NCBI GenBank assembly: GCA_964569575.1
Contig: CAZMTL010000001.1
Location: 67,503-131,502, forward strand
DNA length: 64,000 bases
From: an uncultured Gammaproteobacteria bacterium
Lineage (GTDB): Bacteria > Patescibacteriota > Patescibacteriia > UBA9934
Reading direction: 5' to 3'
Below the pieces are notes generated by a model. It was not told the origin of the DNA. It searched no databases and worked only from the letters and a program-made list of their open reading frames with translations. Position 1 is the first letter of the stretch. Each line of letters begins with the position of its first letter. Positions 1-64,000 of this stretch are shown piece by piece. Made by a program: the position numbers and the translations under genes.

Positions 1-1
1 G

Positions 2-910
2 CATCATTCTGCGGAAGAAATTTCGGACGCGTTGATTGCTTGTCGCAAGCAAATTAAAGGTACGTCCGTTCAACTTCTTGCTGATTTGCCCGAGGCTAAA
101 ATTCGTCTAGGGGATTTTTCTGAGGAAGTTCTTGCTCTGCAACAAGATGCGGTTTTTCATTTTCGACACGCAAATACTTCACCAAGCGCGTTCGATTTTG
201 TGCCGGTAAAAGACCTGTTCTTTTTTGAGCGCATTGCGGTCGGTGATCACTTCTATACAGGTGATGGGCAGCTGCAATTTTGCGTTACACAAACTGATGT
301 TGATTCGTTTACGGCTCGTGCATCATGTGCCGGGACGCTCATTCAGCGATCAGCCTTAACTTGCGCTCGCATTAGCGATCAACTCGACCACGTGACCGAT
401 TTCTTGCGCGATCTTGTTGTGCACCTACCAAAGTCAACACCGGATATTGTCGCCTTTTCTTTTGTGCATTCTGGTGAGATGATGCAACAACTGCTCGCTC
501 TCCTAGAGCCTCATCTGACACGAGAATGGAGCCCTGATATTGTTGCTAAAATCGAATCAATGAACGGCGTTGAGCGAATTGATGAAATTCTTCCTTTCGT
601 CGACGGAATCATGATCGCACGTGGCGACCTTGGATTACATGTTCCTATTGCAGACTTGGGAGTTATTCAAAAACGCCTTACGCGAAAAGCGCAGGCGGCA
701 GGAAAATATGTGATTGTCGCAACACAGATGTTGCAAACGATGCTGGAACACAACATTCCGTCGAGATCGGATGTACTCGATGCCACCAACGCGGTGCTCG
801 ATGGTGTAGATGCAATCATGCTGTGCCAAGAAACTTCGCATCACGCAGAACCAGCGAATGTGGTACACATGGCGAAGCGGATTATTCAATCAACTTTCAA
901 CTCGTTTTAA
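2..910 (+). CDS. pyk: pyruvate kinase, 5'-truncated at window edge (reading frame open from position 2; track ORF begins at internal TTG 32)
   Basis: Barrel/active-site motifs of PK: ..IVAKIESMNGVERIDEIL.., DGIMIARGDLG, VATQMLQTMLEH, DVLDATNAVLDGVDAIMLCQETS; no in-frame stop between position 2 and 910. Confidence 0.88.
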   Translation, partial: HHSAEEISDALIACRKQIKGTSVQLLADLPEAKIRLGDFSEEVLALQQDAVFHFRHANTSPSAFDFVPVKDLFFFERIAVGDHFYTGDGQLQFCVTQTDVDSFTARASCAGTLIQRSALTCARISDQLDHVTDFLRDLVVHLPKSTPDIVAFSFVHSGEMMQQLLALLEPHLTREWSPDIVAKIESMNGVERIDEILPFVDGIMIARGDLGLHVPIADLGVIQKRLTRKAQAAGKYVIVATQMLQTMLEHNIPSRSDVLDATNAVLDGVDAIMLCQETSHHAEPANVVHMAKRIIQSTFNSF

Positions 911-955
911 AAAAAGAATCGCCTGTCCAGGTAAAGCCTGGGCAGGCGTTTTGTG
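911..955. terminator. bidirectional rho-independent terminator between convergent pyk and 967..1395 gene
   Basis: 12-bp stem cgcctgtccagg/cctgggcaggcg (920-948) with loop taaag, A-run upstream and TTTTG downstream. Confidence 0.6.
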
Positions 956-966
956 TTCGGGTCGTG

Positions 967-1395
967 CTAGATCGGTTGGATCCGCACGTGCTTGCCGTCG
1001 AAGTGGAGTCGCACGACTTCGACAGGACTTCGTCGCCCGAAGAAGATGTGCTCGGCCCCGTTTGGGATGAACACTTCGCGTACCGTTGCTTCTGGGTACG
1101 ACGCGAACGTTGCGAGATTCGTTTTTCTCCTCGTTACAACGAATCTGGCCTTGCTGCAATCGAGCCCCACGACCAGCCGAGCACCGCTTTCGAACGTTCC
1201 GTTCGGATCTCGCCACGCCAGTCCGACGTGGCGCTTGTTCGGCCGGAAGCCGCTCATGCTTGGCACGCCGATGTGATCAGGAACACGTACGCACGCCGTC
1301 CCTTCTTCAGCTATCACGTCCTCGATCTGCGTCACAGAGAAGAGTCCTTCGCCGTCGTAACCGATCAGCCAGCACGAAACCATTGATTGAGCCAT
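967..1395 (-). CDS. hypothetical protein (142 aa) inside high-GC islet 1
   Basis: ATG preceded by GGAGGTG with 4-nt spacer; ORF about 63% GC in a roughly 47% GC background; no family recognised by eye. Confidence 0.55.
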   Translation of the reverse strand: MAQSMVSCWLIGYDGEGLFSVTQIEDVIAEEGTACVRVPDHIGVPSMSGFRPNKRHVGLAWRDPNGTFESGARLVVGLDCSKARFVVTRRKTNLATFASYPEATVREVFIPNGAEHIFFGRRSPVEVVRLHFDGKHVRIQPI

Positions 1396-1485
1396 GACAC
1401 CTCCAAAGGTTCGGACAGATTGTCATGCCAGCGCCCTGCCGTCAATCTTTTGTTTATCCTGCGCTTTGAGCGATTCGATCTTCAT

Positions 1486-2283
1486 TTATAAAAACAGTAT
1501 CAGTACAATGATTCCGAGAATAATTCGATATACCGCAAACCAGCCGTAGCTTATTTTTTGAACTAAAAAGAGGAGTGTGTTCATGGCGATTACGCCAGAT
1601 ACAAATGCGGTTACAAACCCCACCAGAATCGGAAAGACCGAGATTGCTTCACCTGATTCTATCACGTCGATAAATACCAACATGCCGGCACCGGCGATAG
1701 CGGGAATAGATAGGAGGAACGAAAATCGAGCGGCTGTTTCGCGGTTTAGTCCAGCGAATAATCCGGCACTGATGGTTGAACCTGAACGAGAGGTTCCTGG
1801 AACGAGTGCGAATACCTGTGCGCACCCAATGGCGATCGCTTGCTTCCAGCTTATTCTTGCTGGTTCCGCAACGCTTTTCTTTCTTCTTTTTTGCACTTCG
1901 TCGGCAATCCAAAGAATGATTCCCCAGACGATTAACATGATCGCGATTACCACTGGGTTTCGGAGTGAATCGAGGAATGCGTCGTTAATTAAAAATCCAA
2001 CAAACACAATCGGCAGCGTTGCCATCACAATCTTCCACCCCAGCACTCCTTCGCGGTCGTGTTTTTTGGAGAATAAACCCTGCAAAATATGCTGAATATC
2101 TTCGCGTAAAACCCAAATGATCGCACAGAGCGTTGCTAAATGCGTCGCAACATCGAACACGAGTGACTGTTCTTGCCAACCGAATAATTGCGGAATTAAC
2201 ACCAAGTGCCCCGAACTAGAAATTGGAAGAAACTCGGCGATTCCTTGCACTAAGCCGAGAATGGCGGCCTGAAATATGTTCAT
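1486..2283 (-). CDS. uppP: undecaprenyl-diphosphate phosphatase (BacA/UppP)
   Basis: Polytopic membrane protein with UppP signature motifs ISSSGHL and PGTSRSG. Confidence 0.92.
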   Translation of the reverse strand: MNIFQAAILGLVQGIAEFLPISSSGHLVLIPQLFGWQEQSLVFDVATHLATLCAIIWVLREDIQHILQGLFSKKHDREGVLGWKIVMATLPIVFVGFLINDAFLDSLRNPVVIAIMLIVWGIILWIADEVQKRRKKSVAEPARISWKQAIAIGCAQVFALVPGTSRSGSTISAGLFAGLNRETAARFSFLLSIPAIAGAGMLVFIDVIESGEAISVFPILVGFVTAFVSGVIAMNTLLFLVQKISYGWFAVYRIILGIIVLILFL

Positions 2284-2284
2284 A

Positions 2285-4915
2285 CTACTCGTCGAACGTC
2301 ACAACCTGACCTGGAAGAACGGAGGTGGATTTTGGACGTTCTTCTTTTGGCGCGCGCAATTGATCTGGCGCGTGGTCGTTTGGTTGTTTTGGTGTTTGTT
2401 GTACTGGTTGAGATTCGGGAGGCTGAACTTTTGATTTTTGTTGCCATTGCGAAAACGCCTCTTTTTGTTGAGAGTTCGCACGTGCTTGATTTGCTGTCAG
2501 ATGATTATTTTGAGACGGATTTTTGAGTGAATCGAGACTGATGCGTTCTTGCGGCACTTCCGAAGAACCTTCACCTCCCTCGCCTCTGCCTTTTCGACGT
2601 CGGCGTTTACGTTTACGTTTTTTTGTGGATTCGTCACCTGCACTGGCCGACTGTCCGTCGTTTCGCGATTGCGTTGACGCAGGACGCTGTTCGCTATCGG
2701 CTGGCGACTGACCTCCCCTAGCCTCCGGCACTAAAGGCCGGACAAGCTCTCCTTGTGGATCTGAGAAGGAGGGGGAACTCGTTCGATTTTCTTCGCGATC
2801 CGGACGCTCTCTTCTCGTCATCCCGGGCTCCGACCCGGGATCCATCGCTTCTTGCTGCGGTCGCTCGGCGCGATCTACTCGCTCTTCGCGAGGGCGTTCG
2901 CTGCGCTGTTGTGGCACTTCGCGAGACGGTCGTTCGATAGACTCACTTCGCTCCAGCTTTGGAGCCGTTGGATCTGGAACAGGGCTTGATAGCGGTTCGC
3001 GTTGAATTACTTCGCTTCGGCTTTCGGTTTCACCGTCTACCTTCGGCGCCTCTTCCATATGAAGGACTTCAGACGCTTTAAAAGCTGGAAGCGCTGTTGT
3101 TTGTTCAGATGTTATTGTCGGCTCTTTTGCTTCTGGTGCTTTTTTCTCGGACCGAGTTTCGTTGCGTTTTAATGAATCGAGGGAGATGGTTGCCTTTGGT
3201 TGATCTACCACCAACTCACCGTCTGATACTTTTTGTACCGGCGGAAGTTTTGGTTCTGATTTTTTTGGCTCTTCGCGTTTGCGATCGCCTTTGCGGTCAG
3301 ATGACCGCGGCTCGCTTGAACCGCCTCGACCTCCTTTTGGTTTGCTTTTTGATTTCGCTCGTTCTTCCTTTATGATCGGCATGCAGTCGTCGCAATAAAT
3401 TGGACGTGAACGATCGAGTTCAACTGGTAAACCGAATTCTTTGTTACAACGTGTACAGTTGTAATTGTGTTTGTATTTTTCTTTGCGTTTTTCTTTCGCT
3501 TCCTTCAACGCTGAATCGAATTCCTTCTCCATGTCGATGTCATCGCCTCCAAAACCGCTCCATCGCACTACGTGTTCCTCGATTTTTTCTCGAGGAATTG
3601 AATAGCGCTCGCGGGATTGGGTAATCACCTTTTGCTCACTGTCGGTTCGGTGTGCAATTGGCGCGAGCGTTGCGGCAGAAAACGGTTGTGATGTCACACC
3701 GTCGATCATTAGCTTCAGGTAGATGCTGAATTTTGGCAGGTTAATAATGTCTTCCGGCGTAAAGCGAGGCATGAATTCATCTTCCATGAATACGGCGTCG
3801 GGCGAACCTACGCGGAATGAAATGATGGTTCCAACGTTTCCGAACACGGCGTCGCGCACTTCTTCGGTTAACTGAGCGATGTATTGGTGCGCCATGATCA
3901 AATTCAATCGGTACTTTCGGGCTTCGGACAAGATTGAGGCAAATGATTCCACGGCGAAGTTTTGGAATTCGTCTACGTACAAATAAAAATCTGCGCGATC
4001 TGCTTCGGGCGTGTCGACGCGTTCCATGGCGGACATTTGAATTTTTGTAATGATCATTCCACCGAGCAAGCGCGAAGCATCTTCCCCGATTCGTCCTTTT
4101 GACAGGTTGATGATGAGGATTTTTTCTTCATCCATGATTTTACGGATGTTGATAGTGGACTGTGCTTGCGCCACGATGTTTCGAACGATTGATGCAGAAA
4201 GGAACTGTCCTACTTTGTTTTGGATCGGAGCCACGGCTTCGGTTGCGAATTTGTCCTGGTACTGCGCGAATTCTTTTACCCAAAACTGACGGACGATTGG
4301 GTCTTTTACGTTTGAGATGATTTCTTTTCGATAGTCCTTGTCGGAAAGTACGCGGTTGATTCCTAGCAATGTTGAACCTGGGTTGTCGAGCAACGCTAAA
4401 ATTGTGTTGTTTAAGATGTATTCCATTCGAGCAGACCATACGTTTTCCCAGATCTTTTTGAATACACCCATCATTCCGGCGGCGACCAAATGTTTCATTT
4501 CGTCGTCGACCGATTCTAAAATGTTGAACCCGACCGGGTACTGTACATCGGCTGGGTTGAAATACACGACATCGTTTATGCGCCACGACGGGATGTAGTC
4601 GAGTAATTTTTCAGCTGTGTCTCCGTGCGGATCCACATAGCAGGCTCCGTGTCCGGCGTAAATGTCGGAGAGGATCATGTTTTCGAGCAGGGTGGTTTTT
4701 CCCATCCCTGTTTTTCCGATCACATACGTATGACGGCGGCGATCGTCTGTTTTTATGCCGAATTTTCGCATTTGGTTTCGGAAATTGGTTTTTCCGAAGT
4801 AAATGATGTCATTTTCGTGATCGTGTGGGTAGCGCATATTCATAAGGAAATGGATCAGCAATTTGAACGGAAGCGTCTGCGTCGATGTTGTTTCGCGACA
4901 TACGGACGACTTCAC
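2285..4915 (-). CDS. VirD4/TraG/TraD-like type IV coupling-protein-family ATPase with C-terminal zinc ribbon and roughly 350-aa disordered K/R/E/P-rich tail
   Basis: Walker A VIGKTGMGKTT followed by YVDPHGD (TrwB/TraD AAD-binding-type NTPase); CTRCNKEF...YCDDCMP zinc ribbon; tail has KKRKRKRRRRKGRG patch; 33-nt gap to upstream gene. Confidence 0.8.
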   Translation of the reverse strand: MKSSVCRETTSTQTLPFKLLIHFLMNMRYPHDHENDIIYFGKTNFRNQMRKFGIKTDDRRRHTYVIGKTGMGKTTLLENMILSDIYAGHGACYVDPHGDTAEKLLDYIPSWRINDVVYFNPADVQYPVGFNILESVDDEMKHLVAAGMMGVFKKIWENVWSARMEYILNNTILALLDNPGSTLLGINRVLSDKDYRKEIISNVKDPIVRQFWVKEFAQYQDKFATEAVAPIQNKVGQFLSASIVRNIVAQAQSTINIRKIMDEEKILIINLSKGRIGEDASRLLGGMIITKIQMSAMERVDTPEADRADFYLYVDEFQNFAVESFASILSEARKYRLNLIMAHQYIAQLTEEVRDAVFGNVGTIISFRVGSPDAVFMEDEFMPRFTPEDIINLPKFSIYLKLMIDGVTSQPFSAATLAPIAHRTDSEQKVITQSRERYSIPREKIEEHVVRWSGFGGDDIDMEKEFDSALKEAKEKRKEKYKHNYNCTRCNKEFGLPVELDRSRPIYCDDCMPIIKEERAKSKSKPKGGRGGSSEPRSSDRKGDRKREEPKKSEPKLPPVQKVSDGELVVDQPKATISLDSLKRNETRSEKKAPEAKEPTITSEQTTALPAFKASEVLHMEEAPKVDGETESRSEVIQREPLSSPVPDPTAPKLERSESIERPSREVPQQRSERPREERVDRAERPQQEAMDPGSEPGMTRRERPDREENRTSSPSFSDPQGELVRPLVPEARGGQSPADSEQRPASTQSRNDGQSASAGDESTKKRKRKRRRRKGRGEGGEGSSEVPQERISLDSLKNPSQNNHLTANQARANSQQKEAFSQWQQKSKVQPPESQPVQQTPKQPNDHAPDQLRAPKEERPKSTSVLPGQVVTFDE
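2710..2850. repeat. MITE-like composite hairpin repeat, copy 5 (inside CDS tail; core A forward, core B inverted, extra ccggcactaaaggccgg hairpin)
   Basis: ctcgtcatcccgggctccgacccgggatccatcg at 2814-2847 and ctccttgtggatctgagaaggaggggg at 2741-2767; matches copies at 33731, 46955, 24331, 22536. Confidence 0.6.
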
Positions 4916-4948
4916 CCAGTCGTAGAGACCGAGTGAAGTATTCGCTGA

Positions 4949-6568
4949 TTAAAGTGGAAGATTTCGAGGGATTTCTTCGTTGTTGATTGGTTCGTCTGCC
5001 AAATCGAGCCCTGGTGGAAGCGGCGCCGGCATTCCTGGGCGAGGCATACTAGGGTCGATAAATTCTTCAGGAACGTGCGCTGGTGCCGGAACCTGTACTG
5101 GTCGTGACTGAACTTGCGTGGTACGTGTAGACGTTGGCGCTGTTGGATGCGGCGCGACAAGCGGCTTTGCTTGTGGAAGCGACGATGCTCCATAACCTCC
5201 CTGCACATCGGGCGATGTACGGTTTAGATTTGGCAAATCTGGTTCGTCGACACCAGCGAATTGTAATTCGTTTGGCGCTTCTGAACGTCGCGCGCCAAGC
5301 GATGTAAGTACCGGTGTTCGCGCGTCCGCTGCTGGGAAGTGGAAAATAGTCGCAAGTTCTTCAACGTTTAAAATGTACGGGCTCGCTCCTGTTCCAAACG
5401 ATCGTGCCTTGAACCGATTCACCAAATTACGCTGCCTTCCAGGCAATTCCCATTCTTGCCAGAAGTAATCGTCGTTTGGCGTTGCTGGAGCGTGAAGTCC
5501 AAGCTTGTTCAAGTTTAAATGACCGTACTGATTCCAAATTCCTTTGGTCATCGATGCGATCGTTCCTTTTCGGAAAATTGGCTTTTGTGCAGCGTAGTAA
5601 AAGCGGATTTTTGTGTACCAACCAATTTTTGAAATCTTATTCGCGATTCCGTCGATTTTTTCTTTTTCACGTGGAGTGATTTTGAACGCCGCGAAATCGT
5701 CGGCCTTCTTTTCTTCGCTCGCCGATCCTGTTAAAGAACCACCGGTCACCTGCTCGACGATTTCAGCGGGCAACCAAGAAATCACGTCCGCAATGCCGTT
5801 TCCTGATTTTTTCTTTTCTTCTTTTCCGTACAAACGATTGATTTCTTTCTCCCCTTTCTTCAACCAATCGTCGTCCATGATTGGGTAAATCAACAGCTGC
5901 ATAAAGTAGTACTCCCCTGGCTGCATGCGGCCGATTCCTTCGAGCAACGAAAGAAGAGGATCTTTGAATCGCTGATCCTTTTCACCCGTATGCTCGAAGC
6001 TATCCCATGTTCGAATCGGGAGATAATCTGCATTTGCTAGTTTTACTTCCGAACCCCATAAATCCCAGTTTTCGTTCGGGAATTCTTTTGGCACCACATC
6101 GACGTAATCTTCGTCTACTTCGCTGATTTGTGCTTCTGGGTACTGAGCGTAAAATGCGGCTTCGACCATGTCACGATACTTTGTGACGGTGCGGATATAA
6201 AAACGCACTTCGCCGCCAAGACTGGCGATTTCGAAACTGAACCATCCTTGGATTTTTCCGTCGAGCCATTTTTCTTTCCACGTTGGTGTTGATTTGATTC
6301 CGGCCAAACTGGTAAAGAAGTTTTCCATTCCTTTCGGTGTTTGAATTGCATCTCCAGGAACGTTAACTCGTAATAAATTCCACTTGAGCTTGGAGACGTA
6401 CAACCCTTGTCGGGCGTCGAGCCAGAGTTCGAGCAACCCCCAAATGACAACACAAAAAATAAGAAATCCACCAATGGTAAAAATGATATTGCGTGCCAAT
6501 ACTTCAAACGGCGTTATTTCGAGGTATCGGTTGACACTCTCGATAAGCTCGGAAAAAAATGTTTCCAT
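4949..6568 (-). CDS. hypothetical membrane protein (539 aa, N-terminal TM helix, Pro-rich C-terminus), gene partner of VirD4-like ATPase
   Basis: Single N-terminal hydrophobic segment IIFTIGGFLIFCVVIWGLLELW; co-directional, 33 nt upstream of ATPase gene; no known family recognised. Confidence 0.75.
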   Translation of the reverse strand: METFFSELIESVNRYLEITPFEVLARNIIFTIGGFLIFCVVIWGLLELWLDARQGLYVSKLKWNLLRVNVPGDAIQTPKGMENFFTSLAGIKSTPTWKEKWLDGKIQGWFSFEIASLGGEVRFYIRTVTKYRDMVEAAFYAQYPEAQISEVDEDYVDVVPKEFPNENWDLWGSEVKLANADYLPIRTWDSFEHTGEKDQRFKDPLLSLLEGIGRMQPGEYYFMQLLIYPIMDDDWLKKGEKEINRLYGKEEKKKSGNGIADVISWLPAEIVEQVTGGSLTGSASEEKKADDFAAFKITPREKEKIDGIANKISKIGWYTKIRFYYAAQKPIFRKGTIASMTKGIWNQYGHLNLNKLGLHAPATPNDDYFWQEWELPGRQRNLVNRFKARSFGTGASPYILNVEELATIFHFPAADARTPVLTSLGARRSEAPNELQFAGVDEPDLPNLNRTSPDVQGGYGASSLPQAKPLVAPHPTAPTSTRTTQVQSRPVQVPAPAHVPEEFIDPSMPRPGMPAPLPPGLDLADEPINNEEIPRNLPL

Positions 6569-6677
6569 ATTCTTCCTTTAGTATAACATAATGCGACTGT
6601 TTTTCTGTACACAGATGTGGTGCACGACTGCCTGTTCTTGCAACAAAAAAACAGGCTTTCGCCCGTTTTTTTGTGTG

Positions 6678-7577
6678 TTATTTTTTTGTGAACTTTTCCC
6701 AAGTCACCAACAACGGACTTGCAAGGAAAATGGATGAGTAGGCTCCGCTGACAATTCCGATAATCAGCGTAAGGATAAACGGCTTTGTCGTCACTCCTCC
6801 GAAGAAGAATACGGCAAGGAGCACAAGAAGCGTGGTGAGTGAGGTATTAATCGATCGTCCGAAACTTTGCACAATACTTCGATTCACAACTTCCGAAAAC
6901 GGTTCGTCGGAATGTCGGTTGAGCGTGAGGTTTTCGCGCACACGGTCGAAGATTACGATCGTGTCGTTAATTGAATATCCCAGAATGGTTAGGATTGCTG
7001 CGATAAACGCTGTGTCTAATTGGTAACCGGCTACTTTTCCAAGGACAGCAAATACTCCAAGTGGGATCAGGACGTCGTGAAGAGCCGTTACGATTGTGAG
7101 CACTCCGTACTTCCATGACGCGATCGGCTTTGCAACCGTACGGAATGACCAAGCGACGTAGACAACGATAAGCGCAAGTAAAATGATGACAGCGATAATT
7201 GATTTTTGCTTCAATTCCTTTCCGATCACCGGACCAATTGAATCGAAACGTGTTTCTTCGAATGCTCCGTGGCGTTCTTGCAGCGTTGCGGTAATTGCAT
7301 CGTGCGCTTCACGGTCGATGGATTCCATTCGGACAATGACCACGTTGTCATCACCGGTTTGTGTTGTTGGTGAGTAGCCAAGTTCTTGAATGGTCGAGCG
7401 GACATCTTCTGATGAAACCGTGTTTTCAAACTTTACTTCCATTAATGTTCCTCCTGTAAAATCGATTCCAAGCTGGAGCCCAAAGACCAGAATGGCGACA
7501 ATCGAAGCAATCGATAGGGCGCCCGAAATAGCAAACCAGATTTTTGAGTGGCGCACGATGTGCAGTGTGTTTTTCAT
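6678..7577 (-). CDS. secF: protein translocase subunit SecF
   Basis: GIDFTGGT motif, 6-TM SecF topology; immediately downstream of secD. Confidence 0.92.
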   Translation of the reverse strand: MKNTLHIVRHSKIWFAISGALSIASIVAILVFGLQLGIDFTGGTLMEVKFENTVSSEDVRSTIQELGYSPTTQTGDDNVVIVRMESIDREAHDAITATLQERHGAFEETRFDSIGPVIGKELKQKSIIAVIILLALIVVYVAWSFRTVAKPIASWKYGVLTIVTALHDVLIPLGVFAVLGKVAGYQLDTAFIAAILTILGYSINDTIVIFDRVRENLTLNRHSDEPFSEVVNRSIVQSFGRSINTSLTTLLVLLAVFFFGGVTTKPFILTLIIGIVSGAYSSIFLASPLLVTWEKFTKK

Positions 7578-7578
7578 A

Positions 7579-9591
7579 TTATTCTTCTGAATTTCCGTTA
7601 TACAACCATTTTGCTCGTAACACCTTCACTTCACTTGCGGCTTTTAAGAAGACACGCGTGACGAAAATCGCTGTAAGCATCGATACAATAATTCCGATCG
7701 CGAGCGTGAGGGCAAATCCTTTAATGAAGCTTGTACTCATGATGAATAAGATGCCGGCCGCGATAAGTGTTGTTAGGTTTCCGTCGCGAATTGAAGTCCA
7801 TGCTCGGCGGAATCCTTCGTCGATCGCCGTTCCCAAGTCGCGTCCAGAACGTAGTTCTTCTTTTAGACGTTCGAAGATGAGTACGTTTGCGTCAACCGCC
7901 ATTCCGATCGACAGAATGAATCCGGCGATGGAAGAAAGCGTCATGGTGACGCCTAGCCATTTGTAGACAGCTAAGTTGATCATTGCGTAAAGAAGAAGCG
8001 AGATAACCGCGATCAATCCAGCAAGTCGGTAGTAAGCGATCATGAAAATCGCTACAAGCGCGAATCCGATCAATGCAGCTTGTACACTTCGATCAAGCGA
8101 TGCTTGTCCGAGCGTTGGTCCAACGGTTTGCTGAGCGATCAGTTCGATAGGCACTGGAAGCGCTCCTGCGTTCAATCGCTGAGCGAGCAATTTTGCTTCG
8201 TCGAGCGTGAATGAACCAGTAATACTTGCTTGGCCTCCGTAAATCGCTTGCTGAATAACTGGTGCCGAAATCAATTCTCCGTCAAGGAAAATTCCCATGA
8301 TTCCGCCAATGTTTTGCTCTGTAATGGTCGCAAATGCTTCCGATCCTTCGCCGTTAAATTCGAGCAAAATGTACCAACCGCCTGTGTAAGTGTCTTGAGT
8401 TACTGACGCCCGTCGAATGTCTTCACCAGAAAGTTCGGTCGATTGCCACGGGTCGATGTCCGCAATGTCGGAAAGCGTAGTCCATGGAAGTTCGATGTGG
8501 GCGATTTCGTAGGCGTTTGCAGAACGCGAATCTTGTCGGAAGATGATGTGGAAACCAAAATCTGTTTCGATTACATCCGAAATACGATTGTCGCGCATTG
8601 CGAACAACGCGTCGTTGAATTCTTCCACCATCTGCCCTTCTGCTACCCACCCAAGACTTCCAGCCGCATTTACTGCGGTTGGGTCGTCGGATCGTTCGGC
8701 AGCGATTTCGCCAAAGTTCTGCGTCGTGACTTCGCCTGCGATTTCGTTAATGAGTACTTCTGCTTCTTCGCGCGTTCGTGTTTGTTCACATCGCGTTGTT
8801 CCTTCAAAACAAATCAAAATGTGCGATGCTTCGACTTCCTGCTGTTCTTCGACCGAGAGGACATTCACAATGTGCATCGCAGATGTGCTTTCGTACAAAC
8901 CATCTACCACTCCTTCCTCAATTCCGTCTTCGACCAACTGCTGTACCAAGCCGTCAAATACCGTGTGCGTTGAATCAACAAATCCAACGTATCCGCCGCT
9001 TACTGACGTTTCTTCATCAACCGACAATTCGCTTGCCAGTTCTTCGAAATTTTCGCGGTCGAGTGCGCGATCAAGAATGTCGAGCGCGCTTTCGCGTTCC
9101 ATTTCCTGCGCGGCTTCGATCTGCGCCTGCTGTTCTTCGGTTGGGTCGATATCTACGTTTTCGTTCGGTAATTTGAATTCCAAAATTGGTGTTTCACCAA
9201 TCTGATCGATTGCTTCTGATACATCGAATACGCCAGCGAGATCGACAATGATACGATCACGATCTGGAACGGCCTGAACGATCGGTTCCGAAACACCAAA
9301 GGCGTTTACACGACGTTCAATTACATCCCGAATTCCTTGAAGCGCCTGATTTTTCTGACCATCTTCTACCGCTGACAAATCAGCTTGGTATTCGAGGTGC
9401 GCTCCGCCCTGTAAATCTCGCCCAAGACGAAAACCGTCTTCGTTTAATTTAAGTCCATTTAAACCAATCGCTCCAAACGCGGAATTCCATGCGGATGGAA
9501 ATGCGGTTGAAGCGGTAAAGATTCCCACAAAAAGAATGGCAAGAATACTTGCGTAAAGTCCTTTTTGGGATGCTGACGGTGATTTCTTCAT
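7579..9591 (-). CDS. secD: protein translocase subunit SecD (long periplasmic domain)
   Basis: DLQGGAHLEY first periplasmic motif, C-terminal 6 TM segments, adjacent secF. Confidence 0.92.
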   Translation of the reverse strand: MKKSPSASQKGLYASILAILFVGIFTASTAFPSAWNSAFGAIGLNGLKLNEDGFRLGRDLQGGAHLEYQADLSAVEDGQKNQALQGIRDVIERRVNAFGVSEPIVQAVPDRDRIIVDLAGVFDVSEAIDQIGETPILEFKLPNENVDIDPTEEQQAQIEAAQEMERESALDILDRALDRENFEELASELSVDEETSVSGGYVGFVDSTHTVFDGLVQQLVEDGIEEGVVDGLYESTSAMHIVNVLSVEEQQEVEASHILICFEGTTRCEQTRTREEAEVLINEIAGEVTTQNFGEIAAERSDDPTAVNAAGSLGWVAEGQMVEEFNDALFAMRDNRISDVIETDFGFHIIFRQDSRSANAYEIAHIELPWTTLSDIADIDPWQSTELSGEDIRRASVTQDTYTGGWYILLEFNGEGSEAFATITEQNIGGIMGIFLDGELISAPVIQQAIYGGQASITGSFTLDEAKLLAQRLNAGALPVPIELIAQQTVGPTLGQASLDRSVQAALIGFALVAIFMIAYYRLAGLIAVISLLLYAMINLAVYKWLGVTMTLSSIAGFILSIGMAVDANVLIFERLKEELRSGRDLGTAIDEGFRRAWTSIRDGNLTTLIAAGILFIMSTSFIKGFALTLAIGIIVSMLTAIFVTRVFLKAASEVKVLRAKWLYNGNSEE

Positions 9592-9676
9592 ACGTACGAC
9601 AAAAACTGAATCCCTCCATTATATTTATGCGCCTATTTTAGGCGGTTTTACGAAGTTTCGCAAGGAAACGTGTGGG

Positions 9677-10030
9677 CTATTCTTTTTTGAAGGTGACTTT
9701 GAATGAAGGTACCCATCGGTTGTCGTATTCGTCTTTGATTTCGACGCTTTCGTTTGCAAGGAATTTATTCAACGCTAAATCGGACAGAATTTCGCTGTCG
9801 GTTGCGATTTCGAGCTTCAAATCTTCCATCTTGTCTACCTCGGTCTGAGAATCTGCTTTTACCCCGTTTTCGAGCGATTTCTTTTCTTCCCGCAACGCCT
9901 TCATTTCTTCACCAATTTCTTTATGTCGTTCGATATGAACAAATTGATCGCGGATCATTTTATTCAAATCTCGCAGTTCGTGTTTATTTTTTTCGATCCG
10001 TTTGTAGATTTTTTCGATGTCTTGTTCCAT
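9677..10030 (-). CDS. hypothetical coiled-coil protein (117 aa)
   Basis: Highly charged heptad-rich sequence, no TM; between trhO terminator and secD. Confidence 0.55.
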   Translation of the reverse strand: MEQDIEKIYKRIEKNKHELRDLNKMIRDQFVHIERHKEIGEEMKALREEKKSLENGVKADSQTEVDKMEDLKLEIATDSEILSDLALNKFLANESVEIKDEYDNRWVPSFKVTFKKE

Positions 10031-10130
10031 AAATTTTCGATTGGTTAACGAGCGGCATTATAACATATCGGTTTTTTTTGGATTTGGGGATTGAATTTTA
10101 TAAAGAGACACGACCGATGCCGTGATGCTC

Positions 10131-10160
10131 TTACTTAATAAAGCAATAACGATCCAATGG
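10131..10160 (-). terminator. rho-independent terminator after trhO
   Basis: Perfect 13-bp stem gcaataacgatcc/ggatcgttattgc, loop aat, T-rich tract on minus strand. Confidence 0.6.
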
Positions 10161-10164
10161 ATCG

Positions 10165-11160
10165 TTATTGCAGCACTTTAAATTTTGCTTTTACGCCTTT
10201 GCGTAGTCTTCTTTGTTCTTCGAGTGGAAGAAGGCTGATTTGTTTGCATTCTTCGCTGCAGCAGGTGTTCATTTTTTCCTGACAGCTGTCGCATTGAATG
10301 AAGAGCACATGACACATCGTGTTTTTGCAGTCGACATAAATGTTCGACGGCTCGTTGCATGTTGTGCAGTTGGTTAGAATGTCTTCCGTAATCGTTTCGT
10401 CGCGTCGTGCGTCGAAGACGAAGTTTTTTCCGATAAATTTACTTTCTAGACCTTCTCGTTTTATTTGATGCGCGTAGTCGATGATTCCTCCGTGTAGTTG
10501 ATTTACATCTTTGAATCCGTGATGCTTTAGAAATGCACTTGTTTTTTCACATCGCACTCCGCCGGTGCAGTAAAGCAATACCTTTTCTTCTTCCTTCCCT
10601 TTTAATTCATCGAGCACCATCGGAAGTTCTTCACGAAACGTGAGTGCTTCTGGCGTAATAGCTCCTTCGAAATGCCCGATGGCGCTTTCGTACTTGTTGC
10701 GCATATCTACCACGATTGCTCCACTGTCCATCGCTTCGTTCCATTCCTTGGCGGTTAGATGCGTTCCGACGTTTTCGACATCGTACGAATCAATTGGCAA
10801 ATCATCTGCAACAATTTGACGCTTTACTTTGATGGTTAGTTTCCAAAATGCAATGCCGTTTTCTTCAACTCCTATTTTGAACGGAACGCCGTTGAATTCG
10901 CTAAACGAATCTACGTGCTTTCGAAATGCGTCGAGCGTGTGTTCTGGAACGCTTACTTGTGCGTTAATTCCTTCGGTTGCGACATAAATTCGGCCGAGTA
11001 CCTGAAACGCTGTCCAGTCTTTCCACAATCGGTCGCGCATCGATTTTGGATCTGCTAATCGGACGTATTTGTAGAACGAAAGCGTCACGCGCTTAAACGG
11101 CTCGGCCTGTACTCGGGCGAGTGCGTCTGCTTTCGAAAGTTTGTTGATTAATTTTGCCAT
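10165..11160 (-). CDS. trhO: rhodanese-related sulfurtransferase / tRNA U34 hydroxylase TrhO (UPF0176/YceA family)
   Basis: Rhodanese active-site loop LLYCTGGVRCEK plus C-terminal Cys-rich tail (CTTCN..CDSC..CCSEEC). Confidence 0.82.
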   Translation of the reverse strand: MAKLINKLSKADALARVQAEPFKRVTLSFYKYVRLADPKSMRDRLWKDWTAFQVLGRIYVATEGINAQVSVPEHTLDAFRKHVDSFSEFNGVPFKIGVEENGIAFWKLTIKVKRQIVADDLPIDSYDVENVGTHLTAKEWNEAMDSGAIVVDMRNKYESAIGHFEGAITPEALTFREELPMVLDELKGKEEEKVLLYCTGGVRCEKTSAFLKHHGFKDVNQLHGGIIDYAHQIKREGLESKFIGKNFVFDARRDETITEDILTNCTTCNEPSNIYVDCKNTMCHVLFIQCDSCQEKMNTCCSEECKQISLLPLEEQRRLRKGVKAKFKVLQ

Positions 11161-11260
11161 ATCAGTCAGGTAGATTAGCGAAAAATTTGGGTTGTGTCAA
11201 TTGATTGCATGTCTGAATCTTTAGATCTTAACAGCAGCGCAATGAAAACTGTTTGAGTAG

Positions 11261-11890
11261 CTACAGTACAAACTCCGCCGGTGTACGAATCGAAACAAGG
11301 AGACCGTGGTCGATTTCGACAAGCTGCGTTTCGAATTTTCGAGATGTCTGCATGTATTCGATATATTCCTTCAACTCCTTGGCCATGTCGATGCAGTTAT
11401 CTGCGATCACGATTGCGCCTGGAGCGAGGTGCTTTTCTAGATTTTTGAGGACTGGAAGGTAGCCTTTTTTGTTTGCATCGAGGAAGAGGAAGTCGATTGG
11501 CTTCGACCAGTTACTTGACCAGTCGAGCGCATCTGCGTGGATTTGATCTACTGTTTTTTCGAGGCCTGCTTTCGTGATGTTTTCGTGCGCTTCGTCGAAC
11601 TTGTAGCGTTCTTTCTCGACTGTAATAACGGTCGCGCCAATTTGTTCAGCGGCATCACCCAGCCAAATAGCCGAACAGCCGACCGAAGTTCCAATTTCTA
11701 CAATCGTTGTTGGCGCTTGCTCGAGCACCTTTGCATGCAACCACTCGCCTGTTTTACGCCCGATGGACCATGTTCCGACATTTGTTGTCACGCTCCATTT
11801 GGCCTTCAGCTCCGCCGAAAGTCCGTTTATGCGGATATCTTCGTCGAGTGCTTCGATTTGCTTTAGAATTTGTTCGCGTTGTTGGTTCAT
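11261..11890 (-). CDS. class I SAM-dependent O-methyltransferase (catechol/caffeoyl-CoA OMT-like, PF01596-type)
   Basis: VEIGTSVGCSAIWL SAM-binding motif, LDANKKGY and IVIADNC motifs; start chosen at ATG 11890 (AGAGG 6 nt upstream); track ORF extends to TTG 11929. Confidence 0.78.
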   Translation of the reverse strand: MNQQREQILKQIEALDEDIRINGLSAELKAKWSVTTNVGTWSIGRKTGEWLHAKVLEQAPTTIVEIGTSVGCSAIWLGDAAEQIGATVITVEKERYKFDEAHENITKAGLEKTVDQIHADALDWSSNWSKPIDFLFLDANKKGYLPVLKNLEKHLAPGAIVIADNCIDMAKELKEYIEYMQTSRKFETQLVEIDHGLLVSIRTPAEFVL

Positions 11891-11942
11891 AATTGCCTCT
11901 ATCATGAAAGAAAATCGAGACTTCGTCAATTTGGCTCGTGGC

Positions 11943-11970
11943 TTGACTTTACGCTAAATTTTGCTAGTAT
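11943..11970 (+). promoter_or_regulatory. candidate sigma70-type promoter (TTGACT-16-TAGTAT) upstream of small ORFs at 11993
   Basis: Near-consensus -35/-10 hexamers with 16-nt spacer, about 22 nt upstream of ATG 11993. Confidence 0.45.
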
Positions 11971-11992
11971 TAGTCCCTGAATCTGTGTTTTT

Positions 11993-12367
11993 ATGGCAAA
12001 GCGAGGAAAAACAACCGGAGCGAAGGCCAAATTTGGCGGAAGACATTCTTCGGTTATCGACATCGCTGAGTCACTTCTAAACACGATTAGTAAAAGTCCT
12101 TTGGTAAGTAAGATCTCGCCAGGTCATATTGAATCCAGTCGAAAGAAGAGTAGCGCCGGCCAGCCTAGGCTGAAGTGCACGCTTTTTCCGGCGAAAGTAG
12201 AAGTGACCATTCGGTCGAGCTCGACTCGGCAGATTATTCACGTCTACGGAGACAGCATCGAAGCGATTCGTGATTTGATTCACGCGTCGTGGCGATACGA
12301 CATCACCCACTCGAAGAATGAGGAAACGCAAGATGAATCGGCATCATCTCACCAAGCGACTCGATGA
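11993..12367 (+). CDS. hypothetical protein (124 aa, basic N-terminus)
   Basis: ORF downstream of promoter-like element; no SD; overlaps next ORF by 35 nt. Confidence 0.4.
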   Translation: MAKRGKTTGAKAKFGGRHSSVIDIAESLLNTISKSPLVSKISPGHIESSRKKSSAGQPRLKCTLFPAKVEVTIRSSSTRQIIHVYGDSIEAIRDLIHASWRYDITHSKNEETQDESASSHQATR

Positions 12368-12584
12368 ACTTCTGAACAATCTGGATAGCAAGCGAAGCTT
12401 GCTCGCCATGCACATCAGGAGCGGTGGAGGAAGTCTGTCGTCTCCCGTCGTCGGAAACTCCGACGGTTACCACGACAAGACCGCTCGACTCACCAGTGAC
12501 ATCAAACGCTTGGAGTCCAGAGCTGACCAGGTAAGGCGCGAACTCGACAACCTGTCGACGAAGCACACCACGACCCCCTCCTAG
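12333..12584 (+). CDS. hypothetical coiled-coil protein (83 aa)
   Basis: GAGGAA 7 nt upstream of ATG 12333; charged helical sequence. Confidence 0.4.
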   Translation: MNRHHLTKRLDELLNNLDSKRSLLAMHIRSGGGSLSSPVVGNSDGYHDKTARLTSDIKRLESRADQVRRELDNLSTKHTTTPS

Positions 12585-12805
12585 GGGGTTTTCCCTTTTA
12601 ATCGAGTGAAGCGTTGAATTTTCTGACCATTGATTTCGACTTGTTCCTGAAACATGGCGAGTGGACGAACCCAGACATCTTCTTTGTTTGCGACCGATTG
12701 GTACACCACCATGTCTTCGAGTGTTTCGGAATGTTTCGCGAGCGCGAGGATTGTGTAGTTGTTGCCTTTGTAATGGCGGTAGATTTGGCCTGGAAGTGGG
12801 GGCAT
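12581..12805 (-). CDS. DUF1653-family protein
   Basis: YRHYKGNNYTILALAKHSETLEDMVVYQ...WVRPLAMF matches DUF1653 signature (YxHYKG..Y.v...a.hSET.e..VvYq). Confidence 0.7.
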   Translation of the reverse strand: MPPLPGQIYRHYKGNNYTILALAKHSETLEDMVVYQSVANKEDVWVRPLAMFQEQVEINGQKIQRFTRLKGKTP

Positions 12806-12817
12806 ACAATTGTTAGT

Positions 12818-13348
12818 TTACCTCGTTTTGCGTGAGCGATATAGCCGTTCGGTGAACCCGCCCTCTCGCGTGAACGCCTGCTCTAGCGCGCGAAGTTGCT
12901 GGTCGAGCAAATAATTTGTTTGGTGAACTAAACAAATCGCCACATTCGCCGCGTCATGCGAAAACGCGCTATAGGTCATATATGTCGTATAGGACCTATT
13001 CGACCTATAGGCGAGCGCACGAATTTCGAGCGCTCGCGGGTCGCGCGAATTCCACTGCTCGAACGCGCCCTGGCGTAGGTAGTCTTCGTAGTCCAACAAC
13101 AACTCTTCCTGACTCGCGCGTGCAACGCGGACTAGTTTCAGCTCCGTCTTTTTCGAAGTACCTGAAGTTTGTGATCCTTCGGCAATATTTTGCCGGCCAG
13201 AACGCGCCGCGTGAATCATTTGGTCGCGCATGCGCCAATTCTTTACGAATTTTTCACAAAACTGCACCGTGAAGTCGTATACGATCGTCGCATTCTGATA
13301 ACTTTTCAATTCTCTGAATCCGCCGTGAGCTGAAATTATTTTATTCAT
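12818..13348 (-). CDS. four-helix-bundle protein (TIGR02436-like, '23S rRNA intervening-sequence protein' family) with extended C-terminus
   Basis: ARSGRQNIAEGSQ..SKKTELKLVRVARASQEEL matches the NIAEG core of the family; start set at ATG 13348, downstream of hairpin terminator 13362-13400. Confidence 0.6.
   Translation of the reverse strand: MNKIISAHGGFRELKSYQNATIVYDFTVQFCEKFVKNWRMRDQMIHAARSGRQNIAEGSQTSGTSKKTELKLVRVARASQEELLLDYEDYLRQGAFEQWNSRDPRALEIRALAYRSNRSYTTYMTYSAFSHDAANVAICLVHQTNYLLDQQLRALEQAFTREGGFTERLYRSRKTR
12964..13016. repeat. 'TATAGG' palindromic element, copy 1 (inside 4HB ORF)
   Basis: gcgctataggtcatatatgtcgtataggacctattcgacctataggcgagcgc; inverted repeat CTATAGGTC/GACCTATAG; about 75% identical to 18566-18620. 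Confidence 0.5.
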
Positions 13349-13361
13349 AGTTCGATCAAAA

Positions 13362-13400
13362 AAAGAACCCCCGCAAAACGGGAGTTCTTTTTTCCATTGC
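13362..13400. terminator. bidirectional hairpin terminator
   Basis: A7-gaacccccg-caaaa-cgggagttc-T6. Confidence 0.5.
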
Positions 13401-13433
13401 ACCGCGAATTTTACTTCGCGTCAATGTGGATAA

Positions 13434-13970
13434 TTATTCTCTGATCTGTCTTGCGGGTTGGTCGTAGATCACTTCTGTTCTTGCTAGATTTTCTCGCGAC
13501 ACTTCCGCTCCATCTACCGTACTCCATACTTCGCCTACGATAAATCTTTTTGCTATCGGTTCGTGTCCAGGAGGAATCACCTGCTCGCCGTTTTCGAATT
13601 CGTACCGATTCAACACATATAAAATCGAGGTGCCATCGTGTTCGCAAAGCATTTCTTGAATCGTGTATTCCAATACTCTTTCCTGCTCTGAAAGAAGTTT
13701 ACACGAGCCTTGTACTTCGGCGATTTTTTCTGACGAAAGCGTAACTTCACCTGTTAGTGCGTCGAAGATATTGAACTTCCCTTCCGTCTTTCCCAAAACC
13801 TGCTCCACGAAAAGAGACTGATCTCTTTGCACTATTTCGTATCTAAATGTTCCCAGCGACACCGGGACACTATATACAATTCGTTTTCGGACTATCTCGT
13901 TTGACGAAATACTAGCGCCGACAATCAATGCGATCACAATAACCGCGACCAAAGTGATTATTTTCTTCAT
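13434..13970 (-). CDS. hypothetical membrane-anchored/secreted protein (about 178 aa)
   Basis: N-terminal MKKIITLVAVIVIALIVGAS signal-anchor; start 1 nt after secA stop (operon). Confidence 0.6.
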   Translation of the reverse strand: MKKIITLVAVIVIALIVGASISSNEIVRKRIVYSVPVSLGTFRYEIVQRDQSLFVEQVLGKTEGKFNIFDALTGEVTLSSEKIAEVQGSCKLLSEQERVLEYTIQEMLCEHDGTSILYVLNRYEFENGEQVIPPGHEPIAKRFIVGEVWSTVDGAEVSRENLARTEVIYDQPARQIRE

Positions 13971-13971
13971 A

Positions 13972-16740
13972 CTAAGCCCCGTGACATTTCTTAAACTTCT
14001 TTCCACTTCCGCAGGGACATGCTTCGTTTCGGCCTACGTTTGAATAGTCCGCGCCTGGCGCTGATTGGGATGGCGCTGAAGCGAGCTTGTTTGTTCGTGC
14101 TGCGACTGGGTTGCCCATTGTTTTTTGGGCACCTTGAAGGGTTAGTTTTGCTTTTTCGATTAAGCTTGGGGCTAGCTGCACCACTTGTTGGGTTGTGATG
14201 GCTTGGCCTAGGACTTTGAAGACGTTGTAGACGACTTCTTTTTGAATCGCAACTTGTAAGTTTTCGAACATTTCGAAGGCTTCGCGCTTGTATTCAATGA
14301 GTGGGTCGCGTTGGCCGTAGCTGCGGAGTCCGACGGAACGGCGTAGGTATGTCATTTCGTCTAGATGCCGAACCCACATGTTGTCGTAGGCGCGTAACAT
14401 TAATGTTCGGTACATCCGATTGAGCCGTTCTTTTTCGGGAAGTTTTTCTTCCGCGAACGCCATTTTTGATTTCGCTTCTGCGACAAACCCTTCGATCACA
14501 AACGAACGTTGCGTTGCAAGACGTTCTTTGTCGCGCGAAATTTCTTTCAATTCTTGCGCGACGTTTGATTCGAATTCTGCGCTGATTGGCGCGATCGTTT
14601 TTAGGACTTCGATAATTTCTTTTGGATCCCAATCTGCTTTTTCTGTCTTGTTTGCAAACTCTTCTGGCACTTCTGCAGCGCTAGAACCTGTGTGGAACAA
14701 CACGACGCGCTCAACTTCTTCTTCAACCATTTCCAAAATCTTTTCTGCGAATCCTTCTTCTTGTTTAAGCAGTTCGCGGCGTTCGGTGTAGATGGCAGTT
14801 CGGTGCTTGTTCAATACGTCGTCGTATTCTAGAACGTGTTTTCGAGAATCGAAATGACGTCCCTCGACGCGTTGCTGTGCTTTTTCGAGCGAGTTCGAAA
14901 TCATCTTACTTTCGATTGGCATTGTTTCTTCAATCTTGAGTGTTTGCATCACTTTCTTTGCACGATCGCTTCCAAAAATGCGCATCAATTGATCGTCCAT
15001 CGAAACGTAAAATTGTGTCGAACCTGGGTCGCCTTGTCGCCCGGCTCGTCCTCGCAACTGGTTGTCGATGCGTCGCGAATCGTGGCGTTCGGTTCCGATT
15101 ACGTGCAATCCGCCTAGCGCCTTTACCGCTTCTTGTTCTTCCTTATCGAACGGCTGACCGCCAAGCATGATGTCGACTCCGCGTCCTGCCATGTTTGTCG
15201 CTACAGTTACTGCCCCGCGTCGACCGGCTTGCGCGATAATTTCTGCTTCGCGTTCGTGGTTTTTTGCGTTCAATACTTCGTGCTTCACACCTCCCTTTGT
15301 CAGAAGTTGCGAAAGAAGTTCGTTGTCTTCAATCGAAATGGTTCCAAGCAACACGGGCTGCCCTTTCTGCTGTCGCATTTTTACTTCTTCTACCACCGAC
15401 AACAACTTCCCTTTTGTGTTTTGATAAATACGATCGTTCAAATCTTCGCGGGCGATTGGATTGTTGGTTGGCATCTGTACTACTTCCAACTTGTAGATTT
15501 TCGAAAATTCTTCTGCTTCGGTTGCCGCTGTTCCGGTCATTCCCGAAAGCTTGTTGTACATGCGGAAATAATTTTGGAAGGTGATCGTTGCCATCGTACG
15601 ACTTTCTCGGTTCACCTGAACTCCTTCCTTCGCTTCGATTGCTTGGTGCAATCCGTCACTGTATCGACGTCCTTCCATCACGCGTCCGGTAAATTCGTCG
15701 ACAATTTTAACTTCCCCATTTTGCACAACGTATTCTTTGTCTTTTTGAAATAACGCTCGCGCTTTGAGTGCTTGTTCAGCGTGGTGAATGTATTCCAATC
15801 CTCCGCTTGTGTAGAGATTTTCTACACCAAGACGTTTTTCGAGTGTCTCGATTCCGGCATCGGTAAACGTTGACGCACGCATTTTCTCGTCGATGTTGTA
15901 GTGCTCGCCTTCTTTCAAATCTCTTACCAATTCCGCGAAACGGAAATAGAGATCAGCTGATTCTTCCGCAGGAGCCGAGATGATGAGCGGCGTGCGGGCT
16001 TCGTCGATTAAGATTGAGTCGATTTCGTCGACAATCGCGTAGTGAAGTTCGCGCTGCACACGGTCTTCTTCGCGCGTTACCATGTTGTCGCGCAAGTAAT
16101 CGAATCCGAATTCGTTGTTTGTTCCGTACGTAATATCTGCCGCGTACGCTTCACGACGACTTACCGGTCGCAAAAAGTCCATCTGAACTTTGAACGAACC
16201 TGTTTGGTCGCGTTCTTCATCTTCTTCCTTCGCTGCTTTGAACGATTCGTCGTAGATGTATCCGCTTTCGTGCTGAATGCAGGCGACGCTTAATCCAAGA
16301 AATGAAAAAATCTGTCCCATCCAAACCGCGTCACGCTTTGCAAGGTAGTCGTTTACTGTTACGACGTGTACGCCTTTTCCTTCGAGCGCGTTTGCGTAGA
16401 CGGCTAGTGTTGAGGTAAGCGTCTTTCCTTCACCTGTTCGCATTTCGGCAATTTGACCTTTGTGTAGAGTGAGCCCTCCCATCAGCTGAACATCGTAGTG
16501 TCGTTGACCAAGCGTGCGACGAGCGGTTTCGCGTACAATCGCGAATGCTTCATGAATCACGCTGTCGAGCGCCGTGCCTTCCTGAACTTGTTTTTTGAGG
16601 TCGAGCGATTTCTGCTTTAATGCTTCGTCCGACAAGCTAGCCAAACCTGGTTCTAGGTTGGTTATTTTTTCTGCTTCGGTTCGTAATTCTTTTAACGTTT
16701 TCTCGTTCGGATCACCGAAAATTTTGGTCAAAAAACTCAT
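13972..16740 (-). CDS. secA: preprotein translocase ATPase SecA (922 aa); track ORF 13972..17196 is an N-terminal read-through into the GC-rich islet
   Basis: True start MSFLTKIFGDPNEK at 16740; DEAD-motor and C-terminal zinc-finger CPCGSGKKFKKCHG. Confidence 0.95.
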   Translation of the reverse strand: MSFLTKIFGDPNEKTLKELRTEAEKITNLEPGLASLSDEALKQKSLDLKKQVQEGTALDSVIHEAFAIVRETARRTLGQRHYDVQLMGGLTLHKGQIAEMRTGEGKTLTSTLAVYANALEGKGVHVVTVNDYLAKRDAVWMGQIFSFLGLSVACIQHESGYIYDESFKAAKEEDEERDQTGSFKVQMDFLRPVSRREAYAADITYGTNNEFGFDYLRDNMVTREEDRVQRELHYAIVDEIDSILIDEARTPLIISAPAEESADLYFRFAELVRDLKEGEHYNIDEKMRASTFTDAGIETLEKRLGVENLYTSGGLEYIHHAEQALKARALFQKDKEYVVQNGEVKIVDEFTGRVMEGRRYSDGLHQAIEAKEGVQVNRESRTMATITFQNYFRMYNKLSGMTGTAATEAEEFSKIYKLEVVQMPTNNPIAREDLNDRIYQNTKGKLLSVVEEVKMRQQKGQPVLLGTISIEDNELLSQLLTKGGVKHEVLNAKNHEREAEIIAQAGRRGAVTVATNMAGRGVDIMLGGQPFDKEEQEAVKALGGLHVIGTERHDSRRIDNQLRGRAGRQGDPGSTQFYVSMDDQLMRIFGSDRAKKVMQTLKIEETMPIESKMISNSLEKAQQRVEGRHFDSRKHVLEYDDVLNKHRTAIYTERRELLKQEEGFAEKILEMVEEEVERVVLFHTGSSAAEVPEEFANKTEKADWDPKEIIEVLKTIAPISAEFESNVAQELKEISRDKERLATQRSFVIEGFVAEAKSKMAFAEEKLPEKERLNRMYRTLMLRAYDNMWVRHLDEMTYLRRSVGLRSYGQRDPLIEYKREAFEMFENLQVAIQKEVVYNVFKVLGQAITTQQVVQLAPSLIEKAKLTLQGAQKTMGNPVAARTNKLASAPSQSAPGADYSNVGRNEACPCGSGKKFKKCHGA

Positions 16741-16817
16741 ACACGCACGATTTTTTTCTGCTGGATTAACGAGGCTATCTTGCCTCAAAAATGAGAAAAG
16801 ATCAATTTTTCCTGTTA

Positions 16818-16856
16818 CCAAAACGCAAAACCCCGCGAACGCGCGTTCGCAGGGTA
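16818..16856 (-). terminator. rho-independent terminator downstream of cupin gene
   Basis: Palindrome ccccgcgaacgcgcgttcgcaggg followed (minus strand) by TTTTGCGTTTT. Confidence 0.6.
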
Positions 16857-16877
16857 AGCCGATGCTGGGCTCGGGTA

Positions 16878-17327
16878 CTAGTTGACGACGAACTTGTCTT
16901 CGGGTCCGCCGCCGCCGATGTTGATCACCGAGGCCCGGAAGGCCTGCGTGTGCAGAACCTCGTGGACTGCATTGGGCGCTACGATCACGATGCCACCCGC
17001 GGGCACGTGGTACGTCTCCCCGTCGATCCAGATGGTCATCGTGCCGTCGAGCACGGTGTAGATCTCGGTGCCGACGCGGTGGTAGTGACGATCCTCCTTC
17101 GCGCCGTGGGTGAACACGGCGACTTCGAAGGGGGTCGCGCCTCCGCCCGTGACGATGACCGGGCATCGCCCGTTCTCGCCGCTGTCGTGGCTCCACACCG
17201 ACTCGGTGGCCTCGCTCTCAGTTCGGGCGAACAAGCCGACCACGGCCAACTTGCGGGCACAGCGGCCACCGTCCATGAAGTTCGGATCCTTGTCGATCGC
17301 AATGGGGAACACAACCAAGGACTTCAT
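16878..17327 (-). CDS. cupin-domain protein (149 aa) in high-GC islet 2
   Basis: GGAGG 5 nt upstream of ATG 17327; two-motif cupin pattern (..HGAKEDRHYHRVGTEIYTVLDG.. / ..YHVPAGGIVIVAPNAVHEV..). Confidence 0.72.
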   Translation of the reverse strand: MKSLVVFPIAIDKDPNFMDGGRCARKLAVVGLFARTESEATESVWSHDSGENGRCPVIVTGGGATPFEVAVFTHGAKEDRHYHRVGTEIYTVLDGTMTIWIDGETYHVPAGGIVIVAPNAVHEVLHTQAFRASVINIGGGGPEDKFVVN

Positions 17328-17482
17328 CAGACCTCCTTCGGCAGGGCCGAGTTGCGGGATGCAACGCTTCAAACTCTCATATTTTGGCTAAATAGTCAAG
17401 AATACATTGACAAAAGGCTTATTTTTTGCTATTCTGCGCGGTTCTGTTTTGGTAGAAAAACCCCAACGAGGAGAATGACCAG

Positions 17483-17845
17483 ATGGTCAAGTCAGCGCCG
17501 AAGAGTTCCGAAAATTCGCGCACATGCGCACTTCCGCTCGACAAGAATCCGTACAAGCTCTGCTGCCTGCAGATGCTGCAGGATTCGAGCATGATGCAGA
17601 CCGAGATGGAGCGGATGGGCGCAAAGGCGGTGATCGATCGCATCCGCGGATGCTTTCCCGGTCAGATCGTCGACCTTCGGCCGCTCGACCTCTCCAAGAT
17701 CGACGTGACGGGAGTGAACTTCCTTCCCGACATGACGATCGTCAGCTTCGGAATCTTCCAAGCCGTCAACGCTCACCTCGCCTTCTTCGACGGAGAATCC
17801 ACAGTGAAGGCACGGGTCATCGCTCCACCCGAGCTGCGACCATGA
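17483..17845 (+). CDS. hypothetical protein with pentapeptide-repeat-like C-terminal half (120 aa), high-GC islet 2
   Basis: GAGGAGA 9 nt upstream of ATG; QIVDL/RPLDL/SKIDV/TGVNF register. Confidence 0.5.
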   Translation: MVKSAPKSSENSRTCALPLDKNPYKLCCLQMLQDSSMMQTEMERMGAKAVIDRIRGCFPGQIVDLRPLDLSKIDVTGVNFLPDMTIVSFGIFQAVNAHLAFFDGESTVKARVIAPPELRP

Positions 17846-17981
17846 ACATCTCGAGGACCCGGACGACAACTGTCGCCGGGTCCTCTACTCACCTGAGAGT
17901 TTCATTTTGTGATGAAACGTTCGGGTGAGCACTGAACTGCCACATGTTGTGGTAGGTTGAGTGGCTTTTGGAGGGGGAAGT

Positions 17982-18515
17982 ATGCGTAAGCATAAGGCTC
18001 ATCATCACGGGCCGCGACGCGACCGCTACGGTCGCGCGCACGGAGCCGGTAGGGCTCCGCGGTTCGAGCAGAAGAATGCCGCGATCAACGCGGCCTTCAC
18101 CGACAGCCAAGGTGAAGCGAGCGATGCGCTCAACGAGCAGCTCAACGGCGTTCACGATCGTCTCACGGACCTGATCTCCGTGCAGATGCATCGTCAGCGT
18201 CAACCGACGCTGCGCGACATCCACGACTCTCGGTCCGAACTCACCGCCTTGAAGGTCGAGATCGACGACATCTACAGCGCCCTGCGGCAGGGTGGCGTGA
18301 TCCGAGAGGTCGCGCTGCGGATCCAGAAGCTCCGAGGCGTGATCGGTGATCACCTGCTGATGCTCATGCTGATGCAGATGGATCTCGAGAACGACCACCG
18401 CGCTGCGAGCAACACGCCGCAGTGCAACTTCGCACACGACGCCGCCCCGCTCACTGACGCAGGGCCGATCTTCCACGACGTGCCCGACGTCACCGAGGAC
18501 GCGCCCTTGAACTAG
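17982..18515 (+). CDS. hypothetical His-rich protein (177 aa), high-GC islet 2
   Basis: GGAGGGGGA immediately upstream of ATG 17982 (MRKHKAHHHG..); followed by hairpin 18538-18561. Confidence 0.5.
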   Translation: MRKHKAHHHGPRRDRYGRAHGAGRAPRFEQKNAAINAAFTDSQGEASDALNEQLNGVHDRLTDLISVQMHRQRQPTLRDIHDSRSELTALKVEIDDIYSALRQGGVIREVALRIQKLRGVIGDHLLMLMLMQMDLENDHRAASNTPQCNFAHDAAPLTDAGPIFHDVPDVTEDAPLN

Positions 18516-18537
18516 AGCGCGTCTCACACACACGAAC

Positions 18538-18561
18538 GCCCGCGAGTTTTCACTCGCGGGC
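18538..18561 (+). terminator. stem-loop (possible terminator) closing high-GC islet 2
   Basis: gcccgcgag-ttttca-ctcgcgggc, weak T tract. Confidence 0.4.
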
Positions 18562-18565
18562 GTTA

Positions 18566-18620
18566 TCGCGTTTATAGGTCGCATAGGGCCTATAGGACTT
18601 ATTGGACCTATGGAGGGCAG
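18566..18620. repeat. 'TATAGG' palindromic element, copy 2 (intergenic, abuts hpf stop)
   Basis: tttataggtcgcatagggcctataggacttattggacctatgg aligns with 12964-13016. Confidence 0.5.
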
Positions 18621-18632
18621 AGGGCAATGGGA

Positions 18633-18995
18633 CTATTCGGTCCATTCGGTTTCTTCTATTTCGGTTTCCATTACAACTCGGTCGGCGTCTTGGAGTTTCT
18701 CTTTGTAGTCCTTCACCTGTCGGCGTAGTTCGGCGACAGCAGCGTCGATGGCGGCGTAGAGGTCTTCTTTTGTTGCTTCGGCTCGCATTGCAGCGCCAGG
18801 GATGGTCATGTGGAGTTCGGCCATGAATACTTCACCCTTATTTTGATGCATCGCGTCGCGTCCCAATTCCACGCGCACGTCGCAGGGATCAAATTTTGCC
18901 GTTAACTTTGCCACGACTTCTAGTTTTTCTGTTGCGTAATTCTTGATCGCATCGGTCATGTCCATGTTTTTTGCCTTGATTTCTGTAATTCGCAT
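18633..18995 (-). CDS. hpf: ribosome hibernation-promoting factor (HPF/RaiA family)
   Basis: 120-aa sigma-54 modulation protein fold: ..TDAIKNYATEKLEVVAKL.., ..AELHMTIPG.. Confidence 0.88.
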   Translation of the reverse strand: MRITEIKAKNMDMTDAIKNYATEKLEVVAKLTAKFDPCDVRVELGRDAMHQNKGEVFMAELHMTIPGAAMRAEATKEDLYAAIDAAVAELRRQVKDYKEKLQDADRVVMETEIEETEWTE

Positions 18996-19033
18996 ATAAA
19001 AATGTTTATGAGTTACCTCTTTATTTTACTCCG

Positions 19034-20047
19034 CTACCACTCAAGGCGCAAACCTTCTAACAACTCTTTGCTTTTTGGCGCAATCGCGCGGTCGCTTAAT
19101 TTTAGTTGATTTTCCATTCCGACTGAATGCGATAATGCATTAATGGTACGCGTGTAGTTTACGGCATTGAGCAATCGATTCCATGCCTCACCTTTTACCG
19201 TTTCTCCGTTCAGTAATTTTTCCATATCCCGTCGAGCATCTCGAAATCCGTTTTTGCGTTCGAGCGGATCGATCAGTGCATAATTCCACTCCCCTTCTTT
19301 TGGATAGAATGACACGTTATCAGAACCAGCGAGGTCGATAATCTCTCCGTAGCGCTTCGTGTACTCAACTGCCCGATTTATAAAGTCTACAAGCGCTACT
19401 TGCATTGATTCATCTTCTTGATTTCCCTCTACCCAATTCAAAGGTTTGAACGAAGGATGTTCGAGAGGTTTTTCTAATCTGCCTTCACCGTCCAGCAACG
19501 CGGCATTGAGCGCTGTGTATATTTCCGGACTCAACTTTCTGTCATCTTCCGCGTATCGAAAATTGAGCGAACGCCCACTGCTTCTTGCTTGTTGCGGCAT
19601 CTTTTCTTGAATTCTTACCAGAGCCCACGTTTTCACTGGTGTCTCCAGCATTAACCTTGCAACACGATCACTGACTGCGTGATCAATTAGATCTCGATTT
19701 ACTGGTAATGGCAGAAAATAGCTTCGTTGCTTTAATACATGATGTCCAAATACTGAACGTAACTTATCGAATCGTTCACGCTCCTCCTTTAGCGTGCGGT
19801 CAATCACTTCTTTTGGCGGTTTTGTGTCCGTCGGGAAATTGCGCTGCAGGTTGTACTTCAATATTCTCGCCAGCAATTCTTTATCGACTTTTCCGACTAC
19901 GCTTTCATGTTCTGGAAATTCAAATACTAGTTGATGCGAGCCGGCACTTAAAAATCTTGGCTTGTATTTTTTTATTACTTCTTCCTGCTCCAGGTTCTCC
20001 AGCCCTTCATTCATGCGCTCTTCGAAATGTCTTCTTCCTCCTTCCAT
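19034..20047 (-). CDS. hypothetical protein (337 aa), weak protein-kinase-like catalytic motifs
   Basis: DLAGSDNV (HxDxxxxN-like) followed by ALIDPLE (DFG-position-like); cytoplasmic; 5 nt from murB. Confidence 0.6.
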   Translation of the reverse strand: MEGGRRHFEERMNEGLENLEQEEVIKKYKPRFLSAGSHQLVFEFPEHESVVGKVDKELLARILKYNLQRNFPTDTKPPKEVIDRTLKEERERFDKLRSVFGHHVLKQRSYFLPLPVNRDLIDHAVSDRVARLMLETPVKTWALVRIQEKMPQQARSSGRSLNFRYAEDDRKLSPEIYTALNAALLDGEGRLEKPLEHPSFKPLNWVEGNQEDESMQVALVDFINRAVEYTKRYGEIIDLAGSDNVSFYPKEGEWNYALIDPLERKNGFRDARRDMEKLLNGETVKGEAWNRLLNAVNYTRTINALSHSVGMENQLKLSDRAIAPKSKELLEGLRLEW

Positions 20048-20052
20048 AGATG

Positions 20053-21021
20053 TTATTCAAATCCCAAATACTTCACCTCTTCGTGTAGCTGGATGCCGAA
20101 TTCGTTTCGGGCGCGGGTTTTTACGAGGGAGATGAGTTGGGTGACTTGGTCTGCGGTTGCGGCGCCTAGGTTGATGATGAAATTGCCGTGTTCTTCGCTA
20201 ATCATCGCGTCGCCGATTTGCGTTCCTTTTAGACCAAGGCGGTCAACTACCCAGCCGGCAGAAATTCGGCGGGCATCGAGCATGGCGTCGGGAATAACAT
20301 CTAGATCGCGCAGCTGATCGAGCTTTTCGTCGGATTCGATTTCGTAGTTTTTGAACACGCAGCCGGCTGATCCTTTATGGAGCGGCTGTGAAGATTTTCG
20401 TTTTGCTAAGTTTTGATCGAGTTCTGCTTTGAGTGTTTCGACGTCACCGCTAGGTAGTTCGAAATACACACGTAGAACGACATCGTTTGATTCTTTCAAA
20501 ATGGATTCGCGGTAGCCCATATGTAAATCATCTCTCACCACATCCACTACTTCACCATCGCGAAGCACTTCAATGCGAGTCAGATAATCTTTCGTTTCTC
20601 CTCCAAAGCATCCTGCATTCCCGCGCACCGCGCCGCCGATGGTTCCGGGAAGCGAAATTGCCCAGGTGAATCCAGCCAGTCCCGCATTTGCCGAAGCTCG
20701 GGCGAGAGACGCAGAGATAACACCCGCGTCGGCCGTCATTACATTCCCTTCAATAATAAACTCGCGCATCGCCATTTTTAAAATCAAGCCGTCAAATCCA
20801 GCGTCAGCCGCAAGTGTGTTGGACCCCCCACCAAGAACGAAGTAGTTGATGTGGTTGTTTTTACAAATCTCGATTGCTTTTTCCAATTCTTCCACGCTCT
20901 TCACTTCGGCAAACCATTTCGCCGGACCACCAATACGAAAGTTGAGATGCTTTGCGAGCGGTTCGCCTTCCTTCAGCCGGGCTCCGAAGATGTTTTTTAG
21001 TTGGTCGGTGATATTTTGCAT
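20053..21021 (-). CDS. murB: UDP-N-acetylenolpyruvoylglucosamine reductase MurB
   Basis: FAD-binding VLGGGSNTL motif and MurB C-terminal domain; start set at MQNITDQ. Confidence 0.9.
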   Translation of the reverse strand: MQNITDQLKNIFGARLKEGEPLAKHLNFRIGGPAKWFAEVKSVEELEKAIEICKNNHINYFVLGGGSNTLAADAGFDGLILKMAMREFIIEGNVMTADAGVISASLARASANAGLAGFTWAISLPGTIGGAVRGNAGCFGGETKDYLTRIEVLRDGEVVDVVRDDLHMGYRESILKESNDVVLRVYFELPSGDVETLKAELDQNLAKRKSSQPLHKGSAGCVFKNYEIESDEKLDQLRDLDVIPDAMLDARRISAGWVVDRLGLKGTQIGDAMISEEHGNFIINLGAATADQVTQLISLVKTRARNEFGIQLHEEVKYLGFE

Positions 21022-21090
21022 ATAATATTTTTTCTTCAAATCTATTTGTCATTCTTGCTCCTTGTACAGAAGGGGGTCGAGCTAGAATTT

Positions 21091-22362
21091 CTAACCAACT
21101 AATTCCCTCGCCACGCCGTCGATTGAACCGGCGCCCATGAAGACAATAATGTCGTTTGATTGGGTGAGCTGTTCTAGCAGGTTTTTTACTTCAGTGTGAT
21201 TTGCGGCGTACTGCACTTCTTTAATCGTCTTACGCATTTTTACTGATTCAGCCATGTCTTTGGATGACTCGAATTTTTCTTCGGTGCGACCTTCTACTTC
21301 GTAGATTTCTGCAAGAACGAGGACGTCGGCGGCATCGAAGGATTTTGTGAATTCTTCGAACAGCTCGTGTGTGCGTGAATGTTGGTGAGGTTCGAAGATC
21401 ACTACCAGTCGGCGATCAGGATATTGGTATTTGAAGCCTTCGATGGATCCGATTACCGCCGTTGGGTGGTGCGCGTAGTCGCTAAAGATGTCCGCTTCTT
21501 TCCACGTACCAACGTGTTCAAATCGGCGCCAGGTTCCCTTGAACGATTCGAGCGCGGTTTTGATTACTGAGTCTTCAATGCCAATTGTACGCCCAACCAT
21601 TTCTGCGGCTGCGGCGTTTAGTCGGTTGAATGCTCCTGGGATCGATAAGTTGATGTCGGTTTTTAGCTCACCAAAATACACGCCGTTTGTGGCTTTGATT
21701 TTTTGAGATTCTTTGTCTTTTCCATTTAATACAACCGTCTCGACAGAATCCACCCATGTTTGAAATGTGTCGCGGATGTGGTCGATGTCGCGGTAGAAAT
21801 CGAGGTGGTCTTCTTCGATGTTGGTAATGACCGCGATGGTTGGCTGAATGTGCAGCATGTTTGCCATGTGCTCGCAGGCTTCTACCACAAACCACTCACC
21901 GTTTCCGACGCGCAGATTCTTCTGTTCCCATCCTGGAACCATCGTTCCTAAAATAACGGTTGGGTCGAGGCCGGCTTCGATCAGCACGGAAGCGATCATT
22001 GCTGTTGTTGTACTCTTTCCGTTCGTTCCGCTGATTGCAATCGTCTTTTTTGTCTTTGCGAGTTCGCCTAAAAATTCAGGGTACGACCATTGCGTAATGC
22101 CGTGTTCTTTTGCATGCCGTCGTTCGATGTTCGATTCTGCGATCGCTGCTGAATAAATCACCAGATCACAGCCTTCTGGGACGGTGTTTTCGGGACTGTT
22201 GATCGCAACAGCAGCTCCTTGATCTGCAACATCTTGCGTAATCTTCGATGCCGTTTTGTCTGAACCTGTTACGCTCGCCCCTTGCGCCAACCACCATTTT
22301 GCGGCAGCCGACACACCGATTCCTCCGATTCCAATGAAATGCACTTGTTTTGCTTGAATCAT
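21091..22362 (-). CDS. murC: UDP-N-acetylmuramate--L-alanine ligase MurC
   Basis: Rossmann N-terminus IGIGGIG, P-loop GTNGKSTTT, Mur ligase middle/C domains; start at MIQAKQVHF. Confidence 0.9.
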   Translation of the reverse strand: MIQAKQVHFIGIGGIGVSAAAKWWLAQGASVTGSDKTASKITQDVADQGAAVAINSPENTVPEGCDLVIYSAAIAESNIERRHAKEHGITQWSYPEFLGELAKTKKTIAISGTNGKSTTTAMIASVLIEAGLDPTVILGTMVPGWEQKNLRVGNGEWFVVEACEHMANMLHIQPTIAVITNIEEDHLDFYRDIDHIRDTFQTWVDSVETVVLNGKDKESQKIKATNGVYFGELKTDINLSIPGAFNRLNAAAAEMVGRTIGIEDSVIKTALESFKGTWRRFEHVGTWKEADIFSDYAHHPTAVIGSIEGFKYQYPDRRLVVIFEPHQHSRTHELFEEFTKSFDAADVLVLAEIYEVEGRTEEKFESSKDMAESVKMRKTIKEVQYAANHTEVKNLLEQLTQSNDIIVFMGAGSIDGVARELVG

Positions 22363-22535
22363 ACCTTTGCATGTTAGCAGATTTTGACCGTTTTTGGCAT
22401 GCACCGTACAATGTTGAGCAATATGTTGTAATTTTATCTATCCTAGACCTTCAGACGCACTCGAGGCGAGAGATTGCCGCCCTTCGCTCGCAATGACCGA
22501 GTTGAGATGCAGCGAAATCGTCTTTCGCCGCGCAA

Positions 22536-22625
22536 CCACCCCTAGCCCCTCCTTGAAAAGGAGGGGAAGCACTGCGAGAATCGATGGATCCCGGATCGGG
22601 TCCGGGATGACGAGAATTCGAGTGC
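22536..22625. repeat. MITE-like composite hairpin repeat, copy 4 (reverse orientation)
   Basis: revcomp = ctcgtcatcccggacccgatccgggatccatcgattctcgcagtgcttcccctccttttcaaggaggggctaggggtgg; creates shadow ORF 22438..22647. Confidence 0.6.
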
Positions 22626-22691
22626 GGGACAACTCGAGTTCGAACAACCTCAGAACTCCAACCCTACTCCCTAACCCCTACTCCCTCCCCT

Positions 22692-23939
22692 ATGATTTTA
22701 CACACTCAAGACCCTGCGATTGCTCGATCGCTTCAGAAAGAATTACAACGACAACGTGAAGGACTCGAAATGATTCCTTCTGAAAATTTTGTGTCGCCGG
22801 CAGTGCTCGAGGCACTTGGTTCAGTTGCTACAAACAAGTACGCAGAAGGATATCCTGGAAAACGCTACTATGGCGGATGTGAATTTATCGATGAAATTGA
22901 ACAGCTGGCGATCGACCGCGCGAAGGAATTATTTGGCGCCGAACATGTAAACGTTCAGCCTCATTCTGGAGCACCGGCCAACATTGCTGTGTATGCGGCG
23001 CTGTTGAAGCCGGGTGACACGGTTCTTGGTATGGATTTGTCGCACGGTGGTCACTTAACGCACGGGCATCCAGTGACTGAATCGGCGAAGATGTATAACT
23101 TTATTCGGTATAAAACAAATGCTGAAGGCTTGCTTGATTTGGAAAATTTGCGCGCGATGGCGATTGAACATAAACCGAAGATGATTTTGGTTGGCTACTC
23201 TGCTTATTCGCGCGAGATTGATTTTGCGCGTGTGAAAGAAATTGCCGACGAAGTGGGTGCGATCACCATGGCAGATATTGCACACATTGCTGGATTGATT
23301 GCGGCTGGTGAAATGAATAATCCTGTTCCGTTATTTGACGTCGTAACTACAACAACGCATAAAACATTGCGCGGACCGCGTGGTGGAATGATTATGTGCA
23401 AAGCCGTCCACGCGAAAGCGATCGATAAAGCGGTGTTCCCTGGGTTGCAAGGTGGTCCACACGAAAACGGTATTACGGCAAAGGCGGTGGCGTTTAAAGA
23501 AGCGCTCGACCCGTCGTTTAAAGAATATGCTCGTCAAACTAAGGCAAACGCCAAGGTACTCGAGCGCGTGTTGCGCGATACGGGATTCACCCTTGTGTTT
23601 GGTGGGACCGATAATCACCTTTTATTGATAGACGTTACAAGCAAGGGCGTGACCGGAAAAGAAGCCGAGGAGGCGCTCGACAAAGCAGGCATTACCGTAA
23701 ACAAAAACATGATACCCGACGACACACGTTCGCCGTTTGATCCTTCGGGCATTCGACTTGGAACACCAGCACTTACCACTCGTGGAATGAAAGAAGTAGA
23801 AATGGAACAGATTGGCGCATGGATCGCGGAGGCGATCGTGAGTCACAAGGATGAAGGGGCGCTTGCGCGGATTCGGGAAGAGGTGAAAAAGATGACGGCA
23901 GAGTTTCCGCTTTATGGCGGGGTTTCGTACGCCGAATAG
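22692..23939 (+). CDS. glyA: serine hydroxymethyltransferase
   Basis: Full-length SHMT: ..[11 protein letters not shown].., PLP-lysine region [14 protein letters not shown]. Confidence 0.95.
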
Positions 23940-24330
23940 TTAGAATTAATATTCGTGTGATTTCGAGGCGGCGTTGCCGCTTCGATTTTGTTACAGCGAG
24001 ACTTTGTCACAGCGCCTGGGAGTTTCACCCCCAGACCCCGACCCCCTTTTCTTTGCTAGCTCAAAGTAAAGGGGGGAAAAGAAAGAGCCTTTCCTGGCTC
24101 GGCGGCACGAACATTTATTTTTAGATTATGGAAAGTGACCGATCGCAGTTCTTTTCGCTACACCGGTCCTACGGGGGTCAGGCCCCCTCCAGCCGGTCTG
24201 AAAGAACTGCTCGTCCTTCGCTGATTTTGTTACAGTGATTTAGTTACACGTTTTCTTTGTCGCAGCGTGTTGAGCTCCGCTGGCGTTCGGCTTCGCCTCT
24301 CTTCGTGTTAGGGCATGACTGCACCTCGTC

Positions 24331-24435
24331 CTCGTCATCCCGGACTTGATCCGGGATCCATCGATTCTCGCATGCGCTTCCCCTCCTTCTCGGATCCGCA
24401 AGGAGGGGTGGTTTCGCGCGGATCGAATGCGAACA
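24331..24435. repeat. MITE-like composite hairpin repeat, copy 3
   Basis: ctcgtcatcccggacttgatccgggatccatcgattctcgcatgcgcttcccctccttctcggatccgcaaggaggggtggtttcgcgcggatcgaatgcgaac. Confidence 0.6.
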
Positions 24436-24482
24436 TTTGATCGTTCACCACAAAAGTCATCACAGATTGTGATGACTTTTGT

Positions 24483-27400
24483 TTATTGACCGGCTGAGGT
24501 GAATGGTGCGCTGGTTTTGTAGAGTTGGAGGAGGGTTGGTGGTAAATCTATTACTCGATCGCTCCAGTTTTGTCCGAAGAGGATTGCGGCGGTTTGTTCG
24601 TTTGGAATAGCTCGGATGTAGTTGATGCCTTGCGACAGGATTGGTGCGTAGACGGTTGGGTCGCTTTGGATTTTTACAAGAGAGTTTGCCGGGTTTGGAA
24701 GCACCGGATCGCCCAGCCTGTAGAACGGCAACGTCGCGTCACTCACTACCAATACGTCATCAAAGTCTTGATGCCACGTGAAGTAGATCGCTTGGTTCAT
24801 GAATGGTTTTCGCGTTCCGTTTTCGAGGGCGTAGACCGTTGAGTACGTCGTTCCTTTTACCAATAGCGCGTTGTCTGGAACGCATGTTACTTGTTCTAGT
24901 TCACCGGTTTGCGGCGAAGGAGCAAAGACTTCTTCGGTACAGGCGTCAGGAACAGGTTCGGTTGGTTCGACTGGTTCTTGCGGTTCTTCTACATTTTCGC
25001 AGTCAATCAAAATGTCGGATACGTCTACCGAAGTCGTGAGGGTGTTTGTCGAATTTCCACCCGCCGTTCGCAAGCGTAAGTAGAATGTTTCTACTTCCTG
25101 ATCTGCGACAAATTCAATCGGAGCAATCATGATTTGTTTTTCTGCTGTGCTAACGGTTTCGTCAATCACATACGCCTGCCATTGTGCGCCGACAAAGTAG
25201 GCGTTATCGCTCACCACTACTTGCGCCGCGTTCTTTGCTTGGATGTAGATGTTTGCTTGCGCGACTTCACCGCGACACAGTTGAGGTTCACTCACTTGAA
25301 CATCGATATTTACATTTTCGACCACGATAATCGGCCCCGAATCTCCACCGCCACCTCCGCCGCCGCTTGGCGTGTCGTTGTCGGTGTTCGACAGCGTGAC
25401 ATCGTTTGGATCGATTACGTCGTACAAAGCGTCGGATGTTAACCCGGCATTTATCACTACTTCGATTGTGTACACAACATCCCCGTCTACCGTTCCGTCA
25501 TCTTGTCCGGTAACTGTCACCGTTTGCGGAGTACTCCAGTTAAGTGGAGTGAATGTAAGCGTCGCTCCGCCTGTTACCAATCCTTCTGTTGCGTCGTCGG
25601 ATGCGGAGTTGATTACAACGTCACCCGTTGGTTCGGTGTCGAGCACAACGGTGAATGTTGTGATGCCACCGGCTTCGGTTGTGTTTCCTGATACTGCCGA
25701 AACAGTTACGCCTGCTGTGTCGTTGTCGATATTTTGTAACGACACTTCTTCGCTTGCGACTACGTCATAAACGGTGTCGAGTGTCGCGCCTGCGTTTACC
25801 GAAACATCAATCGCATATGCACTATCGCCGTCGTCGATGTCGTCGTTCTGACCTGTTACCGTGACTGTTTGCGGTTGATTCCAGTTGAGTGCGTCGAAGT
25901 TAAGGGTCGCGCCAGATGTCACCACTCCTTCCGAACTGTCGTTGCTCACATTTTCTATCGTGACACTGGCCGTAGGTTCGGTCTGCAATTGAACCGTGTA
26001 CGTTGCCGTGATTCCGGCCTCGGTCGTGTTATTTGAAATTGCGGAGACAATCAATCCTGCCGTGTCGTCGTCTTCATTCGTAACAGCAACCTGCTGATCT
26101 GGCAAAGCTTCGTATTCGAGGTCGTCGGATGTTGCATCGTCTACCGAAACGGTGACCGTGTACGCGACATCGCCGTCGTCTACGTCATCATCTTGTCCGG
26201 TGACGGTGACGGTTTGTGGCGTATCCCAATTGATCGACGTGAACGTAAGCGTCGCTCCGTCAGTAACTGTCCCTTCTGCGCTGTCCGATGCTGAATTAAT
26301 TACAACGTCACCAGTTGGTTCGGTTGTAAGGACGATTGTAAATGTGGCCGTAGCGCCCGCTTCGGTGGTGTTGTTCGAGATCGGTGACGTGACGAATGAT
26401 GACGAATCATTGTCTACGTTCGAAAGCGCTACGTCGGACGGGTCAATCGCGTCGTAAAGTGGGTCGAGTGTTTCTACCGTATCTGTAGTGATTAAAATAG
26501 TGTATGCAACCAGTCCGTCTGCGAGCGCATCGTCTTGTCCTGTCACGGTCACAGTTTGTGGCGTATTCCAGTTTCCTGCGTTGAATGTAAGCGTTGATCC
26601 GCTTGTCACGACTCCTTCCGATGCATTGCTCGAAACAGAATCGATCACCACATCTCCCGTTGGTTCGCTGTTGAGTCGAATGGTGAACGTTGCTGTTCCG
26701 CCATCTTCCGTGGTGTTCCCGGAGGCAGCGGAGACGGTAAACCCAACCGTGTCGTTGTCGGTGTTTTGGGCGTTTACTTGTTGCGCGGGAAGAATATCGT
26801 AGAGCGCATCTTGCGTGTCGGGTGCGTCGACTTCGACGTCTATCACATACGCCACGTTTCCGTCGTCGATGTCATCGTTTTGTCCGGTCACAATTACTGT
26901 TTGCGGGTCATTCCAATCAGCCGGAGTGAAGGTAAGCATCACGCCGGTCGTCACGACTCCTTCGGACATATCGCCGCTCACCGAATTGATCACCACATCC
27001 CCTGTCGGCTCGCTGTCGAGCACAACGGTGAATGCCGCTACTCCACCGGCTTCCGTCGTGTTGCTCGAAATAGCCGAAAGGGTGAACCCGGCTGTGTCGT
27101 CGTCTTCGTTTGTTCCTTCGACCTGTTCGTCAATCGCGCCAATGTATTCAATCGCGTCTGTGAGCGCTTCGTTTATAGTGACGTCGATTGTGTAGTCGAT
27201 ATTTCCGTCATCCACGTCGTCATCCACTCCCGCGATCGTGACGGTTTGTGGCGTGCTCCAGTTTGAAGCATCGAACACACGACTCGCGCCCGATACAATG
27301 ATTGCTTCGGTCGTGTCACTCGAAATTGAATTAATGACCACGTCACCGGTTGGCTCACTTTCCAAAACAACAGTAAATGTTGCCGTTGTTCCCGCTTCGG

Positions 27401-30400
27401 TTGTGTTGTTAGAAATGGCCGAAACGCCAAAGCCAGCGGCGTCACCATCGTCTTCGTTTACAACTTCTACTTGCTGATTTGGTACGTTGCCGTATCCAGT
27501 TGCCGTTGTCAGTAGATCGTCAACCTCTACTTCGATTGTATAGTTCACGTTACCGTCATCTATTGTATCGTTCACTCCCGTCACAGTGACCGTTTGCGGA
27601 ACCGTCCAGTTTTGATCGTCGAATGTGAGCGTTCCACCGCTAGTTACCAATCCTTCTGTCGAATCGTTCGATATTGAATCAATCACCACGTCCCCTTCCG
27701 GTTCGCTGTCGAGCACAACGGTAAATGTAGCCGTTGCGCCAGCTTCGGTGGTGTTGTTCGAGATGGCAGAAACGGTGACTCCGAGTGTATCGCCGTCGTC
27801 TTCGTTTACAACCGTTACATCGTCTGGATCAATGACTGCGTATTCAACATCGGTTGTATCGTTTTGATCGAGTGTGACAATGATCACGTACTGCACGTCT
27901 TCGTCATCGAGAAAGTCGTCTTGACCTGTTACCGTTACCGTTTGTGGCGTATCCCAGTTACCTGAATTGAATGTAAGCACCGATCCGCCCGTGACGATTC
28001 CTTCTGTTTCGTCGTCGGATTCCGAATTTACCACTACCACTCCGACCGGCTCACTTTGAAGCACAACCGTGAACGTGGCTGTTGCTCCGGCTTCGGTGGT
28101 GTTGTTCGAGATGGCGGAAACCGTAATTCCACCGGCGTCGTTGTCGATGTTTGTGACCACTGCGTCGTCTGGATTAATCGCGTCGTAAAGCGCGTCGTTG
28201 GTCGCGTCTTGGTCCGTGGTCATGATGATGGAATATTCAATATCACCATCCGCAATATCGTCATCTTGTCCGGTGACGGTTGTAAATTGCGGCGTGTTCC
28301 AGTTTTCGGTGGTGAATGTGAGTGTTGCGCCGGCTGTCACAACTCCCTCTGTTGCGTCGTTCGATGCTGCTTCGATCACCACGTTTCCAGTTGGCTCGGT
28401 GTTTAGTACAACCGAAATTGTTGCCGTTCCACCCGACTCTGTTGTGGTACCCGAAACTGCCGAAACACTTACGCCCGCCGTATCATTGTCGATATTTGTT
28501 ACCGCAACATCGTCTGGATTAATCGCATCGTAATTGTCGTCTTCCGTGAGAGCTGCGTCGACAGTGGTGGTGATGGAATAAAGAATGTCTCCGTCGTCCA
28601 AGTTGTCGTTCTGCCCAGTGACTGTTATGGTTTGAGCGATGTTCCACGTTCCTGTTTCAAATGTAAGCACCGATCCACTTGTCACAACTCCTTCTGTCGA
28701 GTCGCCCGAAACCGAATTGATCACAACCGTGTCCGTTGGCTGTGATGTAAGATTTACGGTAAACGTCGCCGTCGCTCCGGCTTCGGTAGTGTTATTCGAA
28801 ATTGCTGAAACATTTACACCAACCGCATCGCCGTCGTCGATGTTTTGCAATGATCGATCGAGCGGATTCGCATTGTCGTAATTGTTGTCGGTGGTCGCTG
28901 CCGTGTCCATCGAAGTCACAATCGAATAAGCAATGTCTCCGTCCGCGATGTCGTCGTCTTGTCCCGTAACTGTGACTGTTTGTGGCGTATCCCAGTTTGA
29001 TGAATCGAAGAGAAGACTTGCGCCGCTTGTCACAACTCCTTCCGTTGCGTCATTCGATGCAGAAAGTACAACAACATCTCCTACCGGTTCTGTTGTAAGC
29101 ACGACAGTGAACGTGGCCGTTCCTCCGGCTTCGGTCGTATCTCCTGATATAGCAGAAACCGTCACACCGCGCGTGTCGTTGTCGGTGTTTTGTGCATTCA
29201 CTGTTTGATCGGCCAACACGTCATAATCACCATCGTCTGTTAATGCGTCGTCGATCGAAACTTGAATCGTGTACGCGATATTTCCATCGTCGATATCGTC
29301 GTCTTGACCTGTTACTGTCACCGTTTGCGGCACATTCCATTCACTCGGAATGAACGTAAGCGTGCCTCCGCCAGTTACTACTCCTTCTGTTGCATCGTTA
29401 GAAACTGAATTGATTACTACATCACCTATCGGTTCGGATGTTAGTTCTACCGTAAATGTAGCCGTCCCTCCGGCTTCGGTTGTGTTATTCGAAATAAGCG
29501 ATACGCTAAATCCTGGCGCGTCGCCGTCGTCTTCGTTTGTGACCGAAACGTCGTTTGGATTTACCGAATCGTATCCGTTGTCGGTTGTTGCTACCGTGTC
29601 TGTTGCGACAACAATTGTGTAGGCAACGTTTCCGTCTCCAAGTCCGTCATCTTGTCCGGTAACCGTGACTGTTTGTGGCGTGTCCCACGTTGCAGAATTG
29701 AATGTCAGACTCGCTCCGCTTGTCACAACTCCTTCTGTTGTGTCGTTTGATGCGGAGGTGATCACCACATCGCCCTCAGGTTCAGAATTGAGTACGACGG
29801 TGAATGTTGCTGTTCCACCTGCTTCGGTAGTGTTTCCGGAGATTGCCGAAACCGTCACACCACGCGTGTCGTTGTCTTGGACGGTGACAGAAACGTCATC
29901 GATTTCGATTCCGTTGTAGTTTGGATCATCTGAAGTGACTGTATGCTCGATAACTACTATCTCATTCGTTTCATCAATATCATCATTCACCGCACTCACC
30001 GTCACTGTTTGTGGTGTATTCCAGTTTAGATCCGTGAAGGTGACAGGATCGATGTCGGTGGTAATTTCGCCAGAATAAGAAAGATCAACCACTACATCGT
30101 CGGTCGGCTGCATGGTCAGCACCAGCGTGTACGAATCCGTCGTACCGTTTTCGTGCACCTGCGTGTTTATGCCCGAAATCGTGACCACTACATCCACAAT
30201 GTCGTTGTCGATGTTGGTAATAGTGACATCGTCCGGATCGGTTGCGTCGTACAGCGGATCGACTGTCGCGCCTTGGTTGATCGACACCACAACATCATAA
30301 AGAACATCTCCATCGATTAGTGCGTCGTCCTGACCAGTCACCGTTACCGTTTGTGGAATATTCCAGTTTTCGGTCGTGAAGGTGCGTGTTGCTCCTGCAG

Positions 30401-33400
30401 TTACCAATCCTTCTGTTGCGTCATTTGATGTCGACGTTACCACTACGTTGCCGGATGGCTGAGATGTGAGCACGAGTGAAAATGTTGCTGTTGCCCCGTC
30501 TTCGGTGGTGTTGTTCGAAATATCAGACACGAATACGCTCGATACATCATTGTCGATGTTCGTAATTTCGACATTGTCTGGATCTCCTCCCCCGAACACT
30601 GGATCATCCGACACAACGGTGCCGGTAACAATTTGGTATACAATATCGCCGTCGTCGATGTCATCATTTATTCCTGTAACGGTAATTTCTTGAGGAATAT
30701 TCCAGTTTAGATCGGTAAACACCACTTCCGTTTCTACAATCGTTCCTTCGGTTGTATCCGAGGAACTGATCGCGACTGTTACATCGTCGGTTGGTTGATT
30801 CGTTAACTCCATCGTGAAGGTTGCTGTCGCGCCGTCTTCGGTGGTGTTGTTCGAAATTTCGGAAACGAATACCCCTGGGAATGTCCATCCGTCATTATTG
30901 CCCGAATCAGTACAACCAACTTGGCAGAAAATATCTGTTCCTCGAACATTGGCGTTATCTTTCAAATCTAAATACTCAACCGTTACCGCTCCTTCTGGGT
31001 CGAGTGATGATTGTACGCCGTCGGTGGTTGATCGCACAAATAATTTTTCGTCGGCGATTCCGGTGAAATCAAAATCGTTTTGAATCGTTTGAGTTTGCCC
31101 AGCTTCAAGCGTAATCGTGTCTTCGGTTGTGACGTTTTTTGCAAGATTGTAGAACGTTGTGGAACCGAAAATAGTCTGCGAGGTACCGTTGAATGTCACC
31201 AGTCCGTTCCGTGGAGTGAATGTAGACGCATTTGTCCAGTCCCCCGCAACGGTGATTGGATAGTTCGACGCACTTACGTCCAACTCTCCTTCGAGGATCG
31301 AAAGGTCGCCATTTACGTCGAGCGCTTCGCCAAGCACAAACACATCGCCAGCATCTGCGCTTGCGATTTCAAAATTTGCATACGTATCTAGGAAATTTGT
31401 GATTGTATATGTATCACTACTTGCATCAGCGTCGCCGGTAAACCGTACAGTGCTTCCAGTTTGCAAATCTGGCTGCCCAGAATTAAATGTGCCGACTTCA
31501 TTTCCGTATAATTCGACCACTCCCCCGTCTTCAACCTGAAACGTTCCGTTGGTTCCGTTCACCGTTACATTAAATCCCGACAAATCCAACACACCTTCTT
31601 GCACAAGAAAATCTTGATTGAATCCGTCGAGCACAAGCGCAGACTGAAGCTGGACAGATCCGCCAGTTTTTTGAATGTATAAATCGGTGTTATGCCCCCC
31701 TGTTGCTCCTGTTAAATCGAATGTTTGAACGGCACCGCCGGTAAAACTTAGGACAGCACCAAAGCTAGTGTTGCTTGTGTAACCACTATTGATCGTGACA
31801 TTTCCACGCGCCTCGATTATCCCGTTGTTCACACCAATATCTCCAAGAACTAGTTCTTCATTTACAATAATCGTATCGTTTGAAATAGAAATTGCCGCGG
31901 AACCAAGCGTCTGTCGATCCACGGTAAGATTGGTGAATTCTTGTGTACCGTCGACGTCCCACGTTCCTGCCGATCGGTATGCGATCACATGCTCGGGGGG
32001 TAAAAATGTTCCGTTTGTTGTCACCGTCAAATCTCCCAATAACCATTCGCTCTGCGTTGACGCATCATAAGTTCCACCGACCTGAATCCATTCAAGTACT
32101 CCTGGGATAAAGTCACTAGGGTTATTAAATGGAATGTTTCCAGAAAATCCTGCCGTTGTGCGAAGATTAACCGTTGCAACCGCGTTCAAATTAATGTCGT
32201 CATCGGCATCTGGAGCTGAATCGAGGATAATCACCGGAGTTGTTCCTCCGTTAATTTCATATGTTTGCACGACCGATTCGTTTGTAAAGTAAATATTTGC
32301 AGACCCACCGGTAAACGAAGCTGATTGCGTAATATTTCCTTCCACTAAGACCGTTCCGTCGTTTAGCCCAACATCAACTAGCGCAAGATTACCATTGACC
32401 ACTATTGTGTCTCCCGAAAATGTTGCCGATGCTGCTCCTAGGTTACTTCGATCAATTGTGACGTCATTGAATTCCTGACTTCCATCTACATCCCAAACAC
32501 CTCCGCTGCGCCAAGAAATCGCATGTTGCGGAGCAATAAATGTTCCTGCCGTACTCAGAATAAATCTTCCCAGCAACCACTCTGTTTGAGCTGACGCATC
32601 ATACGTTCCTCCGACCTGCGTCCAGGTTTCGACTGTTACCTGATAATCCCCAGAATTGTTTAACGGAATTGCACCGCTAAATCCGGCCGTCGTTTCGATC
32701 GATACTCCCCCGTCATTTAGCATCAAGATTTCATCCGATGCATCTGCTACTGAATCTAGTACGATAATCGGCGAAAATCCTCCGTTTACTTCGTACAACT
32801 GATCGACGGCATCATTTGCAAAATACATCATTGCGTCGCCTGAATCGTATGTACTTGCTTGCTCGATGTCGCTATACGCATATAGCGAGCCGTCTTGCGC
32901 TGTTCCATTTGTTAGCGTGAGTTGGCCATACACGTGGATGATATCACCAGAACTTATGTTTAAATTTTGAGCATTTCCTTTATTAATCTCGAGATTAAAA
33001 ACATCAATCGAATTCACTACATCAAAACTCGATACCGTATTTCCATCAAACACGATACTTCCGTTATTATGAAAAAAACTTCCACCCGACTGAATAAAGT
33101 TACGAAATACCATGAACGAATCCTGCGTAGACGTAAACGTACCCCCTGTTTGAGTAAAGTTTTGATTGACATCAATCATTGCATTCCCGCCAATAAAACT
33201 TCCGCTCGCGATACTAAAGTTCGATGCCCCAACCGTTACCGATGACCCTGCTCCTTGAGTGATCGTTCCAGAATATCCACTTGCGATTTCGATACCGGCA
33301 ACAGAAATAGAAGCATCGATTGTTGCATCTTTTGTTGACGTTGCGTTGAACAGAGCAATGTCGCCCGTTCCTGGAATTGTGTCACTGCTCCAGTTCGCAG

Positions 33401-33551
33401 CTTCGTTCCAATTGTTAGTCGCTCCTCCCCCGTCCCACGTGTACGTTGCCGCGTAGGTTGGCTTTGGAAGAAACGTAAAAAAGCTACTTAAAAAAGAGCA
33501 TAAAACGACAAAAGTTATCGCTCGAAAAAATGTTGCACGTAGCGATCGCAT
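24483..33551 (-). CDS. giant secreted surface protein/adhesin (3022 aa): signal peptide, beta-helix N-terminal region, about 17-20 tandem ~105-aa Ig/cadherin-like domains, poly-Gly linker, unique C-terminal domain
   Basis: N-terminal MRSLRATFFRAITFVVLCSFLSSFFTFLPKPTYA; Gly/Asn/Thr-rich beta-helix-type repeats; repeated unit ..TVSAISNNTTEAGxTATFTVVLxSEPTGDVVI.S.SxDxTEGVVTxGxxLTFxxxNWxTPQTVTVTGQDDDIxDGD..Y.I..; GGGGGGG at aa about 2700. Confidence 0.9.
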   Translation of the reverse strand: MRSLRATFFRAITFVVLCSFLSSFFTFLPKPTYAATYTWDGGGATNNWNEAANWSSDTIPGTGDIALFNATSTKDATIDASISVAGIEIASGYSGTITQGAGSSVTVGASNFSIASGSFIGGNAMIDVNQNFTQTGGTFTSTQDSFMVFRNFIQSGGSFFHNNGSIVFDGNTVSSFDVVNSIDVFNLEINKGNAQNLNISSGDIIHVYGQLTLTNGTAQDGSLYAYSDIEQASTYDSGDAMMYFANDAVDQLYEVNGGFSPIIVLDSVADASDEILMLNDGGVSIETTAGFSGAIPLNNSGDYQVTVETWTQVGGTYDASAQTEWLLGRFILSTAGTFIAPQHAISWRSGGVWDVDGSQEFNDVTIDRSNLGAASATFSGDTIVVNGNLALVDVGLNDGTVLVEGNITQSASFTGGSANIYFTNESVVQTYEINGGTTPVIILDSAPDADDDINLNAVATVNLRTTAGFSGNIPFNNPSDFIPGVLEWIQVGGTYDASTQSEWLLGDLTVTTNGTFLPPEHVIAYRSAGTWDVDGTQEFTNLTVDRQTLGSAAISISNDTIIVNEELVLGDIGVNNGIIEARGNVTINSGYTSNTSFGAVLSFTGGAVQTFDLTGATGGHNTDLYIQKTGGSVQLQSALVLDGFNQDFLVQEGVLDLSGFNVTVNGTNGTFQVEDGGVVELYGNEVGTFNSGQPDLQTGSTVRFTGDADASSDTYTITNFLDTYANFEIASADAGDVFVLGEALDVNGDLSILEGELDVSASNYPITVAGDWTNASTFTPRNGLVTFNGTSQTIFGSTTFYNLAKNVTTEDTITLEAGQTQTIQNDFDFTGIADEKLFVRSTTDGVQSSLDPEGAVTVEYLDLKDNANVRGTDIFCQVGCTDSGNNDGWTFPGVFVSEISNNTTEDGATATFTMELTNQPTDDVTVAISSSDTTEGTIVETEVVFTDLNWNIPQEITVTGINDDIDDGDIVYQIVTGTVVSDDPVFGGGDPDNVEITNIDNDVSSVFVSDISNNTTEDGATATFSLVLTSQPSGNVVVTSTSNDATEGLVTAGATRTFTTENWNIPQTVTVTGQDDALIDGDVLYDVVVSINQGATVDPLYDATDPDDVTITNIDNDIVDVVVTISGINTQVHENGTTDSYTLVLTMQPTDDVVVDLSYSGEITTDIDPVTFTDLNWNTPQTVTVSAVNDDIDETNEIVVIEHTVTSDDPNYNGIEIDDVSVTVQDNDTRGVTVSAISGNTTEAGGTATFTVVLNSEPEGDVVITSASNDTTEGVVTSGASLTFNSATWDTPQTVTVTGQDDGLGDGNVAYTIVVATDTVATTDNGYDSVNPNDVSVTNEDDGDAPGFSVSLISNNTTEAGGTATFTVELTSEPIGDVVINSVSNDATEGVVTGGGTLTFIPSEWNVPQTVTVTGQDDDIDDGNIAYTIQVSIDDALTDDGDYDVLADQTVNAQNTDNDTRGVTVSAISGDTTEAGGTATFTVVLTTEPVGDVVVLSASNDATEGVVTSGASLLFDSSNWDTPQTVTVTGQDDDIADGDIAYSIVTSMDTAATTDNNYDNANPLDRSLQNIDDGDAVGVNVSAISNNTTEAGATATFTVNLTSQPTDTVVINSVSGDSTEGVVTSGSVLTFETGTWNIAQTITVTGQNDNLDDGDILYSITTTVDAALTEDDNYDAINPDDVAVTNIDNDTAGVSVSAVSGTTTESGGTATISVVLNTEPTGNVVIEAASNDATEGVVTAGATLTFTTENWNTPQFTTVTGQDDDIADGDIEYSIIMTTDQDATNDALYDAINPDDAVVTNIDNDAGGITVSAISNNTTEAGATATFTVVLQSEPVGVVVVNSESDDETEGIVTGGSVLTFNSGNWDTPQTVTVTGQDDFLDDEDVQYVIIVTLDQNDTTDVEYAVIDPDDVTVVNEDDGDTLGVTVSAISNNTTEAGATATFTVVLDSEPEGDVVIDSISNDSTEGLVTSGGTLTFDDQNWTVPQTVTVTGVNDTIDDGNVNYTIEVEVDDLLTTATGYGNVPNQQVEVVNEDDGDAAGFGVSAISNNTTEAGTTATFTVVLESEPTGDVVINSISSDTTEAIIVSGASRVFDASNWSTPQTVTIAGVDDDVDDGNIDYTIDVTINEALTDAIEYIGAIDEQVEGTNEDDDTAGFTLSAISSNTTEAGGVAAFTVVLDSEPTGDVVINSVSGDMSEGVVTTGVMLTFTPADWNDPQTVIVTGQNDDIDDGNVAYVIDVEVDAPDTQDALYDILPAQQVNAQNTDNDTVGFTVSAASGNTTEDGGTATFTIRLNSEPTGDVVIDSVSSNASEGVVTSGSTLTFNAGNWNTPQTVTVTGQDDALADGLVAYTILITTDTVETLDPLYDAIDPSDVALSNVDNDSSSFVTSPISNNTTEAGATATFTIVLTTEPTGDVVINSASDSAEGTVTDGATLTFTSINWDTPQTVTVTGQDDDVDDGDVAYTVTVSVDDATSDDLEYEALPDQQVAVTNEDDDTAGLIVSAISNNTTEAGITATYTVQLQTEPTASVTIENVSNDSSEGVVTSGATLNFDALNWNQPQTVTVTGQNDDIDDGDSAYAIDVSVNAGATLDTVYDVVASEEVSLQNIDNDTAGVTVSAVSGNTTEAGGITTFTVVLDTEPTGDVVINSASDDATEGLVTGGATLTFTPLNWSTPQTVTVTGQDDGTVDGDVVYTIEVVINAGLTSDALYDVIDPNDVTLSNTDNDTPSGGGGGGGDSGPIIVVENVNIDVQVSEPQLCRGEVAQANIYIQAKNAAQVVVSDNAYFVGAQWQAYVIDETVSTAEKQIMIAPIEFVADQEVETFYLRLRTAGGNSTNTLTTSVDVSDILIDCENVEEPQEPVEPTEPVPDACTEEVFAPSPQTGELEQVTCVPDNALLVKGTTYSTVYALENGTRKPFMNQAIYFTWHQDFDDVLVVSDATLPFYRLGDPVLPNPANSLVKIQSDPTVYAPILSQGINYIRAIPNEQTAAILFGQNWSDRVIDLPPTLLQLYKTSAPFTSAGQ
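25450..30950. repeat. tandem array of roughly 315-nt coding repeats inside adhesin gene (source of many plus-strand shadow ORFs)
   Basis: Periodic protein repeats; multiple overlapping plus-strand ORFs with reiterated SPVGS/TVTVCGV peptides. Confidence 0.8.
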
Positions 33552-33561
33552 ACCTGCTCGT

Positions 33562-33589
33562 ATTTTATCATTTTTTGACTCATTCCCAA
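33562..33589 (-). promoter_or_regulatory. candidate promoter for adhesin gene (TTGGGA-16-TAAAAT), near-leaderless
   Basis: Hexamers on minus strand ending about 10 nt before ATG 33551; no SD. Confidence 0.35.
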
Positions 33590-33730
33590 AATAAAAACGG
33601 GGATAGTTTCTTGGCTTATGTTGCGTGAAATTTTGATTTTGTGTGAAGGGATTTTTTGAAGAGGTTTGTTTGAGGTTTTTGGAGGGGAGAAGAAGGGTTG
33701 AAGGTTCGCTTCACTTCACCATAACCCACC

Positions 33731-33846
33731 CTTCCTCTCGTCATCCCGGGCCCCGACCCGGGATCCATCGCCTTTTTCGTCACACGCGAAAACGCAAACG
33801 CGTTTCCCTTCCTTCTCAGGTCTACAAGGAGGGGTTAGGGGAGGTT
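33731..33846. repeat. MITE-like composite hairpin repeat, copy 1 (reference copy)
   Basis: core A ctcgtcatcccgggccccgacccgggatccatcg (33737-33770), spacer, core B cccttccttctcaggtctacaaggagggg (33806-33834), ttaggggaggtt. Confidence 0.65.
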
Positions 33847-33883
33847 ACGTGCTCCTCGAATACGTTTTAACAAAATAAAGAAG

Positions 33884-33905
33884 GTCAACGTTTCACGGTT
33901 GACCC
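33884..33905 (-). terminator. terminator after pentapeptide gene A
   Basis: ggtcaacgtttcacggttgacc hairpin followed on minus strand by T-rich tract. Confidence 0.5.
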
Positions 33906-33929
33906 TCGCGGGTGCTGTGGAGTTGTACG

Positions 33930-34343
33930 CTAGCAGTCGAGGCGATCCTCGGCTGCGATGCGACTCAACGCATGCTCGGCGCGCTGATGATTGATGATGA
34001 TCAGCTGCTTGGCGGTCGCAATGGGCGTTCCGAGAGAAGCGCCCCAATTGGCCTTGGCGACTCCACACGCCTTCCGAATGTCCATCCGCTCGACCCAGGC
34101 GCCGCTGAAGTCTGCCCCGGCGATGTTGGCATTGTCCCACTTCGATCCCTGCAGGTGCGCGCCGTTGAACTTCACGAACCTGGCGCGCAAACCCGTACAG
34201 TCCGCCGCGTACATGCGCGCGTCGTGCATCGTCTTGCTCTCATGCTCCACCTTGGGACGCTTGTTGCGATCGGCATTGCGCTTACGCCACTCCTCCAGGG
34301 CTCGCGCGCCGCCGATCTTCCGGATCTTCTTGATCAGACTCAT
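33930..34343 (-). CDS. pentapeptide-repeat protein (137 aa), high-GC islet 3
   Basis: GGAG 7 nt upstream of ATG 34343; consecutive A(D/N)(L/F)xG pentads: GAHLQ/GSKWD/NANIA/GADFS/GAWVE..KANWG. Confidence 0.75.
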   Translation of the reverse strand: MSLIKKIRKIGGARALEEWRKRNADRNKRPKVEHESKTMHDARMYAADCTGLRARFVKFNGAHLQGSKWDNANIAGADFSGAWVERMDIRKACGVAKANWGASLGTPIATAKQLIIINHQRAEHALSRIAAEDRLDC

Positions 34344-34694
34344 GTCAAACTCCTTCTTCGCGCTGTGCGAAGGGCGTAACTTGCCATATTGTGTGAATCG
34401 CGTCAATTCGCGCTGCCTGCAAAAAGAAACACCCCCATTTCTTGCGGAACAGGGGTGTGAGTGCGCTTTTGTGCCGCGCGTAGCGGCGTAGTTAGCGCTT
34501 TCGTTGTCGTACCGTCCTTCTTCGAGCGCGTTGTGCTCGACATCGTGCCAGAATGGCTTCGCGGTCGAGCTTGAGTGAAGTGGGTCCGAACACCAGTTGG
34601 CGTGGGCCCATTCCGCAGGGCGGTGATTCGTCGTGGGACGAAATGACCGGATTCTGCGGTTCGAACTCGGTATCGAGCGGATGGCGGCGCCAGG

Positions 34695-35156
34695 CTACCA
34701 CCACGAATAGCCCGTCATGTCATCAAGCTGATCGTTGAAGATGCGTTCGTCCTTCTTCGGCAGCGCGATGTTGTTCGGGGAAGTCAGTGGAGCGTTCAGC
34801 TCGGGGCGGCGCGAGTTGTCGGCGGCGCCCTTGATGCGTGCGAAGTAGTCGCGCGCGATCACGTCTGCGATCACCGAATCACACAGCGGCACACCCTTGC
34901 AGTTGAACTTCACCGTACACTGACCACCTCGGGAGATCAGTTTCACGCCACGCAAGTCCGCGTCGGTGATGTCGGCCCGCTTGGTGAAGACCACGTTCTC
35001 GAGCGTCAGATCGCCCAAGTTCTTGCCGGTCAGATCTTCGTCAATCTCCACGTTGCGCAGAACACGACGGCCGTCCACCGTCTCCACTCCACGCAGTTCG
35101 TAGATCTCGGTCTCCTGAACCGGAAACTGAAGCACCTTGCCCTCTCGAATGCTCAT
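34695..35156 (-). CDS. pentapeptide-repeat protein (153 aa), high-GC islet 3
   Basis: AGGAGG 4 nt upstream of ATG 35156; EDLTG/KNLGD/LTLEN/VVFTK/RADIT/DADLR/GVKLI pentads. Confidence 0.75.
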   Translation of the reverse strand: MSIREGKVLQFPVQETEIYELRGVETVDGRRVLRNVEIDEDLTGKNLGDLTLENVVFTKRADITDADLRGVKLISRGGQCTVKFNCKGVPLCDSVIADVIARDYFARIKGAADNSRRPELNAPLTSPNNIALPKKDERIFNDQLDDMTGYSWW

Positions 35157-35228
35157 GTACCCTCCTGGTGGGCAGCAAAATCTCACATTTCTGACTCAGC
35201 GTCAAACAAAAGAACGCCCGTAGGCGCT

Positions 35229-36065
35229 CTATTTGTTGTCTAGTATTTCCGTCGAAGCTTTCAGTACATTCATCAGCAGGTACGCGACCGTCAACGGTCC
35301 GACACCGCCGGGGACCGGGCTTACGAACCCCGTATGACCCATCACATCTGGCGACACATCACCAACCAGCTTTCCATTCACCTTGTTCGTCCCAACGTCG
35401 ATAATAATTCCTCCGGCCTTCACCATGTCTTTGGTGATAAAATTCGGCACACCTACAGCAACAATCACAATGTCTGCAGCACGTGTTTTGGTGGCAATCG
35501 CCGATTCGTCGCGTTGAATAAACTGCACTGCCACTCCCGATTCTTCTAGCAACCGTTCGATCGGTTCGGCAAATATTTCGTTGTTTCCTACGATCACCGC
35601 TGTTTTTCCGCGCAACGGCTGATGCGTTTCCTGAATCAGTCGCACAATCGCTAGCGCGACAGGTGGCACGAGCGAAGGCTCGCCGTCTGCGAGTCGTTTG
35701 CGGTTTTTGCGGTGGAACCCGTCTACGTCCTTTTGCCATTTGATCTCTTCGATTACCGCATCCTCGTTCTGATTAGGTAATGGAAGCTGGAGCAGAATTC
35801 CATGAATATCTTCGCGCGCGTTTAGTTTTTTGATTTCTTTAATCAACTTCCCTTCCGAAATGTTTGCTTCAAATATTTTCTTCTCAAAATAAATTCCCGC
35901 TTCTTTCGCCGCCTTCTCCTTCAACTTCACATACAAATGCGAAGCCGCATCTTCCCCAACCAATACCGCAGCCAACCCAGGCGGGTGACCTAATTTCTCA
36001 ATCCGCTTTCCAACTTTCTCGCGGATATTCTTCGCAAGCCGTGAACCTTTGATAACTTCTGACAT
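35229..36065 (-). CDS. folD: bifunctional methylenetetrahydrofolate dehydrogenase/cyclohydrolase FolD
   Basis: PGLAAVLVGEDAASHLYVKLKEKA, DVDGFH, NADP-binding Rossmann; start set at MSEVIKG by alignment to FolD N-termini. Confidence 0.9.
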   Translation of the reverse strand: MSEVIKGSRLAKNIREKVGKRIEKLGHPPGLAAVLVGEDAASHLYVKLKEKAAKEAGIYFEKKIFEANISEGKLIKEIKKLNAREDIHGILLQLPLPNQNEDAVIEEIKWQKDVDGFHRKNRKRLADGEPSLVPPVALAIVRLIQETHQPLRGKTAVIVGNNEIFAEPIERLLEESGVAVQFIQRDESAIATKTRAADIVIVAVGVPNFITKDMVKAGGIIIDVGTNKVNGKLVGDVSPDVMGHTGFVSPVPGGVGPLTVAYLLMNVLKASTEILDNK

Positions 36066-36105
36066 AGATTGGGGTAGTATGGCAGAAAAAGGAGGAGAAA
36101 TCAAT

Positions 36106-39100
36106 CTAGTTTACGTATTTACGTTTTTGTTCTTCGATTTTTTCCCTTGATTCACCAATAAAAATGCGGACTCTGTGGAATTTTTCTCCGGCTATTTGTG
36201 CATCACCGAGTTCGACTAATTCGACCACAAGTCCAGATTTAGAGCGCTTTGCAAATTCTTCAACTCGTTTTGCCACTAATTTATAACTTGTTTCTTCTCG
36301 CATTTCGGCATAAATAGGGGGAAATTCTTTTTCTGTGTCTTGATAATGTTCGGCATACTTTTCCACGAACGCATCAATGAGTTGAACGGCGTATTTTCCA
36401 GAGGCGAGACCTTTTGATCGATCGACACCCATGTCGTCTATATACACTTCCGGTAACTCTGGATTTGTGTGATCGACGCGCGCGAGCATGTATCCTTGAG
36501 GGATTTCTTGCTTATTGCGTACCATCAACATCAAATTAGGATCACCGAAATGCTCTTTCGTGAATAGTCCTGCCATGATTCGTTGGTAGCGATCTGCTAG
36601 ACCAAAAATGAGTCCTTTATTTTCTGAAAAGCCCTTGCCTTCCAGAAATGCCATCGAAAGAACATCAGCGGCCGTTACTTCGCTAACGCCCGATCGCTCA
36701 GGTTGCGTGTTTTCGTTTTCTGGATACGTAATTTTATACACTTCGTCTCCTGCGTGATCAATATACGAAACAGGTGACCCTGGAATGTATGTGTTCGCTT
36801 CTTTTTCGAACTTCCAATCTGGTCGACCGGTTTCGTATGTCTCTTTTCCTATCACGAATTTTGTTCGATCAATTGCAAGTTCCTCTGGCAAACTACGCAG
36901 ATACGATCGTCCAAATCTTTCCATGGCTAGTTCGATTAGATTCGCGCGACCTTCATTTAGTTCATTTTTGTTTGGCTCGATATTATCTGCTACCAACACA
37001 AAGCCACTTTGTACATCTTTTTCTTGTAAAATTTCGTGCAGCTGCTTTCTCGATCGTATCTCCTCCATTACTTCTGAAGTTAATCGTTCAAGTTTATGGT
37101 CGATCATAAGCACGGACTGACTCATCGCTAGCCATTTTCCGTCGCTTCCTTTTCGTTCCACAATCAGCTGCGAAATGGCCGGATTCCAGTCATATGCGTT
37201 TGTTTTTCCATCACCAAAAGGCATACAGTTTGCCACTGCTTCGCCCGAAACGCGAATGCTCGGATCGCTTTTTGCTCCAACACGCACGCGGACTTCATTA
37301 GTTTCTAGCGGCCTTACTCCAACCTTTGCCCTGTACAACAATCCATTTGTTCCGTCTCCTAATAATTCCACTAATGCTTCCTTCGACACATTTGGCGCTA
37401 CTCCTTCCTTGATCCATTTTCTCAAAACAGCCGCTGCTCCATTTTCGGTCATCACTTCTCCGTCGTCTGATTCTTTTGCATGTCTTGCAATCCAAGATCG
37501 CACTTCTGTAAATAACTTCTTCACATCTTCTGCTTCGCCAATCATTCCTTCACTTCTCTTTCCAAGCGCACGCGTAATTTCTGTTCCGGCAAATTCTGTT
37601 GTTACTACAAGATCTTCCATTAATTTCCCTTCTTTTGTCATCCGATAATTTTGCTCAAACGGTAGCAACATCTGCATTTTATCGAGCTCGCCATTAAAGA
37701 GAGCGTCTCGAAGCATTTCTTGAGTCAGCCCCGCTCTTTGCACTTCGGCAATTCTTGCCGGTGCGAGCGAATGTGAAAATTCGTTTCCGTAACCCACTTC
37801 TCGATCCAAGAATTCTCCCGGTTCTTTTACAAATTGTCCGATTGCCTCAACGGAAATAACAGGACTTTCCAAGAGTTGCATTGCAAAAGCCTGCAATTCT
37901 GGCTTGGCCTCTCGAAGACCTGCGATCAGTTCTCGACGACCCAGAAAACGATAGAGCTCTTCTGCTAGCTTCAAACCTTTCCAGGAATAAAGTGGGTGAT
38001 ATTTTTCGTCGCTTAATTTTGCTGCTCGAAGTGTAAGCGACTCTATGCCCAACTCTTCGGTCATCACACGTATTTCGTCTAAATTTCTTGGTAGTCCATT
38101 TTGGTGATCATCATCGTCGTTAAGCCACATTCCTTTTAACTCATTACAGATTCTCTTGAATTCCACATAGGAATTCCCCATTTCATAAGCAGACATGTCT
38201 TTGGCGACTTGGCGTAATATCGTTTTTCCAAATCTTTCATGAAATTCTTTTTCAGCTTTTGCGTGAGCCTTGCTATTTCCGCGCGCTTCTACCGGTTTAT
38301 GATTATAAATAAAGCTACTGAGTGCATCATCTTGAAAAAAGTCGTGAAAATTAAAATCTGGACGATTCACGAAAGCAAGCAAATCTTTGGCGCGACATCC
38401 CGCGTTCTTTAATCCTCTCAATGTATCTATCGCTTTCTCATTCGAGTCCTCGTAACTTTCTGCAAATATGTCGAATACTTGATCAAAGTCTTCTTCAGCT
38501 ATCTCTTTTACTTCCTCGTCCTTAAGTAAAAGATCCGGACGTTCGTTTAAAATAGTCTGCGCTAGTTCTGGATTCAAACCCCATGTTACTCGTGCACGTC
38601 GTGCATGATTTGAAATCCTCTCTCCGTATACTGAATATTCTTCACGGATATATTTTGGAATGGATTGATCGTTCATGAATTGAATACGATCCTGAATAGC
38701 ATCCTCTTCCAAAAAGTTTTTTTCTGATATTCCAAATTGCCGTGTTATTTCAGTCAACTTTTTAGCGTCTCCTTCGTACAGTTGATCGACATAATATTTT
38801 TCGAATAATTGATACAATCCGTGAGCTCTAATTTCTGCCTCTGTCATTTCTGCTACTTGTGCCATCGAAAATGCGTGATGATTGTTCCATCCACCTTTCT
38901 CAAAATGATCTGCGATCACATTTACCATGATCGCCATGCGAGCTTCTTTTGATATATTAAATTCATCAAAAGCTCTTAATCCACCGCTGTATAATGTTTT
39001 AGATAAAGCTTTCCTGATCCCCGCTTCAGCTGCAGCTTGCTCGGCTTCCTGCGAAATTTTGAATCCTGTACTAACTTCTCGCGCAAGATCAACTTCTCCA

Positions 39101-40392
39101 CTTGATAACAGAGTTATCATACTTTGTTGCGCAAAAGACTCTTGCATTTCTCGAGATAATTTAAATGCATCCGCAAGATTAGCTGCTTGACCAATCCGGT
39201 TATTCGCCAACAAGATTTGTACCCTTGGCTCTGCAAACGATTGACGAAATTCATCACTAATCCCAAAGGCATCAGCAATTTTCAAACCTTCCGAAACCAA
39301 CCCCTGCTCTACCGAATTGATCATCTCATTTGTTGCGATTTCTTGTAGCTCAGTCGATTCAAGCCTTCCTCGTGGTACTTCAAAATTAGTTATTATTCTT
39401 TCGAGCTCAAAGATCTTTTTTTCTCGTAGTTTCTTGATCAAAAGTAATCTAACTTCATCCTGTACCTCTGGTAGTTGCAGTATTTCTCTCGGTAAATCAA
39501 AAAAATTAATGACCTTTAGTCCATCCTCTGGTTGTCGAGATTTAAATGCTTTCATCGCTGCGAGTCTAGCTTTTTCTTTTGTTTCTGGCTTACTCAACAC
39601 CTCGCTAGCGACAAACCCTAATTCTTCAGAGATGTGAATATATTCAATCAAAATATTTGATCTTACTAATCCTTCACTCAGCCGATCTAATTGTCTCAAT
39701 AATAAATCCTCAACACGTTGACGCACTTCGGTGTCCTGCAACAAAGGCGATTCGATGTTTTTTCCGTTCTTTGAAAATACTGCAATATCCTTCATTGCAA
39801 CCACATCTTCCTCTACCAAAGCACGTTTAAAAATCTCGATCTCTGCGTTTCTTACTTCTTTTGATTCTAATATTTCATCTGATATTTTAAATACTCGTCG
39901 CATTTTAAATACCGCATCCAACCGTCCGTTTTTCAGAAAATCAATCACGATCCCCTTAACCACCCCTGCTTTCAATTCAGCTGATAGCGTTAGCGTTTTA
40001 ACTGCATGCTGATGATCTGATTCGTCATCTTCCCAGCTGGTATTTTTAATATGCTTTTCTACAAGGCGTTTTCGTTGTTCTTCAGAAATTCTTAGCAAGC
40101 CAGCCATTGTTTCGGCCATTTCCACTTGATACTCTTCTAGAAACCAGTAGATCGTATCCTCTATTGCTGTCTGTATCTCTGAACTTTGCATTACTTCGTC
40201 AGAGATACTTGGTACTTTTATTTCTTTTCTAAAAATTACAAAAGGGCCATGCGCCAGACCATCTAGCCATTCAAGAAACTGGTCTCTTTCCGCCTTCATC
40301 TCAGGCGATAATTCCGTCGCCTCGTCATTTTCTTTACTCGTGGCTCGGTTCACGACTTCTTGCGGCGGAGCTGGGCGTTCTCGGTTTTCCAT
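36106..40392 (-). CDS. large cytoplasmic helical-repeat protein (1428 aa), low GC (about 40%), unknown function
   Basis: No TM/signal; recurring roughly 35-aa units containing F(G/K/N)ISxE (AFGISDEFRQSF, AFKLSREMQESF, GFKISQEAEQA, FNISKEARMA, QFGISEKNF); composition distinct from flanking folD/pyrH. Confidence 0.8.
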   Translation of the reverse strand: MENRERPAPPQEVVNRATSKENDEATELSPEMKAERDQFLEWLDGLAHGPFVIFRKEIKVPSISDEVMQSSEIQTAIEDTIYWFLEEYQVEMAETMAGLLRISEEQRKRLVEKHIKNTSWEDDESDHQHAVKTLTLSAELKAGVVKGIVIDFLKNGRLDAVFKMRRVFKISDEILESKEVRNAEIEIFKRALVEEDVVAMKDIAVFSKNGKNIESPLLQDTEVRQRVEDLLLRQLDRLSEGLVRSNILIEYIHISEELGFVASEVLSKPETKEKARLAAMKAFKSRQPEDGLKVINFFDLPREILQLPEVQDEVRLLLIKKLREKKIFELERIITNFEVPRGRLESTELQEIATNEMINSVEQGLVSEGLKIADAFGISDEFRQSFAEPRVQILLANNRIGQAANLADAFKLSREMQESFAQQSMITLLSSGEVDLAREVSTGFKISQEAEQAAAEAGIRKALSKTLYSGGLRAFDEFNISKEARMAIMVNVIADHFEKGGWNNHHAFSMAQVAEMTEAEIRAHGLYQLFEKYYVDQLYEGDAKKLTEITRQFGISEKNFLEEDAIQDRIQFMNDQSIPKYIREEYSVYGERISNHARRARVTWGLNPELAQTILNERPDLLLKDEEVKEIAEEDFDQVFDIFAESYEDSNEKAIDTLRGLKNAGCRAKDLLAFVNRPDFNFHDFFQDDALSSFIYNHKPVEARGNSKAHAKAEKEFHERFGKTILRQVAKDMSAYEMGNSYVEFKRICNELKGMWLNDDDDHQNGLPRNLDEIRVMTEELGIESLTLRAAKLSDEKYHPLYSWKGLKLAEELYRFLGRRELIAGLREAKPELQAFAMQLLESPVISVEAIGQFVKEPGEFLDREVGYGNEFSHSLAPARIAEVQRAGLTQEMLRDALFNGELDKMQMLLPFEQNYRMTKEGKLMEDLVVTTEFAGTEITRALGKRSEGMIGEAEDVKKLFTEVRSWIARHAKESDDGEVMTENGAAAVLRKWIKEGVAPNVSKEALVELLGDGTNGLLYRAKVGVRPLETNEVRVRVGAKSDPSIRVSGEAVANCMPFGDGKTNAYDWNPAISQLIVERKGSDGKWLAMSQSVLMIDHKLERLTSEVMEEIRSRKQLHEILQEKDVQSGFVLVADNIEPNKNELNEGRANLIELAMERFGRSYLRSLPEELAIDRTKFVIGKETYETGRPDWKFEKEANTYIPGSPVSYIDHAGDEVYKITYPENENTQPERSGVSEVTAADVLSMAFLEGKGFSENKGLIFGLADRYQRIMAGLFTKEHFGDPNLMLMVRNKQEIPQGYMLARVDHTNPELPEVYIDDMGVDRSKGLASGKYAVQLIDAFVEKYAEHYQDTEKEFPPIYAEMREETSYKLVAKRVEEFAKRSKSGLVVELVELGDAQIAGEKFHRVRIFIGESREKIEEQKRKYVN

Positions 40393-40410
40393 ATGCCTCC
40401 AATTATAACA

Positions 40411-41115
40411 CTAGCCGATCACGCTGCCTTTAAATACTTCGCCAGTGATGACGTTGTTTAGATTTTTTACGTCGCCGCTTACTACGGCTACTCGGATTTT
40501 TTGGCGTTGGCAGAATTTTGAGGCGATTGGGTCAAATGGCGCGGAGAGGCCTGGGTCCCAGGTGTCGCCTACCATTACTCGGTAGTCTTTCCAGGTGAGG
40601 GTTTCGAGTTTTTGGGCTTGGGCGTTTTCGCGTGGGTCGGAATCGTAGACGTAGTCGATGTTTGAGGCGTTGATGATGTTGGTGACGCCAAGCTGCTTCG
40701 CGATCCGGGATGCTACGTAGTCGGTTGACCAGCCTGGTTTCCATCCGGCGGCGATGAGGATTTTGCCGCGCCATTTTTCCGGGAGACGGGTTGGGTCTTT
40801 GATCACCACCGGGTGTGCGAATTTTCGGAAGATGGTTCGCAGCAAGTGGCCGTTTAGTCGAGTGGCGTGAATACCAAGCCAGTCGAGGTCGTCGGGAAGC
40901 ACCTTATGTACGCTGCGCGCGGCGTCGATGTAGTGGCGAGCGGTACGACCTCCACCCACGACGATGACGAATTTCTGTCCCTTCTTCACTTCTGGCGAAA
41001 TAATGTCATCTAGTTTTTTCAAAAATTCGGTATTCGGTCCCCCTTCGGGAACAACGAGTGATCCACCGAGTGAGATGATGATTGGTTTTGATTTTTGGAG
41101 TTGGAGTTGTTGCAT
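40411..41115 (-). CDS. pyrH: UMP kinase, archaeal-type
   Basis: IISLGGSLVVPEGG, IVVGGGRTARHYI, GIHATRLNGHLL, AGWKPGWSTD align motif-by-motif with archaeal UMPK. Confidence 0.78.
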   Translation of the reverse strand: MQQLQLQKSKPIIISLGGSLVVPEGGPNTEFLKKLDDIISPEVKKGQKFVIVVGGGRTARHYIDAARSVHKVLPDDLDWLGIHATRLNGHLLRTIFRKFAHPVVIKDPTRLPEKWRGKILIAAGWKPGWSTDYVASRIAKQLGVTNIINASNIDYVYDSDPRENAQAQKLETLTWKDYRVMVGDTWDPGLSAPFDPIASKFCQRQKIRVAVVSGDVKNLNNVITGEVFKGSVIG

Positions 41116-41142
41116 AGCTTAGGGTGTAGTAAAGAATTGCTT

Positions 41143-41195
41143 TGACATCCTGAGCGCGGCGAATGGATCCTTCACTTCGTTCAGGATGTCAACGT
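41143..41195. repeat. 12-bp stem hairpin with 29-nt loop; probable degenerate relic of the composite repeat family
   Basis: ttgacatcctga ... tcaggatgtcaa; loop gcgcggcgaatggatccttcacttcgt resembles cgatggatcc of core A. Confidence 0.35.
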
Positions 41196-41236
41196 TAAAT
41201 TATATAAAGTACAGAAAGAAAATAAGCGCGGGGCGC

Positions 41237-41587
41237 TTATTTTTTTGGTTCTTTGATAAGGTGGTGGACTAGGTTCGAAACGATCCAGAGGATGATGGCG
41301 GCAAAAAGAGCGGCAAGGAAATTTGAAATTTCGAATCCGTCGATGAATGTTGCGGCGAACCAGAGCAATCCTGCATTAATCACGAAGGTAAAAAGACCGA
41401 ACGTGAAAAAGTTGAGCGGAAGCGAGATGAACAATAGTAGTGGCTTTACTGTTACGTTCAACAGCGCCAACACGGCTGCCAAAATAAGCGCGATGTAGAT
41501 GCCGTCAACTTCGAAACCGGGAACGAATTGTGTGATTACAAGCAGAGTGACTGCTTGAATGAACCATTTTGCGAGGATGCGGAGCAT
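41237..41587 (-). CDS. 4-TM membrane protein of the phage-holin-4 / DUF360 family (PF04020-like)
   Basis: 116 aa, four hydrophobic helices, FVPGFEVDG and FIDGFEISNFL motifs typical of this family; no phage neighbours. Confidence 0.65.
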   Translation of the reverse strand: MLRILAKWFIQAVTLLVITQFVPGFEVDGIYIALILAAVLALLNVTVKPLLLFISLPLNFFTFGLFTFVINAGLLWFAATFIDGFEISNFLAALFAAIILWIVSNLVHHLIKEPKK

Positions 41588-41695
41588 AGTTAGGGGTAGA
41601 GTGTAGTTAGAAGAGGACAGAGATTTGAGGAGGTTTTTTTTCTGAGAAGACCCCTCCTAGCTTTGCCCTGGTAAGGGGATGGAAAACGCGCTCCC

Positions 41696-41920
41696 TTATT
41701 CCGCGTCACCTTCTTCGAGGGCTTCGAATTTTTGTTTTAGGGTGGTGACTTTGTTTTCTACTTCTTGTAATTTTTCTTTGCAGATTTTTGAAAGTTCTAG
41801 TCCGCGTTCGAAGTTTTCGATGCCTTTGTCTAGATCGACTTCTTCGTTTTCGAACCATTCGGTCAGCTTTTCTAGTTCTTGAAATGCTTCTGCGAAGGAG
41901 AGTTTTTTCTTGGTTGCCAT
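41696..41920 (-). CDS. xseB: exodeoxyribonuclease VII small subunit
   Basis: Start at MATKKKLSFAEAFQELEKL.. aligns with XseB N-terminus; 1 nt after xseA stop. Confidence 0.85.
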   Translation of the reverse strand: MATKKKLSFAEAFQELEKLTEWFENEEVDLDKGIENFERGLELSKICKEKLQEVENKVTTLKQKFEALEEGDAE

Positions 41921-41921
41921 A

Positions 41922-43205
41922 TTAGAATTCCATTTTTCGTTGTTGAGTTCCTCCAGCCGTTGCACTTATTGTGCCCTTTGCCAATTGTATCTGAATTGCC
42001 TCGCCATCGGCAAGCTGGGTCGCGTCACGCACGATTCCATTGCGTGATCGCACGATTGCGAAACCGCGTTCGAGCACACGCTTTACGTCGTAGGTTTGGA
42101 ACACGCGCGTTAGTCCGTCTAGCGCTAGTCGGGATTGTGAAACGTAGTGCAAAAATGTTCCTTGCACAGCTGCGTCCATGCGTTCGATGTATTGCCGTGT
42201 TGCGACTAGACTAAGTCGGAAGCGTTCGAAGGCGTGGTGGAAGCGCGTAATAGTTGATTGCATTTCGTGCATTTTTTGCTCGATGAATCGGCGTAGCTGC
42301 ACGCGGGCACGATCGATGTTTTGATGATATTTGTTTATGTGGCGGTCGATAATCATCTGCATGCGTTCGAGCGATGTTCGAAGTTCGCGTTCAACATCGA
42401 GCGCATCTGGCACCACACGTTCTGCGGCGTTACTTGGTGTTGAAGCACGGATATCTGCCACGTAATCACAAAGTGATTCGTCGCGTTCATGACCAACGGC
42501 ACACACCACTGGTACAGATGATTGAAAAACAGCGCGAGCCGTTTGTTCGTCGTTAAAGGCGTGCAGATCTTCTAAACTTCCTCCTCCGCGCGTGAGCACG
42601 ATTACATCTGGCTTTTCTTCTTCGGCCATTGCGTTGAACGCCTTGAAGGCACCGACGATTTCGCGTACGGCGTGCTGGCCTTGGACATGCACGGGAATGT
42701 GAACGATCTCTACACCTCGCCAACGATTATTTAAAATGCGCAGGAAGTCGCCATAGGCCGCTGCTTCGGACGAAGTGATCAATCCGATTCGTTTTGGAAA
42801 GCGTGGAATATTTCGCTTGCGCGCAGCGTCGAACAAGCCTTCTTCTTCCAGCTTTTTCTTGAGCAATTCGTACGCGCGAGCGAGCGCCCCTTCACCAACC
42901 AGCTCAACCGTTTCGATGTTGAGCGAAAGTTTTCCGAATCGTTCGTAGACTTTTGGGTAACCCGTCACCTGCACCTTCATTCCTGCTTCTAGCGGCGTTG
43001 CTACTTTGAAGACGGTGGTGAAGCATGAAATCTTTGCATCGCGCTCTTCATCCTTCAATTCGATATTAATCCACTTCCCTTGGCTCACCCGGCATTCGAC
43101 AATTTCTCCCTGAATAAAAATCCGATCATGCGGAATGGTGTCGAGCGTGCTGTTGATTAAGTCGATGTAGGTGGCGACCGTTAGAATTGTTCGTTGTTCA
43201 TCCAT
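41922..43205 (-). CDS. xseA: exodeoxyribonuclease VII large subunit
   Basis: N-terminal OB-fold, central XseA catalytic region (ITSSEAAAYGDFLRIL, VLTRGGGSLEDL). Confidence 0.9.
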   Translation of the reverse strand: MDEQRTILTVATYIDLINSTLDTIPHDRIFIQGEIVECRVSQGKWINIELKDEERDAKISCFTTVFKVATPLEAGMKVQVTGYPKVYERFGKLSLNIETVELVGEGALARAYELLKKKLEEEGLFDAARKRNIPRFPKRIGLITSSEAAAYGDFLRILNNRWRGVEIVHIPVHVQGQHAVREIVGAFKAFNAMAEEEKPDVIVLTRGGGSLEDLHAFNDEQTARAVFQSSVPVVCAVGHERDESLCDYVADIRASTPSNAAERVVPDALDVERELRTSLERMQMIIDRHINKYHQNIDRARVQLRRFIEQKMHEMQSTITRFHHAFERFRLSLVATRQYIERMDAAVQGTFLHYVSQSRLALDGLTRVFQTYDVKRVLERGFAIVRSRNGIVRDATQLADGEAIQIQLAKGTISATAGGTQQRKMEF

Positions 43206-43228
43206 ATCGAGGCTAGTTTAACACAGGT

Positions 43229-44275
43229 TTACAAAATGAGCATCGCATCGCCGAACGAATAGAATCGGTAGCGTTCGTGAATCGCTTCTTCGTACGCGCG
43301 TTTTCGGAGGTGGTCGCCGGCGAAAGCGGATACTAGAACCAGAAGAGTGGTGCGAGGAAGATGGAAGTTGGTGATCAAGCCGTCGATGATTTGAAATGCG
43401 TAACCGGGACGGATGAAGATGTTGACCTTGCCTTTGTAGCCGATAGGCAACTGATTATTTTTTGCGACAGATTCGAGCGCGCGAGTCGTAGTAGTGCCGA
43501 CGGCGATAATGCGGCGATCTTCGTTTTTTGCTGCGTTGATACGTTCAGCAACATCGGGTTCTATTTCGATGTACTCAGCGTGCATTTTGTGTTCTTCGAT
43601 CGTATCGAACCACATCGGTTGGAATGTTCCGAGGCCGACGTGAAGGATAAGATATTCTATTTGAATACCTTTGTTTTTTAGCGCATCGAGCAGTTGATCG
43701 GTGAAGTGAAGACCTGCCGTAGGCGCAGCGACCGATCCGGTTTCGCCGGCGTAGACCGTTTGGTAGTCGTTCAAATCTTCAATCTCGTTGTGAATATAAG
43801 GCGGAAGGGGGACGGATCCAGCGCGATCGCAGAGATGGAAGACGTTGCTTTTTGATCCTTCGAATTGCAGATCGGCCGTTCCTTCGGTGTTGTCGACTGC
43901 AACTACGTTTGCGTCAGCTCCTTCGAAATGCACAATATCGCCCACGCGTAAGCGCCGAAGCTTTCGGGCAAGACAACGCCATGTCGTGGTTGAATTTTCG
44001 TGATTTACTTCGTGCAACAATACAATTTCGAGTGGAATATTTTTTCGCACGTGCGCAGACAGTCGCGCGCGGAAGACTTTTGTTTTGTTCAGCACGAGGA
44101 CATCACCTTTTTTTAGATGATCGATGATGTTGAAAAATTTCGCGTGGTCGATTGTTTTATTTTGTCGATTCACCACAAGAAGCCGCGCGTGGTCGCGTGG
44201 CTCGATGGGATGTTCTGCAATTAATTCCTCCGGCAGCGTGTAGTCGTAATGTGCAATCGGAGTTCCCTGTTCCAT
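43229..44275 (-). CDS. queA: S-adenosylmethionine:tRNA ribosyltransferase-isomerase
   Basis: DYTLPEELIAEHP, GSVAAPTAGLHFT, VGTTTTRALE motifs. Confidence 0.92.
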   Translation of the reverse strand: MEQGTPIAHYDYTLPEELIAEHPIEPRDHARLLVVNRQNKTIDHAKFFNIIDHLKKGDVLVLNKTKVFRARLSAHVRKNIPLEIVLLHEVNHENSTTTWRCLARKLRRLRVGDIVHFEGADANVVAVDNTEGTADLQFEGSKSNVFHLCDRAGSVPLPPYIHNEIEDLNDYQTVYAGETGSVAAPTAGLHFTDQLLDALKNKGIQIEYLILHVGLGTFQPMWFDTIEEHKMHAEYIEIEPDVAERINAAKNEDRRIIAVGTTTTRALESVAKNNQLPIGYKGKVNIFIRPGYAFQIIDGLITNFHLPRTTLLVLVSAFAGDHLRKRAYEEAIHERYRFYSFGDAMLIL

Positions 44276-44276
44276 A

Positions 44277-45113
44277 CTACGGATTCACAAAAATCACTCG
44301 TTTTGCACCGTTTTCTGGGTCGCCGTTATTCCAGTCACCAATTGCGTTCATTACAACATCGATGTTGTAAACGAAATTTTCACCGTTACGCGTTCCTGGA
44401 TCGTTGGTGATAAATTGCGTTGCCGTGTACCCCTTGATGACGAACATGTGATAGAGCGGTCCGGCTCCGCTGAAGTTTGGATTTCCTAATCGACGTCCTG
44501 CCGCCGGAATAATCACCGGTCGTCCTGCAGCGATTTCTTTTTTAATATCTTGCACGGTTGGATTTTCGACCACCCGTCCGCTCAATCCGTAAAATGCGTC
44601 CATGAAGCTCACTGTTTCTGCTGCCGTTGTGTCGAGATGGAATCCAAGGAAGTCATCTTCGAAGGCGATCAGTTCGAGCAGATCTGCATCTGCTTTGTTG
44701 GGATCGATTTTTCCCGAAGGAGTTCCGTTGAAATATTCTGCCACCATGTAGACCGATGCTTCTTCGCATGCTTCTTGGTAAGGCAATTCCCAATTTGAAT
44801 GAGGAGCTTGTGATGTAAACGGTACGGCTAGGTTGAATTGGCCAGGAATGTCACCTTCTCCCTCCCCTTCTGCAGGATCGGTTACGTCCGGCGTTTCTTC
44901 GCTTGGCACTGGGTCTTCGATTACTTCTGGATCTTCTTCTACCGTCGGCTCTTCTTCATCTTCTGTTACTTCATCTTCGCCGTTTATTTCGTCGTAGCTC
45001 ACTTCTTCTACATCAACCACCACCGGCTGTTCGTCGGAATTGATATACCAATAGGCCGCCGCACCGAGACCGATGACAAGAAGGAGTAAAGCGAGAATGG
45101 TTCGAATTTTCAT
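44277..45113 (-). CDS. membrane-anchored C39-like (papain-fold, Peptidase_C39_2-type) domain protein with acidic linker
   Basis: N-terminal TM, D/E/P-rich linker, then FTSQAPHSNWELPYQEACEEASVYMVAEY (Q..C catalytic-region pattern) and downstream LYHMFVIKGY His. Confidence 0.55.
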   Translation of the reverse strand: MKIRTILALLLLVIGLGAAAYWYINSDEQPVVVDVEEVSYDEINGEDEVTEDEEEPTVEEDPEVIEDPVPSEETPDVTDPAEGEGEGDIPGQFNLAVPFTSQAPHSNWELPYQEACEEASVYMVAEYFNGTPSGKIDPNKADADLLELIAFEDDFLGFHLDTTAAETVSFMDAFYGLSGRVVENPTVQDIKKEIAAGRPVIIPAAGRRLGNPNFSGAGPLYHMFVIKGYTATQFITNDPGTRNGENFVYNIDVVMNAIGDWNNGDPENGAKRVIFVNP

Positions 45114-45451
45114 AGAGTTGTTTTAGTACATATTCCTACGCCGTCGATCTTCTGTCCACAAGTGTGACTGTATGGGCACTGGTCGTCGGTTGTGCATTCG
45201 CACATTGCTACGCACAGCTGAATACAGGCTTCGGTATCACTTCCCCGGCAGGCACTTCCGCAATCGTTCCATGTTCCACCCGCATCTGCGCAGGTTGTTT
45301 GGTTGAGGATAACCACCGGCGTTATCGAACTCGGCTCTTCTTCACGCTGCTGCATTTGCAAGACGCGCAGAATAAGCGCGGTTGCGATAATCCCTACAAG
45401 CAAAAACAGGTGCCAGCTTTTGAGTTCGGGTTTGGCTTTTTTGTGGAACAT
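45110..45451 (-). CDS. small signal-anchored Cys-rich protein (113 aa, 10 Cys in C-terminal 55 aa)
   Basis: TM segment WHLFLLVGIIATALILRVL then CADAGGTWNDCGSACRGSDTEACIQLCVAMCECTTDDQCPYSHTCGQKIDGVGIC; 4-nt overlap with downstream C39-like gene. Confidence 0.6.
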   Translation of the reverse strand: MFHKKAKPELKSWHLFLLVGIIATALILRVLQMQQREEEPSSITPVVILNQTTCADAGGTWNDCGSACRGSDTEACIQLCVAMCECTTDDQCPYSHTCGQKIDGVGICTKTTL

Positions 45452-45464
45452 ACTCCTTGTGATT

Positions 45465-46889
45465 CTAAGTGGATGACTCGCCTTGCTTTCTTGCCCATTC
45501 GCGCACGAACCAAGTGGCTTGGACGTCGTCTTCGTTGTAATTGACGATCTTTTTTAGGATTTTTTCGTCACCAGTTTGCAGCCAGTCGTTGTACCAAAGA
45601 ATAGAATCAAGACCAGATGCGTCGCTGCTTCTCCAGCGGAAGCCGAGGGATTTTGCGATGTCTTTTAGTGAATAGAACGGTGTTGGGAAAATGACCTTTT
45701 CGCGCATGCGCGTAAGGACGTCGATCATTTTTTCGTCGAACATCTGCTGGACGACTTGTTGGATGCCGTATTTTTCCGCCATCTTTCTGAACACATCTTG
45801 TTCGTACCAACCGTAGTGATAGATAAATGCCCCTTGGTATTCTGCGACAAATTCGATAAATGCGTGCCACGCCTGCTCTTCTTCGGATGGGTCTTTTGCC
45901 AGGAACGGATGATACGTGGACGAACCGTCTTTTTCCGAAACCAGTACACCGAACAAGTAATGCACGTCGCGCAACGGGTCGCTTTCGATGTCGATCGTGA
46001 GCGCCACCTCTCCGTCTTCTGGGAATTCAATTTGGCCAACCACTTTTACCTCTTGATCTGTAATTGCAATCGCTTGTTGCTGCAAGAAGTAAGCGCGGTC
46101 GGATGTGATTCCGGATACTTTTAGAACCGTGTCGCGCGATGCGTTTGCAAGTTCTTCTACCGTCTTGATTCCGCCTCGCTCCAAAGCTTCGACTTCGCTT
46201 CGCCAGATTCGGTTGATGAGCGAAAGATGCCCGCACTCACGCGTGTCGCTTTCGCATTCCGAGAACCAAGGTGATTGCTTGCAGGCCGAGGTGAGGAAGT
46301 GAGGCTTGCGTTCGCCGTGCAGAACGTCATTCATTTGTTCGAGTAGCAGATCGTATTCAACTTGAAACTCGCTAATCGAATAACTGTCGACGACGCCGTT
46401 TGAATGCATCACGTACCCATTTTGCGGTTTGACGTTTTGAATTTTGTTCAACAACTCGGCGTAAAAGACTCCTTGGAATTTGTATTCATCTTTTAAGTGG
46501 CGTGAACGCTTTATGTCGACCGCTACATAGTACCAGTCACCTAACTCCGATTTTCCTTCTACTTTTTCGAGCAAGTCGGGTCGACCGACAAAATGTTCGT
46601 GCGTCAAAACAGCGCTTGCGATTGTTTCAGCGCCCTGCTTCATCTGCTCAAGCGTTTCGAGCGCCGCTTCGTCCATGTCTTCCGACGTGATTTCGTACAC
46701 CTTTCGTTCGCTTAGTAAGGTTGTTTTTCGTTCGGTCAGCAATCCTTCGTCCTGAATACGTTTCAGTAAATGCTCGCGGCTGTCGCCATGCAAAAAATCA
46801 CGCTCAAACCAGCGCGCGCACTTTAAAAAGGTATAAAAGCTTTGTTCCGTGATACGGGATTTCATGGGCCTAGTATAGCGCATTGCCAA
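45465..46889 (-). CDS. TM0106-family putative RecB-like nuclease (PD-(D/E)xK N-domain plus RNase H-like C-domain)
   Basis: YYVAVDIKRSRHLKDEYKFQ (DxK-type core) and C-terminal YHYGWYEQ..NYNEDDVQATW resembling the RNase-H-like 3'-5' exonuclease-type domain of this family. Confidence 0.65.
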   Translation of the reverse strand: MAMRYTRPMKSRITEQSFYTFLKCARWFERDFLHGDSREHLLKRIQDEGLLTERKTTLLSERKVYEITSEDMDEAALETLEQMKQGAETIASAVLTHEHFVGRPDLLEKVEGKSELGDWYYVAVDIKRSRHLKDEYKFQGVFYAELLNKIQNVKPQNGYVMHSNGVVDSYSISEFQVEYDLLLEQMNDVLHGERKPHFLTSACKQSPWFSECESDTRECGHLSLINRIWRSEVEALERGGIKTVEELANASRDTVLKVSGITSDRAYFLQQQAIAITDQEVKVVGQIEFPEDGEVALTIDIESDPLRDVHYLFGVLVSEKDGSSTYHPFLAKDPSEEEQAWHAFIEFVAEYQGAFIYHYGWYEQDVFRKMAEKYGIQQVVQQMFDEKMIDVLTRMREKVIFPTPFYSLKDIAKSLGFRWRSSDASGLDSILWYNDWLQTGDEKILKKIVNYNEDDVQATWFVREWARKQGESST

Positions 46890-46954
46890 GCAGGCGTCAT
46901 CCTGGACTTGATTCGAGATAGATCGACTCTTACTTCTTTAGCTTGTACCGATTC

Positions 46955-47095
46955 CTCTCCTCTCGTCATCCCGGGCCCCGACCCCCGGCACTAAAGGCCG
47001 GGCGGGCTGGGATCCATCGCCTTCCTTGCTTCAAGCGAAAGTCAGAACGCGCTCCCCCTCCTTCTCAGATCCACAAGGAGGGGCTAGGGGTGGTT
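46955..47095. repeat. MITE-like composite hairpin repeat, copy 2 (carries nested ccggcactaaaggccgg hairpin inside core A)
   Basis: ctcgtcatcccgggccccgaccc[ccggcactaaaggccgggcgggct]gggatccatcg ... ccccctccttctcagatccacaaggaggggctaggggtggtt. Confidence 0.65.
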
Positions 47096-47121
47096 TTGCG
47101 CTGATCGACCAAAAATCTCTG

Positions 47122-47160
47122 AAATAAAAACCGTCGCAGTTTGTACTGCGACGTTTTTTT
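47122..47160 (-). terminator. rho-independent terminator (bidirectional) after 47160..47849 gene
   Basis: A-run, stem cgtcgcagt/actgcgacg with loop ttgt, T7. Confidence 0.65.
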
Positions 47161-47849
47161 TAATTTTCTACTTGCCATTCTACACTCTCGATATACACGC
47201 CCTGCTCTGTTGTTTTCATAAAGTAGACCGTATCACCTTCCACGTCTACAGATACTCCCGCGTCGTACACTTGAACGTATTGCGTGTGATCGGTCGGGAT
47301 ATTGGCCGTTGCTAGTAATTCTGCTTCATTATTTAGCGCGTATACATGCGTGACTATTTTTGTTGCTCCCGAAGCACTTATTTCGTCAACTTTATTTACC
47401 TGCCAATACTGGATGCCTTCAGACGATTCTCCCCAAAAATATAATTCGGAAGAATCCTCTGTTTGTAGTTTGTTTTTTACTTTTAGTTGGTCGCTTGTAA
47501 GCTCGGGATTTTTTGAAGAATTCGCCTTCGGTGACTGTCCGTACTCATATTCTTCATATCGGATAAAATCACCTGCTTTGTTTACGATAATCTCTCTACC
47601 TTTAACACCGTCGTTGATCCGCACTTCGTTCCCCTTAACTGAAAATGCGTTCGGTCCCCAGCGCAGCGACTCTTCTTCTCCACCCTCGTAATGCACGCCT
47701 TCTTCTGCATCGGTTGCTACAGGGATGAATATATTCACCTTATTACTATTCAGCATTTGATCACTCTTCACTATTCGCAAAGCGAGCACGACCATTATTA
47801 AAATAGACACAAAGCTTACAAGCCAGATTAGCTTTCTTGATTTGTTCAT
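47160..47849 (-). CDS. hypothetical membrane-anchored protein (229 aa)
   Basis: N-terminal TM LIWLVSFVSILIMVVLAL; extracytoplasmic remainder; terminator downstream. Confidence 0.65.
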   Translation of the reverse strand: MNKSRKLIWLVSFVSILIMVVLALRIVKSDQMLNSNKVNIFIPVATDAEEGVHYEGGEEESLRWGPNAFSVKGNEVRINDGVKGREIIVNKAGDFIRYEEYEYGQSPKANSSKNPELTSDQLKVKNKLQTEDSSELYFWGESSEGIQYWQVNKVDEISASGATKIVTHVYALNNEAELLATANIPTDHTQYVQVYDAGVSVDVEGDTVYFMKTTEQGVYIESVEWQVEN

Positions 47850-47901
47850 AATTATTTTCTTGATTCTAGATTAAGAAAAACAGGCCAAAGGCCCGTTTTC
47901 T

Positions 47902-48657
47902 TTATTCTGTTACTGCTGGTGCTGCATCTGGGGCTGTTGCTGGTTCGCCGCCGATGGTTTCTACGGTTACTTTTAGCATTTTGTCACCCATTTCGATGGT
48001 GTCGATGATTTCGATCCCTTCGGTTACTTGGCCAAAAATGCTGTAGAGGTTTGGCATGTTTGCTGAAGGGATGTTGTCTAGCATGATGAAGAACTGACTT
48101 CCATTCGTATCTGGTCCTGCGTTTGCCATTGCTACTAGTCCACGCTGGTAGAGCGATCGGTTCGCGTCTGCGTTCATGGCTGCTTGTACCTCTGCTGGCA
48201 CGTGGTCTGCACCTACTTCATCTTCGAATCGGTACCCTGGACCTCCTCGCCCTGTTCCTGTTGGGTCTCCTCCCTGAATAACGAAGTCTTCAACGACTCG
48301 GTGGAACGTAAGTTCGTCGTAGTATCCCTGTTCCGCTAGATAAACAAAGTTAGAAACGGTTAAAGGAGCTGTTTCGTTGAACAACTTGAAGACGATTGTT
48401 CCCTTTTCTGTTTCGAGGCGAATTTGTTTGTTCGCAATTTTTTCGTCTGGTAGTACTCCTGGGTGTGCTAGTTCGTTCATAGGTTCGATTTGATTAGTTT
48501 CTTCTCCTTCAGTTTGCTCGCCTCCGTCTGGCAGCTCGGTACCGGATGAATTCTGGTCCGTATCGTACTGATACAGATCCGTGGTTGTTGCAGGATTGCA
48601 TCCTGCGCCCATCAGAAATAATAGTCCTCCCCCCAAAACGAGTAGTGAGTATTTCAT
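47902..48657 (-). CDS. peptidyl-prolyl cis-trans isomerase, cyclophilin-type (lipoprotein)
   Basis: Lipobox LLFLMGAGC; cyclophilin core TFHRVVEDFVIQGGDPTGTGRGGPGYRFEDE. Confidence 0.9.
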   Translation of the reverse strand: MKYSLLVLGGGLLFLMGAGCNPATTTDLYQYDTDQNSSGTELPDGGEQTEGEETNQIEPMNELAHPGVLPDEKIANKQIRLETEKGTIVFKLFNETAPLTVSNFVYLAEQGYYDELTFHRVVEDFVIQGGDPTGTGRGGPGYRFEDEVGADHVPAEVQAAMNADANRSLYQRGLVAMANAGPDTNGSQFFIMLDNIPSANMPNLYSIFGQVTEGIEIIDTIEMGDKMLKVTVETIGGEPATAPDAAPAVTE

Positions 48658-48661
48658 AAAA

Positions 48662-48973
48662 TTAGTCTACTTGATAATACGTTTGAACTGACTCTAATTC
48701 TTTTTCTTGCAACGCAAGTGCGTGTACCGAAGTGACAAGAACGGCGGTGAGGGAAAAAACGAGTACAAGCAGAAGCGCCGTGAGCTCGATACTTCCAACC
48801 GGTAACGCATTACAGCTTGCGCATACGTGCGCGTTTGTTGGTTGCTGGGTTGGTAGTGTCGCTTTTACCATCGGCGGTTTTCGGGTAGCTGGTTTTTTCT
48901 TTGCTGCTACTTTTTTCCGCGTGGCTACTTTGCGCGTGCTTGTTTTTGTGCCTTCCGTTGTTTTTGTCGGCAT
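48662..48973 (-). CDS. hypothetical small membrane protein with basic N-terminus
   Basis: KKVAAKKKPATRKPP then TM IELTALLLVLVFSLTAVLV; 4 nt from PPIase gene. Confidence 0.5.
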   Translation of the reverse strand: MPTKTTEGTKTSTRKVATRKKVAAKKKPATRKPPMVKATLPTQQPTNAHVCASCNALPVGSIELTALLLVLVFSLTAVLVTSVHALALQEKELESVQTYYQVD

Positions 48974-49060
48974 ACGTCCTCCTAAAGAATAGTGTTAGTC
49001 GTTAATACTGCTTTCAGTATAACAAATTTTCTGATTGGTTCAACTTGAGTTGTGCTCATT

Positions 49061-50092
49061 CTACACATCTTCCCATGGCAACCCATCACGACCAAACTGT
49101 CCATGAATCGCCACTCGGCCGTAGTGAGGTGTTGCGAGCTGAAGACGCTCAACAATGGCTTCGATTCGGAAATCGTATTCTTTTTCTACCATCGCTTTTA
49201 AATTTTGACCTGTTCCAGAAACAGCTTCGAGAAATACTGGTTCTTTTTGACCAAGCCCGTATCCCACAGAAATCAGTACATTTCCTGCAACACCTTTTTT
49301 TACCAATTCTTTTGCAGCGAATCGGGACATGTAGAGACCAGCTCGTGCTGGGTGATGCGGATCTTTTCCGCTGAACGACGACCCTCCCCACGGAAGTAGA
49401 CCGCCATATGTGTCGGAAACTTCTTTTCTGCCCGAACTTCCACTTGCGGCCATAAATCCACCAATAGTGAAGTTGCCGGCGAAGTTGATGCTCAGTTTCA
49501 TTCCTTCGGTATCCCCCAGAATCGGCGTGAGTACTTCTTCGAGCAGTAGACGTTGAATTTGAGATCGGTCGATGGAATCGGTGTGCTGAACAGCTAGGTT
49601 TACGATCTTTACTTTGTCGCCGTCGGCCGCTACCTGCACCTTGCCGTCTGGAAGCAGGAAGGCGTAGCGCGCATCAGTTACGCGTAAATCGGTGATGCGT
49701 CGAGCGATTGCTTGTGCGTACACGAGTGCTCGAGGGAGCATTTCGCGCGTTTCTTTGGTTGCGTATCCGTGTGTAATAACGGTTCCTTGTGCGCCGCCTT
49801 TTACAGCTATTTTTGCCAGGTCTTCACTTGCGCGTTCAATATTCACAAATGGCTCGATGCCATCAACGTAACCTATCTTTGTGTAGATGTTTTGAGCGAG
49901 GGTAGCAACATCAAAATCTGCTCGCGAATCGGCTACTCCGCCGATCATGAGCATTCCGTGCGAACCAAGCGCCTGAATATTGAGTCGGCTTTTTGGATCT
50001 CGTTTTAAATACTCATCCAAAATACCATCGACAATCTGATCGCAAATTTTATCTGGGTGACCTGAAAATGGAACTTCAACCGCTTTAAGCAT
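49061..50092 (-). CDS. metK: S-adenosylmethionine synthetase (alternative start 50122)
   Basis: GHPDKICDQIVD, GGSSFSGKDPHHPARAGLYMSRFAAKELV (MetK GGGAFSGKD signature region). Confidence 0.88.
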   Translation of the reverse strand: MLKAVEVPFSGHPDKICDQIVDGILDEYLKRDPKSRLNIQALGSHGMLMIGGVADSRADFDVATLAQNIYTKIGYVDGIEPFVNIERASEDLAKIAVKGGAQGTVITHGYATKETREMLPRALVYAQAIARRITDLRVTDARYAFLLPDGKVQVAADGDKVKIVNLAVQHTDSIDRSQIQRLLLEEVLTPILGDTEGMKLSINFAGNFTIGGFMAASGSSGRKEVSDTYGGLLPWGGSSFSGKDPHHPARAGLYMSRFAAKELVKKGVAGNVLISVGYGLGQKEPVFLEAVSGTGQNLKAMVEKEYDFRIEAIVERLQLATPHYGRVAIHGQFGRDGLPWEDV

Positions 50093-50142
50093 ATCGACGT
50101 GTTTACGAAGCGAAGGTATCATGAAAAAAGAGATGCTTCAAT

Positions 50143-50310
50143 ATGACTTTTTCCACTGAACTACCCATTGATCCAAATACGGACGGCGCCACAGATTGTG
50201 ATGCCGTGTGCCCTGTGTGTTCCACACCGCTTTTGCAAGAGAAATGTAAGGTGATTTGTCGAAGCGCTGTTTGTACCTATCGGATTGTGTTTAATTGTTC
50301 CGAATTTTGA
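50143..50310 (+). CDS. possible small Cys-rich zinc-ribbon protein (55 aa)
   Basis: 8 Cys in CxxC-like spacing (DCDAVCPVCS...CKVICRSAVCTYRIVFNC); weak RBS; too short for ORF track. Confidence 0.3.
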   Translation: MTFSTELPIDPNTDGATDCDAVCPVCSTPLLQEKCKVICRSAVCTYRIVFNCSEF

Positions 50311-50395
50311 GGCTTTTCTGGGCTTTTGATGATTACTCAATTACTTGACTTCTTTCCTGATTTAGCCTATACTTCGCCAAAGTAACATCGATTCT

Positions 50396-50551
50396 ATGTC
50401 TCAAGATAACATGATTAAGCTAGAGTGTACGGCTTGCAAAACCGATAACTACCGCTCTCGCAAGAACAAAAAGATCCACAAAGATCGACTTGAAATCAAC
50501 AAATTCTGCAAATCTTGCGGAAAGCACGTTGGTCACAAGGAAACAAAATAA
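50396..50551 (+). CDS. rpmG: 50S ribosomal protein L33
   Basis: MSQDNMIKLECTACKTDNYRSRKNKKIHKDRLEINKFCKSCGKHVGHKETK matches the L33 CxxC..CxxC pattern; followed by terminator. Confidence 0.85.
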   Translation: MSQDNMIKLECTACKTDNYRSRKNKKIHKDRLEINKFCKSCGKHVGHKETK

Positions 50552-50577
50552 CGCCACTCGGCGTTATTTTGTTTTAG
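50552..50577 (+). terminator. rho-independent terminator of rpmG
   Basis: aacgcc-actc-ggcgtt followed by ATTTTGTTTT; same hairpin as 52754-52769 in opposite orientation. Confidence 0.6.
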
Positions 50578-51410
50578 CGAACACGCGCAACTTCCGCGCT
50601 TAGCTCGATGAGTTGCTCTGCTCGTTTGAGCGAAATGTCTAGTTTGTGAGCCAGTTCTTCGGGTTCTTGCTTAGCTACGTCCTTGCACAACAGCAAATTT
50701 ACCGATGCAAATGATTGTAGTTCGGCGGGCGTGAGTTGATCAATCACTGTTACCGGATAGAGCCCTCGGGAGTCGATCAACTTTTCGATCGCTAGTTCTC
50801 CACCTGATTTCCAGCCAATCGTTTTCATTCCTTTACATCTTGCATAGGTACTTGCGTGCTCCGAAAATCGCGCGTTCGTTACAATCCACGCTGTATCAAC
50901 TGGCTCGCACTTTCCTTCTGCGGCACCGTCTTGTAAATCAAGAAATCGTGCCCAAGTTGCAAGTGTATCTTTACTATTTACATAATCACCAATTCGGTTG
51001 CGAAATTTTGCTTCGATCATAATTCGCTCGCCGTTCTTCTCCGCCAGAACATCTACCTCGTGAGTTATGCACGAACCCTGAATGTCGTTTTTTGGATTTT
51101 CGGCCGTAAACCCGTGCTCATTCAAGATAGCGGCTACATAGACTTCAAAATGAAATCCAGCCGGACCCAGCATCATAATGGCATCGCGCAGGCTGTATCG
51201 GCAGGCATAGCAGACATTTTGCTTTTGCAGGCGTTCGAATACAAATTTATACAACTCCTGAGTTGTCCATCCACTTTTTAATGACTCGTAGACTTCGGTG
51301 ATAATTCGATCCTCTACTTCTTTTGCTGCACCGGTTCGACGAATACTTGTACGTACTTTTTCTTCGCTAAACGGAACTCGGTCACCGTTCATTTTGATTA
51401 CCTCCATCAT
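50574..51410 (-). CDS. ATP-cone domain fused to restriction-endonuclease-like (PD-(D/E)xK, Mrr-cat-type) domain protein
   Basis: N-terminal ATP-cone (EVIKMNGDRVPFSEEKVRTSIRRTGA); later ITHEVDVLAEKNGERIMIEAKFR = D..(E/Q)xK nuclease core. Confidence 0.68.
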   Translation of the reverse strand: MMEVIKMNGDRVPFSEEKVRTSIRRTGAAKEVEDRIITEVYESLKSGWTTQELYKFVFERLQKQNVCYACRYSLRDAIMMLGPAGFHFEVYVAAILNEHGFTAENPKNDIQGSCITHEVDVLAEKNGERIMIEAKFRNRIGDYVNSKDTLATWARFLDLQDGAAEGKCEPVDTAWIVTNARFSEHASTYARCKGMKTIGWKSGGELAIEKLIDSRGLYPVTVIDQLTPAELQSFASVNLLLCKDVAKQEPEELAHKLDISLKRAEQLIELSAEVARVR

Positions 51411-51534
51411 ATCGATCAGTATAGCACGTTGAAACAGCAGCTGTTTTCGCTCGTTTTAGCTTATGCATTCTCTTTGCCTGTGGATTACTTGGCCTCGCCT
51501 TGCGCATGCGGTTTTTTTTGTGTAGTTTTAAAAT

Positions 51535-52737
51535 ATGAAACGGTGGATTTTTCTTGTCATTATCCTGATCCTCACCGTCGCTTCCCTCCTGATTCTTGGC
51601 TACTTCGCCTTCATCAAACAGCACGCCATTGCCTCACCCTGGCAACGACCGGCAACACTTGAAGAAGTTGCAGACGAAGTACTGGCCGACCGGCTTAAAA
51701 AAATCAACGAAGGCGAAACGGTGGACTTTGGAAGCGAGCACGAAATTAATGTTTTGGTGCTTGGTTTAGATTCGCGCAAAGGAAATGTTGAACCGCACTG
51801 CGACGCGATTCACATGTTCACCCTTAATACTGATGATTGGAGCGTGCACGTGACATCGGTTCCGCGTGGAACCTACGCCTACATTCCTCCGGGTAATTTA
51901 CCCGAACATGAATACTATCTCGCGAATGCCTGTTCGTATGCCGGATTAGATTATGGCGTTTCGCAGATCGAAAAGGTGGTGGGCGTAAAAGCTGACTACG
52001 TCGCAACAGTTGGTTTCTCGCAAGTTCTTGGAATCATGCGAGCGCTCGAATTACCGACAACTGAAAGCTTGCAATGGCTTCGTCACCGGCAAAGTTACGC
52101 GATTGGTGATCCGCAGCGAAGTCACAATCAAGCGGTGTTTATGCGCGACCTTGTTTTGACTCAGAGTAATAAGTTGCGTGGAGACTTTGGTAATACGCTT
52201 CAATATCTGCTTTATTCGATGGTGAACACTGACATGGATTATAAAGTGGCCCGAGCGCTGATCAACGGATATCTGAAATCGGATATCGACGAACGACCTG
52301 ATGATTTTACGCTCAGCATGAAGCCGTACCATCAAACGCAAGATCTCCACCTCGATTTCCAGAATCCTGAAAAACAGATTGAAGAACTATTAGAGCACAT
52401 TCGTCCATTCCTCTCAGACGAAGACCTTTCCGATAGACCGTTAAACGAAATTCAGTCTGAACTTATCGACTATCTAGATGAACGCATCGCATCTGACGAA
52501 TCAGTGGCAGACGTTGTAGAGAAGCAACTGTGGCTACAGGTAGAAGATGAGATCGAGCGAGAACGATTGCACTATCTCTTTATTGAGAAATATTCTCGAG
52601 CAAATGCCGAAGAACGCTCGGGAGAGATACTCGATTTATTGACGGAATACATTATTGAAAAAGAAGTGTTTGAACAGGATGAATACGCGCGACTTGGGAA
52701 GGAGCTGCTGGGGGAATTGATTCGAGTGGAGTTATAA
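51535..52737 (+). CDS. LytR-CpsA-Psr (LCP) family cell-envelope phosphotransferase
   Basis: N-terminal TM, then INVLVLGLDSRKG...CDAIHMFTLN (LCP N-terminal core) and acidic C-terminal extension. Confidence 0.72.
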   Translation: MKRWIFLVIILILTVASLLILGYFAFIKQHAIASPWQRPATLEEVADEVLADRLKKINEGETVDFGSEHEINVLVLGLDSRKGNVEPHCDAIHMFTLNTDDWSVHVTSVPRGTYAYIPPGNLPEHEYYLANACSYAGLDYGVSQIEKVVGVKADYVATVGFSQVLGIMRALELPTTESLQWLRHRQSYAIGDPQRSHNQAVFMRDLVLTQSNKLRGDFGNTLQYLLYSMVNTDMDYKVARALINGYLKSDIDERPDDFTLSMKPYHQTQDLHLDFQNPEKQIEELLEHIRPFLSDEDLSDRPLNEIQSELIDYLDERIASDESVADVVEKQLWLQVEDEIERERLHYLFIEKYSRANAEERSGEILDLLTEYIIEKEVFEQDEYARLGKELLGELIRVEL

Positions 52738-52751
52738 GAGTATAAACGAGT

Positions 52752-52775
52752 AAAACGCCGAGTGGCGTTTTTTCG
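52752..52775 (+). terminator. rho-independent terminator of LCP gene
   Basis: aacgcc-gagt-ggcgtt + TTTTTTCG. Confidence 0.6.
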
Positions 52776-52805
52776 TTTTTGAAGTGATGGTTGCACGAAC
52801 CAACT

Positions 52806-52895
52806 CGTTCTCGTCATCTTTTCGGCGAGAATCGAACGCACTTCTCCTCCCTTTCAGGGAGGGCGAGAGGTGATTGCGCGTCGATCGAATGCAAA
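52806..52895. repeat. degenerate copy of composite hairpin repeat family
   Basis: ctcgtcatc...cctccctttcagggaggg...gattgcgcgtcgatcgaatgcaaat parallels the 3' part of copy 3 (ggtttcgcgcggatcgaatgcgaac). Confidence 0.4.
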
Positions 52896-52964
52896 TATAA
52901 TGAAACCTGCGTCGCCTACACCCCCCCCTCTGCTCCCGCAACGAAACGCTGTTGCCGCAGATAA

Positions 52965-52997
52965 AAAAAGAACCTCTTTTACAAGGTTCTTTTTTAT
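52965..52997 (-). terminator. terminator of HU gene (bidirectional)
   Basis: A7-gaacct-cttttaca-aggttc-T6. Confidence 0.6.
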
Positions 52998-53003
52998 GCC
53001 GGA

Positions 53004-53288
53004 TTATAGCAATGCGTCCTTTGCTGCTTTGTTTACTGTGAACTTTAGTACAGTCTTTGCAGGGATCTGGATTTGTTCTCCAGTTGCTGGGTTTCGGCCC
53101 ATTCGAGCATCGCGCTTCTTCTTAGCCATCTTTCCTAGACCTGGAAGCATGATTTCTCCTGAACGCTTAATTTCTTTGTAAATTAGGTTTACTAGTCCAT
53201 CGTAGTGCTGTTCAGCATCTTTCTTAGAAACTCCCCAACCTTCTGCCAAAGCTGCCATCAGCTGAGACTTTGTTAAACGCTTTTCCAT
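53004..53288 (-). CDS. hup: DNA-binding protein HU (94 aa)
   Basis: HU/IHF fold: LTKSQLMAALAEGWGVSKKDAEQ.., ..RNPATGEQIQIPAKTVLKFTV; start set at MEKRLTK. Confidence 0.88.
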   Translation of the reverse strand: MEKRLTKSQLMAALAEGWGVSKKDAEQHYDGLVNLIYKEIKRSGEIMLPGLGKMAKKKRDARMGRNPATGEQIQIPAKTVLKFTVNKAAKDALL

Positions 53289-53408
53289 AAAACAAATCAA
53301 CAATTAATAATTTATGCGTGTATTTTAGCACCAATGTCCATAATCCTCAATGTATTGTGTATAAATCACATGCACAAGCAGCTTTTTCCTGTCAACGAAT
53401 GCTGTGAA

Positions 53409-56400
53409 TTACAGGAACAATCTGCTCACTGCCGGGTTCGCAAGACTGATACGAAGTCGCCCCTCCCACTGTCTATTTGTCTGCTGAATTAGTCCGTGCA
53501 TCTGTTTTGCTACATAATCTTTTTCTGGCCCTGTAATATTACGATCACGCATATGGTCGTAAATTTCGGCTAATTCCAGCAATTCTCGACCAATCTTTTG
53601 CATTGCTTCCAGCTGACCGCGCTGCGTTTTGCTTATCTCCGTCACTGGTCCTTGAGGGTTCGTGAAGAGTGATCGAATCTTTATTGGTGACGGATCTATT
53701 TCTAACTCATCCTTGTTTAGTCCAACAACTTTTCCTCGTTCATCATATTCGAATATAACGCTTCCCTTGTCTCCACCATAGTCGCCCATAATTTCAAAGC
53801 GCGTGTGCGTGTCATCAAGTTTTACAATTAACTGCTCTATTTGATCTGGTACGATTACGTCTCCGAAGTACTTCTGGAATGTTGGGTCTTCCTGGTTGAA
53901 CACCACCTTTCCAACGTTCTCGAGTCTTAGAACTCGTTCGGAAGTCTCTTCTAGAATTCGTTCGTAAGCGACAGAATCCTTCAAACCAGCTTTTTCTAGT
54001 TGCTCGAGCGCGTAAATATCTGCCGCGAGTAGTTTTGCGGCCTTTTCGTACTGACCTGGTCGAGGCACATTCACGTAGAACATGTCTTTTGCACGCTCGA
54101 TGTCGCTTGCCTTTAGATACGGGATCAATTCAGATTCCTTTAATTTACCGTTACTACCAATAGCTTTAGCGACTTCCGCAGGCATTCCGACCGACTCTGG
54201 GGTTGAAGCTGTTTCCGGTATAGCTAGCGGCCTTACTTCCTGTATCGAACCTTCGTACCGTGTCGCGATATCGGTTTTTAGAGCGTCGATGGTTGCTCGA
54301 ATGCTTGAGCGGTCTACTTCTAGTGCACTGTCGTCCATCTTTTCCAGTGAATTGCTGATGAAATTTTCGAATCGTGTTACCGCATCCTTCTCTCCTAGAT
54401 ATTCCGCGTACGCTTGCAGTCGAACTGCTTCTTGCAGCTTGAACAATTCATCTTCGGCAATCACATTCTTTCCGTCACCCGGTCTTACCTTCAACAACGA
54501 TGTAACCGTTTTGTAATCAGAAGATTGAACCTCGCTACGGTCACTTGCCATTAGTGGATTTACCTCTACTGCATCTCCACTAAATACTACATGCTCTCCC
54601 GCAAGTTGTTCAGTTGCATTTATACGCCCTAAACTGATTTCTTTTCGTGCTTCGATCAAGTCTTTTGCGCCAGCACCACTACTTCCGGATACCGATCTTT
54701 CACCTCCCGCTCCGCCTGTTGATACAGTTTCGGTAACCATTGGGCCCTCTGTTCCTCCTGATCCCGTCCCCCCTTCTCCGCCGCCACCGCCTCCTCCGCC
54801 GCCTGGACTTTCAATTGCCTGTAAATTGTTTAATTTGTCGAATACATTACGTTTCAGTTCTTCACTTATTTTTACGAAATCCGTTCGTGTATTATCTCGT
54901 TCCACAACTGTAAGTCGTCGCGCGTAATCCTCAAGTGCAAATGCATATTCCGGAGTTGCCGTCTGACCGTTTTCTTCCATGTCTTTTAGCACGTGTTCGT
55001 AAATCGCGATCATGTTGCGCACCTTTAGCACATCAGAAGACGATTGACCGGCAGATCTAAAGAGCGAAGCTGCCTCTTGCTTTTCGGTGTTCGAAATATC
55101 GTCCATGACTTTTTTGTAATCGATCGTCGTCTGACCGCTTTTCGTTTCGAAATAGTTGATTGGAGCTTGTTCGGTGACCTCCTCAGGATTCGAGATCGAA
55201 TCGGGTGCCTCTAAAGCTTCGACTATACCCAACTGCGCATTGATCGCTTTTGTGTCAATCATGACCCCATCCTGCTCCGCCGCTTTAATTGCCTCTGCCA
55301 AATGATCAATAAGTAGACTCTTTGTTGATTCTGAAATATCCTGCTGCTTCACAAACTTCAAATCCTGCACTAGACTGCTTATTCTTTCTTCGTGTTTAGC
55401 TACTACGCTCGATTCGACCGCTTCTTTATTTTCTACCGCCATTATTACCGAACTAGCTTCATTCGATGTTGCCGAGACAGGCTCGTTCGCGGGTGCTTCA
55501 GGTACCTGAACCTGCTCTCCAGCGGCACCTATCCGAGTCGCAGCCACCTCTTTAGGCATCCGTGGCTGCGCAGTACTCTGCTCTAAAGCTAAACTCTGCT
55601 CAGTCCCAGAACCAATATCTGCAGCCTCTGTCGCTTCGTCACTCCCGAGAGATGAGATACTTTCTGCCATCGGCTGTACGATCTGTTCATTTCCATAATC
55701 CAACACAGTCCCAGCTGCTTGCAGCGAGACCTCTGACGCGCTTAATACGGCATTTTTTGCTACATCTTGCAATGAATTGTTTGCCATCTCTAATAGAGCA
55801 TCAATCGGCTCTGCTGCCCTTGCTACGCCTGACATAAGCATTCCGCCAACCGCCATTCCTCGAGCGAGTTTTGTCATTGCTTGAGTGGTATTCATTACTT
55901 TACCAAGCTTCGACTGAGCATCGCCACCCTGCAACTGCTTCCACCATTCCGAAAACCCGCCAGAAATATACTCGCTTGCTAACGATCCTTCGCGCGTTCC
56001 GGAAGCTCGTTCAGTCTGAACGGTTTGATACCGCTCTAGTGCCGAGAGTGCCGTAAAAGCAGCCGCTCGCGAAGAGAAGATTACACCCGATCCGACACGA
56101 GCACCTGGTACCGGCAGGACTCCGACTGCTATTCCACTCGCAAACATAAGCGAGTTAAGCGATTCTTTTATTACTCGAATACCCGAAACGCGTGTCTTTA
56201 CATGTTCGTCTAGTAACGCATCTCTTTTTGCTGTATACGCTCTTTCTGTCTTGCTTGTCGAGCTGTCATGCTGTGACTTCACCTCCATTAAACGCCGAAG
56301 CAGATCTTCTTTTTTAGCCTTTGGAATATATTTCGATTCAGAAATAGCTTTTTGCATCGCTTCTGTTCGCTGCTTCACCACATCCACTCCCTCTGCTTCT

Positions 56401-58067
56401 TCGAGCTGTTTCTCGAGTACCTCCTTAAGTCGCTTCACCTCTTCATTTCGATATCCTCTTTGATACAACCAGCGCAGTAGATCAACCGGAGTTTTCAAAC
56501 CTACGTACGATGCTCCTCCAGAAATAAATGCCTTTGTTATTCCGAGCGTTAGACCAGCTGCCGCTCGGGTCATTCCTGCATCATATTTTTTCAAATCATC
56601 ATCTTCTTCCACCAATTCACCTTTGAAATTTTTGCGGAAAAACAAATCGACTGTTTCACTCATGTAGTCCTGAGTTCTTGTAGCCCAGCCCTTCTTCCCT
56701 CCCTCCTTACTCTTATTCGTTTCTTTGGGGTCGCCGACTTCAACGACAGAATCTGCCGCGCCAGCATTAACTGGCTCTTTCCGAACTTCAATTGTCGCGT
56801 CGTCGAATACTAGCGCCTTTCCGGTTGGGTCAAATACATCCGGATTGTCATTTTTTGTCGGTTCGATGTTTTTATCATTTGAAGCATCGATATTTACCGT
56901 ATCTAAGACGACTGAGTCATCTACAAGTTTAGCGGCTGTTTTAATTGCATCCGCTTCGTACTTGTCCTTTATGCTTGCTTTCATTTCTTCCAATCGGCTC
57001 TTTACAGTTCCCTTCGATCCTTCGCGACCAGCTCGTACAATGGCGCGTAGACGATCTGACATCCCTTCTGACCCTTTTAACCTAGCGAAAGCATCGACTA
57101 CTTCGTCTCGCGTTTTTGGCGCCTTTTGCTTTGAGGATATTTTTATCACCCTCGCAGCTCGTTGCAACGCCGTTTCGTCGTTACTCGAATGATCAGGTTC
57201 GCCCTGCTTTTTACCCTCTGCTGCATCGAGTGTGTCTAAATGGTCTACAAGCTGATCGGATATTTTGCGTGTATCATTAGATTCCATTACCTCGGTCGCG
57301 TGATCTTTTCTATCCTCAGTCTCCACCTCTTCATTTTCATCACCGCCCATTTCCTCTAAACGAGCTGACACACGTTCGATCATGGATCGGCGTGTGGTCA
57401 CTGAGTCTTTTATTCGCTTTTCTGCCCTCGGGTCCTGTGCTCTTAATTCTGCTAGCGCTTTTTTATTTTCTGCCCCTTTTCCTTTTAATAATTTTTGAGC
57501 CGTTTTCTGCTCTTCGTTCAAACGATCTAGCAGCGCCCGTACTTCTTTTGCGGTTCCATTTTGCAAAACAGCTTCGTCGCCCTTTGGCTCGAATCCCTTC
57601 GCGTATTCCGATGCTGGTGGTTCAACCGCCTTTACCGGCATTTCCACCGCCGCACTTGCCGTTCTTCGCTTTCTATTAGCTTCGTCGCGTCTACGGAATG
57701 ATTCGTCTACCGCATCCGCTGCGCCTGCTACTTCGTCTGTCGCGACAGGCATGGTTCGAATTCGGTCTTGTTTTCGGCGATCTAAATCTGCTCTGTGAAA
57801 GGCTAACTTAATTTCGTTGAGCTTTTTCATGAGCTTTTCCGCGTCCCGCTTAATACTTGCTCGTTGCGCTGTTGTTTCGACAGAATCTGGGTCGTCGGAA
57901 GCGTCGTTGATTTTTTCGAGCGCGGCTTCAAGATCACGAATGTCTTTATTCATGCCCACATACGCCTTTGCTACATCTGCCTCGCTACCAGTTTCGAGCG
58001 CTTTTTTGTAGACGTCAACATTGTCGTACTGATCAATATTTGGGATTATCTTATGTTCTACGACCAT
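53409..58067 (-). CDS. giant charged coiled-coil-rich protein (1552 aa) with three Gly-rich amphipathic/hydrophobic segments and a G9 linker; unknown function
   Basis: No signal peptide; segments AAAGLTLGITKAFISGGASYVGL, LMFASGIAVGVLPVPGARVGSGVIFSS, LARGMAVGGMLMSGVARAA; GGGGGGGGGEGGTGSGGTEG linker; first of a 3-gene tightly spaced unit. Confidence 0.8.
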   Translation of the reverse strand: MVVEHKIIPNIDQYDNVDVYKKALETGSEADVAKAYVGMNKDIRDLEAALEKINDASDDPDSVETTAQRASIKRDAEKLMKKLNEIKLAFHRADLDRRKQDRIRTMPVATDEVAGAADAVDESFRRRDEANRKRRTASAAVEMPVKAVEPPASEYAKGFEPKGDEAVLQNGTAKEVRALLDRLNEEQKTAQKLLKGKGAENKKALAELRAQDPRAEKRIKDSVTTRRSMIERVSARLEEMGGDENEEVETEDRKDHATEVMESNDTRKISDQLVDHLDTLDAAEGKKQGEPDHSSNDETALQRAARVIKISSKQKAPKTRDEVVDAFARLKGSEGMSDRLRAIVRAGREGSKGTVKSRLEEMKASIKDKYEADAIKTAAKLVDDSVVLDTVNIDASNDKNIEPTKNDNPDVFDPTGKALVFDDATIEVRKEPVNAGAADSVVEVGDPKETNKSKEGGKKGWATRTQDYMSETVDLFFRKNFKGELVEEDDDLKKYDAGMTRAAAGLTLGITKAFISGGASYVGLKTPVDLLRWLYQRGYRNEEVKRLKEVLEKQLEEAEGVDVVKQRTEAMQKAISESKYIPKAKKEDLLRRLMEVKSQHDSSTSKTERAYTAKRDALLDEHVKTRVSGIRVIKESLNSLMFASGIAVGVLPVPGARVGSGVIFSSRAAAFTALSALERYQTVQTERASGTREGSLASEYISGGFSEWWKQLQGGDAQSKLGKVMNTTQAMTKLARGMAVGGMLMSGVARAAEPIDALLEMANNSLQDVAKNAVLSASEVSLQAAGTVLDYGNEQIVQPMAESISSLGSDEATEAADIGSGTEQSLALEQSTAQPRMPKEVAATRIGAAGEQVQVPEAPANEPVSATSNEASSVIMAVENKEAVESSVVAKHEERISSLVQDLKFVKQQDISESTKSLLIDHLAEAIKAAEQDGVMIDTKAINAQLGIVEALEAPDSISNPEEVTEQAPINYFETKSGQTTIDYKKVMDDISNTEKQEAASLFRSAGQSSSDVLKVRNMIAIYEHVLKDMEENGQTATPEYAFALEDYARRLTVVERDNTRTDFVKISEELKRNVFDKLNNLQAIESPGGGGGGGGGEGGTGSGGTEGPMVTETVSTGGAGGERSVSGSSGAGAKDLIEARKEISLGRINATEQLAGEHVVFSGDAVEVNPLMASDRSEVQSSDYKTVTSLLKVRPGDGKNVIAEDELFKLQEAVRLQAYAEYLGEKDAVTRFENFISNSLEKMDDSALEVDRSSIRATIDALKTDIATRYEGSIQEVRPLAIPETASTPESVGMPAEVAKAIGSNGKLKESELIPYLKASDIERAKDMFYVNVPRPGQYEKAAKLLAADIYALEQLEKAGLKDSVAYERILEETSERVLRLENVGKVVFNQEDPTFQKYFGDVIVPDQIEQLIVKLDDTHTRFEIMGDYGGDKGSVIFEYDERGKVVGLNKDELEIDPSPIKIRSLFTNPQGPVTEISKTQRGQLEAMQKIGRELLELAEIYDHMRDRNITGPEKDYVAKQMHGLIQQTNRQWEGRLRISLANPAVSRLFL

Positions 58068-58068
58068 A

Positions 58069-58392
58069 TTATTCTTTTGAAAGTGAGGCTTTTACTGAGG
58101 CAATTTTTTCGGCGTCGTCTATTTCGGTTGCAAGGCGGTCGATGGATTCCGTTGCTTGTTCGTTGAGTTCTTTAGACGATTTTTGGAATTCCTCTTCGAT
58201 TTCTTTTAACCGCTTCTGCATCGATTCTTCCATCGAATTGTCGTCCTTGTCCCAGGCAATCAGTAGCTTTACAAAGTCGTCTTTTGCTTCTTCATTTTTT
58301 TCGCGCGCCAAAAAATCCATGATCAACATCTTTAGCTCGGCTTCTAATTCACTTTCTTTTAAAATTCGTACCACCTCCTGTAAGTTGTTCAT
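58069..58392 (-). CDS. small acidic helical protein (107 aa)
   Basis: Starts 1 nt after giant gene stop; MNN.. start; pI acidic, all-helical composition. Confidence 0.6.
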   Translation of the reverse strand: MNNLQEVVRILKESELEAELKMLIMDFLAREKNEEAKDDFVKLLIAWDKDDNSMEESMQKRLKEIEEEFQKSSKELNEQATESIDRLATEIDDAEKIASVKASLSKE

Positions 58393-58394
58393 AG

Positions 58395-58715
58395 CTAGTT
58401 GATTTCTGCTTCAATTTGATCGAGTGCGTTCAATGTTTTCTCCTGTTGCTCGGTCACGGCTGAATCGTGCTCGACTTGAATGCTTTTGAGCTTTTCGATG
58501 AGTGCGCTCATATCTTCCTTTGACTGATCCGGAATGGTTAAACTTAAGTATTCGGTCAACTGATCGATTTGCGCCAAGGTCATTTCGGGAATCAAGGTTG
58601 CCCAGGCTTCTTTTTGATCTTCTGGAATATTTGCTACTTCCAGTAACATCGCAAGACGAGCACCAATGGCTTCAAAATCTTGCTTCATTGTTTCTTCGTT
58701 GTTTGCGTTGTTCAT
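58395..58715 (-). CDS. small acidic helical protein (106 aa), likely paralog of 58069..58392
   Basis: 2-nt gap from previous gene; also begins MNN; similar size/charge. Confidence 0.6.
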   Translation of the reverse strand: MNNANNEETMKQDFEAIGARLAMLLEVANIPEDQKEAWATLIPEMTLAQIDQLTEYLSLTIPDQSKEDMSALIEKLKSIQVEHDSAVTEQQEKTLNALDQIEAEIN

Positions 58716-58794
58716 ATGATGAAATTATAACATGAACAAGGGCAGAGGGTGTAGGCAGTAGGGGCTAGGGATGGAGGCTCTTTTTTTGGATTTT

Positions 58795-58825
58795 AAAAAT
58801 CCACCGGCTTGGTGGATTTTTTTTG
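58795..58825 (-). terminator. terminator after SOD-like gene (bidirectional)
   Basis: AAAAAT-ccacc-ggctt-ggtgg-ATTTTTTTT. Confidence 0.6.
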
Positions 58826-58826
58826 G

Positions 58827-59399
58827 TTAGTATCTTGATTCTACGACGTTCCAGTTTAGATTTTTGAAGAAGGCGTCGATGTAGTTTGCTCGTTCGCTTG
58901 GCAGGTAGTCTAGCAAGAATGCGTGTTCCCACACATCAAGTGCTAGAAGGATTTTTTGACCGCCTAGTTGACCGAGTTCGTGATCGCTTACCCAAATGTT
59001 GTGCAGGTTTCCGTGCCGGTCGTCCTCCACCAACAATGCCCAGCCGATTCCTCGCATTTTTGCGACGCTCACTAGCTCTGCCTTCCACGCCTCGAAACTT
59101 CCCCATTCTTTTTCGATTGCTGATTTCAACTTGTCGGAAGATTCTCCGCCTTGCACAAACTGGTCAAAATAATATTCGTGCAAACGCATGCCGTTAAATT
59201 CGAATCCGAATCGGCGTGTTATTTCTGCGATCGCGATGGCGTTTTTCTCCGCATCCTTTTTCAACTCCACCAGTTTTTCTAGCATGGCGTTTACGTTTTT
59301 AACGTAGCCTGCGTACAGTCCCAAGTGTGCATCGATTTGTTTTTTCGACAATCCTTCAAGCTCGCCTAAATCAAATGTTTTTTCGGTGTATTGCTTCAT
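58827..59399 (-). CDS. Fe/Mn superoxide dismutase family protein (N-terminal HHxKHH region divergent)
   Basis: C-terminal GWALLV...LALDVWEHAFLLDY..NYIDAFF.NLNW matches SOD DVWEHAYY signature; N-terminal has single His in DAHLGLYAGYV. Confidence 0.72.
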   Translation of the reverse strand: MKQYTEKTFDLGELEGLSKKQIDAHLGLYAGYVKNVNAMLEKLVELKKDAEKNAIAIAEITRRFGFEFNGMRLHEYYFDQFVQGGESSDKLKSAIEKEWGSFEAWKAELVSVAKMRGIGWALLVEDDRHGNLHNIWVSDHELGQLGGQKILLALDVWEHAFLLDYLPSERANYIDAFFKNLNWNVVESRY

Positions 59400-59409
59400 A
59401 AAAATAGTG

Positions 59410-59910
59410 TTAGGTGTTTAATGACCATACCATAAATGTCAGAAACGACGCGAACAGCACCCATCCGGCATACGGCGCCAGGAACCAGGCGGCTTTTGTT
59501 TGTCTTGACGATTCGATTAGTGTGAAGATGGTAAGTAGGCCAAGCGCCAATGCTTCGAAAGCGGCCGCGAGCAGTAAGTGCTGAACGAAAAAGATCCATG
59601 ACCAGATCGCGGTAAGGACGGCGATGCCCGTGTAGAGAAAAGCGAGTTCGATTCGCTTTCCGGGAGTGATCTTTCTTGTCATGGTGACAAATGCGGCAAT
59701 AGCCAAACAGATGTAGAGACAAGTCCATACAATGCCGATCACACTTCCGGGCGGAGTGAATGACGGAAGAGTGAGTTGCGGGTACCAGGTTTCTAACCCG
59801 ACTTCGGTTGCCGTTGTTCCGCTCAATCCCATCGCTGCGAGTGTGACTAAAATAACGATACCGAGAATACCGGTTTGGATTTTTGTCAGTGTCGTCTTGT
59901 GTTTGTTCAT
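59410..59910 (-). CDS. tspO: TspO/MBR family tryptophan-rich sensory protein
   Basis: 5-TM protein with WYPQLTLPSFTPPGSVIGIVWTCLY and C-terminal APYAGWV motif. Confidence 0.85.
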   Translation of the reverse strand: MNKHKTTLTKIQTGILGIVILVTLAAMGLSGTTATEVGLETWYPQLTLPSFTPPGSVIGIVWTCLYICLAIAAFVTMTRKITPGKRIELAFLYTGIAVLTAIWSWIFFVQHLLLAAAFEALALGLLTIFTLIESSRQTKAAWFLAPYAGWVLFASFLTFMVWSLNT

Positions 59911-60005
59911 ACGCGTGATAATTCGATCATGGTTTGAAATTCGAGCACCACAAAAATGGCTGTGACTAAAATTAAGCAGATCGAGAAGGCAAAAAGAAAT
60001 TTCAT
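59907..60005 (-). CDS. possible 32-aa hydrophobic micro-protein translationally coupled between msrA and tspO
   Basis: ATG overlaps msrA stop (ATGA) and its TGA overlaps tspO ATG (ATGA); MKFLFAFSICLILVTAIFVVLEFQTMIELSRV. Confidence 0.4.
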   Translation of the reverse strand: MKFLFAFSICLILVTAIFVVLEFQTMIELSRV

Positions 60006-60478
60006 AGAGCGCATGCGCGTTTACCGGTTTTTTCGAAGTATTTTTGATGGTATTCCTCGGCCGGCGAATAGGTTGTAAGCGGCTCGACGGTTGTCACAAT
60101 CGGACTTGTGTGAACGCCTGATTGATCTATTTTTTGAAGCACATTTTGAGCGGCGTTTTTTTGTTCTTCGTTGGTGTAGTAGATGACTGATCGGTATTGA
60201 TGCCCTACGTCTGGACCTTGGCGATTTAGTTGGGTTGGGTCGTGTAGAGCAAAAAAGGCTTCGCAGATTTTTTCTGCCGATGTTTTCGAAGAATCAAATT
60301 CAACTCTGCACACTTCTACGTGCCCGGTATTTCCTTTGCAGACTTCTTCGTACGAAACTGGAATTTTCTCTCCACCAGCGTAACCAACTTCGGTTGCGGT
60401 TACTCCCTCGAGTTGATCAAACTCAAACTGAACATGCCAGAAACATCCTGCTCCAAAATACATTGCTTGCGTGTTCAT
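60002..60478 (-). CDS. msrA: peptide methionine sulfoxide reductase MsrA
   Basis: Catalytic FGAGCFWHV motif, GYAGG, HDPTQLNRQGPDVGHQYRS. Confidence 0.92.
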   Translation of the reverse strand: MNTQAMYFGAGCFWHVQFEFDQLEGVTATEVGYAGGEKIPVSYEEVCKGNTGHVEVCRVEFDSSKTSAEKICEAFFALHDPTQLNRQGPDVGHQYRSVIYYTNEEQKNAAQNVLQKIDQSGVHTSPIVTTVEPLTTYSPAEEYHQKYFEKTGKRACAL

Positions 60479-60543
60479 ATAGTTTTAGTATACCAGTTTT
60501 TTCTTTTGACTAAAATGAAAACCGAGCACATGGCTCGGTTTTC

Positions 60544-63500
60544 TTATTCGATGTTACTGATCTTGTTTTTTCGTGTGAAGAATCTTGGCATTCGAGGCTT
60601 TGGAAGCGTTCGTTTTTGCCCAACTGGCGCCACTGTGCGGCGTAACTGGATTCGATTCTTGATGTTCACCACGCGTCGCATCCATTCATTTGACCAGAAG
60701 TACAGCAATGGGGTCATGAACAATGAAAGGAGTGCGGATGCAATAATTCCTGCGATGATTGAAGCTGCCAACCCTTTCCAGAATGGAGAGAGGAAGACAA
60801 GACTGATCAAACTTCCGAAGGCTGTTAACTGCGTAAGCACGATCGGACGGAATCGTACCGCTACCGATGTCGCGATTGCTTCTGCAGGTGACTTCCCTTC
60901 TCGTTTCAGCTGGTTTGCGAAATCGAGAAGAAGAATCGTTACATTCACCACAATTCCTGCCATTGCTACCACTCCTAGTAATTCTAGGAATCCAAGCTGG
61001 CCAGTCGTGATCGCGATAGCGATAAAGACTCCAACCAAACCGAGCGGGATTGCGAAGAGGATGATGAACGGTTCGAAGTATGACCGGAAGAATCCTACGA
61101 GGAGCAAGTAGATCAGGAAGATCGCGATCGCGAGCGCGATAAACAGATCAGTGAATGATTCACCGATCGAATCAACTGCACCTGCGTAATCAATTGCGTC
61201 GCTCGAAAGTCCGAGCTCGGTAATTTTTTCTGCTGTTAGGTATTCCTTTAATTTTTCTTCAATTTCGAGCGCTGTTACATCTTCGGTAATCGCGGCCGAA
61301 ATCTGCGCATAGCGCTTTCCTTCCGTTCGATTAATCGTGATTGCTTCTAACGCACGTTCTTCTTCAACTAGATCTTCGAGTGTCGTAATCGGTGGAGCCG
61401 GAACAACTACTTCTGGATTTACCACTCCCTGCGCACGTAATTGCGCGAGGGTTTGCTGGTAGATGATCTGTTCCTGAGTTGGTACTTCGATTTCGCGCAC
61501 GTCTTCGATTGAATCGATTTCGCGGTCGCTCTTTGAATGAATTTCGTAGACCGTTCCGTTCAATTCGATTTCTGCCAATTCGCGTTCACCGATCATTTCT
61601 TGCAGTGATGCGTACACTAAAAAAGCGTTTTGTGCATTTTGGTTTTCGCCATCGAGTACAAATTCTACACTTCCGTTTGCACTTCCCTGCGAACTATTGT
61701 CTTGTATTCGTGATACCCCTTCAATAGTTGCTAGGTGATTTGAAATATCTGCTACCGCTGCTTCTAATGTTTTTGTGTCTGATTCGTACACTCGTACCGT
61801 TACCGGGAACGCATCTTGCGGAGGACCTTCGCCAGAAGTTGACGCTTCAATCTCGGCGTCTAGATTCAATACGGCCATACCGTCGTTGATCGCTCGTGAC
61901 AGTTCATCCGAAGTCCGCATGTCTGCGTCGGCTCGTTCTTTGATTGGCCAAAGCTGCACAATCAATGTGAATGAATTTGTGTCTTGCCCGATGTAACTGA
62001 AATTTTTAATTTCTGGATACGTCTTTAATTTTTCTTGAACCGGAACAACGACTTCGTACACAGCTTCGTCGAAGGTAAGCGTGTCTGGCACATCACCTTG
62101 AACAATGATGAAATCGGCGTCGTCTGTTTCTGCAAATTGCACCACTTCGACCGCTCCCGAACCAACCAATGCTGCTCCAACGGCGAATGGAAGGATTGAT
62201 CCTGTAATAAATACTCCTACACGCAAAACAGCCTTTGGCCATCCCGGTCCAAGCAACCACATAATTGAACGACCGAGCCATCGGCCGATTGCCCATGTCC
62301 CTTCTAGCTCATCTGGATTTGGTGACGGGTTTTTTGATTTTAAGAGTGAAGCCGCGAATGGCGTGAAGAATACAACCGGAATCACCATCGAAGCGACCAT
62401 GGCTGGAATGACCGTTGCTGGAATGTATTTGATGATTTCACCAAAGAATCCGCCAACCACTCCGAATGGTACGAATACCAAAATGTTTGTGGCAACCGCA
62501 AGGAACATTCCGACTCCTACGGTTTGGAGTGTTTTCTGCGCTGCGTCTTTTCCAGAAAGTCCCTGTTCGCGGTAACGCTGCATCGATTCCAAGAAGACGA
62601 TCGTTGGGTCAACGACCAAACCGATTGTAAGAACCATCGAGAAGAGAACGAGCGTGTTCAATCCGATTCCCATGAAGTTTAGATAGATCGCCGCAAAGAA
62701 CAATGAAAGCGGAATCGAAAGTGCTGCCAAAATTGCGATGCGTAGGTTCATGAAGACGAGCAATAGAATCACAACGAACGCTAGACCTCCGAAGAGATAT
62801 CCAACGAACGAAAGCGCTCCCCACGAATCAATCGGGGCTCCAAAAATACTTTGCGTAATTTCGCTAATTTGCTGTTCGGTTGAATCGGCTTGGCTAAATA
62901 CGATCAGTGCCTTGCCTGCTTTTCCTTCTTCGGTACGTTCAGCAAGAGCTTCTTCCAATGCTTTTTCTACGTTTAAAATGTCTGCGTCTTTTTCAATTTT
63001 TACTCCGTACAGAAGCGCGCGCTCGACAGCTATTTCCTGATCCATCTGATCGCGGTATCCGATGCGGTTATATTTGTCGTTGTTGTTGAGAAGAAATTCT
63101 ACTTGCGCGACATCACTCAACTGAACGTTTTCGGCAATAAGCAAGCCGGTCACGTCTTCGATGTTGTCGAGCTTTTTAGAAAGCGAAATACTTACCGTTC
63201 CGTCGTCGTTCAAAAATGAACCAAGTGGTGCTTGGAATTTTGCCGAACGAATTGCTTCTTCAACTTGCGAACGTGTTACACCTGTTTCTGCAAGCGCATC
63301 CGTATCAAATGTCAGCACCATTTCGGGTGTCAGTTCGTTGAGTGCCGTTACTTCCGCCACACCTTCAACAGATAGTAGTCGAGTCGTAAGCACATTGCCT
63401 GCTCGGTACAGATCCCATTCATCTTCAAATCCGCTTACAGCTACCGTGAATTCTCCCGAACCACTGACCGAAAATTTATTTACCTGCGGTTCTTGCGCAC

Positions 63501-63876
63501 CTTCTGGAAGGGTTACTCCGGCGATTGCCGTCTTCAATTCTGCCACCGAATCGTCGACATCGGCGTTTTGATCGAACGTAATTGTTGCAATACCAAACGA
63601 ATCCATTCCAGTTGTGTCGAATGTATCAACTGAATCTAAGTCCTTCACTGCGGCTTCGATTGGACGAAGAATCTCTGCTTCGACTTGTTCTGGATTTGCG
63701 TTTGGATAAGTCACTAATACCATCGCTACGTTTACCGGAACGTCGGGGAACCCTTGTCGCTGCATTTGCGAAAGCGAATACACGCCAAAGGCGATTAAAA
63801 AGACCAAACACAGAAAGAGAATCTTACGATTCCCGAAAAGCGCTTCAATTAGCCAATTTTTTTGCTTATTTTGCAT
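60544..63876 (-). CDS. RND-family efflux transporter permease (AcrB/AcrD/AcrF-like), 1110 aa
   Basis: N-terminal FPDVPVNVAMVLVTYPNANPEQVEAEILRPIE; TM bundle with LTIGLVVDPTIVFLES; start set at ATG 63876 downstream of promoter. Confidence 0.88.
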   Translation of the reverse strand: MQNKQKNWLIEALFGNRKILFLCLVFLIAFGVYSLSQMQRQGFPDVPVNVAMVLVTYPNANPEQVEAEILRPIEAAVKDLDSVDTFDTTGMDSFGIATITFDQNADVDDSVAELKTAIAGVTLPEGAQEPQVNKFSVSGSGEFTVAVSGFEDEWDLYRAGNVLTTRLLSVEGVAEVTALNELTPEMVLTFDTDALAETGVTRSQVEEAIRSAKFQAPLGSFLNDDGTVSISLSKKLDNIEDVTGLLIAENVQLSDVAQVEFLLNNNDKYNRIGYRDQMDQEIAVERALLYGVKIEKDADILNVEKALEEALAERTEEGKAGKALIVFSQADSTEQQISEITQSIFGAPIDSWGALSFVGYLFGGLAFVVILLLVFMNLRIAILAALSIPLSLFFAAIYLNFMGIGLNTLVLFSMVLTIGLVVDPTIVFLESMQRYREQGLSGKDAAQKTLQTVGVGMFLAVATNILVFVPFGVVGGFFGEIIKYIPATVIPAMVASMVIPVVFFTPFAASLLKSKNPSPNPDELEGTWAIGRWLGRSIMWLLGPGWPKAVLRVGVFITGSILPFAVGAALVGSGAVEVVQFAETDDADFIIVQGDVPDTLTFDEAVYEVVVPVQEKLKTYPEIKNFSYIGQDTNSFTLIVQLWPIKERADADMRTSDELSRAINDGMAVLNLDAEIEASTSGEGPPQDAFPVTVRVYESDTKTLEAAVADISNHLATIEGVSRIQDNSSQGSANGSVEFVLDGENQNAQNAFLVYASLQEMIGERELAEIELNGTVYEIHSKSDREIDSIEDVREIEVPTQEQIIYQQTLAQLRAQGVVNPEVVVPAPPITTLEDLVEEERALEAITINRTEGKRYAQISAAITEDVTALEIEEKLKEYLTAEKITELGLSSDAIDYAGAVDSIGESFTDLFIALAIAIFLIYLLLVGFFRSYFEPFIILFAIPLGLVGVFIAIAITTGQLGFLELLGVVAMAGIVVNVTILLLDFANQLKREGKSPAEAIATSVAVRFRPIVLTQLTAFGSLISLVFLSPFWKGLAASIIAGIIASALLSLFMTPLLYFWSNEWMRRVVNIKNRIQLRRTVAPVGQKRTLPKPRMPRFFTRKNKISNIE

Positions 63877-63914
63877 AGTGTTTTTAGTTCTCAACGAGAA
63901 AAAAATTACGCGCA

Positions 63915-63943
63915 ATCTTACCAGAAAAATGGCTTTTTGTCAA
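63915..63943 (-). promoter_or_regulatory. sigma70-type promoter of RND gene (TTGACA-17-TAAGAT)
   Basis: Consensus -35 with 17-nt spacer; ATG 63876 about 32 nt downstream of predicted TSS. Confidence 0.5.
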
Positions 63944-64000
63944 TGTTTTAAGGGTCGTTTGAAGGCGAGATGGAGAGTAAGAAATTTGTACGAATGTAGA

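Follow-up and report, generated by a model that had tools for sequence, protein, structure and literature searches.

Phage morons are autonomous single-gene units that carry their own promoter and terminator, have a different GC content and lie between two prophage genes. The segment analyzed here, islet 1, holds one gene, orf142, between a pyruvate-kinase-like gene (pyk) and uppP in the window, by which is meant the whole 64,000-nucleotide stretch of DNA under analysis. Like a moron, orf142 has its own translation signal and terminator, differs in GC content and is inserted without disrupting the two resident genes. It departs from morons in its setting, which is a housekeeping chromosomal block (uppP, pyk, sec genes), in its lack of any PHROG, phage or IMG/VR match, and in its promoter, which is only putative, read-through from uppP being more likely.

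Genomic islets recognized by atypical composition (the Lawrence-Ochman signature) resemble islet 1 in GC and GC3, in the associated break of synteny, in absence from relatives and in accessory or unknown gene content. Islet 1 differs from them in size, being only 0.5 kb with one gene, and in direction, foreign DNA being usually AT-richer than its host and islet 1 GC-richer; it also lacks an integrase, a tRNA, flanking repeats and an identifiable donor, and its codon usage is intermediate. Integron cassettes are similar in that they are small single ORFs with a 3′ hairpin, and units of similar size recur along this chromosome. An integron cassette was nonetheless rejected, because the hairpins of the islets are unrelated in sequence, that of islet 1 is a canonical terminator with A- and T-runs, no integrase occurs among the genes scanned, and the units are dispersed. 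Islet 1 behaves like a minimal genomic islet or a phage moron, and the signs of mobility and the donor that mark a classical island are missing.

In Patescibacteria, up to 13% of the length of a genome can consist of genomic islands and horizontally acquired genes (PMC12455944). Taken alone, islet 1 is one more atypical accessory gene, of a kind common in bacteria and described in bulk for Patescibacteria. Its modest interest lies in the two independent marks of foreign genes that it displays in a CPR genome, namely GC3 and a strong Shine-Dalgarno (SD) sequence where the host largely lacks SD, and in the presence of a like-styled island at the same chromosomal position in a relative from another sample. 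The favored explanation, to which a probability of roughly 0.55 was assigned, is that islet 1 entered by horizontal transfer as a small unit, with an SD of its own for translation and a transcript that probably arises by read-through from uppP.

Composition and lineage of the islet 1 locus

A first-pass annotation had placed a GC-raised block at positions 911–1440, and this was borne out: the GC content of the region was 57.9% (58.3% for the orf142 ORF), compared with a window mean of 47.7% (0.579 vs 0.477), a level that 3.6% of 429-bp windows reach. The ~63% GC given for the block was too high, since the measured value was 58% and 65% was reached only by 100-bp peaks. For 44 native ORFs, GC3 had a mean of 0.47, a standard deviation of 0.056 and a maximum of 0.60, while that of orf142 was 0.678 (z = +3.7 vs the 44 native genes). 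A GC3 at least as high was found in 2 of 1304 native in-frame windows of 143 codons (0.15%), both in pyrH. Codon usage was scored as a log-likelihood ratio per codon for two models (islet model over native model), which was −0.05 for orf142, −0.48 ± 0.13 for native genes (maximum −0.25) and +0.16 to +0.40 for the other islet genes. The codon usage of orf142 is atypical and beyond the native range, yet intermediate and not islet-like, a result compatible with a gene that arrived earlier and has since partly ameliorated, or with a donor of moderate GC. Of the foreign composition originally proposed, GC3 stood up to the check, and codon usage fell between that of native genes and that of the other islets.

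The second mark is the ribosome-binding site. Start codons of islet and native genes were picked by best SD, using one rule for both. For orf142, the sequence reads GGAGGTG at 1398–1404 on the minus strand, with a GGAGG core at 1400–1404 lying 4 nt ahead of the ATG at 1395–1393. The site had been described as GGAGGTG-4-ATG; the strong SD was confirmed, but the spacing is GGAGG-4-ATG, equivalent to GGAGGTG-2-ATG. Its duplex with the anti-SD had an energy of −12.5 to −13.1 kcal/mol, among the strongest in the window (−13.7 kcal/mol for the cupin gene of islet 2). Native SD energies had a median of −3.9 kcal/mol, and −9 kcal/mol was reached by 6 of 44 native genes, consistent with the earlier remark that most native genes have a weak SD or none, versus all 5 islet genes tested (orf142, the cupin gene, orf177, orf137 and orf153). 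Islet and native SD strengths differed significantly (Mann-Whitney p = 4e-4; Fisher p = 2e-4), and the SD-chosen starts of orf177 and orf153 agreed with existing database entries, in which the genes had been called independently.

The closest relative of uppP, with 64% identity, was found in a MAG of candidate division WWE3 (Katanobacteria), and the next ones, with 61–53% identity, included Patescibacteria contigs. A scan of genome and metagenome contigs with uppP returned distant relatives only, 64% identical in one case and 34–37% otherwise. From these sequence relationships, the window is assigned to the chromosome of an ultra-small CPR bacterium that appears WWE3-like.

Ten related contigs were compared (L002, L006, L007/L008, a JGI contig of 617 kb, and L009–L014), all from distant relatives with uppP no more than 64% identical. 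In nine of these, the order DUF8128, VirD4/TrwB-like gene, optional hydrolase, uppP was kept (L006, L007/L008, the JGI 617-kb contig and L009–L014), with SecD/F upstream of the DUF8128 block wherever the contig extended that far; L002, a 3.4-kb contig, contained a hydrolase-like ORF and uppP only. uppP is the last gene of this conserved secD/F, DUF8128, VirD4/TrwB-like, uppP block. Downstream of it, the genes differed in 10/10 contigs, with a pyk or orf142 homologue at that place in 0/10, and pyk-uppP adjacency was absent from every relative found. A tblastn search with orf142 on nine of the ten contigs detected no orf142. The outcome that had been named beforehand as speaking against acquisition, the same gene at this place in all relatives, was looked for, and orf142 was absent from all relatives examined. 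orf142 sits exactly at a recurrent synteny break.

These comparisons bear directly on an alternative considered unlikely, that orf142 is a small native gene, confined to its lineage and evolving fast, its GC an ordinary fluctuation within the genome and its orphan status a result of poor sampling. The native proteins uppP and hpf are themselves singleton clusters, and as uppP has no relative above 64% identity the lineage is barely sampled, so that a fast-evolving native gene would look like an orphan too. The synonymous-codon likelihood of orf142 under the native model was also unremarkable (z = −0.85), and a 441-bp peak within pyrH had GC and GC1/2/3 almost equal to those of orf142. Moreover, L009 and L011 carry GC-elevated, SD-led HD-domain genes beside uppP that form a syntenic, homologous pair (28% identity, E = 2e-36), indicating that raised GC does not always reflect recent, independent transfer. 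What weighs against a native origin is the combination of a GC3 in the top 0.15% of native windows, a codon log-likelihood ratio beyond the native range, a strong SD, which is a trait otherwise concentrated in clearly foreign-looking islets, and the position of the gene exactly at the synteny break.

The orf142 gene unit and its flanks

The ORF listing confirmed the single minus-strand gene of 142 aa that had been claimed for islet 1, with coordinates 967–1395 and an ATG start. The values of GC1/2/3 for orf142 were 0.615/0.455/0.678, a periodicity by codon position with a chi-square p of 4e-4; the order GC3 > GC1 > GC2 agrees with the minus-strand frame and is the pattern expected of a coding sequence of ~58% GC. 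The product has a mass of 15.8 kDa and a pI of 8.6, contains no TM or hydrophobic segment and no signal peptide, and is predicted to be beta-rich.

Both flanking genes were as first named. The 3′ part of pyk (32–910, plus strand; GC3 0.42, native composition) is convergent with orf142 and was identified by a PF00224 match to the full-length product in L001, and uppP (1486–2283, minus strand), encoding an undecaprenyl-diphosphatase of the BacA family, matches PF02673, with orf142 directly downstream on the same strand. Between pyk and orf142 lies a bidirectional intrinsic terminator (909–957), made up of an A-run (909–915), a GC-rich hairpin (920–948) and a T-run (949–957), which closes pyk on the plus strand and the uppP-orf142 unit on the minus strand. 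The hairpin, which had already been described as a bidirectional terminator, was confirmed as such: it has 13 pairs, 9 of them G-C, was the strongest in the terminator scan of the window, and folds at −20.1 kcal/mol (z = −3.41 vs shuffled sequence). Since strong intrinsic terminators also serve native genes of the window, the terminator by itself is no mark of foreign origin.

The spacer from the stop codon of uppP to orf142 (1396–1485, minus strand) is 90 nt long, contains no terminator, and includes a step in GC near 1440. It had no structure beyond that of shuffled sequence (fold z = +0.17); islet 1 is consequently not bracketed by hairpins, as had been supposed, there being none on the uppP side. 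A promoter scan of the minus strand over 1396–1485 reported no sigma-70-like site. A weak, putative promoter-like element, TTGACG (1445–1440) and GACAAT (1424–1419) separated by a sub-optimal 15 nt, was picked out by eye on the minus strand.

The first start codon in the frame of orf142 is the SD-led ATG, and its stop codon lies 19 nt ahead of the terminator hairpin. A structured non-coding RNA was rejected on the basis of no Rfam match (gathering threshold or E ≤ 1) and fold z-scores of −0.87 (minus strand) and +0.61 (plus strand). Given the codon periodicity, the SD-led first ATG, the closeness of the stop codon to the terminator and the lack of an RNA signal, orf142 was judged to be a real gene unit, consisting of SD, ATG, ORF and terminator.

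The length of the ORF is weak evidence for a gene, because an open frame of 142 codons or more occurred in 22% of dinucleotide shuffles of the region, and islet 1 contains 5 overlapping ORFs of >90 aa. Islet 1 might on these grounds be a non-functional foreign remnant, in which the 142-codon frame stayed open by chance or decay and yields no useful protein. No homologue was found in any frame tested, and the single-sequence AlphaFold2 model of orf142 had a pLDDT of 36.6, making it unusable and of no structural support for folding. The remnant explanation was rated quite unlikely, as the GC periodicity by codon position falls in the orf142 frame (p = 4e-4), that specific frame was open in only 2.2% of shuffles, and the layout is that of an intact unit, with SD and ATG at the first start and a terminator just past the stop, a layout repeated in other islets.

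Homology searches and probable acquisition of islet 1

No credible relative of orf142 was found among 15 billion proteins, and the homology check that had been proposed for the 142-aa protein gave no credible homologue in profile, protein, plasmid, phage or IMG/VR searches. Sequence searches against Pfam (zero families at E ≤ 10), NCBIfam, PHROG, PADLOC and PDB returned no match, and the other frames of islet 1 matched nothing in Pfam. A word-indexed search of 5.8 billion clustered proteins recovered orf142 itself only. Plasmids and phages searched by tblastn and blastn gave a sole match attributable to chance (E = 0.5), and an IMG/VR scan gave nothing. An anti-phage defense protein was rejected, as neither orf142 nor the other islet ORFs matched a PADLOC family.

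In an exhaustive phmmer (HMMER) search of 1.84 billion representatives, orf142 recovered itself and one further protein, P0002, which is 1614 aa long, of eukaryotic type, and contains 12 PAN repeats. The likeness is limited to a motif of ~35 residues, G-x-A-W-R-D-P-x-G-x4-G, which resembles the start of PAN repeats. A PAN/Apple relationship was rejected for three reasons: the E value of 2e-11 is the sum of 8 repeat copies matching one 35-residue segment of the query; a single copy scores ~35 bits, too low for significance in a database of this size, with one-third of the aligned cysteines kept; and no Pfam PAN model matched orf142 even at E = 10.

Under horizontal acquisition, positions 950–1440 would be foreign-signature DNA inserted into a CPR chromosome as one complete gene unit. 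The source would be an SD-using, GC-richer genome, and islet 1 either an older and by now partly ameliorated acquisition or the contribution of a donor of ~58% GC. Integration would have occurred by illegitimate recombination, as there is no sign of an att site, a target-site duplication or an integrase. The flanks of islet 1 have neither direct repeats nor inverted ends, and no integrase or transposase was present among 20 native genes of the window that were scanned, all of which are housekeeping or otherwise non-mobility genes, including those for MurB, a Mur ligase, SHMT, XseA, QueA, MetK, SOD and cyclophilin. Transcription of orf142 would depend mainly on read-through from uppP, given that the two genes have no terminator between them and the promoter-like site is poor. 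Translation would start at the gene's own SD, and transcription would end at the terminator in common with convergent pyk. The product is predicted to be a soluble, beta-rich 15.8-kDa accessory protein of the cytoplasm. No homologue of orf142 in a donor lineage was found in the 5.8 billion clustered proteins, the 1.84 billion representatives, plasmids, phages or IMG/VR; with no donor identified, the actinobacterial host suggested in the first-pass annotation is pure conjecture.

Other GC-rich units in the window and in relatives

Two further islets in the window share the style of islet 1 and are unrelated to it in sequence. Islet 2 (16780–18620; GC3 of genes 0.76–0.85) contains three genes. 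The cupin gene (17327 to 16878, minus strand; Cupin_2 E = 1e-11) has an ATG start, an SD of −13.7 kcal/mol and a canonical intrinsic terminator. On the plus strand, orf120 (17483–17845) has a GAGGAG site forming a weaker SD of −8.7 kcal/mol, and orf177 (17982–18515) has an ATG start and an SD of −11.1 kcal/mol; each is followed by a hairpin that lacks a clear T-run. At ~17380–17480 lies an AT-rich divergent promoter region with a promoter-like site. Islet 3 (33880–35215, minus strand; GC3 of genes 0.76–0.79) contains orf153 (35156 to 34695; SD −10.8 kcal/mol, ATG), with its own terminator at 34458–34429, and the pentapeptide-repeat gene orf137 (34343 to 33930; domain E = 5.5e-5; SD −9.2 kcal/mol, ATG), with its own terminator at 33907–33880. 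The architecture of islet 1 had been said to recur at 16.8–18.6 and 33.85–35.2 kb as a family of cassettes. This holds for style, i.e., GC3, SD with ATG and mostly own terminators, and not for a sequence family: comparison of islets 1–3 revealed no similarity in DNA or protein sequence, nor any ends or repeats in common. A transposon was rejected on the lack of common ends, repeats or integrase. The plasmid search with concatenated ORFs of the other islets returned no match, and IMG/VR scans with orf153, orf177 and the cupin protein returned nothing.

L006, which derives from another sequencing run and has a native GC of ~0.47, carries a 4-kb island of 0.60–0.69 GC directly after uppP. The island flanks a tRNA-Glu on both sides, and its genes, one of them a divergent PurC-like ORF, are preceded by SD sequences and have GC3 values of 0.83–0.90. 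In tetranucleotide z-score profiles, the window islets correlated with the L006 island at r = 0.59, compared with 0.31 ± 0.10 for native chunks of 4.6 kb; with native DNA of the window, the correlation was 0.40 for the window islets and 0.67 ± 0.07 for native chunks. These oligonucleotide profiles suggest that both genomes, that of the window islets and that of the L006 island, drew on sources of a similar kind.

A weaker lead is a 171-aa ORF of L009 (7858–8373), located ~3 kb downstream of uppP, with a GC of 0.60, a GC3 of 0.76 and a terminator-like hairpin after it. Within 201 kb of related loci, this ORF and orf142 were each other's best match, and their similarity is collinear, with the motifs WLIxxDG and GFxPx5GxxWRxPxG in common. 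Scores varied with the method: tblastn E = 0.02–0.055 (70–200 kb of loci), pairwise BLASTP E = 9e-5, Smith-Waterman z = 5.4–6.1, an hhalign probability of 22%, and 8.7 bits by phmmer. The two-sequence alignment yielded nothing in an IMG/VR scan or a PDB profile search, and no further family members were found in the 201 kb of related loci or IMG/VR. Kinship of the two proteins is regarded as unproven.

A further alternative is that orf142 belongs to an accessory gene pool restricted to the clade, possibly borne on an unrecognized mobile element or virus of WWE3-like CPR that lands repeatedly after uppP and tRNA-Glu, and did not come from a GC-rich cellular host. The reciprocal-best, collinear similarity to an ORF in a GC-rich, terminator-closed unit, though weak, points in that direction, as do the tetranucleotide signature common to islets of two genomes and the tRNA-Glu(CTC) that lies downstream of uppP in L002 and L006, in the latter inside the island. 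Little weight was given to this explanation, in view of the low hhalign and phmmer scores of the pair, the lack of further members in the loci and in IMG/VR, the absence of any integrase or other mobility gene among those seen, and a tRNA scan that found none in the window. An assembly chimera or contamination, with a GC-rich fragment mis-joined into a MAG contig, would suit a compositionally atypical segment in a metagenome-assembled contig and is very unlikely, because an independent assembly of SRR15237806 by a second assembler (Logan) reproduced both islet junctions with 0 mismatches over 2843 bp, native sequence lies on both sides within 0.5 kb, and the terminator is common to orf142 and native pyk.

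Beyond the favored acquisition of islet 1 as a single unit, a wider reading can be put forward tentatively, although it is improbable as a whole: WWE3-like CPR from different samples may repeatedly acquire small GC-rich, SD-led, terminator-closed units with an oligonucleotide signature in common, at a hotspot that follows uppP close to tRNA-Glu, as well as elsewhere between genes, from one kind of unsampled GC-rich partner, either a host cell or a clade-specific mobile element. With like-styled islands in two genomes, systematic donor searches might point to partners of WWE3/Katanobacteria. If such a shared GC-rich partner exists, orf142 and perhaps the 171-aa ORF of L009 would represent a new protein family from that source, and the islets would provide a genomic fingerprint for finding the hosts of this CPR clade.

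Separately, gene callers erred in islet 2 and in the L006 island by choosing the wrong strand or an antisense frame, and these errors serve as a practical warning for the annotation of GC-rich islands.

GC-rich islets around pyk and uppP

An additional GC-rich islet (approximately 0.65 GC) was located on the upstream side of pyk at positions 3040-3899 of L001, the contig carrying the pyk locus, within the 1056 bp immediately to the left of the window start. GC-rich islets therefore lie on both flanks of pyk. The L001 islet contains an ORF of 176 amino acids that is preceded by an SD-like TAGGAG ahead of its ATG and separated from the pyk promoter by a terminator-like hairpin. No Pfam or NCBIfam match was obtained for this ORF; judged by eye alone, its predicted product looks like a β-barrel protein of the outer-membrane type.

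In L006, a contig of a relative from another SRA run (uppP identity 61%), a 4-kb island of 0.60-0.69 GC (L006:5800-9950) begins immediately 3′ of uppP and encloses a tRNA-Glu(CTC). All probable genes of this island, which include a divergent SAICAR-synthetase (PurC)-like ORF on the plus strand (L006:8389-9282), have AGGAGG-type SDs and GC3 values of 0.83-0.90. In most islet genes, the GGAGG core is separated from the start codon by only 4-5 nt. This short spacing was recorded for orf142 (the 142-aa gene between pyk and uppP), the cupin gene of islet 2 and orf153 of islet 3, and for o211, o122, purC and o138 of L006, and is possibly characteristic of the donor.

A protein of approximately 400 amino acids containing an HD domain is encoded 3′ of uppP in three relatives: at L009:4862-6073 (GC 0.56 versus 0.41, SD-led), at L011:3632-4840 (GC 0.51 versus 0.40, SD-led) and at L012:10906-12219, where a complete type I restriction-modification system follows. 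The L009 and L011 copies are syntenic homologues despite their GC elevation, with an identity of only 28%.

Local GC peaks in native genes

The only native gene to equal orf142 in both local GC (0.578) and GC3 (0.687) was the housekeeping UMP-kinase gene pyrH (window positions 40411-41115), which peaks at 40531-40970 and has no SD. A GC peak was also present in the gene for a VirD4/TrwB-like coupling-protein homologue (2285-4915), especially at 2511-3100. This gene forms a block conserved across the clade with DUF8128 and secDF, and its product ends in a low-complexity C-terminal tail of approximately 350 amino acids, in which Pro, Glu, Ser and Arg are abundant. As the tail peaks at 0.57 GC with GC1 > GC2 > GC3, the peak is attributed to amino acid composition, not to foreign DNA.

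Gene calling in GC-rich islands

Gene calling erred in the GC-rich islands checked (islet 2 of the window and the L006 island). Within islet 2, one source called a 231-aa antisense ORF (17889-18584, minus strand) and another a 177-aa sense ORF (17982-18515, plus strand); the GC3 pattern was better in the sense ORF. Deposited calls in the L006 island are on the wrong strand, and a 400-aa antisense ORF (L006:7990-9192, minus strand) was called across the PurC-like gene. For SecA (window positions 13972-17196), the longest-ORF rule adds a spurious N-terminal extension of approximately 150 amino acids that reaches into islet 2.

Other features of the window

Across all 64 kb (1-64000), no tRNA and no Rfam family was detected. 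Approximately 90% of the ORFs are on the minus strand. The ORF at 12818-13402 narrowly misses the cut-off for the 23S rRNA intervening-sequence protein family (a borderline 33.1 bits, where 33.8 are required), and that at 50574-51410 joins an ATP-cone domain to an Mrr-like restriction-endonuclease domain. Several giant proteins are encoded (3022, 1552, 1428 and 1123 amino acids), the largest of which is highly repetitive and probably surface-exposed.

Follow-up and report, generated by a model that had tools for sequence, protein, structure and literature searches.

The locus comprises two adjacent genes within the window, i.e. the whole 64,000-nucleotide stretch of DNA analysed here (Table 1). 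The downstream gene codes for a P-loop ATPase. Its open reading frame spans 2285-4915 on the minus strand, giving 876 aa when counted from a GTG codon. A comparison of N-termini showed that homologues begin with MRYPHDHEN, which places the predicted start at the ATG at 4837 or 4843, with a product of 850-852 aa; the NCBI call is 828 aa. The ATG of uppP begins 1 nt past the ATPase stop codon. The UppP, SecF and SecD genes flanking the pair lie outside our Pfam scan of the window and were assigned via the precomputed Pfam annotation of relatives. The pair does not consist of chance open reading frames, since the ATPase has more than 8000 homologues and the partner 2582 cluster representatives (E<=1e-3). 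The GC content of the locus is unremarkable.

Table 1. Genes and features of the locus, with the basis of each assignment.
Feature	Position	Strand	Basis
uppP/bacA, conserved downstream neighbour	1486..2283	-	BacA Pfam recorded in relatives
T4CP-type ATPase gene, 850 aa from the ATG at 4837	2285..4837	-	ORF, homologue N-termini, Pfam
P-loop motor core with inserted all-alpha domain, aa 1-430	3548..4837	-	motif coordinates, AF2, Foldseek
Walker A, GKTGMGKT	4694-4717	-	motif coordinates verified
VDPHGD	4619-4636	-	motif coordinates verified
Walker B, YLYVDEFQNF	3956-3985	-	motif coordinates verified
Zinc ribbon, CxxC-x17-CxxC, CTRCNKEFGLPVELDRSRPIYCDDC	3383..3457	-	motif coordinates
Low-complexity tail, 365 aa, presumably disordered	2288..3382	-	composition
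Polybasic patch within the tail, KKRKRKRRRRK	2591..2623	-	motif coordinates
Conserved extreme C-terminal motif LPGQVVTFDE, consensus PGExVxF[D/E]	2288..2317	-	homologue C-termini
Partner gene, 539 aa, DUF8128 (PF26449), membrane-anchor/adaptor half of coupling protein	4949..6568	-	ORF; precomputed PF26449 on the exact protein
Single N-terminal transmembrane helix of partner, aa 28-46, IIFTIGGFLIFCVVIWGLL	6431..6487	-	Kyte-Doolittle scan
DUF8128 globular alpha/beta domain, about aa 55-435	5264..6406	-	AF2, conservation
Conserved C-terminal proline-rich motif of partner, MPRPGMPAPLPPGLD...PRNLPL	4952..5047	-	alignment
secD and secF (secD 7579-9591, secF 6678-7577), conserved upstream neighbours in this clade; context, no functional role implied	6678..9591	-	relatives' Pfam

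Three Pfam models match the ATPase above their cut-offs, namely TrwB_AAD_bind (38.1 bits, cut-off 20.5), T4SS-DNA_transf (24.8, cut-off 20.1) and TraG-D_C (24.2, cut-off 22); TrwB of R388, VirD4, DotL and Cagbeta belong to the same families. The best PDB matches of its moderately confident AF2 model (pLDDT 69.6) in Foldseek are TrwB (1e9s; E 4e-9, TMt 0.54, sequence identity of about 18% over the structural alignment), DotL (6sz9) and Cagbeta (8dol). Profiles and model together identify the protein as a VirD4/TrwB-type coupling protein (T4CP). An FtsK or HerA identity was considered and rejected: FtsK_SpoIIIE, with 16.9 bits, falls short of its cut-off of 24 and covers the P-loop region only, DUF87 stays below its gathering cut-off, HerA appears in the Foldseek ranking from position 37 and the VirB4 C-terminal domain, less close than the T4CPs, from 44, and no FtsK structure is found among the top 50 matches. 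The ATPase shares with canonical T4CPs the Walker A and B motifs, the xDPxGD motif after Walker A, and the all-alpha insert in the nucleotide-binding domain, modelled here as an all-helical block (aa 112-236) between the ATPase core strands. The Walker A/B, AHQ and Arg residues show no variation across 36 aligned sequences. In contrast to canonical T4CPs, the motor polypeptide has no transmembrane domain, as a Kyte-Doolittle scan detected no hydrophobic segment in it, and the anchor is the separate DUF8128 protein.

The motor also differs from canonical T4CPs by a zinc ribbon and a long tail. The ribbon region, which weakly matches PF23477 (zf_Tbcl_2) and TIGR04272, occurs in 119 of 120 close homologues, and each of the 12 more distant split CPR forms examined has it too; it is missing from the fused Saccharimonadia and plasmid forms compared. 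The tail is rich in E (12%), S (12%), P (11%), R (11%), K (8.5%) and Q (8%), and has a net charge of +7; in homologues its length varies between 16 and 383 aa, with a median of 196. A patch with at least eight K/R in ten residues occurs in 106 of 120 close homologues, while the more distant CPR forms examined contain no run of at least five K/R. The PGExVxF[D/E]-type motif terminates 109 of the 120 proteins, and the more distant loci L066-L073 carry the variant PGQRV[TK][FL]. The CPR-specific tail appears to be undescribed in the searchable literature. The initial annotation had read the gene as a TrwB/TraD-type NTPase devoid of the N-terminal membrane anchor and fused to a CxxC..CxxC zinc ribbon, and had named clustering with FtsK or HerA as evidence to the contrary; the results agree with it on all these points, and the protein groups with neither family. 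The tail with an NLS-like patch, estimated there at about 350 aa, is indeed of low complexity and bears the basic cluster, but its actual length is 365 aa.

PF26449 is precomputed on the partner itself and on all 120 of its homologues listed. Its transmembrane segment is the sole one in the Kyte-Doolittle scan (score 2.65), with an acidic N-terminal flank (2+/5-) and a basic flank on the other side (4+/2-), and the AF2 model has one long helix across aa 21-60. The protein proposed initially as a single-pass membrane protein of 539 aa immediately upstream of the ATPase is thus recovered as such. The globular domain is modelled with pLDDT mostly above 85 over aa 60-415 and closes with the conserved segment EELATxxHFP..DARTPVLT..GARR.EAP. 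No transmembrane segment was found by the same scan between the DUF8128 domain and the ATPase in fused homologues, and we infer from sequence that the domain is cytoplasmic. A variable, disordered linker of about 70 aa precedes the proline-rich motif, in which P514, A515, P516, P518, P519, G520 and P534 are conserved in at least 90% of aligned sequences; this C-terminal region has low pLDDT.

Several lines of evidence unite the two proteins. In 76 of the 77 CPR loci that could be evaluated, which range from Uhrbacteria to Saccharimonadia, the ATPase gene lies directly 3' of the DUF8128 gene and in the same orientation. Single-ORF fusions of DUF8128 and motor were found in Saccharimonadia (PF26449 and PF10412 on all 120 homologues listed), in Bacillus/Peribacillus and Embleya/Streptomyces plasmids, and in Bacillus phage G. 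Positions 75-302 of the phage profile phrog_5156 align with the partner, and positions 401-804 align with the ATPase. A DUF8128 HMM constructed here recognises the N-termini of T4CPs from a Peribacillus plasmid (E 2e-18) and a B. subtilis plasmid (E 9e-12), the N-terminus of phage G gp156 (E 4e-19), and, on a haloarchaeal plasmid, the protein encoded immediately upstream of the T4CP (E 2e-15). When the DUF8128 alignment was compared by hhalign with the 812-aa Embleya T4CP, the probability was 95.6% (E 1e-8, 303 columns). The DUF8128 protein and the motor thus belong to one protein family, in which DUF8128 forms the N-terminal module; it is no independent accessory. The "only partner" of the initial annotation therefore stands as a paired single-pass protein, but not as a separate accessory. 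The link between DUF8128 and T4CPs appears to have gone undescribed in the searchable literature. A precedent for anchoring in trans is TraJ of pIP501, a T4CP without a transmembrane domain that is proposed to be tethered by the separately encoded membrane protein TraI (PMC12857230). Compared by description only, TraI is small with two predicted transmembrane domains, as opposed to the 539-aa single-pass DUF8128 protein, and the TraJ/TraI pair, unlike the one in the window, is plasmid-borne inside a tra operon (PMC12857230).

The Pfam scan covered 30 further ORFs of the window: 28 of at least 150 aa, a 117-aa ORF at 9677-10030 and a 292-aa ORF at 32-910 encoding pyruvate kinase. They encode housekeeping functions only, such as SecA, MurB/C, SHMT, FolD, XseA, QueA, MetK, SOD and an AcrB-type pump in addition to pyruvate kinase. 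No VirB4/B6/B8-11, relaxase or pilin gene is found among them, as the initial annotation had noted, and none of the six relatives examined has T4SS genes within 10 kb on either side of the pair. The label "orphan" applies to this scope, the 64-kb window and these +/-10-kb neighbourhoods, and not as a wider statement. A 2025 study had already described orphan T4CPs in Patescibacteria: VirB4-type T4SSs occur in 80% of Patescibacteria genomes, mostly distant from the T4CP gene, and only 148 of 5,713 T4CP genes are near virB4 (PMC12102498).

A conjugative ancestry is suggested by the plasmid units, which adjoin genes for replication-relaxation, PrgI, TcpC/D/E and VirB4-like proteins. The fusions of Peribacillus and B. 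subtilis plasmids ("DUF87 domain-containing protein", 870-913 aa), Embleya/Streptomyces plasmids (812 aa) and phage G (gp156, phrog_5156) have the same domain order as the window's pair, and the Halomontanus (haloarchaeal) conjugative plasmid has the same split arrangement of two adjacent genes. In contrast to the window's pair, these monoderm and haloarchaeal forms are embedded in conjugation-type gene sets (relaxase, PrgI, TcpC/D/E, VirB4-like) and have no zinc ribbon, basic patch or C-terminal motif; their motors are 22-37% identical to the ATPase studied here. Bacillus, Streptomyces, Staphylococcus, Clostridium, haloarchaea and Sulfolobus account for nearly all plasmid matches in tblastn, in keeping with the MPF-FATA origin that has been proposed for the patescibacterial T4SS (PMC12102498). 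Since plasmid units belong to ordinary conjugation gene sets and the partner is of the same family, the "minimal translocation or uptake device" suggested initially is not indicated; one transmembrane helix per subunit also makes no evident channel.

The unit in CPR is chromosomal, syntenic and far more conserved than canonical T4CPs, and adjoins no relaxase or T4SS. Median identities of the four syntenic genes over 55 loci are 74% for the motor, 55% for SecD, 53.5% for SecF and 49% for DUF8128, and the motor is the most conserved of the four in every locus. Conservation this extreme is unexpected for conjugative T4CPs. The family of the unit is known; CPR chromosomes retain it in very strongly conserved form, away from secretion-system genes. 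The order secD-secF-DUF8128-ATPase is found in the large majority of Uhrbacteria-like loci, most of which have UppP downstream; secD-secF is absent upstream of the pair in the Moraniibacteria- and Saccharimonadia-type loci examined, where the unit comes after dprA, topA and a gene for a Sigma70_r4+HARE-HTH DNA-binding protein. The Saccharimonadia fusion is an orthologous chromosomal gene in a housekeeping context and, like the window's pair, is unlinked to T4SS genes. Its motor is 48-50% identical to the ATPase, but it forms one chain of 815-950 aa that has neither zinc ribbon nor basic tail, and its neighbours are dprA, topA and the Sigma70_r4+HARE-HTH gene instead of secDF and uppP. PMC12102498 discusses a "t4cp homologue" of Ca. 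Southlakia epibionticum, which is probably this gene.

On balance, we favour the view that the two genes encode one membrane-anchored T4CP made of two polypeptides, most likely serving a patescibacterial T4SS encoded elsewhere. We infer rather than observe the link to a T4SS, because no T4SS gene lies in the window or within 10 kb on either side of the pair in the six relatives examined. DUF8128 provides the parts missing from the motor, a single N-terminal membrane helix followed by a predicted cytoplasmic domain of about 380 aa, and the downstream protein is the P-loop motor with its T4CP-typical all-alpha domain and intact catalytic motifs. T4CPs of monoderm and archaeal conjugative elements have this architecture as their standard, with the two parts either in one protein or encoded side by side, next to relaxase and VirB4/Tcp genes. 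In CPR the unit has very probably passed to the chromosome as a near-universal gene set under vertical inheritance; in the window's clade, it was very probably split at the domain boundary and gained the zinc ribbon, the disordered tail with its polybasic patch, and a short conserved motif at the C-terminus of each subunit. We propose that DUF8128 tethers the motor ring, presumed hexameric by analogy with TrwB, to the membrane. The subunits would be joined through conserved unstructured segments, one at the end of the DUF8128 domain (aa 415-438) and one at the N-terminus of the ATPase (aa 1-30). A putative substrate, either nucleic acid or an acidic protein or lipid, could be recruited by the zinc ribbon together with the basic tail, and ATP hydrolysis would drive it into a channel, most probably that of an MPF-FATA-like patescibacterial T4SS encoded elsewhere in the genome.

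A T4SS-independent role is possible, although we consider it less likely: the unit may have been exapted as a membrane-bound nucleic-acid or protein translocase, working alone or with non-T4SS partners and possibly handling incoming or outgoing DNA or RNA. Such a machine would be consistent with the separation from T4SS genes in all CPR loci examined and with a motor that exceeds SecD and SecF in conservation, and the CPR-specific ribbon and tail would suit nucleic-acid binding. However, single-helix subunits offer no obvious channel, and characterised T4CPs are known to operate with one. Placement after dprA, topA and the Sigma70_r4+HARE-HTH gene also points to this role, but dprA-topA adjacency is common across bacteria, the block may be mere inherited synteny, and in the window's clade secDF and uppP take the place of these neighbours. 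T4CPs are commoner than VirB4 (2,918 vs 2,417 of 3,035 assemblies), and the authors of that survey keep exaptation open (PMC12102498); moreover, the T4CP homologue of S. epibionticum is non-essential where the T4SS genes are essential (PMC12102498; PMC10633639). Still, the lack of VirB4 in 20% of MAGs may reflect incomplete assembly.

It is improbable that the unit is an FtsK-like pump, an anchored motor that clears or segregates chromosomal DNA at division and replaces or supplements FtsK. The subthreshold FtsK_SpoIIIE match and the Foldseek ranking argue against it, as do the lack of a separate FtsK-gamma-type domain in the Pfam results for the ATPase and the identical architecture serving plasmid conjugation modules, even though FtsK is a ring ATPase related to T4CPs, the unit resembles it in having an anchor, a long linker and a motor, it is near-universal and highly conserved, and its gene adjoins the dcw cluster in divergent orientation in two Saccharimonadia contigs. 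TM7x, in addition, carries a separately annotated ftsK (PMC10768705). We give least credence to the reading that the unit belongs to a MADS-like or HerA-type defence system, or that it is what remains of a decaying integrated conjugative element and has no role in the cell. PADLOC mad8 matches the ATPase (68 bits, E 2e-19), with weak matches of HerA and DndH models, and HerA-SIR2 and HerA-DUF4297 complexes occur in the Foldseek list, at rank 43 or lower only; however, MADS is an eight-gene operon (bioRxiv 10.1101/2023.03.30.534895), no PADLOC model matches the partner, and the flanking uppP, secF and secD, not included in the PADLOC scan, are housekeeping genes by homology and relatives' Pfam. 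The family derives from mobile elements, but synteny is stable across CPR classes, the GC content is unremarkable, invariant catalytic motifs with very high conservation are the opposite of decay, and 2.9 million viral contigs yielded one partial match only.

The top 12 Foldseek matches of the DUF8128 model are all chains of TrwK, the VirB4 of R388 (E 9e-5 to 2e-3, probability 0.99-1.0), and no other P-loop ATPase is among the matches, which suggests that the model matches the VirB4-specific N-terminal domain. Sequence and profile searches did not find similarity of DUF8128 to VirB4, and TrwK superimposes poorly on the model (TM-score about 0.3, rmsd 8-12 A). The layout of VirB3-VirB4 (TrwM/TrwK), with a transmembrane element, an N-domain and a RecA-like motor, parallels that of DUF8128 and the ATPase.

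The DUF8128 protein and the ATPase are encoded by two consecutive minus-strand ORFs carrying the motor motifs that the initial annotation had read as an orphan two-gene VirD4/TraG-like module. Both the gene pair and the motifs hold up, with one correction: all homologues of the ATPase start with MRYPHDHEN, so its translation most likely begins at the ATG at 4837 or 4843 (850-852 aa). The uppP ATG (2283) lies one base past the ATPase stop codon (2285-2287). A scan of the window found no minus-strand terminator-like sites between the secF, DUF8128, ATPase and uppP genes, and two such sites near 9000-9550 fall inside secD; this arrangement is compatible with secF-DUF8128-ATPase-uppP being one transcription unit. 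The promoter and terminator scan yielded nothing exceeding shuffled expectation.

Features of the DUF8128-ATPase locus and its flanks (window coordinates)
Feature	Position	Strand	Details
DUF8128 partner ORF	4949-6568	minus	539 aa; upstream of the ATPase ORF
ATPase ORF	2285-4915	minus	876 aa counted from GTG
Walker A	4694-4717	minus	GKTGMGKT
Post-Walker A motif	4619-4636	minus	VDPHGD
Walker B	3956-3985	minus	YLYVDEFQNF
Zinc ribbon	3383-3457	minus	CTRCNKEFGLPVELDRSRPIYCDDC
Low-complexity tail	2288-3382	minus	365 aa, E/S/P/R/K/Q-rich
Polybasic patch	2591-2623	minus	KKRKRKRRRRK
secD	7579-9591	minus	upstream of the pair; by homology and precomputed Pfam of relatives
secF	6678-7577	minus	upstream of the pair; by homology and precomputed Pfam of relatives
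uppP/bacA	1486-2283	minus	downstream of the pair; by homology and precomputed Pfam of relatives
Pyruvate kinase ORF	32-910		Pfam-scanned

The Pfam scan covered 30 further ORFs of the window, namely 28 ORFs of at least 150 aa, the pyruvate kinase ORF and one ORF of 117 aa (9677-10030). They encode housekeeping functions and three giant proteins without a Pfam match; no VirB4, VirB6, VirB8-11, relaxase or pilin gene is found among them, as the initial annotation had stated for the 64-kb window. No tRNA or Rfam features were found in the window. The GC content around the pair is unremarkable, and together with the conserved synteny of the locus it speaks against a recent mobile-element insertion.

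The ATPase is a type IV coupling protein (T4CP, VirD4/TrwB family) with intact catalytic motifs. It passes the Pfam cut-offs of TrwB_AAD_bind (38.1 bits, cut-off 20.5), T4SS-DNA_transf (24.8 bits, cut-off 20.1) and TraG-D_C (24.2 bits, cut-off 22), and stays under those of DUF87 (20.7 bits, cut-off 23.2) and FtsK_SpoIIIE (16.9 bits over the P-loop only, cut-off 24). A relative from Saccharimonadia, in which DUF8128 and the motor are fused in one ORF, does pass DUF87 (28.6 bits), so the T4CP and DUF87 models of Pfam are not sharply separated. The NCBIfam equivalogs SXT_TraD, CD1115 and conj_TOL_TraD match the P-loop region far under their cut-offs, which places the ATPase in none of these named T4CP subfamilies. 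The CedD and VirB4 models of NCBIfam also match this region far under their cut-offs; with 13.8 bits against the TIGR00929 (VirB4) cut-off of 643, the motor is not a VirB4. The AlphaFold2 model of the ATPase core is of moderate confidence (pLDDT 69.6, pTM 0.70). It has an all-helical block inserted between the core strands (aa 112-236), which is where T4CPs have their all-alpha domain. The best PDB neighbours of this model by Foldseek are TrwB (E 4e-9, TM 0.54 on target), DotL and Cagbeta. The highest-ranking HerA match is at rank 37, behind all T4CPs, that of the VirB4 C-terminal domain at rank 44, and no FtsK chain is among the top 50 matches. Thus the clustering with FtsK or HerA that would have spoken against a coupling protein is seen neither by Pfam cut-offs nor by Foldseek ranking, and the assignment stands. 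The GKTGMGKT, VDEFQNF and AHQ motifs and several arginines are invariant across 36 homologues.

Canonical T4CPs carry an N-terminal transmembrane (TM) domain in the motor polypeptide, whereas here the anchor is on the adjacent DUF8128 protein. The 850-aa motor has no hydrophobic segment, in agreement with the initial annotation, and the partner has a single hydrophobic helix (aa 28-46) with no second one in a hydrophobicity scan. A precedent for anchoring in trans is TraJ of pIP501, a T4CP without a TM domain for which TraI was proposed as the anchor (PMC12857230). In the fused forms there is a single N-terminal helix and none between the domains, which places the DUF8128 domain on the ATP side of the membrane. 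The charge pattern of the window partner, with acidic residues before the helix and basic residues after it, agrees with this predicted topology.

The precomputed domain PF26449 (DUF8128) is present on the exact window partner and on all homologues listed. The family has 2582 representatives of 50%-identity clusters (E<=1e-3), and we found no mention of DUF8128 in the searchable literature. Profile searches with the partner gave no matches in PDB (E up to 10), NCBIfam or a Pfam copy lacking the PF26449 model. Its AlphaFold2 model (pLDDT 74.6, core mostly >85) consists of a long N-terminal helix, an alpha/beta domain (approximately aa 60-415) and a disordered proline-rich linker terminating in the conserved motif MPxPGMPAPLPPGLD...PxNLP. 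Foldseek places R388 TrwK/VirB4 chains at each of the first 12 PDB ranks for this model (E 9e-5 to 2e-3, probability 0.99-1.0), with a TM-score of about 0.3 reflecting poor superposition, and these chains are its only significant neighbours. The lack of any other P-loop ATPase among the matches suggests likeness to the VirB4-specific N-terminal domain. Comparison of DUF8128 by hhalign with TrwK, a Bacillus plasmid VirB4-like protein and an MPF-T VirB4 N-domain alignment (nine sequences, from plasmid matches) gave no signal, so that the link to VirB4 comes from Foldseek. If the likeness is real, these T4CPs would be laid out like VirB3/VirB4, with a TM element followed by an N-domain and the motor.

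Adjacency and fusion identify DUF8128 and the ATPase as the halves of a single protein. When species-representative genomes were scanned with the DUF8128 alignment, 80 loci were returned, and 76 of these (of 77 evaluable) have the ATPase as the next gene downstream, in the same orientation. Three of the other four are truncated by a contig end and one, locus L082, is a true exception. In L082 the DUF8128 gene (2057-3301) is followed by an MltG/YceG-like gene and mnmA, and the name of its metagenome-assembled genome includes 'viral-cat'. The adjacency spans genomes from Uhrbacteria-like ones to Moraniibacteria and Saccharimonadia, at which distance partner identity falls to 28-31%. In Saccharimonadia the two form a single ORF (895 aa in L084, 840 aa in L083), with the TM anchor in the motor's own polypeptide, and PF26449 and PF10412 occur together in all of the at least 120 listed homologues of this fusion (814-950 aa).

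The fusion is also found outside the candidate phyla radiation (CPR, Patescibacteria). A DUF8128 HMM built here from 167 family proteins recovers both fused and split relatives. It matches the N-terminal third of T4CP-like proteins from a Peribacillus plasmid (E 2e-18) and a B. subtilis plasmid (E 9e-12), and of gp156 of Bacillus phage G (E 4e-19), an 825-aa DUF8128-T4CP fusion; on a Halomontanus plasmid the match (E 2e-15) is a separate gene overlapping the T4CP gene start. The 812-aa T4CP of an Embleya plasmid aligns with the diversified DUF8128 alignment (hhalign probability 95.6%, E 1e-8, 303 columns), including the common segment EELA..H.P..DA.P.LT..GAR. In phrog_5156 (824 positions), positions 75-302 match the window partner (E 2e-14) and positions 401-804 the window ATPase (E 2e-61); this phage family, itself a DUF8128-T4CP fusion, is listed as of unknown function. 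Such fusions are 'Rosetta stone' evidence for subunit pairing. Two strongly conserved segments, aa 417-438 of DUF8128 and aa 1-30 of the ATPase, flank the junction where the fused proteins run continuous; both are modelled at low confidence, and they probably form the inter-subunit joint.

Canonical T4CPs are linked to a relaxase and/or a VirB4-containing type IV secretion system (T4SS); the unit is unlinked within the window, whereas its plasmid relatives are linked. The Embleya plasmid has a PrgI-family gene, a VirB4-like ATP-binding protein, the T4CP, a replication-relaxation protein and NlpC/P60. The Peribacillus and B. subtilis plasmids encode the T4CP and a replication-relaxation protein together with TcpC/TcpD/TcpE-like and VirB4-like genes, and the Halomontanus plasmid has a 'conjugal transfer protein', the DUF8128-like gene and the T4CP. 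In the phage G locus, gp155 (1220-2869), VirB-like by annotation, precedes gp156 (2885-5362). Related ATPases with 22-24% identity occur in SPO1-like and other Bacillus phages. A tblastn search of 72,556 plasmids with the motor matched 646 records, nearly all of them from Bacillus, Streptomyces, Staphylococcus, Clostridium, haloarchaea and Sulfolobus, which are the MPF-FATA taxa. That class is the proposed source of the patescibacterial T4SS (PMC12102498). The partner had no tblastn match among the plasmids and one partial match among viral contigs. Among plasmid matches to the CPR motor, the best (39.8% identity, E 2e-95) comes from the alphaproteobacterium Sulfitobacter mediterraneus (plasmid NZ_CP081110; locus L002, 7986-9173). 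It consists of a bare T4CP core of 395 aa and lies beside transposase and recombinase genes. No DUF8128 match was found at this locus, and the core may be a horizontally acquired fragment.

In CPR the unit is chromosomal and syntenic. The gene order in Uhrbacteria-like genomes is secD-secF-DUF8128-ATPase-uppP, often followed by mnmA. The Sec linkage is confined to this clade, and we therefore set it aside as a functional hint. In Moraniibacteria-type genomes and two Saccharimonadia contigs the unit follows a gene with Sigma70_r4 and HARE-HTH domains, which is adjoined by dprA and topA. In 13 loci from several CPR classes (including L078:4828-5889 (+), L066, L068, L073-L077, L079, L082, L089:8879-9928 and L090:8903-9949), the gene for this protein of about 350 aa immediately precedes that of DUF8128 or of the fusion in the same orientation; it is absent from the window. 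It may be a functional partner or mere inherited synteny. In the Saccharimonadia loci L089 and L090 (13-22 kb) the fusion gene also lies beside an opposite-strand dcw cluster (mraZ, rsmH, PBP, mraY, ftsW, murG). No T4SS genes were found within 10 kb on either side of the unit in the six relatives' contexts inspected.

The unit is under strong purifying selection. In all of 55 loci the motor core exceeds the other three syntenic genes in conservation; its median identity to the window protein is 74%, compared to 55% for SecD, 53.5% for SecF and 49% for DUF8128. The CxxC-x17-CxxC zinc ribbon is present in 119 of the 120 close homologues listed and in each of 12 split CPR forms inspected at greater distance, but the fused forms of Saccharimonadia and the plasmid forms lack it. 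Among the same 120 close homologues, 106 have the polybasic patch and 109 end in the PGExVxF(D/E) motif. The tail measures between 16 and 383 aa; since the patch and the end motif are conserved despite this variation, the tail is a flexible linker with short conserved motifs and not random low complexity.

Patescibacteria, which live attached to host cells, account for a large part of bacterial diversity. We consider it fairly probable that the unit is a two-part T4CP serving the patescibacterial T4SS. DUF8128 would tether the motor ring, presumably hexameric as in TrwB, to the membrane; the ribbon and the basic tail would recruit the substrate, which could be a nucleic acid or an acidic protein or lipid; and ATP hydrolysis would pass it to a channel, most probably the T4SS. 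Four observations speak against simple coupling. The CPR motor is conserved far above the level expected of conjugative T4CPs, and the genes beside it in other CPR classes belong to DNA metabolism. Of 3,035 assemblies, 2,918 have T4CP homologues but only 2,417 have VirB4 (PMC12102498), and the T4CP homologue of S. epibionticum is non-essential whereas its T4SS genes are essential (PMC12102498; PMC10633639). This homologue is probably a DUF8128 fusion. The T4SS, present in 2,417 of the 3,035 assemblies, is usually encoded far from the T4CP gene, and only 148 of 5,713 patescibacterial T4CP genes are near virB4 (PMC12102498). In view of the four counterpoints, we keep the T4SS-serving role as the preferred one with reservation and regard an exapted, T4SS-independent role as unlikely, though a serious competitor. 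More doubtful still is a combined reading, in which the unit is a domesticated core hexameric motor, independent of the T4SS and anchored by DUF8128, whose ribbon and tail grip nucleic acid and whose DUF8128 domain is a relic VirB4-type N-domain. Acting at the cytoplasmic membrane, such a motor would transport or process DNA or RNA, perhaps during exchange with the host cell or, together with DprA, on DNA that has been imported, and ancestral T4CPs would then have had a VirB4-like two-domain layout.

We give little weight to FtsK-like, defence and remnant readings. Replacement of FtsK is disfavoured by the Pfam score, the fold ranking and a separately annotated ftsK in TM7x (PMC10768705). A defence function is suggested by the PADLOC model mad8 of the MADS system, which matches the motor (aa 28-353) with 68 bits, above any Pfam T4CP score. 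It is disfavoured by gene context: the partner has no PADLOC match, and in place of an eight-gene mad operon the pair is flanked by uppP, secF and secD, with these flanks and the other window ORFs assessed by Pfam or homology. The match reflects a related ATPase and suggests that mad8 is of the same ATPase lineage.

NCBI names these ATPases [quoted passage not shown], and Quinonero-Coronel et al. (2025) reported that nearly all Patescibacteria carry T4CP homologues, which mostly lie at a distance from virB4 and may have been exapted. The motor thus belongs to a known family, and its situation, although unexplained, is known too. We found no description of DUF8128 as the cognate N-terminal module of this T4CP type, which spans CPR, Firmicutes, Actinobacteria, archaea and a jumbo phage, nor of the split form with CPR-specific ribbon and tail motifs that characterizes the window clade, nor of a motor more conserved than the neighbouring Sec genes. 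These results give a concrete role to DUF8128, hitherto a domain of unknown function, and single out the zinc ribbon, the basic patch and both C-terminal motifs as parts that can be tested. The patescibacterial T4SS is the first shown to be essential for growth (PMC10633639, PMC12857230), and its gene cluster has no recognisable coupling protein or relaxase. The locus shows the probable form of the missing coupling protein, a DUF8128 anchor plus motor as in monoderm and archaeal conjugative elements, which in CPR has moved into housekeeping neighbourhoods and is conserved above SecD and SecF. Should the unit serve the T4SS, it would be the substrate receptor of a symbiosis machine that is essential; should it be independent of the T4SS, it would clearly exemplify the exaptation of a conjugation motor to a core role in the cell.

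Elsewhere in the window, the three giant minus-strand ORFs at 24483-33551 (3022 aa), 36106-40392 (1428 aa) and 53409-58067 (1552 aa) remain without Pfam matches at E<=1e-3. Within the window, GC content is lowest (0.389) at 38-40 kb, where negative GC skew is also strongest (-0.23). A 278-aa ORF on the minus strand (50574-51410) combines ATP-cone, Mrr_cat restriction-endonuclease and AF1548-like C-terminal domains. In the SecA ORF (13972-17196, minus strand) the SecA_DEAD domain starts at aa 157 counted from a GTG, which points to either an over-called start or an N-terminal extension.

Follow-up and report, generated by a model that had tools for sequence, protein, structure and literature searches.

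A GC-rich islet between hpf and secA

The DNA analysed here (the window) is a 64-kb stretch of a 159-kb contig from a Patescibacteria (CPR) chromosome. Within it, the spacer between hpf and secA is filled by a GC-rich islet of about 1.75 kb (about 16,806/16,830-18,565), which holds a cupin gene and two further genes, referred to as g2 and g3. The islet DNA is compositionally foreign and lies exactly within the hpf-secA spacer, in a neighbourhood made up of murC, SHMT, murB, hpf, secA and an IVP-family gene. The features of the locus are as follows.

13972-16740, minus strand: secA, 922 aa, the left host flank, with its true ATG at 16740
16741-17196, minus strand: spurious extension of the secA frame, 152 codons, through the spacer into the cupin gene
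16777-16805, minus strand: promoter-like site TTGATC-17 nt-CAAGAT ahead of secA, marking where the clearly native DNA of the left side ends
16819-16855, minus strand: left end of the islet, an intrinsic-terminator-like hairpin (stem 16830-16855) plus T-run that follows the cupin gene
16878-17327, minus strand: monocupin gene, 149 aa, from Pfam Cupin_2, PDB alignment and motifs
17332-17336, minus strand (reverse complement): cupin ribosome-binding site GGAGG, 4 nt ahead of the ATG
17407-17435, plus strand: sigma-70-like promoter for g2, TTGACA-17 nt-TGcTATTCT, in the AT-richer divergent region 17328-17482
17468-17473, plus strand: g2 ribosome-binding site GAGGAG, 9 nt ahead of the ATG
17483-17845, plus strand: g2, a 120-aa ORFan, from codon-position GC and its own ribosome-binding site and ATG
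17853-17963, plus strand: array of three stem-loops filling the g2-g3 spacer
17970-17977, plus strand: g3 ribosome-binding site GGAGGGGG
17982-18515, plus strand: g3, a 177-aa ORFan, basic and His-rich at its N-terminus and ending in an acidic tail
18535-18564: right end of the islet, a GC-rich hairpin with a perfect 13-bp stem, lying between the converging genes g3 and hpf
18573-18611, plus strand: 39-nt element of 9-nt-periodic TATAGGNCC units, just outside the islet, of host-like composition
18633-18995, minus strand: hpf, 120 aa, the right host flank (Pfam Ribosomal_S30AE, 7e-22)

An earlier note, made from the sequence alone, had already placed the three small ORFs at these positions, with GGAGG-type ribosome-binding sites upstream of each, hairpins closing the islet on both sides and a "TATAGG element" on the right; all of these were found again, the last as the 9-nt-periodic element listed above. 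That note was also right about a GC-rich islet, but its figure of about 63% GC was slightly high: we measured 0.596 at 16790-18565 (0.601 at 16856-18534), against 0.477 for the whole window. In a 200-nt sliding profile, the left edge climbs from 0.40-0.46 at 16600-16899 to 0.60-0.68 at 16800-17299, a dip to 0.47-0.49 at 17300-17599 marks the divergent promoter region, and the right part stays at 0.55-0.65 to about 18599 and then falls back to 0.41-0.46. GC1/GC2/GC3 are 0.61/0.44/0.87 in the cupin gene, 0.58/0.41/0.76 in g2 and 0.70/0.40/0.81 in g3, and GC3 in the roughly 45 host ORFs of the window ranges from 0.35 to 0.60, with a median of 0.48. The relative synonymous codon usage (RSCU) of the islet correlates with that of the host at r = 0.21 and with that of another islet in the window at r = 0.77.

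A cupin and two ORFans

The cupin ORF matches Cupin_2 (PF07883) at 45 bits, against a gathering cut-off of 27.2, over residues 72-135 (E = 8.7e-12), and its top match in the PDB is the Bacillus subtilis quercetin 2,3-dioxygenase YxaG (E = 1.7e-9), with the HxH...E and the distal His aligned. Cupin motif 1 has the pattern G-X5-H-X-H-X3,4-E-X6-G and bears metal ligands. In the islet protein this motif is intact, as G75-AKEDR-H81-Y-H83-RVGT-E88-IYTVLD-G95 (G-X5-H-X-H-X4-E-X6-G), and aligns with HYHEYHTE of YxaG; motif 2, VAPNAVH122EV, aligns with VPANTVHSY of YxaG and provides H122 as the distal His ligand. Judged by its sequence, the cupin ORF is a genuine Cupin_2 protein with a predicted His/His/Glu/His metal site that is intact, and its biochemical role is probably that of a small-molecule-modifying or small-molecule-binding metalloprotein. 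What it shares with YxaG (PDB 1y3t, 2h0v) and with Cupin_2 proteins such as TM1459 is the Cupin_2 profile, motif 1 and the placement of the distal H122 on the YxaG metal ligands. It differs from this group in being a single domain with an N-terminal extension of about 65 residues, and in that its similarity is limited to about 55 core residues, with no close relative among 5.8 billion proteins searched by word index, a collection from which the islet cupin itself is missing.

g2 and g3 retrieved only themselves, both in the word-index search of 5.8 billion proteins and, as a concatenate, in an exhaustive phmmer search of 1.84 billion representatives; the sole database relative of g2 is g2 itself, in the form of an 83-aa call from Met38 on the NCBI contig. 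The suggestion that g2 is pentapeptide-like is weak. Pentapeptide-repeat proteins carry long tandem A(D/N)LXX arrays, typically of at least 8 pentads; g2 has just four consecutive pentads (VDLRP LDLSK IDVTG VNFLP, residues 63-82), no Pfam family at E <= 10 and no PDB match, and no beta-helix is visible in its single-sequence AlphaFold2 (AF2) model, a model of poor quality (pLDDT 45). The description of g3 as His-rich fits its N-terminus, with 5 His among the first 20 residues, but not the rest of the protein (6.8% overall). The single-sequence AF2 model of g3 is a three-helix bundle (pLDDT 69), for which a Foldseek search of the PDB returned nothing significant, the best match being a plant BAG domain at E = 0.08. 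A phmmer match of g3 to leucine-rich-repeat (LRR) proteins in the PDB (3.4e-4) was discarded as compositional noise, with no single stretch passing. PADLOC and NCBIfam searches with the islet proteins yielded nothing useful, none of the three proteins has a match in IMG/VR, and tblastn against the PLSDB plasmids found none either.

Candidate promoters, hairpins and a repeat element

The candidate g2 promoter at 17407-17435 agrees with the sigma-70 consensus at 10/12 positions and has an extended -10 TG; it is a consensus match only, and the sole such site in 16500-19100. No consensus promoter was found for the cupin gene. Upstream of secA, the TTGAYY-17-CAMRAT layout recurs in two relatives, L082 and L002, as read by eye and unscored, suggesting that the promoter-like site of secA has been retained.

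The left hairpin has 11 pairs (7 G-C), a 4-nt loop and the tail TTTTGCGTTTT on the minus strand, and its stem is present in the minimum-free-energy fold (z = -2.3 in a 61-nt context). The right hairpin folds at -30.6 kcal/mol (z = -6.0) and its U-tract is weak; it looks islet-derived, since the other perfect-stem hairpins of the window are mostly AT-richer, several of them with A/T-tract arms. Both bounding hairpins share the stem core CCCGCGA/TCGCGGG, a pattern with no further match in 64 kb, and two matches were reached in 1/100 shuffles. Between g2 and g3, the three-stem-loop array folds at -74.8 kcal/mol on the plus strand (z = -9.2) and at -57.8 kcal/mol on the minus strand. Rfam reported no family at gathering score anywhere in the window, giving only sub-threshold matches at the right hairpin and none for the array.

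The 39-nt element outside the right hairpin has a second copy at 12971-13009, inverted and 85% identical (E = 5e-5). A nearby 23S_rRNA_IVP/Avd-family gene shares this repeat, and we considered a diversity-generating retroelement; the idea was dropped, as no reverse transcriptase was found nearby and the differences between repeats are not adenine-specific. Viral matches to the TATAGG pattern are mostly collagen-like Gly-Pro-Ile coding repeats and are unrelated.

Effects on annotation

The N-terminus of secA, MSFLTKIFGDPN, lines up with the first residue of the secA of relatives, and the frame stays open from this ATG at 16740 to a GTG at 17196, which lengthens the ORF from 922 to 1074 aa; the earlier observation of 152 open codons upstream of the real start was therefore accurate. 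With codon-position GC of 0.78/0.58/0.45, the extension is not coding-like. Calling it an annotation trap is apt for a naive longest-ORF caller, but the public NCBI-derived set for the 159-kb contig has the correct 922-aa secA. It is instead the islet genes that suffer in annotation: the protein collection lacks the cupin, g2 is present only in its short form of 83 aa and g3 appears only by way of the Logan assembly. The practical warning is that gene callers trained on the host miss or truncate such islet genes, and that longest-ORF logic adds 152 false codons to secA.

The hpf-secA spacer in related genomes

The spacing check proposed in the earlier note shows the islet spacer to be enlarged: in most relatives (other Patescibacteria, Bacillota) hpf and secA are 27-330 bp apart, and in most genomes the GC of this gap is usually at or below that of the locus. 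Islet genes shared universally by relatives, which that note had named as evidence against acquisition, were not seen, as tblastn found no cupin, g2 or g3 homologue in 85 related loci. The islet accordingly shows two classical marks of a genomic island, deviant composition and, with short gaps in most relatives, sporadic distribution.

The two nearest relatives also have enlarged gaps, of 893 bp in L002 and 681 bp in L082 (tblastn estimate); the hpf of the window is 56-57% identical to theirs. Their spacers carry unrelated small ORFs on the opposite strand, GGAGG sites and GC-rich hairpins, with GC3 about 0.14 above that of their hosts, and in L002 two cassettes end in near-identical 3' terminator hairpins. 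Neither blastn nor tblastx between the spacers of the window, L002 and L082 found any similarity that would point to a common origin. Because the same spacer holds different cargo in the two nearest relatives, it looks like a lineage-specific, tolerated landing site.

Origin of the islet

We propose that 16,806/16,830-18,565 is a small islet of self-contained expression units that reached the hpf-secA spacer by horizontal transfer, a reading to which we assign a probability of roughly three in four. The genes hpf and secA are normally adjacent and co-oriented; in this scenario the islet was inserted between them, perhaps after DNA uptake, by illegitimate recombination that needed no dedicated integrase. 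The cupin unit would be transcribed in the hpf/secA direction and stopped by its own hairpin and T-run ahead of the retained secA promoter; g2 and g3 would be expressed in the opposite direction from the consensus-like sigma-70 promoter in the AT-richer divergent region, with three stem-loops between them, and the 13-bp hairpin would halt their transcription before it collides with hpf. This use of promoters and terminators is the one that their layout suggests. Insertion beside two essential genes could be tolerated because every unit comes with a ribosome-binding site and a stop signal of its own, and secA keeps its promoter. The role of the islet would be accessory rather than housekeeping.

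Patescibacteria are documented to undergo horizontal transfer and to carry genomic islands (PMC12455944). The expectation that the islet proteins would have their best hits in high-GC phyla failed, as none of them has any match at all, and with no homologues found no donor can be named. A recent transfer from a well-sampled high-GC phylum should leave relatives in the databases, and their absence counts against the acquisition that we favour.

The likeliest alternative is that the islet is the remnant of a decayed mobile element, such as a prophage, integrative element or plasmid, whose mobility genes were lost and whose moron-like passengers were left behind. We regard this as unlikely. The promoter-gene-terminator layout and the composition, so unlike the flanks, would fit such a history, as would the weak matches, at 8e-5 and 9e-3, of the cupin to two PHROG families without known function, the stem core confined to the two bounding hairpins, and the near-identical terminator hairpins on the two cassettes of L002. 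Against it, the searches turned up no relative of any of the three proteins among phages, plasmids or defence systems. ARAGORN found no tRNA or tmRNA in the window, no integrase or transposase was found in the islet or in the ORFs tested around it (9,677-13,402 and 18,633-23,939), and no att-like repeat was found: the junction regions share no word of 8 nt or more, and their only shared 7-mers come from the hairpin stems. With a length of just 1.75 kb and flanking genes and secA promoter intact, there is no remnant by which an element could be identified.

It is also rather improbable that g2 and/or g3 are non-functional, being either frames left open because GC-rich DNA is poor in stops or pseudogenes in decay, with the cupin the sole real gene. 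The lack of homologues leaves no test of purifying selection, the g2 model has a pLDDT of only 45, the NCBI-derived protein set holds 83 aa of g2 and no g3, and long antisense ORFs (231 aa and 125 aa) exist as well. What argues for genes is the strong codon periodicity in exactly those frames that start with an ATG behind a ribosome-binding site and are followed by a hairpin. The codon-position GC differences in g2 and g3 amount to 8-11 sampling SDs, which indicates real or recently real coding; moreover, g3 folds into its three-helix bundle at pLDDT 69 from a single sequence, and its exact ORF was picked by an independent gene caller, in the independent Logan assembly.

A more far-reaching idea, which we consider a long shot, is that the hpf-secA spacer is a dedicated capture site that repeatedly takes up integrase-free, hairpin-bounded ORFan cassettes with ribosome-binding sites from an unsampled, GC-richer pool. 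If this were true, the cassettes might come, for example, from the organism on which the CPR cell lives or from a class of mobile element not yet known; the shared CCCGCGA/TCGCGGG hairpins would belong to the machinery of insertion instead of acting as ordinary terminators, and the same process would have produced the two other high-GC islets in the window, whose codon usage is similar.

Very unlikely, in our view, are native, fast-evolving, lineage-specific genes in a hypervariable spacer whose high GC reflects a local mutational or recombinational bias. The spacer is indeed occupied, and always GC-elevated, in all three nearest genomes, and ORFan status is what one expects of fast-evolving or newly born genes. 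Yet the three spacers are without detectable DNA or protein similarity, the GC3 of 0.76-0.87 and the order GC3 > GC1 > GC2 point to genes long resident in a GC-rich genome, the cupin is no new gene but a well-formed representative of an old superfamily, and the AT-richer promoter region within the islet speaks against a uniform local bias. A chimeric assembly, in which a piece of a GC-rich organism's DNA was joined into the Patescibacteria contig by mistake, is hardly credible: the Logan contig (SRR15237806), which matches the islet interior exactly, spans only 17617-18574 and ends at the repeat element, leaving the islet junctions without independent support, but a chimera needs two precise false joins in a 159-kb contig, both falling within a single intergenic spacer and leaving hpf, secA and the secA promoter untouched, and analogous insertions occur at the same site in two independent MAG/metagenome assemblies of relatives, while a sister islet of the same genome (823-1400) is bridged at both junctions by a different assembler (Logan).

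Comparison with known systems

Read as a small horizontally acquired islet, the locus resembles the genomic islands of Patescibacteria (PMC12455944) in its deviant composition and in being sporadic accessory DNA, within a streamlined CPR genome, that codes mostly for proteins of unknown function. It is much smaller than those islands (1.75 kb, three genes), with no mobility genes found, no tRNA and no detectable donor. In an aquifer survey, most Patescibacteria transfers were reported as occurring between Patescibacteria (PMC12455944), whereas for the islet proteins no relative was found in Patescibacteria or anywhere else.

The units of the islet also recall another kind of inserted gene, with a promoter-like site, ribosome-binding sites and hairpin terminators, a position between conserved neighbours and a different GC content. 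Phage morons, reportedly described by Hendrix and colleagues in lambdoid phages, are said to be autonomous promoter-gene-terminator units between conserved genes, often of deviant composition. Measured by possession of a promoter and terminator of its own, the g2-g3 unit has a good consensus promoter and the cupin a good terminator; the cupin is without a consensus promoter, and the hairpin at 18535-18564 has a weak U-tract. In contrast to morons, the islet lies in a bacterial chromosome between the housekeeping genes hpf and secA rather than in a prophage, and it has no informative PHROG or IMG/VR match.

Integron cassettes offer a further parallel: they too are short ORFs stacked at a single place with a hairpin-forming sequence behind each one, and the near-identical 3' hairpins of L002 add to the likeness. 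Here, though, the attC core sites RYYYAAC/GTTRRRY match only at 17956, 18128 and 18140 and not at the boundary hairpins, no IntI was found in the ORFs tested around the islet, and the islet genes have their own promoter and face both directions, with hairpins that look like ordinary terminators.

As a product of horizontal gene transfer the islet is real but fairly ordinary, and it leaves current concepts unchanged. The genomes of Patescibacteria are very small, and these bacteria are believed to rely on other cells. It is of some interest where the few accessory genes in such reduced genomes come from and where they can be inserted safely; here, foreign DNA has been placed between the essential hpf and secA with neither disturbed. 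ORFans are usually AT-rich, as Daubin and Ochman are reported to have found in E. coli, and the islet ORFans are atypical in being GC-richer than their host.

Composition and gene content of the islet

Between the host genes secA (13972-16740, minus strand) and hpf (18633-18995, minus strand) lies a GC-rich islet whose foreign origin is well supported by its composition and distribution. Against a window mean of 47.7% GC, GC in a 200-nt sliding profile climbs from 0.40-0.46 (16600-16899) to 0.60-0.68 (16800-17299), drops to 0.47-0.49 in the divergent intergenic region (17300-17599), holds at 0.55-0.65 up to ~18599 and then returns to 0.41-0.46. The earlier note recognized this elevation but set it slightly too high, at about 63%: 16790-18565 measures 59.6%. 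The three ORFs it proposed were all found in place, each behind a strong, purine-rich ribosome-binding site (RBS) as described, and so were the hairpins at both ends.

Features of the islet, with host ORFs for comparison
16830-16855, left hairpin: 11 pairs, minus-strand tail TTTTGCGTTTT
16878-17327, minus strand, cupin gene: RBS GGAGG, 4 nt from ATG; GC1/GC2/GC3 0.61/0.44/0.87
17483-17845, plus strand, g2: RBS GAGGAG, 9 nt from ATG; GC1/GC2/GC3 0.58/0.41/0.76
17982-18515, plus strand, g3: RBS GGAGGGGG, upstream of ATG; GC1/GC2/GC3 0.70/0.40/0.81
18535-18564, right hairpin: perfect 13-bp stem, z = -6.0
~45 host ORFs: GC3 0.35-0.60, median 0.48

Codon-position periodicity in the islet ORFs is many sampling SDs off flat and peaks in precisely those frames that have an RBS, an ATG and a downstream hairpin; because it is strongest there, two antisense ORFs of 231 and 125 aa were rejected as genes and read as shadow frames. 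The true start of secA is the ATG at 16740 (N-terminus MSFLTKIFGDPN...), upstream of which the frame runs without a stop to 17196, the 152-codon open stretch that had been flagged as an annotation trap. A naive longest-ORF caller is indeed fooled by it, but the public record for the 159-kb NCBI contig correctly has a 922-aa secA. In a word index of 5.8 billion public proteins, the cupin is missing in any form, g3 is present solely via Logan, an independent assembly set, and g2 is called as 83 aa, begun at Met38.

The three proteins

The cupin label was borne out: the product of 16878-17327 scores above the Pfam threshold for Cupin_2, and Bacillus subtilis quercetin 2,3-dioxygenase aligns with it through both of its cupin domains (E = 1.7e-9). 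The islet protein has an exact motif 1 (G75-X5-H81-X-H83-X4-E88-X6-G95), with the distal His122 also kept. On these sequence features it can safely be called a metal-binding monocupin. No close relatives were found in the 5.8-billion-protein index, and no relatives in plasmids or IMG/VR. For g2 and g3, Pfam, NCBIfam, PADLOC and PDB gave zero assignments, and exhaustive phmmer against 1.84 billion representatives returned their own records only. A single-sequence model predicts a three-helix bundle for g3 (pLDDT 69), with no significant structural neighbours; its N-terminus is basic and His-rich, and its tail acidic. The model of g2 is too poor to use, and its description as pentapeptide-like holds for four pentads and nothing beyond.

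Boundaries and expression

What delimits the islet? The left hairpin is the predicted terminator of the cupin gene. A promoter-like site, TTGAYY-17-CAMRAT, seen by eye 5' of secA in the window and in its two closest relatives (loci L002 and L082), places the left junction within 16806-16829. The right hairpin is GC-rich, and because it differs in this from the other perfect-stem hairpins in the window, mostly AT-richer and several with A/T-tract arms, the right junction is probably at 18565-18572.

The islet would consist of three expression units fitted into a permissive spacer. The cupin gene would be transcribed in the hpf/secA direction and terminate ahead of the secA promoter, while a near-consensus sigma-70 promoter (TTGACA-17-TGcTATTCT, the sole such site in 2.6 kb) would drive g2 and g3 in the opposite direction, with the 13-bp hairpin halting their transcription short of hpf. 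The g2-g3 spacer (17853-17963) is filled by three consecutive stem-loops (-74.8 kcal/mol, z = -9.2, plus strand), absent from the earlier description; the sense-strand fold is more stable than the antisense, and no Rfam family matches. These stem-loops could act as a terminator, attenuator or stabiliser.

The hpf-secA spacer in relatives

By its secA protein, whose best relatives are 62-66% identical, the window belongs to Patescibacteria. It is widespread in Patescibacteria and Bacillota for hpf to lie directly upstream of secA, both on one strand, mostly across a gap of 27-330 bp in which GC usually does not exceed the local mean; the gap in the window measures 1,892 bp. Relatives of cupin, g2 and g3 occur in 0 of 85 related loci. 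The spacers of L002 and L082 are likewise enlarged and GC-elevated (~890 and ~670 bp from ORFs; 893 and 681 bp by tblastn). That of L002 holds two opposite-strand ORFs, both of which have a GGAGG site and, at their 3' ends, near-identical hairpins (GC3 0.69-0.71 versus 0.53-0.58 in its host genes). In that of L082 there is a single ORF, again on the opposite strand, equipped with a GGAGG site, a hairpin and a T-run (GC3 0.51 versus 0.35-0.38 in its host genes). No similarity was found among the three spacers. The two L002 cassettes start in near-identical CGGAGGTNGTCATG contexts and end (5109-5141, 5650-5690) in near-identical 30-nt hairpins (CGCCCCGC...GCGGGGCG), pointing to a shared source or to duplication of one module.

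Origin of the islet

RSCU in the islet correlates at r = 0.21 with the host and at r = 0.77 with another islet at 33.8-35.2 kb. The foreign origin anticipated by the earlier note is well borne out by composition and distribution, but its expected best hits in high-GC phyla did not appear; because homology searches gave no hits whatever, the donor cannot be named. No tRNA was found in the window, no mobility genes among the neighbours tested, no direct repeats of at least 8 nt at the islet ends and no attC core sites at its boundaries. With these usual mobility signatures not found, the proposal that the islet arrived through uptake of DNA and illegitimate recombination is an inference.

The islet does not qualify as either a classical tRNA-linked island or an integron cassette. 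Phage morons have a similar architecture, but the islet lies in a chromosome and lacks any phage signature. Genomic islands and horizontal transfer are already documented in Patescibacteria (PMC12455944); this islet adds a very small case that lacks mobility genes. Mildly unusual are ORFans richer in GC than their host, unrelated cargo in one spacer across three related lineages, and the strongly structured g2-g3 spacer. That the hpf-secA spacer is a dedicated, integrase-free capture site supplied by an unsampled GC-rich gene pool strikes us as a long shot. Chimeric assembly is very unlikely to explain the islet, because the insertion sits precisely intergenic, leaves the secA promoter intact and has analogues at the same site in the independently assembled L002 and L082. 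The Logan assembly of SRR15237806 contains an exact copy of 17617-18574, ending at a repeat element, and a 3.9-kb contig, identical to window 1-2843, that spans a sister islet (823-1400) across both of its junctions.

Repeats, other islets and neighbours

The repeat element, 39 nt of 9-nt TATAGGNCC units, has two inverted copies (85% identity, E = 5e-5): 18573-18611 (plus strand), just beyond the islet and downstream of hpf, and 12971-13009 (minus strand), in frame in a 23S_rRNA_IVP (four-helix-bundle) gene (12818-13402), coding there for YRSNRSYTTYMTY. The element may represent a small repeat capable of in-frame insertion. A few IMG/VR contigs (L088, L092, L093, L095) have short runs resembling it; other viral matches were rejected as collagen-like Gly-Pro-Ile repeats.

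A second high-GC islet (33,800-35,190, ~59% GC) lies between the gene for a 3022-aa surface-type protein and folD, with two minus-strand ORFs (AAGGAG or GGAGG sites, GC3 0.76-0.79), of which 33930-34346 has a weak Pentapeptide match (4e-5). The third, smaller GC-elevated islet at 823-1400, flanked by uppP and the pyruvate kinase gene, holds a 142-aa ORF (967-1395, minus strand; GGAGG site, GC3 0.68) that is a singleton cluster at 90% identity. A GC bump at 2551-3100 was rejected as an islet, being due to the long, low-complexity, GC-elevated C-terminal tail of an 876-aa protein (2285-4915, minus strand) with TrwB/TraG-type coupling-protein domains. Between murB and hpf, a 337-aa ORF (19034-20047, minus strand) of host-like composition and without family assignment is another lineage-specific insertion close by, since the murB-hpf gap in L002 is 36 bp. 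Aligning a Logan contig to the window also revealed a 44-nt repeat at 2749-2791 and 47037-47080, 91% identical.
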